A DNA stretch of 64,000 nucleotides, from contig DAOVJY010000001.1 of NCBI GenBank assembly GCA_030632085.1, positions 207,402-271,401 of the forward strand, written 5' to 3'. Below the pieces are notes generated by a model. That model had not been told where the DNA came from, searched no databases, and saw nothing but the letters and a program-made list of their open reading frames with translations. Below are positions 1-64,000 of this stretch, piece after piece (position 1 is the first letter of the stretch; each line of letters starts with the position of its first letter). Source of the stretch: Candidatus Omnitrophota bacterium. GTDB taxonomy: Bacteria; Omnitrophota; Gorgyraeia; JAGLLT01. The position numbers and the translations under genes are program-made.

Positions 1-519
1 AACGTGTATGTCTTGATCGACACCTACGGCCAGCATGCCTGAATCATCTTCGCCGCTTCCATCAAGAGTTATAACATTGGCTTCATCAAACCCACTGACT
101 CTAAAAGCACTAGCTGCATGTGACATATGATGAGATATAAAAGTAAATTTCTTGTGTATAATATCCGGATCAAGCTCTTTAAAAGCAACTTTCAATTTAT
201 ACATAATTATTTTATACTCTAAAACAGACCCAATCTGCTGGATAATTCTATTGAAATTAAATTCTTTAGTTTCATCAACAATATTTTTTAAGCCATAAAC
301 CAGAGGCGAACTGAAGCCTACCGCAATATGATTAATCTTACTCATATCTATACCTGCTTCTCTAAGGCAATATTTGGTTGCCCGTATAGGAGGAATTCGG
401 GGGGCATGTTTAATACGAGTAAATCTTTCTTCTTCCGCTGCCGCTATTAATTCTCCGTCTTTAATTATACAGGCCGCACTATTCCAGGAAATTGGAGCTG
501 TAATACCTAAAATGTACAT
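1..519 (-). CDS. O-carbamoyltransferase, NodU/CmcH/HypF-like family, N-terminal part. The gene continues beyond the window start.
   Basis: Translating the minus strand from the ATG at complement(517..519) gives MYILGITAPISWNSAACIIKDGELIAAAEEERFTRIKHAPRIPP..., which matches the typical carbamoyltransferase N-terminus (MKILGI...HDSAA...EEERFTR). A GGAGAT Shine-Dalgarno-like sequence precedes the start. There is no stop codon inside the window. Confidence 0.6.
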   Translation of the reverse strand, partial: MYILGITAPISWNSAACIIKDGELIAAAEEERFTRIKHAPRIPPIRATKYCLREAGIDMSKINHIAVGFSSPLVYGLKNIVDETKEFNFNRIIQQIGSVLEYKIIMYKLKVAFKELDPDIIHKKFTFISHHMSHAASAFRVSGFDEANVITLDGSGEDDSGMLAVGVDQDIHV

Positions 520-534
520 TAGTATCTCCTTTAA

Positions 535-1395
535 TTATTTTTTTGTAGCAATATATTTTAATGGGTAATAGAAACCAAAATTCCCCATACATGAAGCTAA
601 CTTTGTTAAATGCATTTTTTTTATAAGCTTTAAGACAGCGGTTCCGGCATTTGTTCTATATTTACTGTTTAAACTTATTAGGTCTTTCTTCCATTCTTTA
701 AGGCCAACATTATCAATTTTCATATCTAGTTTCCGCATAACCCGCTCTAAATACCAGGGCTTTGCAAAATTTAATGTATCTAAAAATTCTATCTTCTTGC
801 CACGCATCCTTAAGTATAATTTAGCAATTGCCTTGGGCAAGACTGGAATTAAATACATCTCATAATGAGGCTCATAAAAACATAAATAATTAGGACCCCA
901 TATAAACAATTGGCCATCTTTCTTTAAAACTCTATGGCATTCCGTAAGTAATGCTTGAATATTATCCACATGCTCCAAGACATTAAAAAATGTTATCACA
1001 TCAAATGTGTTACTTTCGAAAGGTATGCTATCTATTGTACTTTGCTTTATAATTTCCTGATTAAAACCATTTAGTTTTAATCTTTCCCTAGAAGTCTTCC
1101 ACATCAGCCCGTCAATCTCTACCCCGCTTGCATCATAAGCACCTTTTAGAGCAGCTAAAACGAAACAACCAAAGCCGGAACCTACATCCAGTATTTTTTT
1201 TCCTTTTAAGTCAATATAATCCTGAACAAGCTCCAGATGCATATTTGCATCATCTTCGTTCAGATGCGTCTTCAGGGCAAGCTCTAAGCCTAACTCCTGA
1301 TTAGAAACACCATTATAGGTGCTATTATAGTACTCGATCACAGCTTTTTCTATCTCAGAATAGGAATCTTGCTTTTGCATTGCGTCAGTTTCCAT
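535..1395 (-). CDS. Class I SAM-dependent methyltransferase
   Basis: SAM-binding motif ILDVGSGFGCF (motif I) with a downstream acidic residue. An AAGGA Shine-Dalgarno-like sequence lies 7-8 nt upstream of the ATG at 1395. Confidence 0.7.
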   Translation of the reverse strand: METDAMQKQDSYSEIEKAVIEYYNSTYNGVSNQELGLELALKTHLNEDDANMHLELVQDYIDLKGKKILDVGSGFGCFVLAALKGAYDASGVEIDGLMWKTSRERLKLNGFNQEIIKQSTIDSIPFESNTFDVITFFNVLEHVDNIQALLTECHRVLKKDGQLFIWGPNYLCFYEPHYEMYLIPVLPKAIAKLYLRMRGKKIEFLDTLNFAKPWYLERVMRKLDMKIDNVGLKEWKKDLISLNSKYRTNAGTAVLKLIKKMHLTKLASCMGNFGFYYPLKYIATKK

Positions 1396-1430
1396 GATTA
1401 TCCTTGTAGTACAATAATTAAATTAAATAT

Positions 1431-4400
1431 TTACCAAACTTTTCTTTTAACCAATAAAAATATAAAACAAATTATGCTAAATACGGCTGAAATCAATAAA
1501 GCAGCCCTAAAGTATGTTTGAGGCTGAAATTTGATATTTATCTTATAAGACCCAACTTTTTCTACATACCAGCCATTTGCAAATGAATTGGCAACAAAAT
1601 GGTTTTTTAACTTCCTGCCTTCAGCATAAGCACTCCACCCTGGATGAAAAGATTCTGAGAATATGAGGAAAAATGGCTTTTGACAGACAATTTCAACATT
1701 ATATTCTGTAGGATTAACGTTGCTAAAGGTAATCTCAGGATTTTGCTCTACTTGTTGATTGAGCCCTTTGCCCTTAATCTCTATTAAATAGTCCTCATCT
1801 TCTATCTGATCAACCGTTAATTCCACAACTCCTTTGGCAGCATTGAGTTGCTTCGAAAAAGACTTTCGTCCATTAAAATTTTGTGTTTCTAATTTTATCT
1901 TTTGTTTGTCTATTATTACATTTATTTCTTTAAAGTCAATAAGATTAGTGCTAATAGGATATAAAGTAATATTATAATGGCCGCCAGGAGGCTTATAAAA
2001 CTCGGTTTGAAAAAATAAATTCCCAATCTCGATATTTTTATTAATCGCAATTGAAACAGATTGTCCATTTCTAATATCAGCAGCTGCTACCTGATAGAAA
2101 GATATAATGTTTTCACTAGGATGCAATTTTATCTTTTTTAATAGGATGTCGCTAACTTGTTCTTGTTCTAAGTTATGCATTGAAGCGAGGTTATCATTAA
2201 CATATACATATAAAACCCTCTTTCTACCAAAAGCATAGGCCTGTAAAAATAGATTCGTTTCTGAAGAAGCATTATCAGAATTTTTGATAACAATATGCCT
2301 TGCCAAATTATGCTGAAGCAATTTCCAACCAGGCTTAGCAGCTATTGTTTTCTCTTGGAGATAATAACCAGCTTCGAAAGTATACTCTAAACTATTATTA
2401 CTGCTTCCCCCGGATGCTTCAGACATTTTTCCAGGCGCAGCTATCTTTGCATCTAATTTTCTAGTATCTGCAAGAGCATACCAGTCACAATTATCATAAT
2501 CAGCTGTCTCTTGCCCATCACATGCAGCTTGATAACCATCAGAAGAATAGAAAGTCACTAAGCTGCCAATCATATTCTCATGTGAAATCTTATCGTAAAA
2601 ATCCAAATCTTGATTGTTCTCAGAAAATATTAAAACCTGATTATCAATAATATCAGTATCACTTATAGGAACCAGAGCATGAAACCCGCCTCTTGTAATG
2701 GCAGCTTTATTTCTAGTGTATATATGTTTAAATAAAGGCTTGATACGGTAAAAATCCCACATCCCGAAACTTCTTTCAAAATTGATGTTGTTTTGACATT
2801 GCAGGGCTTCTTTGATAAATTGAGGATCATCTCCCAGAAAAAAAGCCGGGCCTTTGTAAAAATCATTTCTAACATCATTTTCCTGTAAGATATAACCAAT
2901 ATTAAATAAATTAAAAAGTTTGTAAACATTGGGTGTCGCTCTATCATATATACTCAACTTGATAATATCGCACATTGGCCGCGACATATTTACAGCACCC
3001 TGGGACATAAGAATATATTCCGGATCATAGGAAAAAACAACCGGCCTGTTAATAAAATTATTTATTATGGAGCCGTATCCATTATATCCCCAGGAAGATA
3101 TCCACGGACTATCTCCGGGCATATTATAAACCCTATAATAATCACTTTGGTTATTAAGCCAATCAGCTGATTCATAAACATACTCAGGTATTTTTATATG
3201 ATGAGGCGGTAAAAACGTTCTATCGCTTTTTTCATGGTACATCTTTCCTGAAAAAACCGGATAAGCATAAATAATATTTAAAAAGACTATAAGAAAAACT
3301 GCTAAATAGGCCAGCCAACTGCCCTTTCCTTTAAATTTATTGAGTAAATACGTGAATATACTCATTGAGGCCAAACCTATAAGAAAAGAAAAACTTATGC
3401 AAATTATAATTCCAAATTTAAAATAAGGGCTTCTGATAATCCACAACAAAGGAACATGTTTAACCACCCATAGATATGTAAGAGAAAATGGAAAATGCGT
3501 TCCCATGCTTAGTACAACACCAGTAATTGCAAGAAGCGAAAATAATAATCTATTTTTATTTTTCGAAAAAAACATTGCAAATAAAACCATAAGCGGCGCA
3601 AACCAGCTGAGAACAATCAACAAAATATTAGTTTGAAAAAGCTTGGAATAAGCCTGATAGGGATCGACACAACCATCATACCAGGTCCAATCCCCTTGCA
3701 GGCGGATCACATTAACAAAGCTTGTATGTAAAGAAAGATTTTTGAGCCAAAGAAAAGCTTCAGCTTTTTTTAAGACAAAAAAACCGCTATCTGCTGAACG
3801 CATTAAAGAAATAGCCTCCGGTAAAAGCCAGTATAAATTTATCACTAGAGCTGCTATCAGAAACGAAACAAAAAACAGCAGAGTTCTTTTAAGCTTTTTA
3901 AAATCCTTTAGATACAACTGCTTTATCAAAAAAAATACAAAACAAAATGCTATGGGCGAGATTACGGCTATCATTTCAGAAGGATTGTTGCCGGCGGCTC
4001 CAATAGATAAACATAACAAGGAAAGTAAACCGATATTTTTAAAGGTATACTTATCTTTTCTGATGGATACTATAATTACAGCTAGGATAAAAGGCAAAAT
4101 CGCATAACCGCTTATAAGCGGAGACTTGAAGGCTTGCCAAATAGTAGTCTGCCATAAGTTGTAGAGATAAAAAGATGCTGCACAAAAAGCAGCTATATGG
4201 CTATATTTCGTTCTTATGAGCTTATTGACGAGATAATACATTGCTATGCCCGAAAGCATAAACCAGAATATGAAACTAATTTTTTCTGTAGTAATAATAT
4301 CCAAACCATATTTTTGCAATAAGGCAGGTAATGCCTGAAATATAATGAGACAGGTATCTAGAATTCTTTCTGCACCTGCTCCCAGTTGCTCATTCCAGAC

Positions 4401-4550
4401 ATAAAATAGCTGAGACCATTTTTCATAGCTATAAGGCAAGCGCATATCATTTGAGATAATGAGCATACCTTTTTTAAACCACAAAAGAGGCGTCAGTCCT
4501 AATATTAATGTAAGGATAAAAAATAAAATATTTTCTTTTTTGGATTTCAT
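1431..4550 (-). CDS. Large polytopic membrane protein, putative GT-C glycosyltransferase (AftD/DUF3367-like), 1039 aa
   Basis: About 12 hydrophobic helices in the N-terminal roughly 450 aa. The first loop (LLWFKKG...SNDMRLPYSYEKWSQLFYVWNEQLGAG) resembles the AftD-family first-loop Asp motif. A large soluble C-terminal domain ends in an ANGW motif and a C-terminal transmembrane anchor. It is a paralog of the ORF at 15063..18575. Confidence 0.5.
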   Translation of the reverse strand: MKSKKENILFFILTLILGLTPLLWFKKGMLIISNDMRLPYSYEKWSQLFYVWNEQLGAGAERILDTCLIIFQALPALLQKYGLDIITTEKISFIFWFMLSGIAMYYLVNKLIRTKYSHIAAFCAASFYLYNLWQTTIWQAFKSPLISGYAILPFILAVIIVSIRKDKYTFKNIGLLSLLCLSIGAAGNNPSEMIAVISPIAFCFVFFLIKQLYLKDFKKLKRTLLFFVSFLIAALVINLYWLLPEAISLMRSADSGFFVLKKAEAFLWLKNLSLHTSFVNVIRLQGDWTWYDGCVDPYQAYSKLFQTNILLIVLSWFAPLMVLFAMFFSKNKNRLLFSLLAITGVVLSMGTHFPFSLTYLWVVKHVPLLWIIRSPYFKFGIIICISFSFLIGLASMSIFTYLLNKFKGKGSWLAYLAVFLIVFLNIIYAYPVFSGKMYHEKSDRTFLPPHHIKIPEYVYESADWLNNQSDYYRVYNMPGDSPWISSWGYNGYGSIINNFINRPVVFSYDPEYILMSQGAVNMSRPMCDIIKLSIYDRATPNVYKLFNLFNIGYILQENDVRNDFYKGPAFFLGDDPQFIKEALQCQNNINFERSFGMWDFYRIKPLFKHIYTRNKAAITRGGFHALVPISDTDIIDNQVLIFSENNQDLDFYDKISHENMIGSLVTFYSSDGYQAACDGQETADYDNCDWYALADTRKLDAKIAAPGKMSEASGGSSNNSLEYTFEAGYYLQEKTIAAKPGWKLLQHNLARHIVIKNSDNASSETNLFLQAYAFGRKRVLYVYVNDNLASMHNLEQEQVSDILLKKIKLHPSENIISFYQVAAADIRNGQSVSIAINKNIEIGNLFFQTEFYKPPGGHYNITLYPISTNLIDFKEINVIIDKQKIKLETQNFNGRKSFSKQLNAAKGVVELTVDQIEDEDYLIEIKGKGLNQQVEQNPEITFSNVNPTEYNVEIVCQKPFFLIFSESFHPGWSAYAEGRKLKNHFVANSFANGWYVEKVGSYKINIKFQPQTYFRAALLISAVFSIICFIFLLVKRKVW

Positions 4551-4593
4551 TATCTTCTCATATCCGCTTAGGGACCACTATATTATGTTATTT

Positions 4594-5337
4594 TTAAGAA
4601 CCTTTTGAGGCTTCAATCCAAAGCGATCCCGCAATATTATTAATAATAGGAATCTGTTCGCAAAATTCGCCAACTTTTTTTACAAAATTAATAAGTTTAG
4701 CCGGTGTCGCCGGATGTAAAAAATCAAAATTCTTGACACAAATATTCTGCCAACCATTATCTTTAAGAAAATTATTTAATTGTGATTTCGAAAAAGCTGT
4801 TTCAGTGGGTGTTTGATGCCGCTGTCTGATAAAAGCAATATTTCTTTCTAAAAAAATCTGCGGATTAAGCATATTAGGCTCAAAAAATAGAATTCTACCA
4901 TTTTTAGTTAATACTCTTTTAATCTCACTTAAAGCCGCATTCAAATCAACGTGATGTAAAATGCCATCCCCAACAACAGCTTCAAAACTCTCATTTTTAA
5001 AAGGTAGATGAGTAAGGTCAGCACATAAATAAGTAGCAGTAACATTTTGTTTTTTGGCAATTTCAATTAAATCAGAGGTAAGGTCTATACCTGTGACTTT
5101 TAGATAATCCTTAACTGAAGAAGTTAATTCCCCCGCTCCACAACCCACCTCCAAGAGATTCTTTTTTACATTAGCTCTTTTTAAAAAATCTTTTAAGATG
5201 CTTTGCTTTCTTCTTAAGCGCCGCTTACCGGCTTTTGTGCTTTGGCCCCACCAAGAATGGCCATAGGCTTCCGCCTTAGTGCGGAAGTGTTCAGACTCAG
5301 TGGATTTATTTTGTACTATTTTATTTTCTTTTGTCAT
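4594..5337 (-). CDS. Class I SAM-dependent methyltransferase
   Basis: Motif LLEVGCGAGELTS (G-x-G-x-G). No clear Shine-Dalgarno sequence. Confidence 0.7.
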   Translation of the reverse strand: MTKENKIVQNKSTESEHFRTKAEAYGHSWWGQSTKAGKRRLRRKQSILKDFLKRANVKKNLLEVGCGAGELTSSVKDYLKVTGIDLTSDLIEIAKKQNVTATYLCADLTHLPFKNESFEAVVGDGILHHVDLNAALSEIKRVLTKNGRILFFEPNMLNPQIFLERNIAFIRQRHQTPTETAFSKSQLNNFLKDNGWQNICVKNFDFLHPATPAKLINFVKKVGEFCEQIPIINNIAGSLWIEASKGS

Positions 5338-5372
5338 TTTTTATTTTTTGATTAATATGTACTATTCTTAAA

Positions 5373-5969
5373 TTAACTTTTTAATTTACATCTGATGACG
5401 CACAAAGCAACACTTTTTGTTCTACTTTTGAAATTGAACGTTTCTTTGATATCAAAAACCTGAGAAACTAATTTTTTATGTTCTTTTAGGCTTCGCAAAT
5501 AAACCCCCTGATCATAGCGCAATAACATCGTCTGAAAAAAATTTGATGAACTTAAATCTGCATCAACAATAATAAACTCATCGCTAATAAAACTCTTTAT
5601 TTTTTTAAAAATTTTTATATTGTCTTCGTCTGAAAAATGATGAACAGCATTTATCATAAAAGCTTTATTGAAACTATTTTCCGGGAAATTGATCATTTGT
5701 ATATCTTGATGAATAAATTTCTTTTGTTTAGAACTATATTTTTTAATTGCGTAATCAATATGGTTTTTGTCATTATCAACACCCACATATTCTCCCTTAA
5801 ACATGGAGCTGTAATATCCTATGCCGCAACAAATATCTAAAACACTATCATCCTCTTTAACATTAATTAGAGATTCAATTTTGCCCTTAAAGGTGCCGCC
5901 ATTAATAATGCACCTTATGCTATTATACAAAAATGGAATTTCTGTGATTTTAGCAATGAGTTGTTTCAT
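5373..5969 (-). CDS. Class I SAM-dependent methyltransferase
   Basis: Motif VLDICCGIGYYS plus a downstream acidic residue. The ORF is 198 aa. Confidence 0.65.
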   Translation of the reverse strand: MKQLIAKITEIPFLYNSIRCIINGGTFKGKIESLINVKEDDSVLDICCGIGYYSSMFKGEYVGVDNDKNHIDYAIKKYSSKQKKFIHQDIQMINFPENSFNKAFMINAVHHFSDEDNIKIFKKIKSFISDEFIIVDADLSSSNFFQTMLLRYDQGVYLRSLKEHKKLVSQVFDIKETFNFKSRTKSVALCVIRCKLKS

Positions 5970-6010
5970 AATTTTCTTTTCTGAAGTATTAACAAGTTAC
6001 AATAATGATA

Positions 6011-7897
6011 TCAGGCATACTTTTGATGCCATAATTGAAAAATTAAAAGAGTCCAGATTAGTTTTCGGTTATCTTTTTTCATACAAAAGTGTTCGTCTAA
6101 TATTCTTTTCACGTATTGATCATTAAAAATACCACCTCTTTTTATCTTTGAGATATCAAGGATATCTGTAATAAATGGACGCAATTCCCCATTAATCCAT
6201 TTGCCCACTGGAATACCGAAACCTTTTTTGGGTCTGTTAATAATTTCTTTCGGTAATCTTTTGTGGGCCGCTTTTTTCAAAATATATTTCGTTTTAAATT
6301 TTCTGAGCTTTAACGATGGTTCTAATCTAGAGACAAATTCCACAAATTCCTTATCTAGAAATGGCGACCTCACCTCCAGGGAATTAGCCATGCTTGCTCT
6401 ATCAACTTTAACCAATACGTCATCCTGAAGATAAAGTTTCGCATCCAGATACAAAAGCTTTTCTAATGAATCTTTTGAATTACATTTGTCCAGATGCTGT
6501 CTAATATCTTCAAATTCATCCATATTACTTAGATTTTCTCTAAAATCATCCGTAAAAAGACATTTTTTTTCTTCCGGAGAAAAAGATCCCATCCACCTGT
6601 AGTGTCTTTCCTCGGGGGAAGTTCCTAACCCAGAAACAAATTTTTTTGCTTTAAAATCAAAACTGAAATTACTAAGTGAAACCGGTAATTTGTTAACTAT
6701 TTTTTTAAACTGCGAGATAACCGACGCAGGTAATAATTTAAAATATTCAGCAGTTTTATGAGCCCCATAAGTAGGATAACCTGCAAAAAGTTCATCGCCA
6801 CCATCACCACTTAAGGCCACTTTAACATGTTTACCTGTAAAAGAAGATAAAAGATAAGTAGGTACAATTGAAGCATCAGCTAATGGTTCATCTAAAATAT
6901 CGCATATTCCGGGAATGATATCTAAAAGTTGCTTGCTGCTAAGGTGTTCTTCGAAATAATCAACGCCTAAATATTTTGCCACTTTTTTAGCATATTTACT
7001 CTCATCAAATGACTTATCATCAAAGGCTATATTAAAAGCTTTGACGCTCGCTGATGACAATTCAGACATAAGGCTAATGATGTAAGACGAATCTAGGCCA
7101 CCGCTTAAAAAAGCACCTAAACTTACATCGCTTATAAGTCTCTTTTTTACTGATTTTTTAAGTAAATTATCAAGTTCTGCTGCTGCTTCGTCTTCATTGT
7201 ACAGCTTAAAATCAGTTCTTGAAGAATATCTTATATCCCAATAAGGTTCATTTATAATTTTATCTTTAGTGATTACTAATTTATGTCCCGGCCGAACTTT
7301 TTTTATTTTTGAAAAAATTGTTGCTGGTGCCGGTACAAATTCATAAGTAAAGTATTTACTGACCGCATTGTAATCTAGCGCTTTACTAACCTTGGGGTGC
7401 TGCAGCATTGACTTTATTTCTGAAGAAAAAACAACTCCATTGTCTACAAATGAATAGTGCAACGGCTTTTGTCCCATATTATCTCGGGCTAATATTAATT
7501 TTTTTTCTCTTTCATCCCATAGAGCAATCGCAAACATGCCATCTAATTTCTTTATAAAATCTTCTCCATGTTCTTCGTAAAGATGAACAATGACCTCGGC
7601 ATCTGACTTTGTATAGAAATTGTGGGATTTATTCTGAAGGATTTGCTTTAATTCTTGATAGTTGTATATTTCGCCATTACAGACAGCCCAGATACTCTTA
7701 TCTTCACTGTGCATTGGCTGATTACCGGTTGTTAAATCTATAATACTTAAACGCCTGAAGCCCATGCCGGCAATTTTAGTTAAGTAATATCCCTCATCAT
7801 CCGGCCCACGATGAATCTGGGCCTGATTCATTTTTTTTAACGCCTTTACGTCAACGGGCGTTGCATTAAAATTAACAATACCACATATTCCACACAT
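6011..7897 (-). CDS. asnB: Asparagine synthetase (glutamine-hydrolysing)-like amidotransferase. In a glycan cluster it is probably a WbpS-like sugar uronamide-forming enzyme.
   Basis: N-terminal MCGICGI provides the Cys2 Ntn nucleophile. The PP-loop SGGLDSS is present. Its start lies 2 nt after the upstream gene's stop, which suggests translational coupling. Confidence 0.85.
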   Translation of the reverse strand: MCGICGIVNFNATPVDVKALKKMNQAQIHRGPDDEGYYLTKIAGMGFRRLSIIDLTTGNQPMHSEDKSIWAVCNGEIYNYQELKQILQNKSHNFYTKSDAEVIVHLYEEHGEDFIKKLDGMFAIALWDEREKKLILARDNMGQKPLHYSFVDNGVVFSSEIKSMLQHPKVSKALDYNAVSKYFTYEFVPAPATIFSKIKKVRPGHKLVITKDKIINEPYWDIRYSSRTDFKLYNEDEAAAELDNLLKKSVKKRLISDVSLGAFLSGGLDSSYIISLMSELSSASVKAFNIAFDDKSFDESKYAKKVAKYLGVDYFEEHLSSKQLLDIIPGICDILDEPLADASIVPTYLLSSFTGKHVKVALSGDGGDELFAGYPTYGAHKTAEYFKLLPASVISQFKKIVNKLPVSLSNFSFDFKAKKFVSGLGTSPEERHYRWMGSFSPEEKKCLFTDDFRENLSNMDEFEDIRQHLDKCNSKDSLEKLLYLDAKLYLQDDVLVKVDRASMANSLEVRSPFLDKEFVEFVSRLEPSLKLRKFKTKYILKKAAHKRLPKEIINRPKKGFGIPVGKWINGELRPFITDILDISKIKRGGIFNDQYVKRILDEHFCMKKDNRKLIWTLLIFQLWHQKYA

Positions 7898-7899
7898 AA

Positions 7900-8853
7900 T
7901 TAATCAATATTAAGTTTAGTTAAAATAACGTAAGGAGCTTTATCTTGAGATTCATGGTAGGTTCTGATGGAAATTTCACTTAAAAGGCCCATAAGAATAA
8001 ACTGAACTCCGGTTATTATACAAATGGTCATAATGAATATCATGGGACTTACCCAAGCGCCATGTAATAACAGCGCGCGAATAAGTACAAAAACACTTAC
8101 CAAAAAACCAATAAGAAACAGGAAAATTCCAATAAAACCAAAAACATATATGGGTTTTGTGGCATATCTGATAAGAAAATTAGCGGTGATTAAATCTAAA
8201 ATTACTTTAAAGGTTCTGCTTAATCCGTATTTAGTTTGCCCATGAATTCTAGGAGAATGCTCAACTTCTACCTCTGCCATTTTGGCACCCATCCAAGCAG
8301 CATACACGGCTAAAAGCCTATGCATCTCTCCGTAAAGCTTTAAGTCTGATAAAACTTCTTTGCGGTATGCCTTTAGGGTGCAACCTAAATCGTGTATGGG
8401 AATGTTGGCAAGTTTGGATATAATTTTATTTGCTATTAAGGAAGGTAAACGTTTGGTAATAAAGGGGTCCCGCCTATTTTTTCTCCAGCCACTAACAACA
8501 TCATAACCTTCATTAATTTTTTTTATTAATTTAGGAATATCATTAGGGCTATTCTGTAAGTCAGCATCCATGGTGATGATGATATCTCCCTTAGCACAAT
8601 CAACTCCGGCAGCAATAGCAATAGTTTGACCGCAATTTCTCCTTAAATTTATCCCTTTCATATTTTTATCTTTTTTTGCCACCTCGCTAATAACATTCCA
8701 GCTTTTATCAACTGAACCATCATTGACAAAAATAACCTCATATTCCATTTTGAGGCTCGGCAATATTCCCGCTAATTTATCATAAAGAATTTTTAAATCT
8801 TCTTCTTCATTATATACAGGAATAACTACTGACAAATCAAGCTTATTGCTCAT
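7900..8853 (-). CDS. GT2 polyprenyl-phosphate glycosyltransferase of the ArnC/GtrB/DPM1-like family, with C-terminal transmembrane helices
   Basis: [14 protein letters not shown] and [35 protein letters not shown] align closely with E. coli ArnC ([49 protein letters not shown]). There are two C-terminal transmembrane helices. An AAGGAG Shine-Dalgarno sequence lies 5 nt upstream. Confidence 0.8.
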   Translation of the reverse strand: [317 protein letters not shown]

Positions 8854-8906
8854 AAAAAACTCCTTGGTTTTCTATTTGAAAATACTAAAAATATTTTCTA
8901 CAATTA

Positions 8907-10025
8907 CTAATCTAAAGGTTCACAATCAGTAATTCTTACATTGCATACTTTGCCTAAATATTTACGGTATACACATTGAGTTTCAGAAGATACATCATTC
9001 TGCTTCATCCATACTTTCTGAACACCAACTGTGCCGCTTTGAGTAAGAATGTGAACTAAATCTACGTCTTTTTTCTTATAGCAGTTGAGAATTCCTTGCA
9101 CTAATAACGAATAAATTCCACGTCTCCTATATGCTTCATCGACGGCGTTCAACGTTATGTAGACTATATTCTTTGAAAATGACTTGGTAGCTTCTATATC
9201 TGCTTCCCCGCTTAAGTACCCAACCACTTTATTTTCATGAGTTGCAATAATAATTTTATTATTTGCGTTTTGCAAGGAGCTTTTATAACAACTATTTATC
9301 CATTTTTTGTAAAGAAGATCAGCTTTATCATTAGAAAGCATGGGGTCATTGTGAAATCTATCGAACCAACCGCTTTGAGGCCTAAATGACTTTTCTGTAA
9401 TTTTGCGTAAGTCTTTTAAATCGGATGGTTTGGAGAATCTCAATTTTATATTTGAATCGTAAGCTTCCGGTGTATAATTTGTTAAATTCTTAATATAAGC
9501 GCTTGTTTGAGCCATTAACAAGTATTGGTTTTCTTCAGCCGAGTGTATTAATGATATCTGATTTAAGGGCAGGCGAATGGTTATATGTTTTATTTGCTGA
9601 TGGATACAATAACTCTCTATTTCATTTAATAGAATAGACGAGTATTTCTTGTCATCTGAATAACCCGACTGGCTAACAATACCAATCTTGGCCATCTTGA
9701 ACCCAAAATGCCTGGTATCCCAATCGGAAAGCTCTACCCATCCAAATGCTTTAATTTTCCCATTGATATCTAAGGCTATAATTCTGCCGTTATTCTTTAT
9801 TTTAGAAAGTTTACTAAGAAAATATTTTACCTTCTTTTTGTTCGTTATCTCTTTACAGCTGTAAAAATTTTTGTATTTATACTCATCCAGCAGCAAAGAG
9901 AGTTTTTTTAAGGTTGAGTTATTTATTTCGATAATCTTCATACAAGCTAAATAATCTTTTTCTTGTAGTATTCGATTGTCTTTTTTAAGCCATCTTCCAA
10001 AGAAGTTGATGGCTCCCAATTGCAA
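8907..10025 (-). CDS. GNAT-family N-acetyltransferase (two-domain, WecD-like), probably a sugar N-acetyltransferase
   Basis: The C-terminal half carries the GNAT acetyl-CoA motif VDEAYRRRGIYSLLV. The annotated start overlaps the upstream gene by 79 nt. An alternative start at Met29 (complement 9939..9941) removes the overlap. Neither start has a convincing Shine-Dalgarno sequence. Confidence 0.5.
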   Translation of the reverse strand: MQLGAINFFGRWLKKDNRILQEKDYLACMKIIEINNSTLKKLSLLLDEYKYKNFYSCKEITNKKKVKYFLSKLSKIKNNGRIIALDINGKIKAFGWVELSDWDTRHFGFKMAKIGIVSQSGYSDDKKYSSILLNEIESYCIHQQIKHITIRLPLNQISLIHSAEENQYLLMAQTSAYIKNLTNYTPEAYDSNIKLRFSKPSDLKDLRKITEKSFRPQSGWFDRFHNDPMLSNDKADLLYKKWINSCYKSSLQNANNKIIIATHENKVVGYLSGEADIEATKSFSKNIVYITLNAVDEAYRRRGIYSLLVQGILNCYKKKDVDLVHILTQSGTVGVQKVWMKQNDVSSETQCVYRKYLGKVCNVRITDCEPLD

Positions 10026-10912
10026 TAACTCTTAATTCTATCTATTTTTGGCACTCTTCTAGGTATATCTTCATATTTATCGCCAAACACTTCTTTATGG
10101 GAAATAAATTTAAACTCTGATTTAAAATTACCAACTTTTTTCAGCGCCTTAGCAAGCTCCAAAACTGAAACTTCTTCTGTGCGCCCTATATTGAAAACAT
10201 TCTGTTCCGCTTTTTTACAAAAGGCAACTTTTAATACTGCATCTACGGCATCGTCAACATATACATACGTTCTAGTTTGTGAGCCATCTCCATGAATTGT
10301 GACAGGTTCATTCATCAAAAACTGTTTTAAAAATATAGGAATAACTCTCCCTGAGCCTAAATCATCCAGCTTTGGGCCGTAGACATTAAAAAAACGAACC
10401 ATAGCGAAAGGCAGGCCTTCGTGCTGATGATAGGCATAAAGATAATGTTCTGCTGTCGCCTTTGCAGATGAATAACACCACCTATTTATAGCAGTTGAAC
10501 CCAAAACCCTATCATCATCTTCCGCCCAAGGAGTTTTTGGATTCCTGCCATAAATTTCTGAAGTTGAGGCAAAAATAACTTTTGTTTTATCTTGAGCAGC
10601 CAACTTTAAAATATTGAGCGTTGCCTGTAAATCAATCTCAAGCACAGTTAGGGGCTCTTGCACATATCTTTTCGGATCGGCGATAGCCGCAAAATGAAAA
10701 ACCATATCAGCCTTTTTGACTTCTCTCTGCATTAGGTCTCTATCTAAAACAGAACCCTGAATAAACTGAAAATCTTTATTATCCATAAGATATTCTACTT
10801 TTGAACCATCTGACATATCAAGAGCAATGACATTATGCCCCTTTTTTAAGAGTTTTTCACATAAATATGAACCTAAAAAACCAGCTCCACCTGTAATTAA
10901 TATTCTTTCCAT
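9947..10912 (-). CDS. SDR-family UDP-glucuronate decarboxylase resembling the ArnA C-terminal domain
   Basis: Rossmann motif ITGGAGFLGSYL. ADMVFHFAAIADPKRYVQEPLTVLEIDLQATLNILKLAAQDKTKVIFASTSEIYG aligns with the ArnA decarboxylase segment [55 protein letters not shown]. The catalytic YSSAK motif is present. A GGAGGA Shine-Dalgarno sequence is present. Confidence 0.7.
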   Translation of the reverse strand: MERILITGGAGFLGSYLCEKLLKKGHNVIALDMSDGSKVEYLMDNKDFQFIQGSVLDRDLMQREVKKADMVFHFAAIADPKRYVQEPLTVLEIDLQATLNILKLAAQDKTKVIFASTSEIYGRNPKTPWAEDDDRVLGSTAINRWCYSSAKATAEHYLYAYHQHEGLPFAMVRFFNVYGPKLDDLGSGRVIPIFLKQFLMNEPVTIHGDGSQTRTYVYVDDAVDAVLKVAFCKKAEQNVFNIGRTEEVSVLELAKALKKVGNFKSEFKFISHKEVFGDKYEDIPRRVPKIDRIKSYCNWEPSTSLEDGLKKTIEYYKKKII

Positions 10913-10946
10913 CTAATTCCTCCGCATCTATTGTTATTTGAGATGA

Positions 10947-12473
10947 TTATATCAAATCCACCTTAATTAAGCAATAAAAACCACTTTCTTTAACAATCTG
11001 ATTGTTGGGCAAGTTTAATTCAGAAATTTGGACGTATTGTGTGTTGATCAAGAGATAATTTATGTCATATCTTTTAAAAATGACGGTCAAGGGCACCTTC
11101 AAGACAGGCCAAAAATCACTGTAATCCACAACATGGGCTATAGAGTTGTCTGTGGTTAACAACCTGGCAGAAGTAAAATATGTAGCAGCATCAGCTAAAT
11201 ACAGGGGCATGGTCATTATATTTACTTTGCCTTCAAGAATATCAATATATTTAAATATTTCTTTTATTTCTTTATTAACCGAGCGTTTAGAATCTTTTAC
11301 TATAACTTGCTGCTGTATGAATAATGTGGGCAGCAACGCTCCGAAAATAGCGATGATTAAATAGAACACTAAAAATACATTATGCTGTCCCGATATTAAG
11401 CCATTTGTAAGAAATACTGCTACAATTATAGCTACAGGGAAAGCTGAGTATTCCAGATACCTTTCGCCCTCTCCAATACAGCCAAGTTTCTTCACCTGTC
11501 TGACAATGACTCCAATCACAAACAACAAGATACTCCAAACAACAAACTTTGAGAACATAGCCTCTGGGATACCCATTGTATTTATATTATATGATTTGAA
11601 TAAATCTAAATAAACATAAGCAAAAACAAAAACCATAAAAGGATTAGCGGCGCATACAGCTATAAAAGGTATATTTTGAACAAGTTGATATATCCTAAAA
11701 ACAGCATCCGGATTTTTCTCTTTTTTTGAAACTCCTCTTATCTGGTGAGCATATCTATTATCAATATGAATAAACCAGAACCTTATCATGGCCAGGTGTC
11801 CCTTGAGAACTTTAAGATAGAACCCTTTTGAAAAAAGTATTGCTAAGATAACAGAACCTAACAACACAGCAATATATGTAAAATCAAGTTCAATTATTGA
11901 GAAAAACACCAAGGTAAACACAATTGCCTGAATAGACATTCGGTGCGATAAAAGTAATATAGTTAAGAAAATAATAGAAGCTATCAAACAAAAGATATTG
12001 CCAAACACACTATAACAAATAAGGGAAAAGAAACAACCGCTAAATAGTAATGAAGCAAAAGAGCGAGTTGTCAAATTAGAATTTTCCATAATAACTATAG
12101 GGCTGAGCATATAAGTTACTTGAGCGAGTATCGAAATAAAGAAGTTATTTGTAAAATAATAAACTACGCTAAAAATAAATAAGTTGTGAATGAAATCAAA
12201 AATTGGTGAAGCAATCCACTGGTATTTTTCAAGTAATTTTTTTGGAAATAGGGCTAGTAAAAAACGAAAAAGCGGCGGATAATCAGAAGGCTTATCTATA
12301 AGATAGTGTTCAGGCATAAGCTTTGGATATTTCTTATTCTGCCTTATATAGTCGGCTACTGTCAGATGCCTCCATGTATCAATCCCAAAATAGCGATTAC
12401 TAAGCCGAGGCCTAACCTGGATAAACAACCCAACCAAAGCAACAACTACTCCAAATATATACCCAATTAACAT
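10947..12473 (-). CDS. Polytopic membrane protein, putative GT-C glycosyltransferase (ArnT/PMT-like), 508 aa
   Basis: About 12-13 hydrophobic helices. The first loop motif FGIDTWRHLTVADYIRQNKKYP resembles the ArnT DE-motif region (PDETRYAEISREM). It is a paralog of 21575..23104 and of the remnant at 12651..12878. An AAGGAT Shine-Dalgarno sequence is present. Confidence 0.5.
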   Translation of the reverse strand: MLIGYIFGVVVALVGLFIQVRPRLSNRYFGIDTWRHLTVADYIRQNKKYPKLMPEHYLIDKPSDYPPLFRFLLALFPKKLLEKYQWIASPIFDFIHNLFIFSVVYYFTNNFFISILAQVTYMLSPIVIMENSNLTTRSFASLLFSGCFFSLICYSVFGNIFCLIASIIFLTILLLSHRMSIQAIVFTLVFFSIIELDFTYIAVLLGSVILAILFSKGFYLKVLKGHLAMIRFWFIHIDNRYAHQIRGVSKKEKNPDAVFRIYQLVQNIPFIAVCAANPFMVFVFAYVYLDLFKSYNINTMGIPEAMFSKFVVWSILLFVIGVIVRQVKKLGCIGEGERYLEYSAFPVAIIVAVFLTNGLISGQHNVFLVFYLIIAIFGALLPTLFIQQQVIVKDSKRSVNKEIKEIFKYIDILEGKVNIMTMPLYLADAATYFTSARLLTTDNSIAHVVDYSDFWPVLKVPLTVIFKRYDINYLLINTQYVQISELNLPNNQIVKESGFYCLIKVDLI

Positions 12474-12483
12474 AAATAAATCC

Positions 12484-12639
12484 TTACTTTTTCTTTGCGA
12501 TTAAGAAAATATCTCTAAATCCTTCTTTTTTGAATTTATGAGTTATAAGCCTCTTCACAGACTTAAAATCTCTATAGATAATCTTTTTAAGAAAATATTT
12601 AAAAAAATAAAAAAAGTTGGAGAAACTAACCACTCGCAT
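12484..12639 (-). pseudogene. Remnant of the 3' end of a methyltransferase paralog, 51 codons
   Basis: The minus-strand translation ...SFSNFFYFFKYFLKKIIYRDFKSVKRLITHKFKKEGFRDIFLIAKKK* aligns with the C-terminus of the methyltransferase at 12881..13606 (...NLSIPFFYLSKYLFKINLYKKPFIEKIITREYEKDGFRDIFLVCKKIKGNEE*). The upstream frame is closed by a stop codon. Confidence 0.5.
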
Positions 12640-12650
12640 TCTCTAATAAA

Positions 12651-12878
12651 TTATTTATGGAAAGCTGCCAGTAGAAATCTTAGGCCCGGCTGATAATCAG
12701 AGAGAGATTCGATTAAGAATTTATCCATCCATTTGGGATAGTGTTTGTTTTCTCTGATATAATCTGCTACCATCAGATGTCTCCAACTATCTACTCCGAA
12801 ATGCCTGATGCTGAAGCGGGGCCTAACTTGAATAATAAAACTAAGTGCTGTAATAAAAATACCAACAAGCAAAAACAA
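12651..12878 (-). pseudogene. Truncated N-terminal remnant (75 aa) of an ArnT-like GT-C membrane protein paralog
   Basis: MFLLVGIFITALSFIIQVRPRFSIRHFGVDSWRHLMVADYIRENKHYPKWMD...RFLLAAFHK* is about 55% identical to the first 78 aa of 10947..12473. It stops where the full-length proteins continue for a further 430 aa. Confidence 0.6.
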
Positions 12879-12880
12879 TG

Positions 12881-13606
12881 TTATTCCTCATTACCTTTAA
12901 TTTTCTTACAAACTAAAAATATATCTCTAAAACCATCTTTTTCATATTCACGGGTAATAATTTTTTCTATAAAAGGCTTCTTATACAAATTAATTTTAAA
13001 CAAGTATTTAGAAAGATAAAAGAAAGGGATGGAAAGATTTGTTAATACTCCTCCTTTTAACATGAGTTTTTCAAATTCAAAACCTTTATCAGCTAACATC
13101 TGTCTTAAATTTTCTACGTTGTAATGCCGATGGCCCACTAACCAGTGCGCTACATCAAAGATATTACCCATCAACTCACTACGAGGAGTCGTTATTATGA
13201 ATGAGCCCCCTATTTTTAGCACTCTATTTACTTCTTTAAAAAGCTGCGGCTCGGTATTTTTAGGAATATGCTCTAAAACCATAAACAGACTCACCACATC
13301 AAAGGAATTATCCTCAAAGGGCAGGCAAAATGCATCAGCTGCCCCAAAAGTACAATGGGGATTCGCTTCCTTGGCTATTTTTAAAGCTGCCAGGGATATA
13401 TCTACGCCAGTAATCTGACAATCGTCATCTTTAAACTGGGTTTCAAAACTAGCTGTCCAACAGCCGATATTCAAAACCTTTTTACCTTCAAAATATGGTT
13501 TAATTAATTTGTAAATAATCTTATGAAAAACGTCCGGAGTCGGTTCATCAAAACTCTTTAGAAAATTCAACTCATGAATTATGCGCTTCTTATTATCTTT
13601 TGGCAT
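12881..13606 (-). CDS. Class I SAM-dependent methyltransferase
   Basis: Motif VLNIGCWTASF, a motif II Asp and a VLEHI motif. Its start lies 2 nt after the upstream stop. Confidence 0.7.
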   Translation of the reverse strand: MPKDNKKRIIHELNFLKSFDEPTPDVFHKIIYKLIKPYFEGKKVLNIGCWTASFETQFKDDDCQITGVDISLAALKIAKEANPHCTFGAADAFCLPFEDNSFDVVSLFMVLEHIPKNTEPQLFKEVNRVLKIGGSFIITTPRSELMGNIFDVAHWLVGHRHYNVENLRQMLADKGFEFEKLMLKGGVLTNLSIPFFYLSKYLFKINLYKKPFIEKIITREYEKDGFRDIFLVCKKIKGNEE

Positions 13607-13608
13607 TT

Positions 13609-15066
13609 TTATCTTCTGACCTTTACAAAATCTCTGATATGCCCTATGACCGGTTTTATACCTCTGCCTAAATATCTAATATATTCTAAATCTCTAATTT
13701 TTAAGATATGGCGCAATATAAATCTAGGATGCAGAAATATTTTATATATATCATGACAAATCTTCATTATTTCTTCTTCAGTTGCATCAGGTGTTTTTAA
13801 TATCGGATGGCACATATCGAATTGCTCATAATCATCTTTATCAATCTTAAGCCAGTTGTTTTCCACAGCCTCCTCATAAAGAGGTGTCCCGGGATAACTC
13901 ATAATCACAGTTGATTGCAACATATCGGCATAACCGTTAAGCATCAGATATCTGGCTAGTTTAAGGGTATCGAGCATGTCTTGCTTAGTTTCCCAGGGAT
14001 AGCCGACCATCATTGTTAAATGGACTGTCAGTCCGGCCTGCTTAGCTATTTTGCTACCCTCTATTATCTGGGCAACGGTTGTACCTTTATCAAGCCGCTT
14101 TAGAGTTTCATCGCTGGCTGATTCCAGACCACATTTCATGAGCCGGAAGCCCGCTTTTTTCATTAACTTGGCTCGTTCAAGAGTTAAATAATCATACCTG
14201 AAATTACAGGATATGTATATCTTCTTATTGTAACCTCTTTCAATCATTCCGTTACAAAATTCTGTTAACCACTTGCCAGAAGGAAAAGTTCCGGTATCAT
14301 CAAATATTTCACCGATATCATATTTTCCAATCAACAATCCAATTTCATTTAGTAAGCTCTCAGGGCTTCTGGTTCTAAACTTGGGAAAAAGTGTGGTCCA
14401 GGAACAAAATTTACATTTGGCCCAAGGACAGTCTCTTCCAACCATAGTATAAGTGAATGGCTCTCTTTTATAAAGCCGTTCACCATATAAACGCCACTTA
14501 GTCAGCTCTCTATCAACTAAAGGCAGAGTATTTAAATCATGATTAAGCTCAAACTTACCGGTACTTTTTATTTGTCCATTATTTCGATACCAGATACCAG
14601 GCTCCAGCGTTTCTTTTTTTTCTAAATATTTAACTATATTTGAGAGAAGAAAATCATAATCCCCTCCGGTAAGACAAAAATCAACTTTTGAATTTTGCAT
14701 ACTTTCATCCGGCTTAGCCGTAATGTGATCTCCCATTAAGACTGTAATGCATTCAGGATTGATGCTTTTAAGTTCATCAACTATTTTCCAGTGCTGCCTA
14801 ACGACCGGGGTTTTTGTCTCCAGGGCAATTAAATCGGGTTTTTCTTTCTTGACAAAATCGATAAATTCCTCATATTGCCATTTTTCAGCAATGCAATCAT
14901 TCCATACAACCTCATGGCCCTCTTCTTTTAAAAGAGTTGCCGCTGAAGCCGGCACCATGGGATATATATAAGATGGATTATGAAAATATTGAAACTGTCT
15001 ATTCTGCCCAAGCATAGGTATTCCTTTAGCATCCGGTATTGGTGGATATGAAATCATTATTTTCAT
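13609..15066 (-). CDS. B12-binding-domain radical SAM protein
   Basis: The N-terminus has a Rossmann-like B12-binding domain. The core carries GRDCPWAKCKFC (a Cys triad with Cx4Cx2C spacing), DDTGTF (glycine-rich SAM motif), CGLESASDETL (GxESxS ribose motif) and TMMVGYPWET (the xVGxPGET motif typical of B12-rSAM and Elp3-like enzymes). Confidence 0.7.
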   Translation of the reverse strand: MKIMISYPPIPDAKGIPMLGQNRQFQYFHNPSYIYPMVPASAATLLKEEGHEVVWNDCIAEKWQYEEFIDFVKKEKPDLIALETKTPVVRQHWKIVDELKSINPECITVLMGDHITAKPDESMQNSKVDFCLTGGDYDFLLSNIVKYLEKKETLEPGIWYRNNGQIKSTGKFELNHDLNTLPLVDRELTKWRLYGERLYKREPFTYTMVGRDCPWAKCKFCSWTTLFPKFRTRSPESLLNEIGLLIGKYDIGEIFDDTGTFPSGKWLTEFCNGMIERGYNKKIYISCNFRYDYLTLERAKLMKKAGFRLMKCGLESASDETLKRLDKGTTVAQIIEGSKIAKQAGLTVHLTMMVGYPWETKQDMLDTLKLARYLMLNGYADMLQSTVIMSYPGTPLYEEAVENNWLKIDKDDYEQFDMCHPILKTPDATEEEIMKICHDIYKIFLHPRFILRHILKIRDLEYIRYLGRGIKPVIGHIRDFVKVRR

Positions 15067-18000
15067 TTTTTATATCTTCCCTTCCTTTGACGATCATAAC
15101 ATAGGTAAGATATTGATATAATAAGAGTAATAAATGAAACACTTAGACCTAAATAAAATAAGTTTTGTACCTTATAGTTAATTACTATTGTTGAACCTTT
15201 TTTATATTCGGACTTATCAATTTTCCATCCATTTGCATAGCCATCTATTATGAAATGTTCATCAAGTTTAGACTTCTTACCTGAATTACGATTAATAATA
15301 TATGCTTCCCATTCTGAGTTATAAGCTTCCCGAAAATATAAAAAAGATACCTTATTGCTATCGCGTAAAACATTATATTTAGTTTGATTAATCTTTTTAT
15401 ATTTGAGAGGATATGAAAATTCTTGAGTATCGTCTTTAGATGATACTTCAAGGCAACATTTACCCATATTTGCCTGAGCAAATCCAACACTATGCAGTCC
15501 CTCAGGAAAAAATATACTTTCATATATATAACAGTTAACACCATCTAAATTCTTTAGTTCAAATGATATTTCCTTTTCATCTAAACAAACCTTTTTATTC
15601 TTTGTTTGAATGTTTTCACTTACTAAACTATCATAAGGGTAAATTCTGATGTTGTAATCACCCGATTTTGGTATATATATATCACTTTTATAATATTCAT
15701 TACCTATAACCACATCTTTAATAGCACAAGTTACACTTCTCCCATATTTATAACTTTCTTTATCGGGCGAATAAAATGAAATATAATTATCACCCGGTTT
15801 TAATTTAATGCCTTTTAAAATTGTTGTTCGAACCATATCTTTTGGTAAAAAACACATTGAAAGATACGTATCGTTTATATAATAATACATATATCTATCC
15901 ATTTCATATGAATATACATCAAATTTGACATTGGTAATAACTTCTTCACTACTCCTATTATCTATGATAATTGTTTTTCCGTTAGCTGATATTAACCAGT
16001 TCCATTTCGCTTCTTCCGGATTTTTTTTAAATTTAAAAACATTAATTAACTTTGGACTGTTATATTCGCTATTCCATTGAGTATCTTCGGATCTGACTTC
16101 TGACTGCATTTTTTCTGATGATAAAAAATATGTTAAACCCTTACCTTTTTCTCTCAAGCATCTCAGCAATAAATTTCGATATAAATCATTATATGTATCA
16201 AAAACAGCTTTGGGTAATATAATTAAATTAATTTCTTTACTTCCAAGTATGCTCTTTTCCTGATTGGTTAATCTTATTTCAATAACACGCTTTCCTTTTT
16301 TTATATAAAAATTTGCAATGTTAATCCATTTCAAAGAAAAATCGTCCTGAATTAGATCCTTTCTAGCTTGCCCAATTTGTCCATCAATTTTTACATTAAG
16401 TTTGCGGCTATATATGTTGTATATATCCTGTTCAATCCATACCTGATACAAATTTTCAATGCTTGCCTCAAAATTAAATATATGTCCGTTATTAGCTTGT
16501 AAATCGTCACTTAATAGAGTAATTTTATGTTCGGGTTCTATAAAATCAAATACAAAATCAGAAAAATTAGCATTGTAAAAGAAAATTTTCTCAATTCCTC
16601 CATTGAGTTCTTCTTTAATGAAAGTATGATTTATTTTTTGACTAGATAAAATAACAGGTAAGTCATTCATAATATTAATATAACTTAAAGGAGAAAAAGC
16701 TGAAACTTTACCGACTAACATAGCTAACTTAGATGTTTCCCCAATATAAACCGGGTCATCCTGATTTTGATATAATTGCCACTTGCCATAAGTGCCTAAA
16801 AGATTAATTTTTCTTTGATAGGATAAAGCGCTCTTTAGAAAATCCGGTGAAAGCTTTGAACCAAAAAAATCATACCAGGCATCATTGTGAACTAAGATAT
16901 ATTTTACGTTTAAGACATTCAGAATATTAGCGGCTAGCGGAGTCGTTCTCTCATAAAGGGCGTTGTAATAAGTATTTTTCAGCTTATCAGTATCGGTTGC
17001 ATTACTGTTTCCATATAGTATAGATTTTAATGAGAGCAATGTAAGTAAATGTGGGGGGCCTACATAACCCCATCTATATCCATTAAGCGGTAATGATGGT
17101 AACGCAATAATACGATAATCATTTTCTTGCTTATCCATAAATTTAACAAAATCAATTATATAATTTGGAACCTTTATACCAACAGAAAATGACGTTCCAG
17201 GTTCTCTTATCCTAATAACTTGTCCGTTTAACATTGGATAGCTGTAGATAAAATTACAACATAAAATTATTATTATAAATACTGTAGGTATCATGCTATT
17301 AAGGTTATACTTTTGGTGCAATATTGTTCTTTTGCAACAATTTTTAATCTTTGTGTACAAATATATCAAAGTAACACTTATTAAATACGAATATGCCAAG
17401 GAAATAATTAACGCGAATTTATAATATGGGCTTCTAAATACCTGAAAAAAAGGCACATTTTCAGTCATCCACAAGTAAAATTTGCCCGTGGGCATATGAG
17501 CACCGCAAGCTAAAACCGTGGCAATTATACTCATTACAACAAAAAAAACTTCGTGAAATTTCTTTTTAATAATAATTGCAGAGTAAGCCAATGCAGGAAT
17601 TAATACACTCCAAATTATCAAAAATGGATTAGTGAAATATGTTTTAGCATAGGGAACATAAGGCACATTAACCCTGGCGTCATAGTACCAATCCCATGCT
17701 CCCTGAAAGCGGGAAACATTTAAAATAGAGGTGTGGGTACTTATTCCCTTAAGCCAGTTAGCCAAATTAAACGCCCCTAAGCCGTAATTCACACTGGCCA
17801 TCAATCTTGCAACAACTTCACGCAAATAAGGTAACCACCAAAAAGCGTTTATACCGATAAAGATAAGGATAATTAAAGCAAAAAAACTTATAACGTTACA
17901 TATATTTTTAAAGGCATCCTTTGAAAATATCCTATTTATAATATAAAAAATTGCGTATGAGACAATCAACAATAGTGGCATAGCAAAAATAGGAGGACTA

Positions 18001-18575
18001 GCTCCCCATTCAGACACTAATAGTGAAAACAGTCCTATGTAAATAGCAGCCTTAAAATAACTTATATCTTTCCTTAGGCCCTTAATCATAAAAGCTAATA
18101 TTATCGGCATACCAACATAAGCTGAAATATTGGCAGCCTTCCCTACTTCCCAAATATTAAAAACCAGTGGATTAAAAGCATAGAAACAGACAGCTATTAA
18201 TCTTTGCAAGCGATTCGGTTTCGCCTGAATGACAGCAACCATGTAATAAATGGCCACTTCTATCATTAAAAACCAAAATATAAAAAGAATCTTCTGCGAT
18301 ATAATTGCTGACATACCGAAAAAATTGCAAATGGCTTGAGGTAAATAATAGAATAGACTTGTAGCATAAATAGCAGATGGCATACCGGCGCCAAAACGAG
18401 AATCCCACATAAAAAAACGTGCTGTATAAAACTTAATAGGATTGTACAAAGGATAAACCGCATCTGAACCAGCCACAGCTATTCCGCCTTTGAACCAAAG
18501 CAGGGGCACGAGTCCTAATAAAAAAATTACTAATAAATCCTGTAATAATGCATTTTTACTTTTATTATTATTCAT
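15063..18575 (-). CDS. Large polytopic membrane protein, putative GT-C glycosyltransferase (AftD/DUF3367-like), 1170 aa
   Basis: The N-terminal roughly 480 aa are multi-transmembrane. The first loop GSDAVYPLYNPIKFYTARFFMWDSRFGAG aligns with the AftD N-terminal motif (PDTKLDLTANPLRFLARATNLWNSDLPFGQ). The large soluble C-terminal domain ends ...ANGW... plus a transmembrane anchor. Confidence 0.5.
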   Translation of the reverse strand: MNNNKSKNALLQDLLVIFLLGLVPLLWFKGGIAVAGSDAVYPLYNPIKFYTARFFMWDSRFGAGMPSAIYATSLFYYLPQAICNFFGMSAIISQKILFIFWFLMIEVAIYYMVAVIQAKPNRLQRLIAVCFYAFNPLVFNIWEVGKAANISAYVGMPIILAFMIKGLRKDISYFKAAIYIGLFSLLVSEWGASPPIFAMPLLLIVSYAIFYIINRIFSKDAFKNICNVISFFALIILIFIGINAFWWLPYLREVVARLMASVNYGLGAFNLANWLKGISTHTSILNVSRFQGAWDWYYDARVNVPYVPYAKTYFTNPFLIIWSVLIPALAYSAIIIKKKFHEVFFVVMSIIATVLACGAHMPTGKFYLWMTENVPFFQVFRSPYYKFALIISLAYSYLISVTLIYLYTKIKNCCKRTILHQKYNLNSMIPTVFIIIILCCNFIYSYPMLNGQVIRIREPGTSFSVGIKVPNYIIDFVKFMDKQENDYRIIALPSLPLNGYRWGYVGPPHLLTLLSLKSILYGNSNATDTDKLKNTYYNALYERTTPLAANILNVLNVKYILVHNDAWYDFFGSKLSPDFLKSALSYQRKINLLGTYGKWQLYQNQDDPVYIGETSKLAMLVGKVSAFSPLSYINIMNDLPVILSSQKINHTFIKEELNGGIEKIFFYNANFSDFVFDFIEPEHKITLLSDDLQANNGHIFNFEASIENLYQVWIEQDIYNIYSRKLNVKIDGQIGQARKDLIQDDFSLKWINIANFYIKKGKRVIEIRLTNQEKSILGSKEINLIILPKAVFDTYNDLYRNLLLRCLREKGKGLTYFLSSEKMQSEVRSEDTQWNSEYNSPKLINVFKFKKNPEEAKWNWLISANGKTIIIDNRSSEEVITNVKFDVYSYEMDRYMYYYINDTYLSMCFLPKDMVRTTILKGIKLKPGDNYISFYSPDKESYKYGRSVTCAIKDVVIGNEYYKSDIYIPKSGDYNIRIYPYDSLVSENIQTKNKKVCLDEKEISFELKNLDGVNCYIYESIFFPEGLHSVGFAQANMGKCCLEVSSKDDTQEFSYPLKYKKINQTKYNVLRDSNKVSFLYFREAYNSEWEAYIINRNSGKKSKLDEHFIIDGYANGWKIDKSEYKKGSTIVINYKVQNLFYLGLSVSFITLIISISYLCYDRQRKGRYKK

Positions 18576-18580
18576 AAATT

Positions 18581-19564
18581 TTATTTTTTTATACCTCTAA
18601 CTTCTAAGCACCCGCCTAGCCTGAAAATATCAAGTAAAAAATCGAGAGATATAGAAATAAATCTAAAAAAAACATTATTAAATAGTAAATTTACAAGGGT
18701 TTCGTTTTTAAATTTTATATTCATTATAGACACTAAGCTTGCCAAACCAGTACCAACAGAGTTATAGTATATCTTTATATCTGAATAACCGCATTCCACT
18801 AATATTTTTTTAATTGTTTGCGGAGAGAAATGATAGAGATGCCGCGGCACATCAAACCCAGACCAATCCTGTTTAAATATTTTACTATATAACGAATTAA
18901 CATTCGGTATACCTATTATAATCTGGCCTTTTAGTTTTAAAATATTTGCTATTTTTTTTAAATTCTGTTTTGGATGTTTAAAATGTTCTAGAACATGCCA
19001 CAAGCGCACAACATCATATGTCTCATCTTTAACTTCAAGTTCCTCAAATTTGCCACAACGAACATCTAAATTGTGACTTTGTGCTCTTTTGACAGCTTCG
19101 CGATCAATTTCTATGCCGCTAACGCTCCAACCAAGATCTTTAAGCTGTTTAATGAATAAACCATCACCACAACCTATGTCCAATAATTTAGCATTTTTTT
19201 TGAATGGGGGAATCCCACCAAATCTTCGTTTCAACGGAAAATATAAAACCATTTTAATTTTTCTCAAACAACTGTTACCATGACCTCCGTAAGTCAAAAA
19301 TATCTGCTTTCTGAGGAATTTTTTAATCTTGCTGAATAAGTCAAGTTTGCTCTGATCTTCTTTTAAAACTTCTCCATATGAATAATACTCACCTTTAACA
19401 TAATACCTTCCCAATTCTTCAGCTGTGGGTTGAGGATTAATATAAACCAAGTGACATTGAGAACACATAACTAAATCGAATGTTACCTCGGTTTCGCTGT
19501 TTTTAATAGCATATAGTTTATTGTATTCATTGGAATTGCAAATGTTACAGCTTATTTTATCCAT
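18581..19564 (-). CDS. SAM-dependent methyltransferase with an N-terminal Cys4 zinc-ribbon
   Basis: N-terminal CNICNS...CSQCHL (Cys4), then LLDIGCGDGLF (motif I) and WHVLEH. The architecture resembles sugar C-methyltransferases of the TcaB9 type; this is an inference. Confidence 0.65.
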   Translation of the reverse strand: MDKISCNICNSNEYNKLYAIKNSETEVTFDLVMCSQCHLVYINPQPTAEELGRYYVKGEYYSYGEVLKEDQSKLDLFSKIKKFLRKQIFLTYGGHGNSCLRKIKMVLYFPLKRRFGGIPPFKKNAKLLDIGCGDGLFIKQLKDLGWSVSGIEIDREAVKRAQSHNLDVRCGKFEELEVKDETYDVVRLWHVLEHFKHPKQNLKKIANILKLKGQIIIGIPNVNSLYSKIFKQDWSGFDVPRHLYHFSPQTIKKILVECGYSDIKIYYNSVGTGLASLVSIMNIKFKNETLVNLLFNNVFFRFISISLDFLLDIFRLGGCLEVRGIKK

Positions 19565-19578
19565 ATTATTATCTCATT

Positions 19579-20673
19579 CTATAGTGCACTTTTTACTGTT
19601 TTAGCAAGTAAATTTATTTCTTCTTCAGTCATTTGGGGATAAAGCGGCAAGACTACGCTTTTTTCTCCTGCAATAAATGAATTAGAAACATCTCCAGGGG
19701 TATATTTATATTTATTCTTGTAAAAAGGTTGGCTATGGAGTGCGTAATTACCAACAACAGTTTCAATATCTTTACTTTTTAAATAAGACATAAATTTGGA
19801 CCTATCAACTTCCTGATTCAACAACACTACATATGCTTGAAATATATGCTGGCAATTTTCACTTATCTCGGGGAGCCGCAAAGAAGCAATACCGGAAAGT
19901 AAAGCACTTAATTCTTTTGCTGCCTTTTGTCTTTTTTTTATGATGTCATTTAGTTTTTTCATTTGTGCAATTCCTAAAACAGCGTGTAACTCACTCAATC
20001 TATAGTTATAGCCACAATGATTAAAATAGACTCTGCCATCTTTCTTTATGCTTCCGTGATCACGCAATCTTTCTATTAATTTAGCATGTTCATCGTTGTT
20101 GGTCACGACTATGCCACCCTCCGCGGTAGTAAGTATTTTTCTGGGATGAAGGCTAAAACATCCTAAATCTCCCATAACTCCACAAAACTCTCCCTTATAT
20201 TCTGCACCCATTGCACAGGCAGCATCTTCAATAATAAAAAGATTGTGTTCATGGGCAATTTTTCTAATTTCGTCCATGTCAGCAGATTGACCAAATCCAT
20301 GAACAGGCATAATTGCTTTTGTTTTACTTGTTATTTTTCTCCTTATATCTTCAGGATCAATATTGAAAGTTTTTAAATCAATATCCGCAAATACAGGTTT
20401 TGCTCCTGTGTATTCAACTGCATTTGCGGTCGCTACAAAAGTAAAATCAGGAACTATCACCTCGTCGCCACTTGATATATTTAATGATATTAATGCTAGA
20501 TGAAGAGCTGCTGTACCTGAACTTACAGCAATAGCATACTTAACCCCCATGTAATCTTTCACCATACGCTCAAACTCTTCTACATATGGTCCTTTGGTCA
20601 ACCATCCCGAATCAATAACTTTTTGTAAATCTAAAACCTCTTCATAGCACAAATCAGGAAGTGTAATTCTCAT
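19579..20673 (-). CDS. DegT/DnrJ/EryC1/StrS-family PLP-dependent sugar aminotransferase (ArnB-like)
   Basis: VEEFERMV...YAIAVSSGTAALHLAL...SLHPRKILTTAEGGIVVTN. The family's conserved Lys is present in SLHPRK. It shares an ATGA overlap with the upstream gene. Confidence 0.85.
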   Translation of the reverse strand: MRITLPDLCYEEVLDLQKVIDSGWLTKGPYVEEFERMVKDYMGVKYAIAVSSGTAALHLALISLNISSGDEVIVPDFTFVATANAVEYTGAKPVFADIDLKTFNIDPEDIRRKITSKTKAIMPVHGFGQSADMDEIRKIAHEHNLFIIEDAACAMGAEYKGEFCGVMGDLGCFSLHPRKILTTAEGGIVVTNNDEHAKLIERLRDHGSIKKDGRVYFNHCGYNYRLSELHAVLGIAQMKKLNDIIKKRQKAAKELSALLSGIASLRLPEISENCQHIFQAYVVLLNQEVDRSKFMSYLKSKDIETVVGNYALHSQPFYKNKYKYTPGDVSNSFIAGEKSVVLPLYPQMTEEEINLLAKTVKSAL

Positions 20674-21566
20674 TCGCCTATCCTTTTCTTTACAATATAT
20701 TCCTTAAAATATTCCTTGAGGGTATACTTTGTTTTAAAATTTAATTGCTTTTTCGCTTTAGAAATATCGGCTACAATATTTTGCACTTTAGAATTAGTTA
20801 TTTTTTTATACTCTGGTTTTATCCCTAAAATATTTCCAATTTCACTACAAATTTTAGTAATACTCTTACATTCATCACTAGCAATATTGAAAATTTCATT
20901 ATCTCCGGTTGTCATAACTTTTTTAATAACCTCAACTAAATCTCCTATATATATACTGGAGACAACCGGCTGATTATCATTATAAACTTTTATCTGTTCT
21001 CCTGTCATAACTCTACGAATTAAACTTGGAATAAATCTATTTTCCTCCTGACCAAACCCATAAGGAAAATATAATCGCAGAATACTATACTTGAAGTAAT
21101 CTTTATACATAGGTATTAACTTCTCTGAAAAATACTTTGAAAGAGCATAAAAATTGTCGGGATTGACTTGATCATTTTCCGTGACTGCATCACTTCTATA
21201 TCCATAAACGCCTCCCGTTGAAGCAAAGATAAACTTCTTGAGACTTTCCCTCTTGCCATACTCTAATAATTTTAATGTTGATATCACATTTATATTAAAG
21301 CTATTCAAAGCATCTTCTTCAAAACCTTTATTTCCAACAACAGATGCCAAGTGAATAATAATGTCTATATCTTTTGGTAAAGAATTGATGTTTATTTTAG
21401 ACAAATCCATACTAATAAATTTAAAATTATCATGATTGAAATCCAATTTTTTAATATCAAGACCAATTACATGGTAGTCATTTATAATATTTTTTACTAA
21501 ATTTCGACCAACAAAACCGCTTACCCCCGTAATCAAAACATTTACTTTTTTCATATTAGTTTCCAT
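20670..21566 (-). CDS. NAD-dependent epimerase/dehydratase (SDR) family protein
   Basis: Rossmann motif VLITGVSGFVGRNL and a YALSK motif (YxxxK). Confidence 0.7.
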   Translation of the reverse strand: METNMKKVNVLITGVSGFVGRNLVKNIINDYHVIGLDIKKLDFNHDNFKFISMDLSKININSLPKDIDIIIHLASVVGNKGFEEDALNSFNINVISTLKLLEYGKRESLKKFIFASTGGVYGYRSDAVTENDQVNPDNFYALSKYFSEKLIPMYKDYFKYSILRLYFPYGFGQEENRFIPSLIRRVMTGEQIKVYNDNQPVVSSIYIGDLVEVIKKVMTTGDNEIFNIASDECKSITKICSEIGNILGIKPEYKKITNSKVQNIVADISKAKKQLNFKTKYTLKEYFKEYIVKKRIGE

Positions 21567-21574
21567 GATAATAA

Positions 21575-23104
21575 TTAAATTTTTATTAAAACATAAGATT
21601 TTATTGTTTTGACAATCTTTTTGTCGGACAAATTAAGCTCTGAAAAATTAACATAGTGTTCATTGATAAGACAATAATTAATTCTATGCTCCCTAAAAAT
21701 ATCAGATAAAGGTTTTTTAACAATAGGATAAAAATCCTTTAATCCGTCCAGATGAGCCAAAGCACTCTCGGTTGAAAGAATCTTGCAATTCACAAAATAG
21801 GATACCGGAGAAATTAAATACATAGGTATCGTTGCTATGCGCACATCATCATTTAGACTATTAATATAATCCATCATCTCCCATAAATCTTTATGGATGC
21901 TTCTTTCTTTGTCTTTAAGCACGAGCTTCCTTTGGATTAATAAAGTCGGTATATATGCCAAAGTAATTGCCCAAATTATAAATAATGCTCCATACATTAA
22001 ACCATTTTGACTTTTTATTGCAACATTAAAAAGAATAGCTAATAAAATCGCTGTAGGAACAGCTGAATATTCTAAATACCTTTCCGCTTCACCAAGAAAT
22101 CTTATAGGTTTGATTAAATTTACAAGAACAGCTACCACAAAGAGGCTAATAGCCCAGACCAAAAGAAAATCATAAACCGTCGAGGAAACATTAACAAAAG
22201 TTAAGGCAGTTGTCTTTCCAATCAAAAAAAGCATTAAAAATAACAAAAAAACAAACGAATTTGAACCAAATAATGACAGAAGAGGAACTTTCTGCAGTAA
22301 ATTGTAAACTTGATTTATAAAATCAGGGCTTTTATTTTGCTTGTTTTCAATTCCTCGTATTTGATGAGCAAACCTATAATCTATATTTTCTCTGAAAAAA
22401 TTTAGCACAGCTACATGCCCCTTTAATACGGTTAAATAGTACCCCTTTGAAATCACGATGGCGATTAAAACAGCTAACAAGGGTATGCTAATGTATATAA
22501 AATTTAAAGTCCAAACTGAGAAAGCAATGCTTAGGAAAATTAAAGCTTGTAAAGCAAATTTATGAGACAATACTAAAATAACTGACATAAAAAGGGTCAA
22601 TAAAAAAAGTAATGGTTCTTGATAATGAACAGATAAAAGCATTGTAAGAAGAGTAAGTGAAAAAATAAGCTGACTGAAGGATCTTACTGAAAGCTGTGAA
22701 CTTTCAATAATAACTATTGGGGTTAAGCTATAAACTATCTGAGCAATTAAGGCAATTAATAAATTACGTGTTAGAAAATATGTTATAGCAAAAACGATTA
22801 TGCTGTGCAAAGCGTTTATAAAAGGTGAAATCCACCATTGATTTTTCTCTAAAAATTCCTTTCTAAAAAAAGAAAGTATATACAAAAAAATTGGCGGATA
22901 ATCAAAGGGCCCGGCAATTAAGTACTTATCCGGTATTGTTTTGGGAAGTTTGCCATTTTTTCTAATAATGTCAGCCATTTCCAGCAGCTTCCATGTATCA
23001 ACTCCAAAATAGCGATTATATATTCTGGGATATATCTGCAACAAAAAAGCGATACCGGCAATAATTGAGGTTACAAATAAGTTATGCAATAATGTCATAG
23101 CCAT
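21575..23104 (-). CDS. Polytopic membrane protein, putative GT-C glycosyltransferase (ArnT/PMT-like), 509 aa
   Basis: It shares its architecture and the first-loop motif FGVDTWKLLEMADIIRKNGKLP with 10947..12473. Confidence 0.5.
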   Translation of the reverse strand: MAMTLLHNLFVTSIIAGIAFLLQIYPRIYNRYFGVDTWKLLEMADIIRKNGKLPKTIPDKYLIAGPFDYPPIFLYILSFFRKEFLEKNQWWISPFINALHSIIVFAITYFLTRNLLIALIAQIVYSLTPIVIIESSQLSVRSFSQLIFSLTLLTMLLSVHYQEPLLFLLTLFMSVILVLSHKFALQALIFLSIAFSVWTLNFIYISIPLLAVLIAIVISKGYYLTVLKGHVAVLNFFRENIDYRFAHQIRGIENKQNKSPDFINQVYNLLQKVPLLSLFGSNSFVFLLFLMLFLIGKTTALTFVNVSSTVYDFLLVWAISLFVVAVLVNLIKPIRFLGEAERYLEYSAVPTAILLAILFNVAIKSQNGLMYGALFIIWAITLAYIPTLLIQRKLVLKDKERSIHKDLWEMMDYINSLNDDVRIATIPMYLISPVSYFVNCKILSTESALAHLDGLKDFYPIVKKPLSDIFREHRINYCLINEHYVNFSELNLSDKKIVKTIKSYVLIKI

Positions 23105-23112
23105 TTTTTATA

Positions 23113-24840
23113 TTACTCCTCCTCTGCCATTCTTTTTGCGAATAAACCTTTTATAAAATATATTCCATAGACGATATGAGTGGACATTATACCAAAAAAA
23201 ATCAAGCACATCAATTTAATTTTCATCGCGGGAATGCTATTCAATAGTAAGAGGCTTAAATAAAAGGCTACTGCGCCAAAATACAAGCCTCTTATACAAG
23301 GAAAAAAGAAGGAGAGTATGCCGCCTAAAATAAACCCTATATCAAATAAAGAAGGTATAAAATAACAAATCTTGAAAGAAGTTTCGGGATACTTTTTCAC
23401 GAAATAACCTCTATGGAGAGCATAGTTTTTTATTTGCTTTAGATGAACCTTAAACAGCTCCCTTCTATGATGATAAACTATAACACCGGGATCATAAATA
23501 ATTTTTTTATTAAGCAATTTTATTTTTAGACACAGGATCGTATCTTCTCCAGGCCAAAATTTAGTATTAAATCCTTTGATCTGCTCAAGCACTTCTTTTC
23601 TGACAAACAAATTACAAGATGGATAATCATCAACTTCTCTAACTTTGTAGGGAATATATCTATAGTTGTTAATCCCCGCGACTAGCCATGAGGAATAAAC
23701 GGCCCCACTGGCAATTTGATTGAGATTATCTGAGGCTGGTGTGACAGCCGGCCCACCCACAGCTGCTACTCTTTCATCTTCAAAATGACTAATCGTGTTC
23801 ATAATCCAGTCTTTTGTCGGCAAGGCATCATCATCTAAAAAAGCGACAATTTCACCCTTTGCTTCTCTTATGCCAACATCTCTTTTTTCAGGAGGCGTGA
23901 CACAACCCGTCGGCACTATATTAATCTTTTCATCCTGCAGCTCCTTATCAAATGAAAACTTCTCATCAGGCAAAACAATTATTTCATATTTTGGATAATT
24001 TAATTCTAAGCATTTCCCCATAGACTCTTTTAAGTACTCATTCATCTTAACTACCGGAATGACAATAGAAACCATCGGAAATATTGAAGGTTTTTTCTTT
24101 AGATAATCATAATATTTTAGAATATAGAGACGATAATAAATTGCAAGTACATCAATTACCACATAATACAAATGAAATAAGCTCAGGGGCTGCCATTTTT
24201 GGCGCGAACCCAATTTGATTGGAACATTTTTCACTTTATAATTAAGGTGCCGCGCAACTACAAAAATTTCAAGGTTCAAGGCATATTTTTTTGTTATTAT
24301 GCGTTCTACGATATTCTTTAGCACATTTCTCTTAAATAACATGCAATCAGTATTAACATCTTTTACATTAAGGCTGAAGAGCTTTTTTAAAAACCAATAA
24401 TAAAATTTAGATAGGACGTGCCTAACTGCCGGGTAATCGACATTGGATTCCGGATGAAATTTTGAAGCTACAATTATATCAGTAATTTCACCATCAAAGT
24501 CTTCAATAAATTTTCCAATATCCTCTTTCTTTAAATCTAAAGCTGGGTCAATAAAGAAAATTAAATCTCCTGAGGCAAATTGAAATCCCCTTAGCAAAGT
24601 AAAAACTTTGCCTACCTTTGGATCATAATTAACTATTTTGACCTTCTCTAAATCTAGTGCACACTCAGGAACTATTCCTTCTAAATTTAAACTCTCTTCC
24701 TCCTTGATAACAATAATAAACTCATAGAGATATGCTAGTTTATTTAGTACCTCGAGAATATCACTCATTTTAGACAAAAGCAGTTTTGTTTCAACGGAGA
24801 AAGGCATAATAATTGAAATTTTTAGATTATTTTTTTTCAT
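23113..24840 (-). CDS. GT2 glycosyltransferase with a degenerate N-terminal GT2-like domain and C-terminal transmembrane helices
   Basis: The second domain carries VSIVIPVVKMNEY...IVAFLDDDALP (DxD motif). The first domain (ISIIMPFSVETK...) lacks a clear DxD. The C-terminal roughly 90 aa are hydrophobic. Confidence 0.65.
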   Translation of the reverse strand: MKKNNLKISIIMPFSVETKLLLSKMSDILEVLNKLAYLYEFIIVIKEEESLNLEGIVPECALDLEKVKIVNYDPKVGKVFTLLRGFQFASGDLIFFIDPALDLKKEDIGKFIEDFDGEITDIIVASKFHPESNVDYPAVRHVLSKFYYWFLKKLFSLNVKDVNTDCMLFKRNVLKNIVERIITKKYALNLEIFVVARHLNYKVKNVPIKLGSRQKWQPLSLFHLYYVVIDVLAIYYRLYILKYYDYLKKKPSIFPMVSIVIPVVKMNEYLKESMGKCLELNYPKYEIIVLPDEKFSFDKELQDEKINIVPTGCVTPPEKRDVGIREAKGEIVAFLDDDALPTKDWIMNTISHFEDERVAAVGGPAVTPASDNLNQIASGAVYSSWLVAGINNYRYIPYKVREVDDYPSCNLFVRKEVLEQIKGFNTKFWPGEDTILCLKIKLLNKKIIYDPGVIVYHHRRELFKVHLKQIKNYALHRGYFVKKYPETSFKICYFIPSLFDIGFILGGILSFFFPCIRGLYFGAVAFYLSLLLLNSIPAMKIKLMCLIFFGIMSTHIVYGIYFIKGLFAKRMAEEE

Positions 24841-24844
24841 GTTT

Positions 24845-25846
24845 TTACCATCTTTTTAGATATGCCTTAAGAAAACTCCAGATATAGTTAAAAGGTATTC
24901 TTTTTAAATTATCTTTAAATAGTTCTCTATCTGCAATCTTCCTAATATCCTTTTGTACTTTTTTCCTTTTTTCTAAAATCGCCCCAAAATTAGCTATGTT
25001 CCAGCCAATAGATTTCATTATCGCTCTTGCATTACAAGGTTTTGCGAGAACTAAAAACATTACGCTAATTAGCAAGCATAGGAGTATATGTAGAGGCACA
25101 ATCAAAACAGCGTTTCCCAAAGACAAATTTTTCAAAAGAGTGCAAATTCTATTTTTAAAAGAGTGATAATCAATGAAGCTTGAATCAAGTTTTAGCGATG
25201 TGCCACTACCTTTATGATAAACGACGGACTTTGGTGAAAATGCTATTTTATGGCCCGACAACCAAACCCTCCAAAAAAAATCAGTTTCTTCAAAATAACA
25301 AAAGAAATTAGAATCAAAAAGTCCGGTTTTTTCAATAACTTCCCTTTTAACCGCAAAAGAAACTCCTTTAGGGGAAAAAACTTGTTTTACGTTATCATAC
25401 TGACCCTTATCTTCTTGAAGATAACCTACATGATAGATAAAACCCGTTCTTGTAAAATATGAACCAAATGTATCATATTTTTTAGGATCATCCATTAATA
25501 ACAACTTACTAAATGAAACACCAATTTTTTCATCAGATCTAAGGGTTTTTATTAATTCCGCTACAAAATTATTTCCTCCCTCAGTATCATTGTTAATAAA
25601 TAGTATGTAATCACCTTTTGAAGCTTTATAGCCAATATTATTTGCTTCAGCAAAACCAAGATTCTCTTTATTTTTAATTAATCTTACACTCGAATAATTA
25701 TCTTCAATAAAACCTATGGAATCATCAGTAGAATTATTATCTACTACAATAATTTCATAATTATCTAGTTTTTGGCCTTCTATAGAATCAAGACATTTTT
25801 TTAAAAATTCTTTTCCATTAAAATTGATAATTATGATTGATATCAT
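24845..25846 (-). CDS. GT2 glycosyltransferase
   Basis: MISIIIINFNGKEFLKKCLDSIEGQ...IVVDNNSTDDS...FINNDTE. There is a C-terminal transmembrane segment. Confidence 0.75.
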   Translation of the reverse strand: MISIIIINFNGKEFLKKCLDSIEGQKLDNYEIIVVDNNSTDDSIGFIEDNYSSVRLIKNKENLGFAEANNIGYKASKGDYILFINNDTEGGNNFVAELIKTLRSDEKIGVSFSKLLLMDDPKKYDTFGSYFTRTGFIYHVGYLQEDKGQYDNVKQVFSPKGVSFAVKREVIEKTGLFDSNFFCYFEETDFFWRVWLSGHKIAFSPKSVVYHKGSGTSLKLDSSFIDYHSFKNRICTLLKNLSLGNAVLIVPLHILLCLLISVMFLVLAKPCNARAIMKSIGWNIANFGAILEKRKKVQKDIRKIADRELFKDNLKRIPFNYIWSFLKAYLKRW

Positions 25847-25848
25847 TT

Positions 25849-26964
25849 TTATACGTTTTTACTTTTCTGCGCTGAAATTCTATTTATAATCATTAAACTT
25901 TTTTCAACTGTTGTATTCCAATTGTATTTTCTTGAATCCTCAAGAGCCTTTTGGCAATATTCCAATTTATATTCAGGCTTTTTCAAAAAATACGAACCGA
26001 TACTTTCAGCAAGAGAATCTATGGTATTTTCTTTTGCGAAAAAACCGTTTACTCCTTCACTTACCGAATCTTTTAGACCAGCTACTCTATAGGTTAGAGC
26101 CGGTGTACCCATGGCATTAGCTTCGGTTACAATCAAACCCCATCCTTCTCTTACTGAAGTAACTACAATCAGATGAGCTAAAGACATAAGCCTTAATTTA
26201 TCTTTATTATTTAGATTATGAAAGAACTTTATACCAGGTTCATCTTTAGCGAGTTTGTATAAATATTCCTTATGGGATTTATCTCCATTACCAACTATCC
26301 ATAACTTCAAATCAGGTTGTTTTACTCTAGCTAATTTATAAGCCTCGATTATATGATGTACTCTCTTTGATTTTTTTAATCTGCCAACATAAATTAGCGT
26401 AGGAGTTTCTTCTTTTTCAGGCAAACTATCAAGAGGCTTAAACTCTATGCCCATAGGTATAATGCTTATTTTATCAGCCTTAAAACCTAAATTGATTAAA
26501 TCATCTTTGGTGCTGTTGGAAATCGTTATCACATCATTATTATTATAACTTTTTATAAAAAAAGGTTCTATTGAATACCCAAGTAATGAAAGGGGAAATA
26601 CCGACTCATAAAACCAAACTTCTTTAGCCAACTGATTAATATGACAAACCACTTTTTCCTTAGCATAGCAATTTGAAAAAAAAGGTATAGTATTAATTTC
26701 ATCAATAATTAAATCAAACTTACCCTTGAATTCCTTTTTATAGTATATATATGCCTGCCAATATACGCTAATAGCATTACCGGCTCTTATAATATTAACA
26801 CCGTCAACGCTTTCTCTTTTTTTGGCTCCTTTAAAAAAACTTGAGAAAAATGTAACTTCATGGCCGGTGGTCACCCATCCTTTGGCCAGTTCATGGGTTA
26901 AAACTTCCGCTCCACCCGCTCTGGGACTTTTTATGTCTCTCCAGTTTAGTATAAGAATTTTCAT
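25849..26964 (-). CDS. GT4 (GT-B fold) glycosyltransferase
   Basis: C-terminal EGWGLIVTEANAMGTP (the E-x7-E-like motif region). Confidence 0.75.
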   Translation of the reverse strand: MKILILNWRDIKSPRAGGAEVLTHELAKGWVTTGHEVTFFSSFFKGAKKRESVDGVNIIRAGNAISVYWQAYIYYKKEFKGKFDLIIDEINTIPFFSNCYAKEKVVCHINQLAKEVWFYESVFPLSLLGYSIEPFFIKSYNNNDVITISNSTKDDLINLGFKADKISIIPMGIEFKPLDSLPEKEETPTLIYVGRLKKSKRVHHIIEAYKLARVKQPDLKLWIVGNGDKSHKEYLYKLAKDEPGIKFFHNLNNKDKLRLMSLAHLIVVTSVREGWGLIVTEANAMGTPALTYRVAGLKDSVSEGVNGFFAKENTIDSLAESIGSYFLKKPEYKLEYCQKALEDSRKYNWNTTVEKSLMIINRISAQKSKNV

Positions 26965-27704
26965 TTAATTTTATCGTAATATTTTAAGATATACATACGG
27001 TAAAAAACCGCCATGGTGTCCAGCCATGTATGCCATATATCTTTTAATTTTATTCTTCCAAACTCTCTTTGAAAATGAAGCTTAATAGGAGCTTCAACTA
27101 TCTTGTAGCCCAAATGGTGCGCGTTTACCAACAGCTCTAAATCAAAAGCGTACCTTTTAATTAATACTCTGGGAAAAGTATCCTTAAGAACTTCCCTCTT
27201 GAATAACTTTATGCCCGTCTGAGTATCCCTTACCGGTAAACCAAATAATAATCGGATAATATAATAATAACCATTACTGATTATTTTTCTACGCAAAGGG
27301 TAATTAACTTCAGACTCAGGATGTCTTTTGGAGCCAATGGCTACATCGGCTTCACATTTCTTCAAAACATCGAAAAGTTTTTCAACTTGCTGCGGATGTA
27401 AATCCAAATCCGCGTCTAAAAAAACAATATAATCACCCAGAGTATATCTAAAGGCTTTTTTTAAAGCCCTGCCCTTGCCAAAGTTGGTCCGGTTTCTTTT
27501 AGCGCATATATTTGCATGATCAGCCGCAAATTCCCTAATTTTATCATAAGTATCATCTTTGGAACCGTCATCTATTATTACTATTTCATAATCACTGCCA
27601 AACTCGTTAAAAGTACGCATAGTCTCTTTGATGCTGGAGATTATATGCGTTCCTTCATTATACGCGGGCATTATGATAGATATCTTATTCTTAATGTCTC
27701 TCAT
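26961..27704 (-). CDS. GT2 polyprenyl-phosphate hexose synthase-like glycosyltransferase (DPM1-like, soluble)
   Basis: ISIIMPAYNEGTHI...VIIDDGSKDDT...FLDADLD. No transmembrane segment is apparent. Confidence 0.75.
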   Translation of the reverse strand: MRDIKNKISIIMPAYNEGTHIISSIKETMRTFNEFGSDYEIVIIDDGSKDDTYDKIREFAADHANICAKRNRTNFGKGRALKKAFRYTLGDYIVFLDADLDLHPQQVEKLFDVLKKCEADVAIGSKRHPESEVNYPLRRKIISNGYYYIIRLLFGLPVRDTQTGIKLFKREVLKDTFPRVLIKRYAFDLELLVNAHHLGYKIVEAPIKLHFQREFGRIKLKDIWHTWLDTMAVFYRMYILKYYDKIK

Positions 27705-28965
27705 CTGTTTCTGACACCTTCTTTTGCCTAAAAGTAAAAATTAACAACGCCGCGCATATAATTACACCACTTACAGCCAGCGTCTGTATTACCATAAAAA
27801 GTGACTGTTTGAAAAAATTCAATAAAACCACATGCATAATAGAGCCGCCGAGCAGCACCCATAAAACTTTAATTCTATGGGCGGCAATGTTATAATAAAT
27901 CAAGATAGTAATCAAAGAGTAAGGGATAAAGGCAAAAACGAAAATCTTTAATAATGCCGGAACCTCAGCACTGTATGCGCTCTTTAAAACCAAACCTACT
28001 AAAAAATCAGCCAAAATAAATAAGATAATGGCAGCCAGGCTGCAAAGAGTAAAACTGTATTTCAGGGTTGTCTTTAGAAGCGGCAACGAAGATCTTTTAT
28101 CGGCGTAGGCGGCAGACACTTTAGGAAACATACCCGCGGCCAGGGCCAGGGGCAGATAGAATATTGTCCTGCCCAAAAGTGAAGCTGAAGAGTACACCGG
28201 TGACCCCTCGAGAAAACAATGCTGAACCATCAAAATATCAATAAAACAAATTATGTAACTAAAGAAAAAAGCTATCACTATCCACCAGCTGGTTTTATAA
28301 TAACCAATCAGGTTATCCTTAACGGGGTTTTCATAACCAAAGAAGATATCTTTAAGCCAATAAAAAATCAAAGCAAAAATTAATATATAAGCTATTATGG
28401 AAGCACTTATAATTCCCGTTACATTAAAACCAAGATATATCAAAGAACAACCTATCGTAAATCTCAATACGGCAAAAATAATCATACTCAATGACCACAA
28501 CTTAAATCGTTCCATACCCTGCAGGGCGCCGTAAACCACCGGGATAACAACCGATAAACACATCAGAAAACCGGTAACCATAACAGCCGTAACCGCCTCA
28601 GGCCTATTTAGAATAGAAGCAATTTTACCCGCAAACGGCAAAAAAGCAGCAAAGGCCACAAGTGCTATAAGCGAAATTTTGCCGAGGGTATGAACTAACA
28701 AGTATGAAACCTTACTGGTTTGAGCACTGGCGCGGTATTGTGATATCTGTTTTGAGACCATAGACAACACCGACATACCCAAAACGCCAAATATCATACT
28801 TAAAGTAAACAATGAGTACATAAAGGAAAAATCGCTTTCCGTCAGTTTACGGTTGGCTACAATCTGCAGGAAAAAATTAAACGAGCCGCTTACTATTGTA
28901 GCTAAAAATATTAAGCTGCTGTGTTTTAATAAATCATTTTTTGTCTTATCGTTAGAAAAATTCAT
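27691..28965 (-). CDS. Polysaccharide biosynthesis protein, a Wzx-like flippase of the MOP superfamily
   Basis: A 424-aa protein with about 12 hydrophobic helices and no soluble domain. Confidence 0.6.
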   Translation of the reverse strand: MNFSNDKTKNDLLKHSSLIFLATIVSGSFNFFLQIVANRKLTESDFSFMYSLFTLSMIFGVLGMSVLSMVSKQISQYRASAQTSKVSYLLVHTLGKISLIALVAFAAFLPFAGKIASILNRPEAVTAVMVTGFLMCLSVVIPVVYGALQGMERFKLWSLSMIIFAVLRFTIGCSLIYLGFNVTGIISASIIAYILIFALIFYWLKDIFFGYENPVKDNLIGYYKTSWWIVIAFFFSYIICFIDILMVQHCFLEGSPVYSSASLLGRTIFYLPLALAAGMFPKVSAAYADKRSSLPLLKTTLKYSFTLCSLAAIILFILADFLVGLVLKSAYSAEVPALLKIFVFAFIPYSLITILIYYNIAAHRIKVLWVLLGGSIMHVVLLNFFKQSLFMVIQTLAVSGVIICAALLIFTFRQKKVSETDERH

Positions 28966-29894
28966 TTGCCTTTATTGAACCACCTTATCGTTTTAATCAG
29001 GCCTTCCTCAACCCCTACCGCAGGCTGCCAATTAAGGTGTTTCTTGGCCAAATTTATATTCGGCCTTCTCAGCTTAGGGTCGTCCTCCGGAAGTCCTTTA
29101 TAACAAATCTTACTTTTAGAATTAGTGAGCTTGATAATCAAATTGGCTAATTCCAACATATTCATCTCAAAAGGACTACCTAAATTAATCGGGCCTGTCT
29201 GCTTAGATAGCATAAGTTTGTCAATAGCCTTAACTAAATCCGCAACATAACAAAAACTTCTAGTTTGAGTTCCTTTACCATAAACCGTTATTTTTTTATT
29301 AGCCAGGGCCTGTTCAATAAAGTTAGGAATAACCCTGCCATCATCACTTCTCATCATCGGCCCATATGTATTAAATATACGGCAAATCTTCACGTTTAAT
29401 TTATGCTTCTTATGATAAGCAATCGTAATTGCCTCCGCGAAACGCTTAGACTCATCATAAACACCACGCGGGCCTAAACAGTTAACATTTCCCCAATATG
29501 TTTCCGGCTGCGGATGAACCAACGGATCACCATAGATTTCCGAAGTTGAGGCCAAGAGAAAAACAGCTTTCTTGTTCTTTGCGATACCCAAGGCATTATG
29601 CGTGCCTAGAGAATTTACCTTGAGGGTTTTAATGGGATAATTTAAATAAAACACCGGAGATGCCGGTGAAGCAAAATGCAGAACATAGTCAATGCGTTCT
29701 TTAAACTTAATTGATACAGTTATATCATGTTTATTAAAAACAAAATTCTTATTCTTAAGAAGAGTTTTTATGTTTTCTTTTCTACCCGTTAAAAGACTAT
29801 CAAGGCAGATAACCTTATATCCCTTATCCAGCAAAAACCGGCATAAATGTGACCCAATGAAACCGGCCCCACCCGTAATTAACACTGTTTTCAT
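28962..29894 (-). CDS. UDP-glucuronate decarboxylase-like SDR (UXS-like)
   Basis: LITGGAGFIGSHLCRFLLDKGYKVICLDSLLTGRKENI resembles the UXS pattern (...VDNFFTGRKRNV). A YDESK motif (YxxxK) is present. Confidence 0.7.
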   Translation of the reverse strand: MKTVLITGGAGFIGSHLCRFLLDKGYKVICLDSLLTGRKENIKTLLKNKNFVFNKHDITVSIKFKERIDYVLHFASPASPVFYLNYPIKTLKVNSLGTHNALGIAKNKKAVFLLASTSEIYGDPLVHPQPETYWGNVNCLGPRGVYDESKRFAEAITIAYHKKHKLNVKICRIFNTYGPMMRSDDGRVIPNFIEQALANKKITVYGKGTQTRSFCYVADLVKAIDKLMLSKQTGPINLGSPFEMNMLELANLIIKLTNSKSKICYKGLPEDDPKLRRPNINLAKKHLNWQPAVGVEEGLIKTIRWFNKGK

Positions 29895-30826
29895 ATTCTG
29901 TCCCCATAATATTTAACTGTTTCAATCAACCCCTTTGCAAAATTACTTTTTGGACTATATTTCAAAATCTTTTTTGCTTTGCTTATGTCAGCAAGAGTAT
30001 GTCTGACATCTCCTGCTCTATGCGGTAAAAAAATGGGTTCTATATTTTTATTAGTTATCTCTTTTAAAATTTTTACCAACTTTAAAACACTGTATCTCTT
30101 TCCGCTTGCGATATTAAAAGCTTCTCCATTTATACCTAATTTATTTATAGCTAAAATATTAGCCATAACCACATCGTCAACATAGGTAAAATCTCTCGTC
30201 TGTTTTCCATCATCATGAATAGGTGGTTTTTTATCATGCAACAAACTGGTTATAAATTTAGGAATAGCCATCGCGTATTTAGATTCAAGAGGTTGCCTGG
30301 GTCCATAAACGTTGAAATAACGAAGTATCACTGTGGGAAGCTTATATTTACTTGAAAACAATCGGCAGTAATATTCTCCGGCTAATTTTGAAACACTATA
30401 AGGTGAAATAGGATTTTGGGGCATATCCTCCACAATTGGCAGTCGCTTAACTATTCCATAAATAGAGCTTGATGAAGCAAAAATTACTTTTTTGACTTTA
30501 TTATGCTTCGCGGCCAGCAAAACATTTAAGGTGCCTTCCGCGTTAACCTTATCAAATTTTAAAGGATTATCAATAGATTTAGGAACAGATCTAAGCGCAG
30601 CTTGGTGCAATATGCAATCTATGCTTTTTGAAGCTTCTTTTAAATGCGAAATATTTGTTATGCTAGCTTTAACGAACCTAATTTTTTTTAAATGTTTCTG
30701 TAAATATTCTAATTTTCCCGTTGACAAATCATCATATACTGACACTTTATATTTTAATTTGACAAGTTTTTCTACAATGTGCGAACCAATAAATCCGGCA
30801 CCTCCGGTAACTAATACTCTTTTCAT
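29891..30826 (-). CDS. NAD-dependent sugar-nucleotide epimerase of the WbpP/TviC-like family
   Basis: VLVTGGAGFIGSH..., YDDLSTGKLEYL and YSVSK motifs. It is a tandem paralog of 30823..31761. Confidence 0.7.
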   Translation of the reverse strand: MKRVLVTGGAGFIGSHIVEKLVKLKYKVSVYDDLSTGKLEYLQKHLKKIRFVKASITNISHLKEASKSIDCILHQAALRSVPKSIDNPLKFDKVNAEGTLNVLLAAKHNKVKKVIFASSSSIYGIVKRLPIVEDMPQNPISPYSVSKLAGEYYCRLFSSKYKLPTVILRYFNVYGPRQPLESKYAMAIPKFITSLLHDKKPPIHDDGKQTRDFTYVDDVVMANILAINKLGINGEAFNIASGKRYSVLKLVKILKEITNKNIEPIFLPHRAGDVRHTLADISKAKKILKYSPKSNFAKGLIETVKYYGDRI

Positions 30827-31761
30827 AGTAAATTTTTCTTGTAATAATTTAATGTCTTTTTTATGCCTTCAGCAAAAGATGTTGTGGACTTGTAAAAAAT
30901 TTTTCTTTCGATTTTAGAAATACTGGCTTTAGTAGAATAAACATCACCAGGTCTGGGTTTTTTGTAGCAGGGTTCAATGTTTGTTTTTAAAAGACTATTT
31001 AATGTTTTAGTTATACTATTAACTGTATAACTTCTGCCAGACGCTACATTAAAAACTTCACCATTAGCATTGTTACTATTCAAAGACAGCTTAATAGCCT
31101 TAACTATATCTTTAACATAAACAAAGTCTCTTTCTTGGCCTCCATCGCCATATATGGGAGGCTTTTTCCTTTGCAACATCAATGAAGCAAACTTTGGTAT
31201 TACGGACGCATAGTGGCTTGATAGCGATTGCTTTGGACCATATACATTAAAAAAACGGAGACTTACTGTAGGTAAGGAATAAATCTCATTAAATAATTTA
31301 CAGTAATATTCCCCAATAAGTTTAGTTACACCATATGGTGAAACAGGCTGAACATTATAAGATTCACTAACAACCAGGCTACCAATTTCTCCGTATACAG
31401 CGCTGGAAGACGCGAATATAAATTTCTTTATATTGTTTTCCCGCGCAGCTAAAAGTGTTTTTAGGGTTCCTATTACATTAACCTTATTATACTTAACTGG
31501 ATTCATAATAGATTCAGGTACCGAAATCAGAGCAGCTAAATGAATAATATAATCATGTCCCCTGATGGCCTTTTTTAAAAGAGGTAAATTGGTTATATCC
31601 CCTTTTATAAATTTAATCTCTTTTAAATGTCCTCGTAAATTTTCCTTTTTACCACTTGAAAGATTATCTATTACTGTAACATGGTGTTTCCTTTTAAGAA
31701 GTTCGGCCACAACATGTGAACCTATAAAACCGGCACCGCCGGTGATTAAGTAATTACTCAT
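30823..31761 (-). CDS. NAD-dependent sugar-nucleotide epimerase of the WbpP/TviC-like family (tandem paralog)
   Basis: LITGGAGFIGSHVV, IDNLSSGKKENL and YGVTK motifs. Confidence 0.7.
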   Translation of the reverse strand: MSNYLITGGAGFIGSHVVAELLKRKHHVTVIDNLSSGKKENLRGHLKEIKFIKGDITNLPLLKKAIRGHDYIIHLAALISVPESIMNPVKYNKVNVIGTLKTLLAARENNIKKFIFASSSAVYGEIGSLVVSESYNVQPVSPYGVTKLIGEYYCKLFNEIYSLPTVSLRFFNVYGPKQSLSSHYASVIPKFASLMLQRKKPPIYGDGGQERDFVYVKDIVKAIKLSLNSNNANGEVFNVASGRSYTVNSITKTLNSLLKTNIEPCYKKPRPGDVYSTKASISKIERKIFYKSTTSFAEGIKKTLNYYKKNLL

Positions 31762-33065
31762 AATCTAACTATATTATCCTTCTTAGTTTTTATATTTTTT
31801 AAGGCGTTGCGTGTATCTAGGACAACATTGGCTTCCCGGGCAATCATTTTATAATTAAGCTTGCTGTGGTCAGTGACAATAACAACGCAGTCATATTTTC
31901 CTATATTAGCCTTGGTGAGTTTTTCAAGGCTTTGAATTCTTTTTTGATTAACCCTTATACTGCCGACATGAGGATCGAAATAGTCTACTTTGGTTTTTTT
32001 TCTTAAAAGGGTTGATATTATATTTAAAGCAGGTGATTCCCTTGTGTCACTAATATCCTTTTTATAACTTACACCTATAATAAGTATTTTAGACGCTTTG
32101 ATATCCTTTTTATTCTTTCTTAGTACGGATGATAATTTGTTAACCACATACGCCGGCATTGACCTGTTTATCTCATGAGCCAAATCTATCATATTGTATG
32201 CTTTGTAACCGGCTACTTTAGCCTTCCATGAAAGAAACTTGGGATCTGTAGGCAGGCAATGACCTCCTAGACCGGGGCCGGGATAAAAGGGCATAAAACC
32301 GAAAGGTTTAGTCTTGGCCGCATCAATAACATCCCAAACGTCAATTTTCAACTTATGGCACATCTTATTAAATTGATTTATAAGACCGATATTGACACTC
32401 CTAAACGTATTTTCTAAAAGCTTGCTCATTTCGGCAACTTCTGATGAAGGTACTTGAATCACACTTTTAAAAACTTTCTTATATAAGTCCGCGGCTATCT
32501 CAGTTGACTTCTCACTAACCCCACCAACAATTTTAGGAATGTTTTTAAGTTGATATTTTTTATTTAAGGGATCCACCCTCTCAGATGAAAATGTCAGATA
32601 AAAATCTTTATCTAGCTTTAATCCGCTTTTTTCGAGCTCAGGCAAGACAACTTCTCTGGTTGTTCCGGGATACGTCGTACTTTCCAATATAACTAACTGT
32701 GATTTCTTAAGTTGTTTCTGGATCGTCTTAACACTTTTTCTAATATAAGATATATCCGGCTCACCCGTTTTGCTAAGCGGTGTGGGAACGCAAATAATAA
32801 CAACATCGCTTTGGGATAAAATATCAGCTGATGTTGTGGCGTGAAAATTTTTGGATAAATATTTTTTAAGCTCTTCAAAAGGCACATCCTCAACGTAAGA
32901 TTTACCGTTTTGAAGAAGTTTAATCCTTTCTTTATCTATATCAAAAACACTTACCTTAAAATTCTTACTACAGAAAAGCATAGCTAAAGGTAAACCGACA
33001 TAACCTGCTCCCACTATAGCAATGCAAGCCTTATTGGATGAAATTCTATCATTTAAAATCTTCAT
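31758..33065 (-). CDS. UDP-N-acetyl-hexosamine 6-dehydrogenase family protein (WbpO/TviB/WecC-like nucleotide-sugar dehydrogenase)
   Basis: N-terminal IAIVGAGYVGLPLA and the catalytic-Cys motif GGHCLPTDPKFL. Confidence 0.8.
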   Translation of the reverse strand: MKILNDRISSNKACIAIVGAGYVGLPLAMLFCSKNFKVSVFDIDKERIKLLQNGKSYVEDVPFEELKKYLSKNFHATTSADILSQSDVVIICVPTPLSKTGEPDISYIRKSVKTIQKQLKKSQLVILESTTYPGTTREVVLPELEKSGLKLDKDFYLTFSSERVDPLNKKYQLKNIPKIVGGVSEKSTEIAADLYKKVFKSVIQVPSSEVAEMSKLLENTFRSVNIGLINQFNKMCHKLKIDVWDVIDAAKTKPFGFMPFYPGPGLGGHCLPTDPKFLSWKAKVAGYKAYNMIDLAHEINRSMPAYVVNKLSSVLRKNKKDIKASKILIIGVSYKKDISDTRESPALNIISTLLRKKTKVDYFDPHVGSIRVNQKRIQSLEKLTKANIGKYDCVVIVTDHSKLNYKMIAREANVVLDTRNALKNIKTKKDNIVRL

Positions 33066-34024
33066 TTAACTTTTTCTCTCCAGTAGTTTAAAAGATCTTC
33101 CATAGTTTTCTCAAAAGGAATTTCAGGTTTCCAGCCGGTCTGTTTGGTGAATTTACTGTTATCCCCTAAAAGAATTTGAACATCACTAGGCCGCATTCTG
33201 GCTTTATCCGGTTCGATCTTGACATCTGCTTTACTAAGACTCAACAAGATATCCAGAACTTCCTTGATTGAATATGCTTTGCCGCAACAAATATTATATT
33301 CTTCACCAGGCTTACCCTTTTCCAAAGCAAGCCAATATCCTCTTACCATATCCCTTACGTCTGTAAAATCTCTTTGGGCATCTAAATTACCAACTCTGAT
33401 AATCGGCTGTTGTTTACCAGCTTCAATTTTAGCTATCTGCTTAGCAAAGTTACTACAAACAAACACTTCCCCTCTTCTGGGGCCGGTATGATTGAAACCT
33501 CTGGTCCTAATAATATTTAAGCCATAACTTTTGAAATATTGATAACCCAATAAATCCTGGCCTACTTTAGAAACTCCATAAGGACTTAAAGGTCTTAAAG
33601 GATTACTCTCTTTTATAGGAACCTCATCCTCTTCAACATATCCATATTCCTCGGAAGAACAGGCTATTTGAATAAAAGGATTGATGCCTATCTGCCGCAT
33701 TGCCTCAAATATATTAAGCTGTCCGATAACATTGGTCGTTAATGTTTCTGCCGGTGCTCTCCAGGATGTAGGCACAAAGGATTGAGCTGCTAGATGAAAA
33801 ATCCTATCAGGTCTTATTTCTTCTAAAACTTTTCTGACATTGGAAGCATCTCTTATATCACACTCATGCAGTTTAATGCCCTTTTCGCATAAGTGTTCAA
33901 TGTTATCTGTCTTGGAGCGCCATCTAACCATACCGTAAATTTCAACATCTTTATGCTTTTCAAGCAAGTATTCAGCCATGTGGCTTCCGGTAAAACCGGT
34001 AACCCCGGTTATTAAAACTTTCAT
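33062..34024 (-). CDS. GDP-mannose 4,6-dehydratase-like SDR (GMD/Rmd family)
   Basis: VLITGVTGFTGSHMAEYLL, ACSSEEYG and YGVSK. The exact substrate is uncertain. Confidence 0.55.
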   Translation of the reverse strand: MKVLITGVTGFTGSHMAEYLLEKHKDVEIYGMVRWRSKTDNIEHLCEKGIKLHECDIRDASNVRKVLEEIRPDRIFHLAAQSFVPTSWRAPAETLTTNVIGQLNIFEAMRQIGINPFIQIACSSEEYGYVEEDEVPIKESNPLRPLSPYGVSKVGQDLLGYQYFKSYGLNIIRTRGFNHTGPRRGEVFVCSNFAKQIAKIEAGKQQPIIRVGNLDAQRDFTDVRDMVRGYWLALEKGKPGEEYNICCGKAYSIKEVLDILLSLSKADVKIEPDKARMRPSDVQILLGDNSKFTKQTGWKPEIPFEKTMEDLLNYWREKVK

Positions 34025-34039
34025 CTTTATCTCCTTTTA

Positions 34040-34966
34040 CTATTGACTTAAATAAGTCCTAAGCGCGTCCTGCCATGCCTTTAAGGGCTTTTGAATCAAA
34101 TCATTAAATCTACGATTACTTAAAATTGAACAAGTAGGTCTTGGAGCATACCTTTTATCTGCTTTATTATAAATTTCCTTTAATTCATCAGTGCTTATTG
34201 CTTGTACCTGAGCATCAATGCCTGCATATTTCAATATTTGCAAGGCATAATCATACCAACTACAAGTACCGGCATTGCTTATATGGTAGACCCCAAATAG
34301 CCCTTGGTTATCTCTGTCTTCCTCAAAGCGCTTACATATCTCAATTAATCCTTGAGATAAATCAATAGTATTAGTAGGTGAACCTATCTGATCATCTACT
34401 ATTCTTAATAATTCTCCGCCTCTGGCCTTGGTGACTATTTTATCAACGAAGTTGGATCCGCATTTACCATATAGCCAGCTGGTTCTGGCGATAATATATT
34501 TATACCCCAAAATATTTTTGACGACTTCTTCACCGGCTAATTTTGACTTACCGTAAATACTTATTGGATTGACTTCATCTGTTGTTTTATAGATCGAAGT
34601 TTTCTTGCCATCAAAAACATAATCAGTACTTATATAAATCATGTTAGCGTTTATTTTCTTGGCCGCCCGGGCAACATTACTGGCGCCTTCTTCGTTTATC
34701 TTAAAAGCCAGCTCCTTATTTGCTTCACAATCATCCACTGCCGTATAGGCTGCAGTATGAATGACTATATCCGGTTTGACTTGCTTTAAAACAGCCTCAA
34801 TTTTCTTTTTGTCGGTTATGTTCGCTTGAACATAGGCATTATGAGATAAAATTTGCTCATTAGGCTCTTTTATATCTGTACCTACAAAAAAATAATCACC
34901 TTCTGCTAATAATTTACAAAGATCGCTACCCAACATCCCGGCAGAACCGGTAACTAAAATTATCAT
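34040..34966 (-). CDS. rfbD: dTDP-4-dehydrorhamnose reductase
   Basis: MIILVTGSAGMLGSDL, YGKSK, and its position in the rfbC-A-B-D block. Confidence 0.8.
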   Translation of the reverse strand: MIILVTGSAGMLGSDLCKLLAEGDYFFVGTDIKEPNEQILSHNAYVQANITDKKKIEAVLKQVKPDIVIHTAAYTAVDDCEANKELAFKINEEGASNVARAAKKINANMIYISTDYVFDGKKTSIYKTTDEVNPISIYGKSKLAGEEVVKNILGYKYIIARTSWLYGKCGSNFVDKIVTKARGGELLRIVDDQIGSPTNTIDLSQGLIEICKRFEEDRDNQGLFGVYHISNAGTCSWYDYALQILKYAGIDAQVQAISTDELKEIYNKADKRYAPRPTCSILSNRRFNDLIQKPLKAWQDALRTYLSQ

Positions 34967-35970
34967 TTAATGCATCCGTATTGCTTTTGATAATATTTTA
35001 GATATTGCTGATTTCTCTTTTTTATCTTGTGCCACCACTTCTCATTATTTAAAAACCAATCAATGGTTTCCTTGAGTGCGTCTTCAAATCTATATACGGG
35101 TTTCCAACCCAGCTTTCTTAGTTTATCGCAATTAATTGAATATCTTCTATCATGTCCGAGCCGATCCTCTACATATTTGATTAAATCCTTACTTTTTTTA
35201 AGGTGTTTGAGGATTAATTTAGTTATCTTTATATTAGTTTCTTCATTACCCGCTCCAATATTATAAATTTGACCAATTTTACCTTTGTGCCAAACTTTAT
35301 CAAGCGCACGGCAATTATCCACTACATATATCCAGTCTCTGACGTTTTTACCATCACCATAAACAGGTAACTGTTTGCCTTCAAAAGCGTTAGTTATAAA
35401 TAAGGGCATCAATTTTTCGGGATATTGATAGGGTCCGAAATTGTTTGAACTTCTGGTTATTATTACTGGAATTTTATGAGTAGCGTAATATGATAAAGCC
35501 AATAAGTCGCCGGCCGCCTTAGAAGCGGAATAAGGACTATTAGGTTCTAAAGGATCATTTTCCTCAAAAGACCCTTTTAAAGTGGAGCCATAAACTTCAT
35601 CAGTTGATATCTGAATAAACTTACTGATTCTGTGCTTTTTAGTTGCTTCAAGAAGAACGTTAGTTCCATAAACATTGGTCTTAATAAAATCTGTGGCATC
35701 TAATATGGAACGGTCTACATGGGTGCAAGCGGCAAAGTTGATGATGCATTCACACTTGGAAGCTAAATCATCTACTAATTTTTTATTACAAATATCACCT
35801 TTTACAAAATGGTAATTATTGCTTACAATACCCTTTAAATTATCCGGATTGCCGCAATAAGTCAACTTATCCAGATTAATTATTTGATAATCAGGATATT
35901 TATTTATAACGTATCTAATGAAGTTTGAACCGATAAACCCGGCTCCGCCTGTGATAAGTATTTTTTTCAT
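34963..35970 (-). CDS. rfbB: dTDP-glucose 4,6-dehydratase
   Basis: KILITGGAGFIGSNFIRYV...INLDKLTYCGN...YSASK. Confidence 0.85.
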   Translation of the reverse strand: MKKILITGGAGFIGSNFIRYVINKYPDYQIINLDKLTYCGNPDNLKGIVSNNYHFVKGDICNKKLVDDLASKCECIINFAACTHVDRSILDATDFIKTNVYGTNVLLEATKKHRISKFIQISTDEVYGSTLKGSFEENDPLEPNSPYSASKAAGDLLALSYYATHKIPVIITRSSNNFGPYQYPEKLMPLFITNAFEGKQLPVYGDGKNVRDWIYVVDNCRALDKVWHKGKIGQIYNIGAGNEETNIKITKLILKHLKKSKDLIKYVEDRLGHDRRYSINCDKLRKLGWKPVYRFEDALKETIDWFLNNEKWWHKIKKRNQQYLKYYQKQYGCIK

Positions 35971-35972
35971 TA

Positions 35973-36710
35973 TTATTTTTTCTCCCGCTCAGCAACTAAA
36001 TTATTCGCTCTTAAAAGCGATTCAATTGCACCCGCGTCAGTCCACCAGCCATCAAGAACGTCATAGCGCATTTTTCCCTCTTTTATATATGCATTGTTAA
36101 CATCTGTAATCTCAAGCTCTCCCCTGCCAGAGGGTTTCAATGTTTTAATTATCTTGTAAACACCGGCATCATACATATATATACCGGTGACAATATAATT
36201 GCTTTTAGGCTTATCGGGTTTTTCTTCGATGCCGAGTATCTTATCATCTTTCAACTCCACAGTCCCGAATCTTTCAGGGTCGTTTACTTTTTTTATAAGT
36301 ATCCTGCCGCCATCGGGCTGTTCTCTGAATTTATCAACATATGTTTTTATGCTTTTCTCAAAAATATTATCGCCTAAAATTACAACGACTTTATGGCCTT
36401 CGGCGAAATGTTCTGTGAGCCCCAAAGCATCAGCAATGCCGCCTTCGCCCTGTTGATAAGTATAGTTAATATGCTTAAGGCCAAATTCAGATCCATTGCC
36501 CAACAAGCGCAGGAAGTCTCCGGCGTTATTGCCTCCGGTAACAATCATAATGTCATCTATGCCGGCTTTAACCAAAGCCTCTAGAGGGTAAAAAATCATA
36601 GGTTTATTATATATAGCCAATAAATGCTTATTGGTGATTTTGGTTAAAGGATGAAGTCTGGTTCCCAAACCTCCGGCTAAAATAATTCCTTTTACCTTAT
36701 CTTTACTCAT
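35973..36710 (-). CDS. rfbA: Glucose-1-phosphate thymidylyltransferase
   Basis: KGIILAGGLGTRLHPLT nucleotide-binding motif. The preferred start is Met8 of the track ORF (complement 36708..36710): it has an AGAGGA Shine-Dalgarno sequence 6 nt upstream and an ATGA overlap with the rfbC stop. The track ORF start at 36731 has no Shine-Dalgarno sequence. Confidence 0.8.
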   Translation of the reverse strand: MSKDKVKGIILAGGLGTRLHPLTKITNKHLLAIYNKPMIFYPLEALVKAGIDDIMIVTGGNNAGDFLRLLGNGSEFGLKHINYTYQQGEGGIADALGLTEHFAEGHKVVVILGDNIFEKSIKTYVDKFREQPDGGRILIKKVNDPERFGTVELKDDKILGIEEKPDKPKSNYIVTGIYMYDAGVYKIIKTLKPSGRGELEITDVNNAYIKEGKMRYDVLDGWWTDAGAIESLLRANNLVAEREKK

Positions 36711-37156
36711 AATTTTTCCTCTTTGTCCCAATCGTAATATTTATTATCCACTCTAATTTCATCAGGATCTTGATGATTATATTCCTGATTAATTACATTT
36801 ATAACTACAGATTCTCCTTTTAGACTTTTAAAGGCATGCAAAATTTTAGGCGGAATAGTTACAATGGCAAAATTTTCATCACCCAAGACAAATTCATTTA
36901 TCTCACCTTTTGTAGAGCTGTCTTCTCTGGTATCAACAATAATTATCTTCATCTTACCCTTAATACAGCACATATTATCTGTCTGGAGATTATGCATATG
37001 AAAAGCATGCTTATCTTTAGCTATGCCTTCATAGGCCGTAGTCATATATACCTGGGCAGGCTGGACGTTATTATCAGAAACTCTGAATATTTCCAGCAAG
37101 CGGCCTCTTTCGTCCGGGATAACCTTTAATTGTTTGACTTTTACACCATTTATCAT
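36707..37156 (-). CDS. rfbC: dTDP-4-dehydrorhamnose 3,5-epimerase (short cupin form)
   Basis: MINGVKVKQLKVIPDERGRLLEIFR is RfbC-like (..DERG.F.E.FR). The ORF is 149 aa. Confidence 0.7.
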   Translation of the reverse strand: MINGVKVKQLKVIPDERGRLLEIFRVSDNNVQPAQVYMTTAYEGIAKDKHAFHMHNLQTDNMCCIKGKMKIIIVDTREDSSTKGEINEFVLGDENFAIVTIPPKILHAFKSLKGESVVINVINQEYNHQDPDEIRVDNKYYDWDKEEKL

Positions 37157-37174
37157 AATTATATACCTCCTGTT

Positions 37175-38473
37175 TTACGATTTTTTACCAATACAAACAT
37201 ATTTAAATCCTTGCTTGCGCATTACATCAGGATCGTAAATATTTCGGCCATCAACAATAATCGGATCATTTAAAAGCTCTTTGATTTTAGCTAAATCTAA
37301 CTCTTTAAATTCACTCCATTCAGTAATTATCACCAAGGCATCAGCCCCATCAGCTGCTTCATACGAGCTAGAGCAATATTTAACCTTGGGAAGCACTTTG
37401 GACATTTTATCCATAGCATACGGATCATAAGCATTTATCGTAGCCCCATCTTTTTGTAATGCCTGAATAATATCAATGGAAGGCGCAAACCTGATATCAT
37501 CTGTATTGGGCTTAAATGATAAACCTAGGACGGCTATTTTTTTACCTTTTATATTCCAGAGGGCATTTTCTATCTTCTTAATAAAACGTTCTTTTTGAGT
37601 TTTATTAATCTCCTGAACAGCTTTCAGCAGCTTAAAATCATAACCCAGTTTTTCGGCTATCTTCACAAAAGCTGCCACGTCTTTAGGAAAACAAAAACCT
37701 CCAAAACCAACACCAGCTTTTAAGAATGTCGATCCAATTCTTTTATCCATTCCCATGCCTTCGGCCACCTTATCAACATCGGCTCCGGTCTTCTCGCAGA
37801 TGACAGATAAGGCATTAACAAAAGAAACTTTTGTAGCCAGAAACGAATTAGCGGCGTGTTTAATCAATTCAGCACTTTGAATGTCGGTTACAATAATAGT
37901 AGAATTAAGGGGCATATAAACCTCTTTTAATAAATCAGCCGCTCTCTCAGTCTCCACCCCGATTACAATCCTGTCCGGGTGCATAAAATCATCAACCGCG
38001 GAACCTTCTCTTAAAAATTCAGGATTGGATGCCACATCAAATTCAATATCTTTCTTGAGGCATCTGGATATAGTCTCTTTTACCCTCTGGCCGGTTTGAA
38101 CCGGAACAGTGCTCTTATCAACAATTAACCGATAGCTATCCATATTGAAAGCTACTTCTCTGGAAACATCTTCCACGCAGGATAAATCAGCTTCACCATT
38201 AGCTTTGGGTGGCGTTCCTACGGTAATATATATTATTTCTGAATCTTTAACCGCCCGCTTTAAATCAGTTGTAAAAACAAGACGTCCGGCCTTGGTGTTT
38301 CTTTTTACAATGTCCTCAAGTCCGGGTTCATAAATAGGCATTTTTAGATCTTTTAAGGCAGCTATTTTATCTTTATCATTATCAACGCAAATAACTTCAT
38401 TACCTAAATCCGAGAGACAACTGCCAGTTACAAGCCCGACATAGCCCGAGCCAATCACACATATTCTTTTCAT
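37175..38473 (-). CDS. ugd: UDP-glucose 6-dehydrogenase
   Basis: ICVIGSGYVGLVTG and the catalytic GGFCFPKD motif. Confidence 0.85.
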   Translation of the reverse strand: MKRICVIGSGYVGLVTGSCLSDLGNEVICVDNDKDKIAALKDLKMPIYEPGLEDIVKRNTKAGRLVFTTDLKRAVKDSEIIYITVGTPPKANGEADLSCVEDVSREVAFNMDSYRLIVDKSTVPVQTGQRVKETISRCLKKDIEFDVASNPEFLREGSAVDDFMHPDRIVIGVETERAADLLKEVYMPLNSTIIVTDIQSAELIKHAANSFLATKVSFVNALSVICEKTGADVDKVAEGMGMDKRIGSTFLKAGVGFGGFCFPKDVAAFVKIAEKLGYDFKLLKAVQEINKTQKERFIKKIENALWNIKGKKIAVLGLSFKPNTDDIRFAPSIDIIQALQKDGATINAYDPYAMDKMSKVLPKVKYCSSSYEAADGADALVIITEWSEFKELDLAKIKELLNDPIIVDGRNIYDPDVMRKQGFKYVCIGKKS

Positions 38474-38476
38474 TTT

Positions 38477-40597
38477 TTAATCCTCCAATGATTGTGAACC
38501 TAACTTAGGTGAATGATAAGATTTTACCCATTCTATCGGAATATCAGGAAAAGCCTTAGGTGTAAATACTATCCAGATAGTTTCGCCTTCTTTAATATTC
38601 CAGATAAGTTCGGCTGTCCAGCAATGCAAATCTCGTTTAAATGAATACTCCTGTTCAACCAACTCATTTTTCTGAAAATCATATCGCTCATAAAACCCTA
38701 ACGTCCATTTAGGTGTTAGGCTATAAGTTGTATCAATAATACCTTCATGGTATTGCGTAGATTTAGTATATCTGGAACTTATACTAACTGCCCATTTGCT
38801 TTTAGTTATTTTCGTCCTCGCGTTAAAGACATCAAATTCATTGCGGTAAGGATCATAATTAGCATCAAATATAATTTCAAACCATCTCTTAGGATGCACT
38901 TCAAGCCTATTGTTTATATAAGACCACTGATGTCCTTCAATCTGAGGTGTAAAATCTACGCTATTTCTAAAAACAAGCAAATCAACTCTTTCCTTATCAT
39001 AAGTGCCCTCAGTATACCATTTAGTCTGAAGTTTATTATCAAGGGCAAAGGTGTAATATTTAGCTCTATCTATACCATCCAAACCGTCAAACTGTTCAAC
39101 CTTACTTGCCTCTGAAGTCGGTTTATGCCTGTAGGTATAAGTTATTGAAGGTGAAATTAAATGCCTAAGCTTATTAACCTCAACTCCTAAATAGGTATCC
39201 TCAATATCAAACATCCTGAAAATCTTAGTCGTCAGACTATAACCCGAATACCAACAACTTTTGGTGAAGTCTCTATCGTTACCCGACTTATCTTTAGTAT
39301 AAAATGTCTCTATCCTACCTATGTGCGGAGTGAACTCCAACCAGTCAAGATAACCAAAAAGACGCGTAGGATAACCTAATTTATTATCAGTATAGAATCT
39401 TATTGAATCATGATCCAGACCCGTTTTGGCTTCTTTCTTATTAAAATTATCAAATTGATACTGGGCCGTATAATAAAAACGACTTGAACCAAGCCTATAG
39501 TTATTAATGTTATATTTCAATTCCGGGAGGGTTTCAACGATAGTTCTAAAATGATTAATCCTTTTTCTAAAAAGAAAACTTAATGAATAATGCGCTTTAT
39601 TTCTAGTTATAGATAAGTATGTGGCCGGCAGAGGATCTTCAACGTACTCCCTATAAAAATAATCTTTAATAAAAGTATAATCACTGTATTTATTAATTTC
39701 AGCCATAACCTCTGTGCACGAATCCATATCCCATTTATGAACTAGGGCAATTCGATATCTGTCTTTTTCAGCAGCCAGGCTTTCTTTTATCTTTCTGTCT
39801 CTTTCCTGAGTATAGTAACCCTTAAATGTACCTTCGCCGAATTTATTAGTATTGTATTCAACATCTACACCTTCACCAAAACCGAGATTCTCGCGCCAAT
39901 CGAAACGCAGCCAACCTTTTAAGTTGTCGTTTATATTATATCTCCAGCCGGTTAAGAGGAAATTACCCCATTGCTTATCATGTCCTGGAACAATTTGAAC
40001 TTTCGGCCTGTTATCTTTTAGAGAATGCGCGTAATAAGGCATATACATAATGGGAATATTACCCACATAGAATAAAACATTCCTAGCTACAACTTTATCG
40101 TTGGGATAAATACGAAGTTTCTTTGATTCTATTCTATAATGAGGCTTCTTAAAATCGCAAGTGGTTATATATCCCTTAAGGGCAATTAGTTCTTTATCGG
40201 AAACTTTTTCTAATGTTTCAGCACCACCGAATATCTTACCGCTTTCAAAATTACCATGAATAAATGTGCCTTTTTTTGTCCGCACATTATAATATAACTT
40301 ATCAGCACTATATATCTCTTCGCCTTTATAAAGAATTACTTTCCCTGACGCATAAATATCTTCACTTTGGGTGAAATATATGACCTCCCGGGCCGTAATC
40401 CTCGTATCCATATGAGTTATAATTACGTTTCCGGTGATTCTGATTTTTTTATTGGCATCAGAATATTCAATAGTATCACCCTGGCAATCCACAGGTTGCG
40501 ACTCATCATACATAGCAGCCGCAGCTATGTCAAAAAACAACAAAATAATAACTAATCCACTTGTGAAAAAATATAAAGACTTTTTAAATAGACCCAT
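38477..40597 (-). CDS. lptD: LPS-assembly outer-membrane protein LptD (OstA)
   Basis: Signal-peptide-like N-terminus. The OstA-like N-domain has the repeat pattern GDTIEYSDANKKIRITGNVIITH...EVIYFTQSEDIYASGKV and a TTCD motif. The long C-terminal region is rich in beta-strands and aromatic residues. Confidence 0.75.
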   Translation of the reverse strand: MGLFKKSLYFFTSGLVIILLFFDIAAAAMYDESQPVDCQGDTIEYSDANKKIRITGNVIITHMDTRITAREVIYFTQSEDIYASGKVILYKGEEIYSADKLYYNVRTKKGTFIHGNFESGKIFGGAETLEKVSDKELIALKGYITTCDFKKPHYRIESKKLRIYPNDKVVARNVLFYVGNIPIMYMPYYAHSLKDNRPKVQIVPGHDKQWGNFLLTGWRYNINDNLKGWLRFDWRENLGFGEGVDVEYNTNKFGEGTFKGYYTQERDRKIKESLAAEKDRYRIALVHKWDMDSCTEVMAEINKYSDYTFIKDYFYREYVEDPLPATYLSITRNKAHYSLSFLFRKRINHFRTIVETLPELKYNINNYRLGSSRFYYTAQYQFDNFNKKEAKTGLDHDSIRFYTDNKLGYPTRLFGYLDWLEFTPHIGRIETFYTKDKSGNDRDFTKSCWYSGYSLTTKIFRMFDIEDTYLGVEVNKLRHLISPSITYTYRHKPTSEASKVEQFDGLDGIDRAKYYTFALDNKLQTKWYTEGTYDKERVDLLVFRNSVDFTPQIEGHQWSYINNRLEVHPKRWFEIIFDANYDPYRNEFDVFNARTKITKSKWAVSISSRYTKSTQYHEGIIDTTYSLTPKWTLGFYERYDFQKNELVEQEYSFKRDLHCWTAELIWNIKEGETIWIVFTPKAFPDIPIEWVKSYHSPKLGSQSLED

Positions 40598-40609
40598 TAT
40601 AAGAATACT

Positions 40610-40771
40610 TTAGTTTTGGTTTATCCTACTGCATGAATATGTCAGATTCAGAAACTTTTTTCCAATTTCTCTGGAACCCGGTGTTAGGTTTGTAGTTACA
40701 CTATCTAAGACACTCATTTCATTGGCTTTATTAATTTCCTTAATATTGACCGTATCTATGAATAATTTCAT
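40610..40771 (-). pseudogene. Transaldolase (TalC/Fsa-type) N-terminal remnant, 53 codons. It is absent from the supplied ORF track.
   Basis: The minus-strand ORF MKLFIDTVNIKEINKANEMSVLDSVTTNLTPGSREIGKKF... matches the canonical transaldolase N-terminus ([31 protein letters not shown]). It ends after 53 aa, whereas full enzymes are about 215 aa. A strong GGGAGG Shine-Dalgarno sequence lies 5 nt upstream. Confidence 0.5.
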
Positions 40772-40822
40772 CTTCCCTCCCGGAAAAACCTAAAAGCCTA
40801 TAAATACTATATCAATTTTTTT

Positions 40823-40851
40823 AATATAACACAAATAAAGGTACGATTCAA
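40823..40851 (-). promoter_or_regulatory. Candidate sigma70-type promoter upstream of the transaldolase remnant and lptD
   Basis: On the minus strand, TTGAAT, a 17-nt spacer and TATATT lie about 50 nt upstream of the GGGAGG Shine-Dalgarno sequence and ATG of the tal remnant. Confidence 0.3.
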
Positions 40852-40883
40852 CCTAAATCTATCTTAAATATATACTTATAAAA

Positions 40884-41855
40884 TTAACTTTTTTCCCCGA
40901 GATTAGCTAAAACGGATGCACCAACAATACCAGCTTCTTCACCCAATAAAGCAGGTACTACTCTAACAAAGGAGGCGGGATTTTTCATGGCGCGCAGCTT
41001 AATTGTCTTTTTAATGGAGTCAAACAAAGGTTTACCTGCCTTTGCTACACCACCACCAATTACAATTAATTCCGGATTAAACGTGTTAACTAAACCACTT
41101 AATGCAATACCTAAGAAATTACCCACTTCCTCCCAAATAAACAAGGCAGTTTTATCCTTGGCTCTGGCAGCTTGAGAAATAATCTGAGGTGTTATCTTTG
41201 AGTGTTGATTATCAGCATATTTTAGAATTAGTGATTTTTTGTTTTTCTTTACAAGCTCTCTGGCCCTTTGGCTAATAAATTTATTACCTACATAGCGCTC
41301 AATGCAAGCTGTGCCTCCGCAGTTACATTTGGGGCCTGTAATATTTATAGGGATGTGGCCTATTTCGCCTGCGGTAAAATTAGGGCCGCGATAAAGACAA
41401 CCGTTAAGCACAATACCGCCACCAACACCCGTACCCAAGGTAAGACATATAACATCTTTGAATCCTATGCCGGCTCCATACGCCAATTCACCCAGGGTAA
41501 CTACATTAACATCGTTATCAACAAAAGTACGAATACCCACTTTTTTAGTTAATATCTGCTTTAAAGATGTATTTTTCCAGCCTTGAATATTTGTTAAATT
41601 ATGAATAAAACCACGGTCAAAATCAATGAGCCCCGCTACACCAATTCCTATGCCGGCAATTTGATTTTTCTTAAGTTTGTTGTCTTTTAAAAGCTGCCTA
41701 ATTGTTTTAGATACTTCCGCAATTAATTTTGATTTTCCTTTATATTTAACGGTTTTAATTATAACTTTCTGCACAACATGATTTACATTTTTAAGAAGAG
41801 CTATTTTTACGTTTGTACCACCTAAATCAATACCAATTGTAAAATGTTTTTTCAT
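40884..41855 (-). CDS. ROK-family sugar kinase, a putative glucokinase
   Basis: N-terminal GIDLGGTNVK and the ROK zinc motif CNCGGTACIERY. Confidence 0.75.
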   Translation of the reverse strand: MKKHFTIGIDLGGTNVKIALLKNVNHVVQKVIIKTVKYKGKSKLIAEVSKTIRQLLKDNKLKKNQIAGIGIGVAGLIDFDRGFIHNLTNIQGWKNTSLKQILTKKVGIRTFVDNDVNVVTLGELAYGAGIGFKDVICLTLGTGVGGGIVLNGCLYRGPNFTAGEIGHIPINITGPKCNCGGTACIERYVGNKFISQRARELVKKNKKSLILKYADNQHSKITPQIISQAARAKDKTALFIWEEVGNFLGIALSGLVNTFNPELIVIGGGVAKAGKPLFDSIKKTIKLRAMKNPASFVRVVPALLGEEAGIVGASVLANLGEKS

Positions 41856-41858
41856 AAA

Positions 41859-43250
41859 TTATCCTATCTGTCTTTTATTGTCAAATATGCATGTATTGTT
41901 TCTGCCGGAAGCTTTGGCTTTATAGAGCGCTTGGTCAGCTTTATCTATCAAATCCAAAATCTCATTGCTATCATCGGGGCAAGTGGCAACCCCAATACTA
42001 ATAGATGCCCTGGTAAACTTTCCTTCAGCCATGAAATTCTCTCTTTCAATCTGTTCCCTTATTCTTTCGGCCACAGCATAAGCACCTTCTTTACTTGTTT
42101 CCGGAAGGGCTAAGCAGAATTCTTCCCCGCCATAGCGACATATTAAATCAATTTCTCTCGTATTATTGCGGATAATGTCAGATATTTTAATCAAAACTCC
42201 ATCTCCAACTAAATGCCCAAAGCGATCATTGAACTTTTTAAAATGATCAATATCTAGCATTAAAACTGAAATCTCAATTTTATTAGTCACTAAACGCTCC
42301 ATTTCTTTTTCAAATGAAATTAAGAAATGACGCTTTAGAAGTAAGCCGGTTAAGCCATCCGTAATAGCTAACTTTTCAACTAATTCATATAATCTGACTT
42401 TTCTCATTTCTAGGCCGAACTGACCGATAACGATCGAAAATTTTTCAAAACTCTCAAGATTCATATTCTCAACTATAACAACACTCCTAATGTATTCGTC
42501 AATATATATAGGAATAGCCAAAAGACTTTCAACTTTTAATGGCAATATTAATCCATATTCCTCCGCGTCTTTTTGAGCCTGCGGTAAAGATAAAGACAAA
42601 CTTTTCTCGTATATAATTTGAATTATTTTATAATCGTAACTTTTGGCATCTTTTATGCGTGATTCTATAGGAATATCATAGACTTCTTCCAGATGCACCT
42701 CACCCTTAATGCGATTAATATGAATAAGTCGACAATCATCAAATTCAAATGTATTCTTTAATTCAGAGCATAATATACGAAAAATATCCTCAAATCTTAA
42801 GTAAGCACTCATTCTTTTGGTAATCTCATAAAGGTTCTCAATTTCCTGCGATTGCTGACTCACTTCAGATATATGCTCTTCAGATTTATTGTTATCCTCT
42901 TTACAACAAATTATGGCTTTTTTCTTTTTCTTTATTTCATTATTGAAATTTATTTTATTTTTTGTGAATCTTTTCTTATTTTCCAAGGCAATAATAAATG
43001 TAGCTGTAAAACACAAACCCAAAAAAAGGGCCAGATAATTTTCAATCCCCAGCACAAAAATTATTACCGCGCTTATTATAGATAAAGCAAAAACAATATA
43101 ACTAAATATTTTTTTTGTAAAATAAACCGCTAAGATAAGAGGTAAAATACTCAGGCCGCTACAAATATAGACCTGATTATTCGAAGAAGATAACATTATA
43201 ACCTCCGAGAAAAAAACAAGGGATAATAAAAATATAACTATGAAATACAT
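41859..43250 (-). CDS. Membrane-anchored GGDEF diguanylate cyclase
   Basis: About 3 N-terminal transmembrane helices. The active site RYGGEEF is preceded by an RxxD I-site (REID). Confidence 0.8.
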   Translation of the reverse strand: MYFIVIFLLSLVFFSEVIMLSSSNNQVYICSGLSILPLILAVYFTKKIFSYIVFALSIISAVIIFVLGIENYLALFLGLCFTATFIIALENKKRFTKNKINFNNEIKKKKKAIICCKEDNNKSEEHISEVSQQSQEIENLYEITKRMSAYLRFEDIFRILCSELKNTFEFDDCRLIHINRIKGEVHLEEVYDIPIESRIKDAKSYDYKIIQIIYEKSLSLSLPQAQKDAEEYGLILPLKVESLLAIPIYIDEYIRSVVIVENMNLESFEKFSIVIGQFGLEMRKVRLYELVEKLAITDGLTGLLLKRHFLISFEKEMERLVTNKIEISVLMLDIDHFKKFNDRFGHLVGDGVLIKISDIIRNNTREIDLICRYGGEEFCLALPETSKEGAYAVAERIREQIERENFMAEGKFTRASISIGVATCPDDSNEILDLIDKADQALYKAKASGRNNTCIFDNKRQIG

Positions 43251-44722
43251 ACTTTGTTTCTCCCTGTGTTTTTTGCTTCATATAAGGCCTTATCTGCTTC
43301 CGCAATAAGGTAGTTGACATCTTTAATCGCATTAGTTATGGTGGCTACACCTATAGATATAGTTACATTAGTTTTCTCGCGCCTTAAATAAAATATACGT
43401 TCTTCAACCTTCCTTCTTAACTTCTCGGCTAATTCAGCAGCTTCTTTCTTTGAAATGCCGGGAAGCCCTATAGCGAATTCCTCTCCACCGTAACGAGCAA
43501 CAATTGCTTTGGAGCCAGCCATCTTTATGAAAATCCTAGCTGTTGTCTTTAAGACAATATCCCCTGCAACATGGCCATAGCTATCGTTATATTTTTTAAA
43601 ATGATCAATATCAATCATTAAAAAAGAAATTTTATTTTTAGATTCCGTCATATTTTTTATTTCTTCAGCCAGCAACTGCCTCATGTATCTTTGGACATAA
43701 CAACCTGTCAAACCATCAGTTACTGCTAGTTCTTCTGTTTTTTCATAAAGATGAGCGTTTTCCACAGCAACAGCTCCCAAGTCGGCAATAATATTCAAAA
43801 TTCTTAAATCTTCGGAATTAAAAATTTCAGCGTTCAATGCGTCTAATCGCACAACCCCAATAGCTCTATCTTCACTTATTAATGGCGTAGATATTAAAGA
43901 GCGAAATTCACGAGTTTTACTTTTAATCACTTCGTAATCAAACCTGTAGTCTTTTCTGATATCTTGAATAATTAAGGGTTGCTTTCTTTTTAAAACTCTC
44001 ATATCAAATCCATCGGCTCCTTCTATTTTAAACCTTTTAAGCTCCTGGCTTTTTCTCATAGATGTCAATATTAGATTATGTTTCTTTTCATCGATAAGAT
44101 ACAATAAACAACAGTCAGCTTTGCTAACTATAGAAAATGAATTTTTAACTACTAGATTAGCAACCTCAGCCAAAGATAAGCTGGAACTCAATTTTTCAGT
44201 AATGTCTTTAAGTATGCTAAATCTAGAGAAACTTTTCTCGAGAGCTTTTAACCGGAGTTGATTTTGTAAACGTTCATCATTTAAAAGATTGAGTTCTTCA
44301 TTGATATCCTCTAACTCAGCCTGCTGCAAACCAATAGAAGCATTGCTCTTTTTATCATAATAAAAAGCGCTTCCCATTACTAATCCAAACAAAATAAGAT
44401 GCATATTAATGATGGGACTTTTGGCAATAGTTGCTGCAAGAAGGGTAAAAATAAAAGCTATAGTCAGGCAAATTACAGAAGCAATGACGCCAAAAAATAG
44501 CCACGCAGCCAGGATAATTAAATTTAGAAAAAAGATAGTAGCATTGATAAGTCGCAGATAGTAAGTTCTCTCGATATAAATATCACCCAGAAACTTCACT
44601 AAAAGAAGTAATATAGTTAATACCGATAAGGAAACCAGAAATATATTGAAGGTATATATTTTTTTATTATTCGTCATAGGACTAAAATAAAGAAAATGCG
44701 CGTATGTGCCCAATACACGCAT
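43238..44722 (-). CDS. Membrane-anchored GAF-GGDEF diguanylate cyclase
   Basis: N-terminal transmembrane helices, a coiled-coil and a GAF-like middle domain, then RYGGEEF. No RxxD lies 5 residues upstream (the sequence there is SKAIVA). Confidence 0.8.
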   Translation of the reverse strand: MRVLGTYAHFLYFSPMTNNKKIYTFNIFLVSLSVLTILLLLVKFLGDIYIERTYYLRLINATIFFLNLIILAAWLFFGVIASVICLTIAFIFTLLAATIAKSPIINMHLILFGLVMGSAFYYDKKSNASIGLQQAELEDINEELNLLNDERLQNQLRLKALEKSFSRFSILKDITEKLSSSLSLAEVANLVVKNSFSIVSKADCCLLYLIDEKKHNLILTSMRKSQELKRFKIEGADGFDMRVLKRKQPLIIQDIRKDYRFDYEVIKSKTREFRSLISTPLISEDRAIGVVRLDALNAEIFNSEDLRILNIIADLGAVAVENAHLYEKTEELAVTDGLTGCYVQRYMRQLLAEEIKNMTESKNKISFLMIDIDHFKKYNDSYGHVAGDIVLKTTARIFIKMAGSKAIVARYGGEEFAIGLPGISKKEAAELAEKLRRKVEERIFYLRREKTNVTISIGVATITNAIKDVNYLIAEADKALYEAKNTGRNKVCIS

Positions 44723-44760
44723 CTCATTAAATACTCTTGATTACGTTATGCGCAAGGCAA

Positions 44761-45867
44761 TCATACAATAGTTACTTCAGTCTCTTTGTCAAAAAAGTGA
44801 ACCTTAGACATGTCAAAAACTAACTCCATCTTCTGATTAACATCAGGTTTTTCTTTAGCTCCAACTTTTGCGGTAATTGAGTTTTTATTACTGGTAGTTA
44901 GATATAAAATGGTTTCTGAACCCATAGGTTCAACAACTTCTACCATAGCGCTTATAGTGGTTTCCTCCGGGGCTTCCGGAATAAATAATTTATCATGTAT
45001 ATCTTCCGGTCTAATACCAAAAACAGTTTCTTTGCCTACATATTCTTTAATTTTCGGGTACATCTCTTCGTTAATTTTAACCTTGAAAGTTCCTTCATCA
45101 AGATAGTAAGCTCCGCTTTCTTTTATAAACTTACCCTCTATAAAATTCATCGGCGGACTTCCAATAAACCCAGCAACAAATTTATTGGCTGGATTATCAT
45201 ACAAATGTATGGGATCAGCTATTTGTTGAATAAAACCATCCTTTAAAACAACAATGCGAGTGCCCATAGTCATAGCTTCAACCTGATCGTGAGTTACATA
45301 AATCATAGTTGCCTGTAATCTGATATACAGCTTACTAATTTCGGCGCGCATCTGAACTCTGAGTTTAGCATCAAGGTTACTTAGAGGTTCGTCGAACAAA
45401 AAGACTAAGGGTTTTCTTACAATGGCTCTACCTACTGCAGCTCTCTGCCTCTGCCCGCCAGATAAAGCCTTGGGTTTTCTTTGGAGCAATTCCCTGATAT
45501 TTAAAATATTGGCTGCTTCATTAACTCTGGCATCTATTTCTTTTTTAGGATATTTTCTTAGTTTCAAACCAAAGGCCATATTTTCATAAACAGTCATATG
45601 TGGATATAAAGCGTAATTCTGAAAAACCATGGCAATATTTCTATCCTTGGGAGGGGCATCATTAACTAAACGTTCACCTATACGGATTTCACCTTCAGTT
45701 ACATCTTCAAGACCGGCAATCATACGCAATGTGGTTGATTTTCCGCATCCGGATGGCCCTACTAAAACTAAAAGCTCCTTATCTTCAATCACTAAATCCA
45801 TCTTCTGGACCGCCACCACACCACCTGAATAAACTTTTGAAACACCTTTCAAAGTTACCTCTGCCAT
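44761..45867 (-). CDS. ABC transporter ATP-binding protein, MalK/UgpC/MsmX-like (carbohydrate importer ATPase)
   Basis: Walker A GPSGCGKST, signature LSGGQRQR, Walker B LFDEPLSNLD, and a C-terminal MalK-like regulatory (TOBE) domain. An AAAGGAGG Shine-Dalgarno sequence is present. Confidence 0.85.
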   Translation of the reverse strand: MAEVTLKGVSKVYSGGVVAVQKMDLVIEDKELLVLVGPSGCGKSTTLRMIAGLEDVTEGEIRIGERLVNDAPPKDRNIAMVFQNYALYPHMTVYENMAFGLKLRKYPKKEIDARVNEAANILNIRELLQRKPKALSGGQRQRAAVGRAIVRKPLVFLFDEPLSNLDAKLRVQMRAEISKLYIRLQATMIYVTHDQVEAMTMGTRIVVLKDGFIQQIADPIHLYDNPANKFVAGFIGSPPMNFIEGKFIKESGAYYLDEGTFKVKINEEMYPKIKEYVGKETVFGIRPEDIHDKLFIPEAPEETTISAMVEVVEPMGSETILYLTTSNKNSITAKVGAKEKPDVNQKMELVFDMSKVHFFDKETEVTIV

Positions 45868-45897
45868 TGAAAACCTCCTTTAATTTACTCTTTAATC

Positions 45898-46752
45898 TTA
45901 AGTCTCTAAATAGCTTATCATGCTAAAAAGTGTTTCTTTTAAATCTTTCCTAGTAGCTATGATATCTAAAAAACCATGTTCAAGTAAAAATTCCGAGCTT
46001 TGAAAGCCTTCAGGTAATTTCTGTTTAATTGTCTGCTCAATTACTCTGGGTCCTGTAAAACCTATAAGCGCCTTTGGTTCCGCGATAATTACATCACCAA
46101 GAGATGCAAAACTGGCCATAATTCCGGCCATTGTCGGATTGGTAAGAACCGATATGTAAAGTAATCCTTTGCTTTGGTGCTTAGCAATAGCCGCAGAAGT
46201 CTTGGCCATCTGCATCAGAGAGAACATACCTTCGTACATTCTAGCTCCTCCGCCGGAACCCGAAAATATAATTAGGGGGACTTTTTTTTCGGTTGCTTTC
46301 TCGGTTGCTCTTGTAATTTTCTCACCCACCACAGACCCCATTGAACCCATAATGAATCTGGAGTCGGTAATAGAGAAAATTATCTTTTTATTGTTAATCT
46401 TAGCTTCACCGGTAATCACCGCTTCCTTAAGTGACGTCTGGCTTTGGGCTGTTTTTAATTTGTCTTTGTATGTTTTGGGGCCTTTAAAATTTAAAGGATC
46501 CAGAGAAACCATATCCTTATCATACTCAATAAAACTATTTTTATCGAAGAGTATTTCTATCCTTTTTTGAGGTGTTATGCGAAAATGAAAATCACATTTA
46601 GGGCAAATATCCAGATTTTCTTCCAGTGTCTTATTGTAAACAATAGCGCCACAATCTTCACATTTTGTCCACAATCCACCCGGTATCTGCTTTTTCTTAG
46701 CTTCTACCTTATTGTAATTTGGACGCCTGTTAAAAAACGACATTAAGCTCAC
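45898..46752 (-). CDS. accD: Acetyl-CoA carboxylase carboxyltransferase beta subunit
   Basis: N-terminal Cys4 zinc-ribbon CEDCGAIVY...CPKCDFHF and the carboxyltransferase motif GGGARM. Confidence 0.85.
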   Translation of the reverse strand: MSLMSFFNRRPNYNKVEAKKKQIPGGLWTKCEDCGAIVYNKTLEENLDICPKCDFHFRITPQKRIEILFDKNSFIEYDKDMVSLDPLNFKGPKTYKDKLKTAQSQTSLKEAVITGEAKINNKKIIFSITDSRFIMGSMGSVVGEKITRATEKATEKKVPLIIFSGSGGGARMYEGMFSLMQMAKTSAAIAKHQSKGLLYISVLTNPTMAGIMASFASLGDVIIAEPKALIGFTGPRVIEQTIKQKLPEGFQSSEFLLEHGFLDIIATRKDLKETLFSMISYLET

Positions 46753-46796
46753 CTTTAATGTATTTAGAGTCTTATTCTTACAATTTACGTATAAAT

Positions 46797-46825
46797 ATGG
46801 TAACAGTTTGACTTCTTGTTGTCAA
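46797..46825 (-). promoter_or_regulatory. Candidate sigma70-type promoter for accD
   Basis: On the minus strand, TTGACA, a 17-nt spacer and TACCAT lie about 45 nt upstream of the accD ATG. This was recognised by eye only. Confidence 0.3.
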
Positions 46826-47138
46826 TAGGCATTGTATATATACTAAATAACCCTAAACACACAAAAACCACCCATTAGCTTGCCGGGCACTTCTTCGCGC
46901 AATAACGCATAAAGGTTAATAACTATCGGAGAAAATACACCGCCCCGGACAAAAGCTATAAGACCCGCCTTAAAAAAGCTGTTTTCAGGTTTAATTAATT
47001 ATGAAAATAAAGTCAACAATGCCCTGCTAAACACAAAACTAATAAATATGGCTCCAGGCTTTGAGAAATGAGAAAGAGAAAGCTTTATTTTTTAAAACTT
47101 TCAGAATTGAACTCACTTAAAAGTATCCATATAAGACG

Positions 47139-47210
47139 AGCCGATGAGAGGAATCGAACCTCCAACCTAGCGCTTACGAAGCGCTTGCTCTTCCATTGAG
47201 CTACATCGGC
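47139..47210 (-). tRNA. tRNA-Thr (anticodon CGU); no CCA encoded
   Basis: It folds as a cloverleaf: acceptor GCCGATG/CATCGGC, D-stem GCTC/GAGC, anticodon stem AGCGC/GCGCT with loop TTCGTAA, and T-stem GGAGG/CCTCT with loop TTCGATT. Confidence 0.8.
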
Positions 47211-47253
47211 AAAAAAAGCTCATTTTATTTAAGCTTTTAGGCCATATAATAGA

Positions 47254-47329
47254 TGGTGCCGCGAGACGGAATTGAACCGCCGACGCCGGGATTTTCAGTC
47301 CCGCGCTCTACCAACTGAGCTATCGCGGC
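47254..47329 (-). tRNA. tRNA-Phe (anticodon GAA); CCA encoded
   Basis: GCCGCGATAGCTCAGTTGGTAGAGC...CTGAAAA...GGTTCAATTCC...TCGCGGCACCA. Confidence 0.8.
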
Positions 47330-47352
47330 ATTAACTACTTTTTGAAGATAAC

Positions 47353-47430
47353 TGGCGGGGACGACGGGATTCGAACCCGCGATCACCGGATCGACAGTCC
47401 GGGGTCTTATCCTAGCTAGACGACATCCCC
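47353..47430 (-). tRNA. tRNA-Asp (anticodon GUC); CCA encoded
   Basis: GGGGATGTCGTCTAGC...anticodon loop CTGTCGA...GGTTCGAATCCC...CCCCGCCA. Confidence 0.75.
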
Positions 47431-47432
47431 TT

Positions 47433-47453
47433 AAATTTCACGTCGTGAAATTT
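47433..47453. repeat. Perfect 10-bp inverted repeat (hairpin) immediately 5' of tRNA-Asp on the transcribed strand
   Basis: aaatttcacg-t-cgtgaaattt. Confidence 0.5.
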
Positions 47454-47597
47454 AGTTTTAAGTATTAAGCTATAAGTTTTAAGTATCTTTCTAACTGCAA
47501 ATTAATTTAATCAACATTCTCGTAAGCTTTTTGCCAAACTTTTAATTCTTCGTAATTTACAGTAATCTTATGACTTAAGACTTACAACTGCAAAGCG

Positions 47598-47673
47598 TGG
47601 TGGGCAGTATAGGGCTCGAACCTATGACCTCGTGAATGTAAGTCACGCGCTCTTCCAGCTGAGCTAACCGCCC
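47598..47673 (-). tRNA. tRNA-Val (anticodon UAC); CCA encoded
   Basis: GGGCGGTTAGCTCAGCTGGAAGAGC...CTTACAT...GGTTCGAGCCC...CTGCCCACCA. Confidence 0.8.
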
Positions 47674-47687
47674 ATATATAAACTATT

Positions 47688-47716
47688 ATTTAAACATACA
47701 AATAATTCTGTGTCAA
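47688..47716 (-). promoter_or_regulatory. Candidate sigma70-type promoter for the Val-Asp-Phe-Thr tRNA array
   Basis: On the minus strand, TTGACA, a 17-nt spacer and TTAAAT lie about 14 nt upstream of the tRNA-Val 5' end, immediately after the glmS stop. Confidence 0.3.
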
Positions 47717-47719
47717 ATA

Positions 47720-49546
47720 CTATTCTACAGTTACGCTTTTTGCCAAATTCCTGGGCCTATCAACATCGCGCCCCTTGGCAACAGCCATATAATACGCCAA
47801 CAATTGCAACGGTATGGTAGCTAATATACAACTCAAATCTTCATTAACTTTAGGAATATGTATCACGTAATCTGAATGTTTCTTTATAATATTATCTCTT
47901 TCGGTAGCTACACTGACTACAATGCCGCATCTGGCTTTAAGCTCTTGGATATTTGAAAGCATTTTTTCATAAGTTACAGATTTTGGTGCGATGCATACTG
48001 TCGGAAGCTTCTCATCCACCAAAGCTATAGGCCCGTGCTTCATTTCACCGGCACTACAGCCTTCGGCATGAATATATGAAATTTCTTTTAATTTTAATGC
48101 TCCTTCAAGGGCGGTCGGATAATTTATATTGCGGCCCAAATATAAAAAACTACTAGCCTGCTTATACTTTTCAGCGCAACTCTCAATATCCTTTTTATTA
48201 TTTAAAATCCTTGTGATAAGCTTTGGAAGTTCTTCAAATTCTTTAACTAGCTTATGCTCTGTATTGCGTCCTATAACGCCTCTTAAAAAAGCTAAGTGGA
48301 CGGCTAATAAGTAAAATATGGAAATCTGAGCCGTATAAGCTTTAGTTGAGGCAACCCCTATTTCCGGGCCGGCATGAGTATAAATAACACTATCAGATTC
48401 TCTGACCATAGAAGAACCTATTACATTACAAACAGTAATAACTTTGAGTTTATTATGGCGAGCTAACCTCAAGGCTGCTAACGTATCAGCTGTCTCACCT
48501 GATTGACTTACCGCAATAACTAACTCATTTTTTATTGATGGTGGTTTTCTATAGCGATATTCACTGGATAAGTCAACTTCAACCGGAATGCGAGCATGCT
48601 TCTCTATTAAATATTTACCAATTAAACCGGCATGCCATGCCGTACCGCAAGCTATAATAGTTATCTTCTTTATAGATTTAAAGTCATTTTTGTTAAGTTT
48701 CAGTTCATCAAAAAATATTCTTCTTTTATCATCAATTCGTCTTTTTATTATGTTCAAAATTACATCAGGCTGCTCTTCTATTTCCTTGAGCATAAAATGA
48801 GAATAACCGCCTTTTTCGGCCGCGTTAATATCCCAAGTTATTTTTTCAACTCTGCGATTAACGTTTTTGCCTTTAATATTTTTTATCTGAACTTTCTTCT
48901 CATTTAGGACAACCACATCGTAGTCATGAAGATATATAACTTTCCTGGTATGCGTCAATATAGCCGGTACATCACTAGCTACAAAGTTCTCTTCTTTTCC
49001 AATACCAACAATTAAGGGGCTGCCGCATTTAACAGCGACAACTTTGTGGGGTTCATCTTTAGTAATTACAGCAATCGCGTATGAACCTTTGAGTTTTTTT
49101 ATTGACGAAAGGACTGCTTTTTCGAGGTTACCCTTATAATACTTTTCAATAAGATGAGCAATGACTTCAGAATCGGTTTTACTTCTGAATTTATGGCCTT
49201 CTTTAATAAGTTTTTCTTTTAACTCAAGGTAATTTTCAATAATTCCATTATGAACTATGGCAATACTTTTACTGCAGTCTGTGTGAGGATGCGCGTTAGT
49301 TACTGAAGGTTCGCCGTGTGTCGCCCAACGTGTATGACCGATACCAACGGTTCCCGAATAGTGGCTGCGATTGACAGAGTTATCCAGCAACTCGACTTTG
49401 CCTTTACTTTTAGCAACTGTTAGGTTGCCTTTGTCCAACAAAGCAATGCCGGCCGAGTCATAACCCCTATACTCAAGACGGCGCAAACCATCTATAAGTA
49501 TAGGCACAACTTCTTTTTTTCCTACATAACCTACTATTCCGCACAT
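47720..49546 (-). CDS. glmS: Glutamine--fructose-6-phosphate aminotransferase
   Basis: Start chosen at MCGIVGYVG (the Ntn Cys2), which is Met10 of the track ORF. The longer ORF would overlap tRNA-Glu. The SIS domains and the C-terminal ...RNLAKSVTVE are present. Confidence 0.9.
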   Translation of the reverse strand: MCGIVGYVGKKEVVPILIDGLRRLEYRGYDSAGIALLDKGNLTVAKSKGKVELLDNSVNRSHYSGTVGIGHTRWATHGEPSVTNAHPHTDCSKSIAIVHNGIIENYLELKEKLIKEGHKFRSKTDSEVIAHLIEKYYKGNLEKAVLSSIKKLKGSYAIAVITKDEPHKVVAVKCGSPLIVGIGKEENFVASDVPAILTHTRKVIYLHDYDVVVLNEKKVQIKNIKGKNVNRRVEKITWDINAAEKGGYSHFMLKEIEEQPDVILNIIKRRIDDKRRIFFDELKLNKNDFKSIKKITIIACGTAWHAGLIGKYLIEKHARIPVEVDLSSEYRYRKPPSIKNELVIAVSQSGETADTLAALRLARHNKLKVITVCNVIGSSMVRESDSVIYTHAGPEIGVASTKAYTAQISIFYLLAVHLAFLRGVIGRNTEHKLVKEFEELPKLITRILNNKKDIESCAEKYKQASSFLYLGRNINYPTALEGALKLKEISYIHAEGCSAGEMKHGPIALVDEKLPTVCIAPKSVTYEKMLSNIQELKARCGIVVSVATERDNIIKKHSDYVIHIPKVNEDLSCILATIPLQLLAYYMAVAKGRDVDRPRNLAKSVTVE

Positions 49547-49561
49547 GAGATTTACATAATT

Positions 49562-49639
49562 TGGCGTCCCCAAGGGGATTTGAACCCCTGCCGTCGGATC
49601 GAAAATCCGATGTCCTAGACCTGGCTAGACGATGGGGAC
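49562..49639 (-). tRNA. tRNA-Glu (anticodon UUC); CCA encoded
   Basis: GTCCCCATCGTCTAGCC...TTTTCGA...GGTTCAAATCCCC...GGGGACGCCA. Confidence 0.75.
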
Positions 49640-49658
49640 GGCCGGTTATTTTTTAAGA

Positions 49659-49734
49659 TGGTGAGCCGCCCAGGACTTGAACCTGGCACACCCGCCTTAA
49701 AAGGGCGGTGCTCTACCGGATGAGCTAGCGGCCC
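49659..49734 (-). tRNA. tRNA-Lys (anticodon UUU); CCA encoded
   Basis: GGGCCGCTAGCTCATCCGGTAGAGC...CTTTTAA...GGTTCAAGTCC...GCGGCTCACCA. The frr stop codon abuts its 5' end. Confidence 0.8.
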
Positions 49735-50292
49735 CTAAATTTCTCTTATCTCGACTTGCTTTTTCTCAAGCAAATCATCAATCTCTTTGATATATTTATC
49801 GGTGAGCTTCTGTACATCTTCATGACGACCGAATTCCTCATCTTCAGAAATTTCAGCAGAGCTCTTTGATTTCTTTATTTTTTCATTCGCGTCTCGCCTG
49901 ACTGCACGAATAGAAACCCTGCCCTCTTCAGCCATGTTTCTAACAACCTTGATCAGACTTTCTCTTCGCTCTTGCGTCAATTGCGAGATATTTATCCTTA
50001 TTACTTTACCATCATTATTGGGGGTAAGGCCGATATCCGACTTAAATATTGCTTTTTCTATAGCTTCCATTGAAGCCGGATCCCAAGGCTGAATTATAAT
50101 AAGTCGGGCTTCAGGTATAGAAATATTAGCTAACTGTTTTAAAGGTGTCGGATTTCCATAATAATCCACCTTTAAGTTTTCCACTAATGATTTAGAAGCT
50201 CTACCTGTATGCACCGAAGAAAACTCAACTTGAGTTACTCCTACACTCTTCTTCATTTTAGCTTCTGTATCAATTACAATTGCACTAGCCAT
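49735..50292 (-). CDS. frr: Ribosome recycling factor
   Basis: A 185-aa ORF, with a conserved RRF-like sequence throughout and the conserved rpsB-tsf-pyrH-frr gene order. Confidence 0.9.
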   Translation of the reverse strand: MASAIVIDTEAKMKKSVGVTQVEFSSVHTGRASKSLVENLKVDYYGNPTPLKQLANISIPEARLIIIQPWDPASMEAIEKAIFKSDIGLTPNNDGKVIRINISQLTQERRESLIKVVRNMAEEGRVSIRAVRRDANEKIKKSKSSAEISEDEEFGRHEDVQKLTDKYIKEIDDLLEKKQVEIREI

Positions 50293-50302
50293 TAATTAAC
50301 TC

Positions 50303-51028
50303 CTACTTAATAATTGTTCCTATTTTACTACCGGTTATAACTCGCTTAATATTACCCTTTTTAAGCAAATCAAAAACTATTATTTGTAATTTATTATCCA
50401 TGCAAAGACTAACCGCTGTTAAATCCATAACTTTAAGTTCTTTTTCAAAAAATTCCATATAAGTCAAAGATTTAATTTTTTTAGCTTTTTTATTCCTTAC
50501 GGGGTCGCTAGTATATACACCGTCAACTTTTGTGGCCTTTAATATTGCATCAGCCCCGATTTCAATTGCTCTTAAAGCAGCTGCCGTATCCGTTGTAAAA
50601 TACGGATTGCCTGTACCAGCTACAAAAATAACTACCCTATTTTTCTCAAGGTGCCGTATAGCTCTTCTTCTGATATAAGGCTCGGCTAGCTCTTTCATTT
50701 CAATGGCCGTCAGTACCCTGGTGGCTACACCAATTTTTTCCAAACTATCCTGAAGAGCCAAACCGTTTATAACTGTTGCTAACATCCCCATGTAATCGGC
50801 TGTTGAACGGTCTATTCCTTCTTTTTTTGAATTAGGTATACCTCTAAAAATGTTACCGGCACCTATCACAACAGCAATATCAACACCAAGATTGTTTACT
50901 TCTTTGATCTGTTTCGCGATAGATTTAATACTATCGGGATCTATACCATATCCTTTAGGCCCTTGCAGTGATTCACCGCTGAGCTTCAAAAGAACTCTCT
51001 TAAAAACAGATTTACTATTCTTTGCCAT
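50303..51028 (-). CDS. pyrH: Uridylate (UMP) kinase
   Basis: [10 protein letters not shown]...[13 protein letters not shown]...[23 protein letters not shown]. Confidence 0.9.
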
Positions 51029-51032
51029 TATT

Positions 51033-51620
51033 TTAGCTTAGTTTTTCACCTAGTGAAAACCTAATAAATCTTTTGATAACTATATTTTCTCTTATTTTTC
51101 CTACAATTTGATTCAGGTAATCTTTAATTTTGATTTTATCATCCTTAACAAAAGGCTGCTCCAATAAACATGTTTCCTGAAAATATTTATCTATTTTACC
51201 GTCAATAATTTTCTCAAGCACATTATCAGGTTTATCTTTAATTTGAGACTTTATAATCTCTCTTTCTTCCTCAATAACTTTAGTTGGAACATCCTCTCTT
51301 TTTAAATAAAGTGGATTAGTGGCCGCTATCTGTATGGCCACATCTTTAGTAAACTGCTTAAAATCATCACAATTAGCTACAAAATCAGTCTCGCAGTTAA
51401 CTTCAACTAAAACACCTATTTTGGCATTCGAATGGATATAACCTTCAACGCGCCCTTCTTCAGCAACTCTGTCAGCTTTTTTACGAGCTGTCACAATGCC
51501 CTTTTTTCTTAAAATTTCAACTGCTTTTTCAATATTTCCCTGGGTTTCGCTTAAAGCAACCTTACATTCCATTATTCCAGCGCCAGTCATCTGCCGTAGT
51601 TGCTTAATCTTTTCTGTCAT
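51033..51620 (-). CDS. tsf: Elongation factor Ts (short form)
   Basis: [19 protein letters not shown] (UBA-like N-domain). The ORF is 195 aa. Confidence 0.85.
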
Positions 51621-51622
51621 AA

Positions 51623-52495
51623 CTATTTCTTATCTCCTGCTGCTTCTTTTTTATTTTTAGATGTTACTTTTTTTGAATCGCTTTTTTTATCCTTTTTTTT
51701 GCTCTCCGGCTTCTTTAGACCTTTTTTATCGGTTTTAGAAACTTCTTGCTGATCTTCAGTTGCTTTCTTTTCTTCTTCATCTTTTAACCTGCGAATTTCT
51801 TCCTGCTCTAAGTATTCCTGTCTTCCTTCAATGATACCATCGGTTAATATAGAGCTAACTAATTTAATAGATCTAATCGCGTCATCGTTTCCGGGAACGG
51901 GAAAGTCAATTCCATCAGGATCACAGTTAGTATCAATTAGAGCTACAACAGGTATATTAAGCTTTCTGGCTTCTTTAATAGCTAAACTTTCTCTTTTGGG
52001 ATCAACTACAAAAACAGCTCCCGGTAATTTGCTCATTTTTAAAATACCGCATAAATTCTTTGTGAGTTTTTCAAGTTCTTGATTTAATGAAGCAATTTCT
52101 TTTTTAGTCAATTTATCAAAAACACCATCTTCTTTCATCCCTCTAATTTCATAGAGACGTTTTATACTTTTTTTGATGGTCTCAAAATTAGTTAACATAC
52201 CGCCCAACCAACGATTATTGACGTAAAACATTCCGCACCGCTGAGCTTCCTGATGGACTATATTCTGAGCCTGCTTTTTAGTACCTACAAACAAAACATA
52301 ATCACCCGCTGAGGCCACATCCTTCAGAAAATTTTTTGCCGCATTTAAGAGATTAGTGGTTAATTTTAAATTAATTATGTAAATTCCGTTACGTTCACCG
52401 TATATGAATTTCGCCATTTTGGGGTTCCAACGCTTAGTTTGATGCCCAAAATGTAAACCTGCTTCTAAAAATTGTTTTATTAGTTCTGTCGCCAC
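51623..52495 (-). CDS. rpsB: 30S ribosomal protein S2, with a lysine-rich C-terminal tail
   Basis: [19 protein letters not shown]...VFVVDP...[14 protein letters not shown]. Confidence 0.9.
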
Positions 52496-52580
52496 TACAC
52501 GCGTTCCTCCTTGTGTTTAAATACATAAAATACAATAGAAAATAATTATAACATAATTTTATCCCAATGCAAGCTTTTTT

Positions 52581-54419
52581 TCAACTATCAATAAACTGTA
52601 AATCATGGAGCCTCTTATAATAACTTGCGTTCTTCATAAGCTCTTCATGGGTACCAACTTCGGTTATTTTTCCCTCATCCAACACTATAATTTTATCAGC
52701 ATGTTTAATCGTGGATAACCTGTGAGCAATAATAAATACTGTTCTGCCTTCAATCAGGTGATCAAGAGCCTCCTGTACCAATCTTTCGCTCTCACTGTCC
52801 AACTGCGAGGTAGCTTCATCTAGAATAAGTATGGGTGGGTTCTTTAAGATAGCTCTAGCCATGGCCAAACGCTGTTTTTCGCCTCCGGATAATTTAAAAC
52901 CCCTATCTCCGATTATAGTGTTATATTTATTGGGCAACTTATTAATAAAAACATGAGCATTAGCAATCCTTGCCGCCTTCTCTATATCTTGTATTTTGGC
53001 CCGACAGCTGCCATAACAGATATTGGCCTTTACTGTATCATTAAAGAGTATAGTCTCCTGGGTAACCACGGCAATACCTTTTCTAAGTGAGGCTACACTT
53101 AAATTTTTCACGTTGTTATTATCAATTTCAAGTGAACCCTTGCTGACATCATAAAAACGAGGAATTAAATTAACAAGAGTAGTTTTACCAACGCCACTTT
53201 TACCAACAATAGCAACTACATCCCCCTTTTTAATTTCTAAATTAATATCTTTAAGTATTTCGTTGTTATGGTATTTGAAACTAACATTGGAAAAAACAAT
53301 TTTATTCTTAAATGAAGCTAATTCTTTAGCCTGAGGCGCATCCTGAATATTCGGTTCAGATTCCAGTATTTCATATATTCTCGTTGAAGCAGCTAAAGCC
53401 TGCTGATTAATTCCATGAACCTTACTTAACTTCTTAAAAGGAGCTATCATTTGCAATAATAATCCCACAAACGCCGTAAAAGCACCCGGATCAAGCTCGC
53501 CGGATATCATCAACTTGCCGCCAAAGTAAATAACACTCACACCGGCCAATATCGCCACATACTCAGAGATAGGGCTTATGCAAACTAGTCTTTTAACAGA
53601 CTTAAGCATTATTTTATAGAAATCTTCATTTACTTCATTAAATCTCTTTTCTTCATACGAAGCCATATCAAAGGCCTTCACGATTCTAATACCTGAGAAG
53701 GTTTCGTAAAGAATAGAATTCATGTCAGCCATTTTATTCTGAGCATCAGTACTTATTGATCTGAGCTTCTTACCTATTCTAGTAACCGGATACACTATGG
53801 CCGGCATAATTACCAACATCATAAATATTAATGTCCAAGGAATAGCAAAAGCTATAATTAAAGTTACGGTTAAGACTATTAAAACTAAAAGTTCTATGCT
53901 GGAATATATTAAATCCCTTAATCCTTCCGCAACCGCGTTTTGGACTACCCCCGCGTCATAGGTTATCTTTGAAACTAATTGACCCGCTCTGTTTTCACTG
54001 TAGAAATTCAAAGATAAGCTTAATAATTTTTTATAAAGTTTATTTTTGATGTCTTTAACAACTTTAAGGCTCAATTTACTTAAGATGAAGCTATGCAAAA
54101 TAGTAAAAATCTCTTTGAAAAAGTAGGCCGCCGCTATACCGACAACCAACCATCCCAGGAGAGTTGATCTGTCAATAGAATTTACATAATCAATCATCTG
54201 CCTTATGTTCTCATCTAAAAATAGAGGTAAATGTATATTATTTGGAATATTTATTTTATTTCCGGCAATGAGAATGGTAATGAAAGGTATAATCGCTCCC
54301 ACTGAGGCCACTTTTTCGATTAACTGCGTTAAAAGCATGAAAAAAACCGAAATCGCGAAAAGGACCCTGTGCGGCTTTATAAAGTAAAGTAATTTTTTAT
54401 AATCTTCAAATTTTTTCAT
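52581..54419 (-). CDS. msbA: ABC exporter with fused permease and ATPase, MsbA-like lipid A/LPS flippase candidate
   Basis: Six-transmembrane N-domain, Walker A GKSGVGKTTL, signature LSGGEKQR and Walker B ILILDEATS. It sits next to the lipid A genes. Confidence 0.7.
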   Translation of the reverse strand: MKKFEDYKKLLYFIKPHRVLFAISVFFMLLTQLIEKVASVGAIIPFITILIAGNKINIPNNIHLPLFLDENIRQMIDYVNSIDRSTLLGWLVVGIAAAYFFKEIFTILHSFILSKLSLKVVKDIKNKLYKKLLSLSLNFYSENRAGQLVSKITYDAGVVQNAVAEGLRDLIYSSIELLVLIVLTVTLIIAFAIPWTLIFMMLVIMPAIVYPVTRIGKKLRSISTDAQNKMADMNSILYETFSGIRIVKAFDMASYEEKRFNEVNEDFYKIMLKSVKRLVCISPISEYVAILAGVSVIYFGGKLMISGELDPGAFTAFVGLLLQMIAPFKKLSKVHGINQQALAASTRIYEILESEPNIQDAPQAKELASFKNKIVFSNVSFKYHNNEILKDINLEIKKGDVVAIVGKSGVGKTTLVNLIPRFYDVSKGSLEIDNNNVKNLSVASLRKGIAVVTQETILFNDTVKANICYGSCRAKIQDIEKAARIANAHVFINKLPNKYNTIIGDRGFKLSGGEKQRLAMARAILKNPPILILDEATSQLDSESERLVQEALDHLIEGRTVFIIAHRLSTIKHADKIIVLDEGKITEVGTHEELMKNASYYKRLHDLQFIDS

Positions 54420-54499
54420 ATTTGGGTTATTTTATCACAAGGTAATTTTATTGTCGAGTTAAATTTTATTATGTAAGTCTTTGCGAGTTAGTTATTTAC

Positions 54500-54528
54500 T
54501 TGCTCAGATGCCTATAAAATGCTATAAT
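54500..54528 (+). promoter_or_regulatory. Candidate sigma70-type promoter for the Gfo/Idh/MocA-lpxB transcript
   Basis: TTGCTC, a 17-nt spacer and a perfect TATAAT; the -10 box ends about 22 nt before the GGAG-preceded ATG at 54550. Confidence 0.35.
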
Positions 54529-54549
54529 TCCTTAATTGGAGCAAAAACT

Positions 54550-55464
54550 ATGAAAATGATAAATGTAGCTGTAATTGGAGTTGGACATTTAGGCCAATAC
54601 CACACAAAGGTCTATAAATCCTTTAAAGACGTGGAATTAGTCGGAGTATGCGATATTAACATAAAACGGGCTGATGAGATCGCGGCCAGTTATAAAACAA
54701 ACGCTTATTATGATTACAAGACCCTCCTGCGCAAAATTAACGCGGCCAGCATCGCTGTTCCCACAAAACAGCACTATAAAATAGCCAAAGCTCTAATTCA
54801 AGCCGGAGTTCATATCCTAATCGAAAAACCTATTACCGAAAATCTTAAACAAGCCGAGGAATTAATTCGTTTAGCTAAAAAACATAGAGTCTTGTTGCAA
54901 GTTGGCCATATAGAACGCTTTAATTCCGCTGTCAGAGCCCTAAAAAAAATTATATATCGTCCTCAATTCATAGAATGCCACCGATTGGGAGCATTTCAAC
55001 CTAGGGGTATTGATGTTGGCGTTGTCTTAGATTTAATGATTCACGACATTGATATAATACTACACTTGGTAAAATCTGATATAAAGAAATGCGAAGCTAT
55101 AGGCGTTAAAGTGCTTTCGAACCATGAAGATATAGCCAATGTTCGCCTTGTCTTTAAAAATGGAGCTGTCTGCAATATAACTGCCAGCCGCATATCTCAG
55201 GAAACAGTTCGAAAAATCAGAATATTCCAGAAAGATACCTACATCTCACTGGACTATGTAAACCAAGAAGCCAATATCTATCAGAAAAAAAAGAATTCAA
55301 TTCACAAACAAAGCATTAATATTGAGAAACAAGATCCCTTAAATGAGGAATTAAAATCATTTATAACATGTGTACGATCAAACAAAAGACCTCTGGTTTC
55401 CGGAGAAGAAGCTACCGCGGCTCTTAAGGTGGCTTTAGATATTGTAAAAAAAATTCACAAATAA
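54550..55464 (+). CDS. Gfo/Idh/MocA-family NAD(P)-dependent oxidoreductase
   Basis: The start was moved to MKMINVAVIGVGHLGQYH (Rossmann motif), where a GGAG Shine-Dalgarno sequence lies 9 nt upstream. The track ORF begins 69 nt earlier with no Shine-Dalgarno sequence. The gene ends 1 nt before the lpxB ATG. Confidence 0.75.
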   Translation: MKMINVAVIGVGHLGQYHTKVYKSFKDVELVGVCDINIKRADEIAASYKTNAYYDYKTLLRKINAASIAVPTKQHYKIAKALIQAGVHILIEKPITENLKQAEELIRLAKKHRVLLQVGHIERFNSAVRALKKIIYRPQFIECHRLGAFQPRGIDVGVVLDLMIHDIDIILHLVKSDIKKCEAIGVKVLSNHEDIANVRLVFKNGAVCNITASRISQETVRKIRIFQKDTYISLDYVNQEANIYQKKKNSIHKQSINIEKQDPLNEELKSFITCVRSNKRPLVSGEEATAALKVALDIVKKIHK

Positions 55465-55465
55465 A

Positions 55466-56611
55466 ATGACTAAAAAATTATTTTTTATAGCTGGTGAATC
55501 TTCTGGTGACCTCCACGGAGCTCACTTGATTAACAATTTACTGGCGATAGACCCCACTATTGAAACTTGTGGTATCGGCGGACCTCAAATGAAAAAAGCA
55601 GGTGCTGAAATATTTGAGGACTTAACCGATGTAGCCGTCATAGGTTTTGCTGAAATTATAAAAAACCTTAAACGCTTTAAGGCCGCCTTCAACCTTGCCC
55701 TTAATAAAATTGAACAAATCAAACCTGACGCGGTAATCTTAATTGATTATCCGGGTTTCAATCTTAAAATAGCAGCCGAAATAAAAAAAAGAAACATTCC
55801 TGTAATATATTATATCAGTCCTCAGGTTTGGGCCTGGGGCAAAAGAAGAATTCAACTTATTAAAAAAATAGTCGACGTTATAATCGTGGTTTTTAAATTT
55901 GAAGAAACTCTCTATAAAGAAAACGGCATGAATGTCTCTTTTAATGGTCATCCCTTAATAGACATAGTTAAAGCTAATGACTATAATGAGAGTATTTTTC
56001 AAAATTACAACATAGATAAATCAAAAAAAATAATTTCTCTCCTGCCTGGGTCAAGAATTAATGAAGTAAATCGCATTTTACCTGTTATGCTTAAAAGCGT
56101 TTCCATAATACATAATAAAAATAATAATACTCAATTTCTAATTATAAAGTCGCCGAATTTAAGTTCTCAAATTTATGAAAAGATTATGAATATAAAAAAT
56201 TTACCGGTGAGATTAATTGAATCTGATACTTACAACCTCTTAAGTATTTCTGACTTTGCGATGGTTTGTTCTGGAACAGCAACCCTTGAGACAGCTATCT
56301 TGCAAATACCTATGTTAATTATATATAAAATCAGTTTTTTAAGTTGGTTACTTATAAAGAATTTGATAAATATACCTCACATCGGCCTGGTAAATATTGT
56401 AGCCGGTAAAAGAATTGTACCTGAATTTTTGCAGTATGAGGCTAGTGCTGAAAAGATTGCTGCTTATGTACTAAACATACTAAACGACAGTAAAAAAATT
56501 AACGAAATTAAATCTGATTTAAAACTAGTAAAGACTGCTTTAGGTGCTCCCGGTGCCAGCCAAAGAACAGCGGAGTATATTTTAACTTTTTTATCAAACA
56601 CTAAAAGCTAG
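55466..56611 (+). CDS. lpxB: Lipid-A-disaccharide synthase
   Basis: N-terminal FFIAGESSGDLHGAHLI is the LpxB signature (E. coli ALVAGETSGDILGAGLI). Confidence 0.85.
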   Translation: MTKKLFFIAGESSGDLHGAHLINNLLAIDPTIETCGIGGPQMKKAGAEIFEDLTDVAVIGFAEIIKNLKRFKAAFNLALNKIEQIKPDAVILIDYPGFNLKIAAEIKKRNIPVIYYISPQVWAWGKRRIQLIKKIVDVIIVVFKFEETLYKENGMNVSFNGHPLIDIVKANDYNESIFQNYNIDKSKKIISLLPGSRINEVNRILPVMLKSVSIIHNKNNNTQFLIIKSPNLSSQIYEKIMNIKNLPVRLIESDTYNLLSISDFAMVCSGTATLETAILQIPMLIIYKISFLSWLLIKNLINIPHIGLVNIVAGKRIVPEFLQYEASAEKIAAYVLNILNDSKKINEIKSDLKLVKTALGAPGASQRTAEYILTFLSNTKS

Positions 56612-57403
56612 TATAGTAATTCCTATTTTATTGGCTTTATTTATTAATTCTTCTCTATCAATTAAAAGCGTCTTTTGAGCTTCAACTGCAATAACTTTGA
56701 TCTTGCACTTTTTAAGAGTTTTAAGTGTTTTTAAACCTATAACGGGAATATCAAAGCGCATATCATGATTGGGTTTTGAAACCTTTACAACGACCGCTTG
56801 AGAACCACCTAATTTAGCTGCTCTTTTTATAGCTGCGTCCGTACCTTCAATTGATTCAACGGCTAATATGGCTTTGTTCTTGACGACAATAGTCTGGCCT
56901 ATAGCAAGGCGGGCAATTTCTTTAGCAATTTTTTTTGCAAATTCAATATCAGCCAACTCATCATTAGTCGGTTTCCTTTTAGTTAATAGCCCTTCAGGAG
57001 CTAAAAAATCTTTTAGTAAAAAAGATGAGTCCAGTAACTTTATATTCCTTTTATCAAGTTCAGTCGCTAAAGCATCCAATAAAGAATCGCCTCTTTTGTC
57101 CTTAACCCTTTTTAATATACCTTTGAGAATTTTATCTTTCTTCAACCACGGCTTAAATAAATTGACTGCTCTTATTTGACCAGCCATTATTGCTTGGGTT
57201 ATATTTTCACTCTTTAAAATATAAAAAAGCTTGCCAAGCTCTCCAATTCGTATCCAGTGAATTTTAGTTACATATTTACTAAGCTCCTTTGAAGTCTCAC
57301 CTAAAAAAGCAACAGCAACAATCTCTATACCCTGCTTTTTGGCAGAAATAGTCGCCATAATCGGAAAATTTCCATTACCCGCTATAAGCCCTAAGCGCTT
57401 CAT
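56594..57403 (-). CDS. lpxI: UDP-2,3-diacylglucosamine hydrolase LpxI (DUF1009 family)
   Basis: N-terminal MKRLGLIAGNGNFP matches the LpxI N-terminus (LGLIAGxGxLP). The ORF is 269 aa. Its 3' end overlaps the convergent lpxB by 18 nt. Confidence 0.65.
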   Translation of the reverse strand: MKRLGLIAGNGNFPIMATISAKKQGIEIVAVAFLGETSKELSKYVTKIHWIRIGELGKLFYILKSENITQAIMAGQIRAVNLFKPWLKKDKILKGILKRVKDKRGDSLLDALATELDKRNIKLLDSSFLLKDFLAPEGLLTKRKPTNDELADIEFAKKIAKEIARLAIGQTIVVKNKAILAVESIEGTDAAIKRAAKLGGSQAVVVKVSKPNHDMRFDIPVIGLKTLKTLKKCKIKVIAVEAQKTLLIDREELINKANKIGITILAFSV

Positions 57404-58173
57404 TAACTACAGAATCCTCTTTTTGATTTTTTTATAAAATTAAGCAAATGGGTTATCTGAGGAGATTTTTTTATTTCTTTTCGGATGAGATCTAACGCGT
57501 GGGATGTTGTTATTTGAGATTTTGTTAAAATTTTAAAGGCTTTCTTTAAATCATTTCTAATATCAGAGGGGATATTCCCTCTTCTTAGTCCAATTACATT
57601 AAGACCTTTTGTTTTTGCGGGATGTCCGTCAACTAATGAGTATGGTAAGACGTCTTGCACTATTTTTGAGCAACCGCCAACCATGGCAAAAGTGCCCATA
57701 CTCGTAAATTGATGTATGGCCGATAAACCACCAATAACAACCCTGTCTTCTATTTCAACAAAACCGGCCAAAGTTCCACAGTTGGCAATTATGATATTAT
57801 TACCTAGATTACAATCATGTGCTACATGACAATAAGCCATTAAGAGATTGTTGTTCCCGATAACAGTCTTATGATCTTCTTCCGTGGCAGAATTAATGGT
57901 TACATATTCTCTGAAAGTATTACTATCTCCTATTTCGAGATATGTAACTTTATTTTTGTACTTTAAATCTTGGGGGGCTGACCCAATGATACCACCGGTG
58001 TGAAAACTACAATTTTTACCTATGGTTGTATAGCCCGTAATAAAACAATGAGCTCCGATAACACTATTATCCCCTATCTTAACGTGTTCTTCTATAATGC
58101 TATAGGGTCCTACTTTTACCCCTTTACCTAACTCAACTTTCGAATGAACTAATGCTGTTGGATGAATATTCAT
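57403..58173 (-). CDS. lpxA: Acyl-[ACP]--UDP-N-acetylglucosamine O-acyltransferase
   Basis: IHPTALVHSKVELGKGVKVGPYSIIEEHVKIGDNSVIG (left-handed beta-helix hexapeptide repeats) and the SAPQDLKYK motif. Confidence 0.85.
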   Translation of the reverse strand: MNIHPTALVHSKVELGKGVKVGPYSIIEEHVKIGDNSVIGAHCFITGYTTIGKNCSFHTGGIIGSAPQDLKYKNKVTYLEIGDSNTFREYVTINSATEEDHKTVIGNNNLLMAYCHVAHDCNLGNNIIIANCGTLAGFVEIEDRVVIGGLSAIHQFTSMGTFAMVGGCSKIVQDVLPYSLVDGHPAKTKGLNVIGLRRGNIPSDIRNDLKKAFKILTKSQITTSHALDLIRKEIKKSPQITHLLNFIKKSKRGFCS

Positions 58174-58176
58174 TTT

Positions 58177-59511
58177 TTACGCCTTAACTAAACTAAACTT
58201 TAGATCAGCTTCAGAAACTATATTCCCATCTACAGAAGCCTTTGTGCGAACCTGTCCCGTTTTAGACTTAAGCTTAATAATTTCCACTTCAAACACTAAC
58301 TGATCTCCAGGAACAACTGTTTTTCTAAATTTAACGTTATCCATACTCATGAAATAAGCTATTTTACCGGCATTAGATGATTTACTTAAAAGTAAAACGC
58401 CTGCAACTTGAGCCATGGCCTCAACAATTAAAACCCCGGGCATAATTGGTCGGCCAGGAAAATGTCCTCTAAAAAAATACTCATTCATTGTTACATTTTT
58501 TATACCAACCGCTCGCTTATCTTCTTCTAATTCAATTATTTTATCAATCAATAAAAACGGGTAGCGATGAGGTAAGATATTCTGAATATCAGTTATGTTA
58601 AGTGGCGGCATACCTGAAAATACAGCCGGCGATTTAACGCCAGCTTCCTTCGCTTTCTTTACATAGCTGTACATTCGCTCTGATAATTTAATATTAAGCG
58701 AATGTCCACTTTTTAAAGCTATAATCTTACCTTTTATTGGTTTTCCCAAAAGATATAAATCACCCATAAGATCAGCAATCTTATGGCGCACAAATTCATT
58801 AGTAAATCTCAATTTATTATTTATGATACCGTTTTTACCGATAACAATAGTATTTTCGTAATTAGCTCCCTTTCCCAAGCCCATCTTTTTTAAAGCCTCA
58901 ACCTCTTCATTTAGACAAAATGTTCTTGCCGGGGCAATCTCTTTCTCGAAAACTTCTGAATCAATATTGATACTCATGAACTGAGAGCTTAAAAGAGGAT
59001 TTTCATAGCTTAGAGTATAAGAAATCTCAAATGAATCATGTGGCAGCAAAACCAAAGAACGATCTTTTTCTTCCAGCCAGATAGGCATTCTGGGTATAAA
59101 ATATTCTTTTTCAGCGTCTTGTTCTTTTATGCCAGCTTTTTTTATCAACTCCACAAATCCAAGAGCGCTACCATCCAATCCAGGAAGTTCCTCAGAATCT
59201 AATTCAACAATGATATTATCAATACCGGTACCGCATAAAGCAGACATAATATGTTCGATAGTGTGTATTTCAACGCTCATACCATCTTTTTTTACCCCAA
59301 TTGAAGTTCTTCTTAATCTTTTTGTGGGGTCTATAATATTTGAAATATGCGCTTTGACAACGGGTTTATCCGGCAAGTCTACTCTGATAAAATTTACACC
59401 ACTGTCTGCTAAGGCAGGCTTAAATTTTACATTTACTTCTTTGCCTGTATGAATACCGCATCCGCTAAAACTTACTTCTTTTTCAATAGTCTTTTGTTTT
59501 TCCATGCACAT
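58177..59511 (-). CDS. lpxC: Bifunctional UDP-3-O-acyl-GlcNAc deacetylase / 3-hydroxyacyl-ACP dehydratase (LpxC-FabZ fusion)
   Basis: The N-terminal half is LpxC-like (KQKTIEKEVSFSGCGIHTGKEV; HTIEHIMSAL). The C-terminal roughly 150 aa form a FabZ hot-dog fold (HFPGRPIMPGVLIVEAMAQ). The true start may be Met3, at 59505. Confidence 0.85.
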   Translation of the reverse strand: MCMEKQKTIEKEVSFSGCGIHTGKEVNVKFKPALADSGVNFIRVDLPDKPVVKAHISNIIDPTKRLRRTSIGVKKDGMSVEIHTIEHIMSALCGTGIDNIIVELDSEELPGLDGSALGFVELIKKAGIKEQDAEKEYFIPRMPIWLEEKDRSLVLLPHDSFEISYTLSYENPLLSSQFMSINIDSEVFEKEIAPARTFCLNEEVEALKKMGLGKGANYENTIVIGKNGIINNKLRFTNEFVRHKIADLMGDLYLLGKPIKGKIIALKSGHSLNIKLSERMYSYVKKAKEAGVKSPAVFSGMPPLNITDIQNILPHRYPFLLIDKIIELEEDKRAVGIKNVTMNEYFFRGHFPGRPIMPGVLIVEAMAQVAGVLLLSKSSNAGKIAYFMSMDNVKFRKTVVPGDQLVFEVEIIKLKSKTGQVRTKASVDGNIVSEADLKFSLVKA

Positions 59512-59550
59512 CCAACCTTCTAAATATTTTAACTTATAGCAGAAATTAGC

Positions 59551-60579
59551 CTATTTGCGCTTTTCTAATTCCTCAATACGATTCTGAAGTTCTTTAATAG
59601 TCTTCATCATTTCAGGCAGTCTCTGAACGCAAGCATTGACTCTCTTGGCAATGTTATGGGGCTTGGCAGGGTAACCGGAAACTTTTGTATTCGGTGGGAC
59701 TGATTTAGTTACTCCGGCTTGCGCGGCAACAATAGATCCGTCTCCGATATTGATATGGCCCACAACTCCAGATTGACCGGCCAAAATAACTTCTCTACCA
59801 ATAACGGTACTACCTGAAATACCAGCCTGAGCAACAACTATTGAATTTTCTCCAATTATTACATTATGTGCTATCTGAACTAAATTATCTATTTTTGTAC
59901 CTCGACCAACTACGGTTTTATCAAATCTAGCCCTATCAATAGTAACATTAGCACCAATCTCAACATCGTCCTCAATGGCCACAGTACCAATCTGAGGTAT
60001 CTTATGATGGACGCCTTTAACTGTCGCGAAACCAAACCCATCACTACCTATAACACTTCCCGAGTGGACAATAACCCTATCGCCTATAGTTACTCTTTCT
60101 CTAATAGAAACGCTAGGATAGACAATACAATTTTTACCTATTTTTGCATGGTGCCCAAGATACACACCACTATAAAGGACGGTGTTATCGTCTATCTCCG
60201 CGTAATCTTCAACAACTACATAAGCCTGAATGGCTACATTTTTACCTAACTTGACATTATTACCGATAATAGCTGTCGAGTGTACGCCTTCCGGATGCTT
60301 ATCCTCATTGGGAGCTAAAAGAGAAACCAACCTGGAAAATGCCAAAGACGGATTATCGGTTTTAATAATTGTTTTTGGCCCACTTTCTACATCCATCGAA
60401 GTAATTATAGCTGAAGCATTCGTAGCATCCATTAAATTCATATACTTAGAATTAGCTATAAAAGTTATATCGCCTTTTTTAGCTTCTTTTATGCCCGAAA
60501 CACCGGTAATATGAATACTCTCATCACCAATGATAGTGCCATCAATTAATTTTGCAATCTCTTTAAGCGTTGTTTTCAT
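59551..60579 (-). CDS. lpxD: UDP-3-O-acylglucosamine N-acyltransferase
   Basis: N-terminal [15 protein letters not shown] and a long run of hexapeptide repeats. Confidence 0.85.
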
Positions 60580-60602
60580 AAATACACCTTAGTTTATTTG
60601 CA

Positions 60603-61109
60603 TCATTTATTAAGTTCGTTTAAAATCCTATCAGTCAAATCATAACTGTCCTGTCCATAAAGTATCATGCGCTCATTAAAAATTATAGTATATTCTTCCT
60701 TTTTGCCTATTTCTTTTACTAGTTCATCAAACTCTTTAATAATTTCCTTCGCGGCGTCATCTTTCTCTTTGAGTAGTTCCTTGCTGGCTTTCTGATCAAA
60801 AGCCTGCAACTCTTTAATTTTTCCATTAATCTCACTTTGTATTTTGTTTTTTTCTACGTCACTGGCAAGCTCAAACTTGTCTCTAAGTTTTCTTATCTGA
60901 GTTACCTTTTTATCACGTTCTTTTTGTTTTTTTTCACCCTTTTTCTCTAAATCTTTTTCAGCCTCAATAGTTTTTTTGTAATTATTGAAAACCTTTACAA
61001 AATCAACATATCCAAATTTTATTTCCGCGGAAACCGCATTCGCAAATAAAAATACGAACATCATTGTTATAATAAAACTAACTCCTAGCATTCTAACTAT
61101 TTTACTCAT
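60603..61109 (-). CDS. skp: Periplasmic chaperone Skp/OmpH
   Basis: Signal peptide followed by KFGYVDFVKVF and a lysine- and glutamate-rich coiled-coil. It sits between bamA and lpxD as in many diderms. Confidence 0.75.
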   Translation of the reverse strand: MSKIVRMLGVSFIITMMFVFLFANAVSAEIKFGYVDFVKVFNNYKKTIEAEKDLEKKGEKKQKERDKKVTQIRKLRDKFELASDVEKNKIQSEINGKIKELQAFDQKASKELLKEKDDAAKEIIKEFDELVKEIGKKEEYTIIFNERMILYGQDSYDLTDRILNELNK

Positions 61110-61142
61110 TAAACTACCTCCGTATAATATTTTAAAAGTTGC

Positions 61143-63446
61143 TTAAAACCCTCTGCTCATACTGAAATGGAATCTACCTTTCTTGTCTCCCGGATCATAA
61201 TCAAGTCCATAGCCATAGTCAACTTTGACCGGACCGATAGGAGTTTTAACTCTAACACCTAAACCAATGGAAGATTTAAAGTCTTTGCCCATATCTCCAA
61301 TATCAGACCAAACATTTCCTATATCGTAGAAAACAGCTCCCTTAATATTTTTCATAACCGGGAAAGTGTATTCCAAGTTACCTATTAACATTGAATCTCC
61401 ACCGATTGGTTCACCGCTTATTTTGGGACCTATGTGTCTTTCTTTATAACCACGAATTGTAGTAGCTCCGCCAGCATAGAATCTCTCGTATATTGGCACC
61501 ATATTAGTGTTATCATATTCATCCGCCAAGCCGGCCCTCAATCTGGTCTCAAATGTAAAATTCTCAAAATGCGTAAAGTACCAATCAAGTTCACCCCTAT
61601 ATTTCACGAAGTCTCTATCACCTCCAAAGGGTCCACCAACGATTTCAAGCGTATTATCAATAACTCCTCCCGACTTGGGATTGTAGCTACTGTCTCTCGT
61701 GTCTCTTACGAGGGTAAATTGAAGCGTACTTATCGCATGCTCGCCCTCTTCTTCCCAGACGTCAGGAAGATGATCCGCCGTGGCCCAATAAGGTATATTT
61801 CCAAGTTTAACCTGCTCTAATTTATACATCGTGCCTATATGTATGTTGTCATTTATTCTTTTACCTAGACGCACATCTCCACCTAAGCGCTGCAATTCAT
61901 ATAAATTTCTTGAGCGATATCTATTATAAAAATCAAAGCCAAATGATATAGGTTTATTAAAAAGCCATGGTTCTGTAAAACTTAAATCGTAACACTCTTT
62001 TTCGCTGCCGAGCTCTGCTCTGATAGATAATTTCTGTCCATCTCCCGTGAAGGTGGGCCAATTTCTCCAATCAAAATTACGCTGTTGCAATTCCACAAAA
62101 CCAATAAATTTATCTACAGAGCTATACCCCGCTCCAAAGCTAACTTGACCCGTTTTAGTTTCTTTTACGTTGATAATTAAATCTTTTTTATTGGGAGCTG
62201 AACCTGGAGCAGTATCATATGTAATCTCTTCAAAATAACCAAGGTTATTAAGGTTCTGCTTGCTTCTTTTAAGCCGGGCCCCATCAAAAACTCCTCCCGG
62301 CTTAACCTTTAACTCTCTTCTTATAACAATATCTTTTGTCTTATCGTTGCCGCGTATTATAATTTTTTCAATATAGGCTAATTCATTTTCAGTTATGTTG
62401 TAAGTAATATCCATCTGCTGTTTTTCTTTATTAAAAACAACTTCAGGAATTGTCCTGGCCGAAATATAACCTTTCTCAAAATAGAGCTCATTGATTCCGG
62501 CAACATCGTTTTCAAGTTTATAAGGCGTGAAAGTTGAACCGGATTTCATTTTCAGAGCCAGCTTAATAGCCTTTATATCAATAACCCCGTTGCCCTTTAT
62601 CTTAATCATACCAACCGTGTATTTATCACCTTCATAGATATCCAATACAATTGTCATTGTATTTTTACTCTTATTGTACTCTACATCATAATCAACCTCG
62701 ACATCGGCATAACCCTTATCAGCATAAAGCTGTTTAATAATTCTGATGTCACTTTTGAATTTACTATCATCAAAGAACCCTGAAGTAAATAGGGCATCTC
62801 TTTTAGTTTGAATTGACTTTAAAATAATTTTAGTATCTATAGCCTTATTACCGCTGACCTTAATACTGGAAATTCTATAACGTCCGCCTTCATCTACCAA
62901 AACAAAAACTCGGGCTTCATTTGTATCCTTATCAACTATAATCTCTTCTTTAACTATAGATAGATGATAACCTTCTTTAATATAAAAATTTTCTATTTTA
63001 TCAACATCCTGCTTTAGTTGAACGAAATTTAGCGGCTGATCAATCTGAGAATCCATTAGCCTGCGGAGTCTCTCGCTTTTTATGTGCTGATTACCTCTAA
63101 AGATAATCTCTTTTAAAAGGGGTTTTTCGGTTACTATAAAGCTAATTACAACACCTTCATCTTCATCCTGAAGATCAGCATTAATATCAGTAAAATACCC
63201 CGTTGCGTACAGATTCTTTATGTCCTCATTTAATTTATCCTGAGAAAAAACAGAACCTATTTGGGTTTTGACTTTTGAAAGTATAGTAGGCGTGCTGATT
63301 AATTTATTATTTACTACTTTAACATCAATGACTAATTTACCGGTTAGGTCTGCTTCGGCAAATACATCAGCCCCCATCCCCACTAATATCAAAACTACTA
63401 GTATTATGTAAAAAAAAATTTTCCGCATTTTTTTATATGATAGCAT
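61143..63446 (-). CDS. bamA: Outer membrane protein assembly factor BamA
   Basis: Signal peptide and multiple POTRA-like repeats. The C-terminal beta-barrel ends ...GRFHFSMSRGF (terminal aromatic residue). Confidence 0.85.
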   Translation of the reverse strand: MLSYKKMRKIFFYIILVVLILVGMGADVFAEADLTGKLVIDVKVVNNKLISTPTILSKVKTQIGSVFSQDKLNEDIKNLYATGYFTDINADLQDEDEGVVISFIVTEKPLLKEIIFRGNQHIKSERLRRLMDSQIDQPLNFVQLKQDVDKIENFYIKEGYHLSIVKEEIIVDKDTNEARVFVLVDEGGRYRISSIKVSGNKAIDTKIILKSIQTKRDALFTSGFFDDSKFKSDIRIIKQLYADKGYADVEVDYDVEYNKSKNTMTIVLDIYEGDKYTVGMIKIKGNGVIDIKAIKLALKMKSGSTFTPYKLENDVAGINELYFEKGYISARTIPEVVFNKEKQQMDITYNITENELAYIEKIIIRGNDKTKDIVIRRELKVKPGGVFDGARLKRSKQNLNNLGYFEEITYDTAPGSAPNKKDLIINVKETKTGQVSFGAGYSSVDKFIGFVELQQRNFDWRNWPTFTGDGQKLSIRAELGSEKECYDLSFTEPWLFNKPISFGFDFYNRYRSRNLYELQRLGGDVRLGKRINDNIHIGTMYKLEQVKLGNIPYWATADHLPDVWEEEGEHAISTLQFTLVRDTRDSSYNPKSGGVIDNTLEIVGGPFGGDRDFVKYRGELDWYFTHFENFTFETRLRAGLADEYDNTNMVPIYERFYAGGATTIRGYKERHIGPKISGEPIGGDSMLIGNLEYTFPVMKNIKGAVFYDIGNVWSDIGDMGKDFKSSIGLGVRVKTPIGPVKVDYGYGLDYDPGDKKGRFHFSMSRGF

Positions 63447-63507
63447 AGTCTATATTAAATGTAAACTATATATTACGAAATTTTTATTGCATAAACGCAC
63501 TGTAATA

Positions 63508-64000
63508 TTATATGTGCTCGCTTTCGGCATAATTCTCGAAACGCGCATACTCCTTAATAAATGTAAGGTAGAAATTGCCTACAGGACCATTTCTCTGCTT
63601 GGCGATTATAACTTCCGTTCTACCCTTATTTTCCGGTGATGGACTGTAATATTCTTCTCTTAAAAGAAGAGCGACTACATCAGCATCTTGCTCAATAGCC
63701 CCTGATTCTCTTAAATCTGAAAGCTGTGGCCTTCTATCAGTTCTGGACTCTACAGCACGCGACAACTGACTAACTGCGATAACCGGCACTTCCAGTTCTC
63801 TGGCTAATGCCTTTAGTGAACGCGAGATATCAGAAATTTCCTGTTGCCTGCTATCCGAGCGACGAGATGATGCCTGCATAAGCTGCAAATAATCAACCAT
63901 AATCAACTGAATGTTATGTTGCGATTTAAGTCTTCTGGCTTTAGCTCTTACTTCCAAAGCAGAAATACTGGGAGTATCATCAATATATATAGGTGCATCT
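63508..64000 (-). CDS. dnaB: Replicative DNA helicase DnaB, C-terminal part. The gene continues beyond the window end.
   Basis: ...[20 protein letters not shown]...[10 protein letters not shown]...[36 protein letters not shown]...REEYY. Confidence 0.85.

What the first reader, a model, noticed from the sequence alone, without database searches (positions are those of the whole stretch)
13609..15066. B12-binding radical SAM enzyme with unusual Cx4Cx2C cluster spacing embedded in the glycan cluster
The protein has the hallmarks of the B12-binding radical SAM class: an N-terminal Rossmann B12 domain, a GxESxS-like CGLESASDETL and a VGYPWET motif. Its only Cys triad reads CPWAKCKFC, that is Cx4Cx2C rather than the canonical Cx3Cx2C.

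B12-rSAM enzymes in sugar pathways typically methylate unactivated carbons, for example GenK and Fom3. Here it is translationally coupled, with a 2-nt gap, to a class-I methyltransferase and sits beside an AftD-like GT-C gene. That arrangement suggests C-methylation or another radical modification of the transferred sugar.
Basis: partly seen in the sequence, partly recalled or inferred. Interest (0 to 1): 0.6.

Follow-up and report, generated by a model that had tools for sequence, protein, structure and literature searches.

The report
B12-type radical SAM glycan-tailoring enzyme
The gene is an intact B12-domain radical SAM enzyme from a large, uncharacterised family that almost always sits behind a membrane glycosyltransferase; its one-residue-longer iron-sulfur motif (Cx4Cx2C) is real and conserved, but it is already known from other enzymes of this class.

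Summary
Observation confirmed. Window 13609-15066 (-) encodes a 485-aa protein with a B12-binding domain and a radical SAM core. Its only Cys triad is C213-PWAK-C218-KF-C221.

The spacing is not an error. All 120 closest homologues (57-92% identity) have Cx4Cx2C.

It is not novel either. The motif aligns without gaps to the Cx4Cx2C sites of OxsB and archaeal Elp3, both solved structures. GenK, GenD1 and Sis14 are reported to have it too. Within the signature-defined family the Cys1-Cys2 loop is x3, x4, x7, x9, x17 or x18, so its length is a tolerated polymorphism.

No curated family claims the protein. HpnJ (169 bits, cut-off 578) and BchE (137 bits, cut-off 481) are the nearest models, and both are non-methylases.

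The family occurs in hundreds of bacterial and archaeal genomes. Its conserved partner is a ~320-aa membrane GT2 directly upstream (50 of 70 loci, usually abutting or overlapping). The methyltransferase follows it only in close relatives. An AftD-like GT-C lies within 10 kb in 15 of 84 loci.

Most likely role: radical tailoring of a lipid-linked sugar made by the GT2. C-methylation is my first guess and ring contraction the main rival. Neither is shown.

This is an ordinary new member of a known class.

The parts
13609..15066 (-). Gene for the 485-aa B12-binding-domain radical SAM protein (the finding)
   Evidence: ORF. Pfam B12-binding plus Radical_SAM. AF2 model with mean pLDDT 91.2. Homologues of 57-92% identity.
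14557..15066 (-). N-terminal Rossmann-type (B12-binding) domain, residues ~1-170. It carries the family signatures QNRQFQYF (21-28), GDHITA (112-117) and TGGDYDF (133-139).
   Evidence: PF02310 hit at 41-131. Alternating beta/alpha elements at 2-150 in the model. Signature comparison with generic class B relatives. The HpnJ and BchE models align from residues 32 and 40 onward.
14404..14430 (-). [4Fe-4S] cluster-binding motif C213-PWAK-C218-KF-C221 (Cx4Cx2C)
   Evidence: DNA and translation. Invariant in alignment A1. 120 of 120 homologues. Aligns without gaps to OxsB CDYSRCTFC and Elp3 CPHGKCIFC. Lies in the loop after the first core strand (204-207) in the model.
13867..14469 (-). Radical SAM core, residues ~200-400, with IFDDTGTF (GGE-motif position), GLESAS and GYPWET
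   Evidence: PF04055 hit at 209-371. Motifs. Foldseek hits to AprD4, MgmA, OxsB, TsrM, CysS and TokK.
12881..13606 (-). Class I SAM methyltransferase (241 aa), 2 nt downstream. It is the conserved downstream partner only in the sub-clade of 74% identity or more.
   Evidence: Pfam Methyltransf_11/25/23. Junction. The same pair occurs in L001, L002, L005 and L063.
15063..18575 (-). 1170-aa polytopic membrane protein, weakly AftD-like GT-C. Its stop overlaps the rSAM start (ATGA).
   Evidence: PF11847 at 19.8 bits, below the cut-off of 26. Eight N-terminal predicted TM segments plus a C-terminal one. Junction. Homologues within 10 kb in 15 of 84 loci. No PDB sequence match.
23113..24840 (-). 575-aa double GT2: an N-terminal PgfS/ArnC-like half fused to a C-terminal MftF/AglG-like membrane half. 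It is the window's copy of the family-wide GT2 partner, here separated from the rSAM by about 8 kb.
   Evidence: NCBIfam hits at 6-179 (PgfS) and 250-487 (MftF). Three C-terminal predicted TM segments. The fused GT2 directly precedes the rSAM in L001 (17-nt overlap), L063 and others.
26961..28965 (-). Wzx-type flippase (27691-28965) and a 247-aa GT2 (26961-27704). Elsewhere these form a Wzx - GT2(~250) - GT2(~320) - rSAM module.
   Evidence: Pfam. NCBIfam. Gene-order census.

Best explanation
Shown or strongly supported:
- The gene encodes a catalytically intact radical SAM enzyme with an N-terminal B12-type Rossmann domain.
- Cys213, Cys218 and Cys221 form the [4Fe-4S] site. The extra loop residue is a tolerated variation of the loop between Cys1 and Cys2, as in OxsB and archaeal Elp3.
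- The protein belongs to a large, uncharacterised family found in Bacteria and Archaea. The family is recognisable by QNRQFQ[WY]F, GDH[VI]TA, TGGDYDF and GYPWET.
- Its conserved, usually abutting or overlapping (probably translationally coupled) partner is a ~320-aa membrane GT2. That GT2 is often preceded by a ~250-aa polyprenyl-phosphate-sugar-synthase-like GT2 and a Wzx flippase.

Inferred mechanism:
1. At the cytoplasmic face of the membrane the GT2 or GT2s build a sugar on a lipid carrier, most likely polyprenyl phosphate.
2. The reduced cluster cleaves SAM to a 5'-deoxyadenosyl radical.
3. That radical abstracts a hydrogen atom from an unactivated sugar carbon.
4. My committed guess is that methylcobalamin then delivers a methyl group, giving a C-methyl sugar, as in GenK, GenD1 and MoeK5.
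5. In this lineage the neighbouring class I methyltransferase adds a further O- or N-methyl group.
6. The modified unit is flipped and used for the surface glycan.

Confidence is about 0.9 for 'functional class-B-type radical SAM enzyme', about 0.65 for 'acts on the GT2 product', and about 0.4 for C-methylation specifically. The confidence field (0.4) refers to the full committed mechanism.
For: Domains and motif.

Motif conservation: 120 of 120 closest homologues; three invariant Cys and no further conserved Cys cluster.

Structure: confident model with a Rossmann domain plus partial TIM barrel and the Cys loop after the first core strand. Fold matches are to class B enzymes: MgmA, OxsB, TsrM, CysS and TokK. 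The motif aligns without gaps to the solved Cx4Cx2C enzymes OxsB and Elp3.

Indirect support for functional importance: in homologues, inteins sit exactly at Cys1, at Cys3 and at the TGGDYDF motif, as expected for functionally critical sites.

GT2 partner: directly upstream in 50 of 70 loci. In 42 of those 50 the GT2 stop lies 1443-1505 nt from the rSAM stop, so the two genes abut or overlap. Explicit 4-nt overlaps are seen in L003, L006, L011 and L067. A bare GT2-rSAM pair sits in an otherwise unrelated neighbourhood in L003. Wzx and the GT2 of ~250 aa recur upstream.

Precedent for class B enzymes with Cx4Cx2C acting on sugars: GenK and GenD1 C-methylate aminoglycoside sugars (PMC4340712), and OxsB contracts a deoxyribose ring (PMC9204698). 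Most characterised class B enzymes are methylases (PMC12931638).

The window is a glycan/LPS region of a diderm bacterium.
Against: - No biochemical data exist for any member; I found no paper on the family.
- The nearest curated models are the non-methylases HpnJ (168.8 bits) and BchE (136.6 bits). The best methylase model, PhpK, scores 84 bits.
- The top fold match is AprD4, which has a Rossmann-like domain but does not bind cobalamin (PMC12931638). Cobalamin binding here is therefore inferred, not shown.
- The lipid acceptor and the sugar are unknown.
- The GT2 assignments rest on sub-threshold hits (MftF 84-101 bits against a cut-off of 280).
- In this window the GT2 partner is 8 kb away rather than adjacent.
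Confidence: 0.4

Rival explanations
1. Non-methylating radical rearrangement. As proposed for HpnJ (hopanoid glucosamine to cyclitol ether), calditol synthase Cds and OxsB, the 5'-deoxyadenosyl radical abstracts a sugar hydrogen atom. The ring of the GT2-installed, lipid-linked hexose then opens and recloses into a contracted or carbocyclic ring. Cobalamin would act as an electron sink or mediator rather than a methyl donor.
For: HpnJ is the best-scoring curated model and aligns over nearly the full length (residues 32-456). BchE, also a non-methylase, is second. The GT2-then-rSAM gene pair mirrors HpnI (GT) followed by HpnJ acting on a lipid-linked sugar (PMC9204698, PMC13459092). OxsB shares the Cx4Cx2C motif without gaps.
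Against: The score is far below the HpnJ cut-off (169 against 578), and none of 89 relatives reaches it. There is no hopanoid or HpnK-like deacetylase context. The partner GT2 does not hit HpnI. In similarity networks HpnJ itself groups with the methylases Fom3 and MoeK5 (PMC9204698), so similarity to HpnJ does not exclude methylation.
Confidence: 0.22
2. Cobalamin-independent radical SAM enzyme with a vestigial Rossmann domain. It would perform AprD4-like dehydration, or an epimerisation or oxidation, of a sugar.
For: AprD4 is the best Foldseek match (E 1e-21, TM 0.71-0.77) and the best profile-to-PDB hit. It acts on an aminoglycoside sugar. AprD4 and ArsL carry Rossmann-like domains without binding cobalamin (PMC12931638).
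Against: The Pfam B12-binding hit is above its cut-off. AprD4 sequence similarity covers only the radical SAM core (residues 181-428), and the AprD4 NCBIfam model gives only 44 bits against a cut-off of 500. The HpnJ and BchE models, by contrast, align through the N-terminal domain. BchE depends on cobalamin according to PMC9204698. G112 and H114 of the B12 domain are conserved in 90% or more of 89 class B relatives. An intein targets the TGGDYDF motif in that domain.
Confidence: 0.15
3. The substrate is not a glycan intermediate. It would be a membrane lipid or another small molecule, and the GT2 neighbourhood would reflect a shared membrane location only.
For: Related curated models include lipid-modifying enzymes: the ladderane rSAM at 90.6 bits and HpnR at 71 bits. 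The bare two-gene module in L003 lies outside any glycan cluster.
Against: The GT2 pairing, with abutting or overlapping genes, holds in 50 of 70 loci across both domains of life. Fused and unfused GT2 forms keep the same position. Most loci are rich in glycosyltransferases, sugar epimerases and flippases.
Confidence: 0.08
4. The motif reflects a sequencing or assembly error, a pseudogene, or a non-catalytic protein.
For: A few distant family members have lost all three Cys: P0127, P0137, P0141, P0150 and P0158.
Against: The ORF is intact and its ends match those of homologues. All 120 closest homologues share the same spacing. The codons are clean. All core motifs are present.
Confidence: 0.01

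Closest known systems
HpnJ (hopanoid biosynthesis-associated B12-type radical SAM protein, TIGR03471)
   Same: It is the best-scoring curated model and aligns over residues 32-456. It has the same two-domain architecture and size (~470-485 aa). Its gene follows a glycosyltransferase step (HpnI), and its proposed substrate is a lipid-linked sugar.
   Different: The score is 168.8 bits against a cut-off of 577.6. There are no hopanoid genes nearby. The partner GT2 is MftF/AglG-like, not HpnI. The query family has its own signatures (QNRQFQ, GDH, TGGDYDF, GYPWET) and mostly Cx4 rather than Cx3.
BchE (anaerobic Mg-protoporphyrin IX monomethyl ester cyclase, TIGR02026)
   Same: It is the second-best model (136.6 bits) and aligns over residues 40-455. 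It is a cobalamin-dependent non-methylase of the same architecture.
   Different: The score is far below the cut-off (481). There is no tetrapyrrole context. Some sources label homologues 'BchE', which is an over-annotation.
OxsB (oxetanocin ring-contraction enzyme; PDB 5UL2-5UL4)
   Same: It is a class B enzyme with a crystallographically defined Cx4Cx2C site. The family profile aligns RDCPWAKCTFC to SRGCDYSRCTFC without gaps. Its substrate is a sugar ring.
   Different: OxsB is 744 aa with extra domains. Similarity is weak (profile E 6.7e-9, about 16% identity in the fold alignment). Its substrate is a nucleotide in an antibiotic pathway.
GenK / GenD1 / Sis14 (aminoglycoside sugar C-methyltransferases)
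   Same: They are cobalamin-dependent radical SAM enzymes reported to carry Cx4Cx2C (PMC4340712). They methylate unactivated sugar carbons.
   Different: Their substrates are soluble pseudo-oligosaccharides in actinomycete antibiotic clusters. I could not compare sequences directly because none was available in the tools.
MoeK5 (moenomycin sugar C-methyltransferase)
   Same: From my own knowledge and PMC9204698: it is a class B enzyme proposed to methylate a sugar of a lipid-linked saccharide soon after a GT step, and it groups with HpnJ and Fom3 in similarity networks.
   Different: Not tested here. It belongs to an antibiotic pathway, and its substrate has a phosphoglycerate-lipid anchor.
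AprD4 (radical SAM 1,2-diol dehydratase; PDB 6FD2)
   Same: It is the best structural match (TM 0.71-0.77), has the same length and two-domain layout, and acts on a sugar.
   Different: It does not bind cobalamin. It aligns with a canonical-length Cys loop. Sequence similarity is confined to the radical SAM core (NCBIfam 44 bits against a cut-off of 500).
Archaeal Elp3 (PDB 6IA8, 6IAD, 6IAZ)
   Same: It has the same Cx4Cx2C spacing and a strikingly similar loop (CPHGKCIFC against CPWAKCKFC).
   Different: It is a tRNA-modifying radical SAM/GNAT enzyme with no B12 domain. Only a core segment is similar.

Membership tests
Radical SAM superfamily (PF04055) | Three-Cys CxnCx2C motif in the loop after the first core strand, binding the SAM-cleaving [4Fe-4S] cluster | tested here: met
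   C213, C218 and C221 are invariant in the family. They lie in the loop after strand 204-207 in the model. The Pfam hit is 73.6 bits against a cut-off of 29.5. The spacing is x4, not x3.
Radical SAM superfamily (PF04055) | Partial TIM-barrel core with SAM-binding motifs (GGE-type, ribose, GxIxGxxE-type) | tested here: met
   The model shows a beta/alpha core from 204 to 390 and Foldseek matches many radical SAM structures. IFDDTGTF, GLESAS and GYPWET sit at the conserved positions. Assigning each motif to a SAM contact is an inference.
Radical SAM superfamily (PF04055) | Reductive cleavage of SAM to a 5'-deoxyadenosyl radical | not testable with these tools
   Needs anaerobic biochemistry.
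Class B (cobalamin-dependent) radical SAM enzymes | N-terminal Rossmann-type cobalamin-binding domain fused to the radical SAM core | tested here: met
   PF02310 at 41.3 bits against a cut-off of 32.1. Rossmann-type secondary structure at 2-150. Fold matches to MgmA, OxsB, TsrM, CysS and TokK.
Class B (cobalamin-dependent) radical SAM enzymes | Actual binding and use of cobalamin | not testable with these tools
   AprD4 and ArsL show that the domain alone is not proof (PMC12931638). Model coordinates and cofactor docking were not available.
HpnJ (TIGR03471) | Score at or above the curated equivalog cut-off (577.6 bits) | tested here: not met
   168.8 bits.
HpnJ (TIGR03471) | Hopanoid gene context (shc, hpnH, hpnI, hpnK) | tested here: not met
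   None of the 41 window proteins scanned against Pfam has a hopanoid-pathway domain. Neighbours in related loci were matched only to window proteins, and the partner GT2 does not hit HpnI.
BchE (TIGR02026) | Score at or above the curated cut-off (481.35 bits) | tested here: not met
   136.6 bits.
TIGR04295 (B12-binding-domain radical SAM family; NCBIfam short name B12_rSAM_oligo) | Score at or above the cut-off (400 bits) | tested here: not met
   45.2 bits.
AprD4 family diol dehydratase (NF033070) | Score at or above the cut-off (500 bits) | tested here: not met
   44 bits, core only.
GenK/GenD1-type sugar C-methyltransferases | Cx4Cx2C cluster motif | tested here: met
   The query has the motif. 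GenK, GenD1 and Sis14 have it according to PMC4340712.
GenK/GenD1-type sugar C-methyltransferases | Orthology or close sequence relationship, and methyl transfer by way of methylcobalamin | not tested
   No GenK or GenD1 sequence or model was available in the tools. The activity needs an assay.

The most novel reading that the evidence does not exclude
The family is not a methylase. It would perform an HpnJ/Cds/OxsB-type radical ring contraction or rearrangement on a polyprenyl-phosphate-linked sugar made by its partner GT2. That would produce a carbocyclic or branched sugar unit built into the surface glycans of many uncultured Bacteria and Archaea (Omnitrophota, Latescibacterota, Bathyarchaeia, DPANN lineages, Methanocaldococcus).
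Probability: 0.2. Interest if true: 0.7.

Novelty: new member of a known kind. Interest (0 to 1): 0.33.

Why it matters
The specific point raised, the Cx4Cx2C spacing, matters little. It is conserved, has structural precedent, and varies freely within the family.

The by-product is more useful. A very large family shows 52-57% identity between bacterial and archaeal members, occurs in hundreds of species-level genomes, and has clear sequence signatures. It is tightly paired with a membrane glycosyltransferase, and nothing is known about it biochemically.

Solving one member would annotate thousands of genes. It would also reveal a radical modification of lipid-linked sugars in cell-surface glycans of mostly uncultured anaerobes. 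Methanocaldococcus indicus, which is cultured, carries a 55% identical copy in the same GT2 context and is a practical entry point.

Tried and rejected
- Sequencing error or frameshift at the motif: rejected.
- A second, canonical CxxxCxxC or an auxiliary cluster: none. Only one further Cys (C271) is conserved at 90% or more.
- Membership of HpnJ, BchE, the ladderane rSAM, PhpK, HpnR, BzaD, MgmA, AprD4 or TIGR04295: every score is far below its cut-off. None of 89 wider relatives reaches the HpnJ cut-off.
- GT2-rSAM fusion proteins as Rosetta-stone evidence: none found. The long homologues turned out to carry inteins, a phosphodiesterase fusion, or a class I methyltransferase fusion.
- Methyltransferase or GT-C as the family-wide partner: rejected by the locus census.
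- PDB sequence search with the 1170-aa GT-C-like neighbour: no meaningful hit.
- Cobalamin riboswitch or other RNA element in the window: only six tRNAs.
- Promoter and terminator scan of the 408-nt gap downstream of the methyltransferase: nothing above background.
- Literature searches for a characterised member, or for B12-type radical SAM enzymes in O-antigen, capsule or archaeal N-glycan clusters: nothing relevant.
- No direct comparison with GenK, GenD1, MoeK5, Fom3 or Cds was possible, because no sequences were available.
Full report
**1. What is there**

Window 13609-15066 (- strand) is an intact 485-aa ORF. Pfam finds a B12-binding domain at residues 41-131 (41.3 bits, cut-off 32.1) and a Radical_SAM domain at residues 209-371 (73.6 bits, cut-off 29.5).

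The protein has 11 cysteines. Only one triad has the CxnCx2C form: C213-P-W-A-K-C218-K-F-C221. It is encoded by clean codons (tgt cct tgg gcc aaa tgt aaa ttt tgt, nt 14430-14404).

The gene's stop is 2 nt from the ATG of a 241-aa class I methyltransferase. Its own ATG overlaps the stop of a 1170-aa membrane protein (ATGA). No other radical SAM gene or Cx3-4Cx2C motif exists in the window.

**2. Is the spacing real, and is it unusual?**

The spacing is real.
- All 120 closest database homologues (57-92% identity) carry Cx4Cx2C at the same position. The consensus is C-[PW]-[WY]-[AGH]-[KR]-C-x-F-C.
- The three Cys are invariant in a 26-sequence alignment.
- An AlphaFold model built on that alignment is confident (mean pLDDT 91.2). 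It places the triad in the loop after the first strand of the radical SAM core.

The spacing is not new.
- A profile of the family aligns RDCPWAKCTFC without gaps to OxsB SRGCDYSRCTFC. A short, sub-threshold local match also aligns it without gaps to archaeal Elp3 AKCPHGKCIFC. Both are solved structures with Cx4Cx2C.
- The OxsB motif is discussed as such in PMC9204698.
- PMC4340712 reports the same motif in GenD1, GenK and Sis14.
- RadicalSAM.org lists many CxnCx2C variants (PMC9477430).

The loop length also varies inside the family. The family is defined by QNRQFQ[WY]F, GDH[VI]TA, TGGDYDF and GYPWET. Generic class B relatives have GGPHxT, GEGE and GxPGET at the last three of these positions. 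Within this family the Cys1-Cys2 loop is:
- x3 in P0121, P0130 and P0139;
- x4 in the majority;
- x7, x9 and x17 in others;
- x18 in the extein of P0124.

The more distant HpnJ/BchE-like relatives (27-33% identity) almost all have x3. The loop is therefore an indel hotspot. Its length is a tolerated polymorphism, not a marker of special chemistry.

**3. What family is it?**

No curated NCBIfam model claims the protein:

| Model | Score (bits) | Cut-off (bits) |
|---|---|---|
| HpnJ | 168.8 | 577.6 |
| BchE | 136.6 | 481 |
| Ladderane-associated rSAM | 90.6 | 360 |
| PhpK | 84.1 | 600 |
| AprD4 | 44 | 500 |
| TIGR04295 | 45.2 | 400 |

None of 89 wider relatives reaches the HpnJ cut-off.

Foldseek against the PDB gives AprD4 (6FD2) first, then MgmA (9CCB), OxsB, TsrM, CysS and TokK. 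MgmA was identified from PMC11796369. AprD4 is a warning: it has a Rossmann-like N-terminal domain but does not bind cobalamin (PMC12931638).

Several points argue for a genuine B12 domain here.
- The Pfam hit is above its threshold.
- The HpnJ and BchE models align through the N-terminal domain, whereas AprD4 matches only the core.
- G112 and H114 are conserved in 90% or more of 89 class B relatives.

Cobalamin binding is still an inference.

The family is very large.
- 5680 clusters at 90% identity have E of 1e-5 or better among the 8000 candidates scored, and the 120th hit is still 60% identical.
- 996 clusters at 50% identity have E of 1e-30 or better.

Members occur in Omnitrophota, Latescibacterota, Goldiibacteriota (Goldbacteria), Spirochaetia, Actinomycetota, Planctomycetia, Nitrospinota, Bathyarchaeia, Woesearchaeota, Nanoarchaeota and Micrarchaeia. 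The cultured Methanocaldococcus indicus also has one (L047). Bacterial and archaeal members are 52-57% identical.

The window itself is from a diderm bacterium: it encodes LpxB, an LpxC-FabZ fusion, BamA, an LptD-like protein and RmlA-D-like dTDP-sugar enzymes. It is syntenic with an Omnitrophota MAG (L005, 74% identity).

**4. Genomic context across 84 loci**

I called ORFs in all fetched loci and matched them to the window's proteins.
- In 50 of the 70 loci that have an upstream gene, the gene immediately upstream on the same strand is a GT2 homologous to the C-terminal half of window ORF 23113-24840.
- In 42 of those 50, the GT2 stop lies 1443-1505 nt from the rSAM stop, so the two genes abut or overlap. 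Explicit 4-nt overlaps are seen in L003, L006, L011 and L067, and a 17-nt overlap in L001.
- This GT2 is about 320 aa with C-terminal TM helices. It scores best against MftF and the dolichyl-phosphate-glucose glucuronosyltransferase AglG.
- In 30 loci it is preceded by a ~250-aa GT2 resembling polyprenyl-phosphate sugar synthases (PgfS, ArnC, PpgS, AglJ).
- In 21 loci a Wzx flippase lies within four genes upstream.

The window's 575-aa GT2 is a fusion of the two GT2 types. In the 92% orthologue (L001) and in L063 this fused GT2 directly precedes the rSAM. In the window and in L005 a block lies between them: a 509-aa membrane protein, an epimerase, a DegT aminotransferase, a methyltransferase and the GT-C-like protein.

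The downstream 241-aa methyltransferase stays attached only in the sub-clade of 74% identity or more (window, L001, L002, L005, L063). AftD-like GT-C homologues lie within 10 kb in 15 of 84 loci. In L003 the GT2-rSAM pair stands alone among unrelated genes.

So the family-wide functional partner is the membrane GT2.

**5. How it most likely works**

Shown: the domain architecture, the conserved cluster site and core motifs, and the GT2 pairing.

Inferred:
1. The GT2 or GT2s install a sugar on a membrane lipid carrier at the cytoplasmic face.
2. The radical SAM enzyme abstracts a hydrogen atom from an unactivated carbon of that sugar.
3. The modified unit is flipped (Wzx) and incorporated into the surface glycan, here possibly by the GT-C-like proteins.

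For the chemical outcome I commit to cobalamin-dependent C-methylation, at about 0.4. Most characterised class B enzymes are methylases (PMC12931638). GenK and GenD1 are Cx4Cx2C sugar C-methylases. By my own recollection and PMC9204698, MoeK5 methylates a lipid-linked sugar and groups with HpnJ.

The main rival, at about 0.22, is an HpnJ/Cds/OxsB-type ring contraction. HpnJ and BchE are the nearest models. The HpnI-then-HpnJ logic (a GT followed by a radical SAM enzyme acting on a lipid-linked sugar) matches the conserved gene pair (PMC13459092).

A cobalamin-independent AprD4-like reaction (about 0.15) and a non-glycan substrate (about 0.08) remain possible.

**6. Verdict**

The 'unusual spacing' is a known and variable feature of this class. 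The proposed functional link to the methyltransferase and GT-C is local to this lineage. C-methylation is plausible but unproven.

This is a new, uncharacterised member of a known enzyme class. It is interesting mainly because the family is so widespread and so consistently paired with a GT2.

Noticed in passing
Homologues P0122, P0123, P0125, P0128, P0237, P0124, P0194 and P0164 (not in the window): Several family members carry inteins, mostly with LAGLIDADG endonucleases. Some begin exactly at the third Cys of the cluster motif (..CTFC|FPPET..). In P0124 the intein begins at the first Cys, leaving an extein loop of Cx18Cx2C. In P0194 an intein in the B12 domain ends just before TGGDYDF.
   Followed up: partly
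Homologues P0127, P0137, P0141, P0150 and P0158: These full-length family members have lost all three cluster cysteines, yet they keep GDH-, TGGDYD- or GYPWE-like motifs at least in part. They may be non-catalytic paralogues.
   Followed up: partly
window 23113-24840 (-): The 575-aa GT2 is a fusion of two glycosyltransferases that are separate adjacent genes in most other loci. One half is like a polyprenyl-phosphate sugar synthase. The other is like MftF/AglG and has three C-terminal TM segments.
   Followed up: yes
window 10947-12473 (-) and 21575-23104 (-): Two paralogous ~508-aa proteins with about 10 predicted TM segments. They have no Pfam or NCBIfam match and were found only in the closest related loci (L001, L005). 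They may be polymerase-, ligase- or GT-C-like.
   Followed up: partly
window 1431-4550 (-) and 15063-18575 (-): Two paralogous large membrane proteins (1039 and 1170 aa) have only sub-threshold AftD GT-C hits. Both have class I methyltransferase genes next to them: on both sides of the 1039-aa gene, and immediately upstream of the 1170-aa gene.
   Followed up: partly
L005 18623-20047; also L023, L029, L031, L032, L035, L049, L050, L064-L066, L069, L070, L075, L080, L082: About 21 of 77 related glycan loci contain one or two more class B radical SAM genes. These are only 23-29% identical to the query and have canonical Cx3Cx2C. Several radical tailoring steps may be common in these clusters.
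   Followed up: partly
Homologues P0223, P0222, P0204 and P0217: P0223, a distant relative, is a B12-rSAM fused to a class I methyltransferase whose domain is 24% identical to the window's 241-aa methyltransferase. P0222 has an N-terminal phosphodiesterase/sulfatase-type domain. P0204 and P0217 (about 2100-2300 aa) contain four tandem radical SAM modules.
   Followed up: partly
window 8907-10025 (-) against 9947-10912 (-): The listed TTG start of the GNAT-domain ORF overlaps the upstream epimerase gene by 79 nt. Orthologues are shorter (336-345 aa), so the true start is probably further downstream.
   Followed up: no
window 58177-59511 (-): LpxC and FabZ (a FabA-like dehydratase domain) are fused in one 444-aa ORF. 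LpxB, BamA, an LptD-like protein and an ABC exporter lie nearby, so the organism is a diderm that makes lipid A.
   Followed up: no
window 47139-47673 and 49565-49734 (-): Six tRNA genes lie in two small clusters downstream of the glycan region.
   Followed up: no
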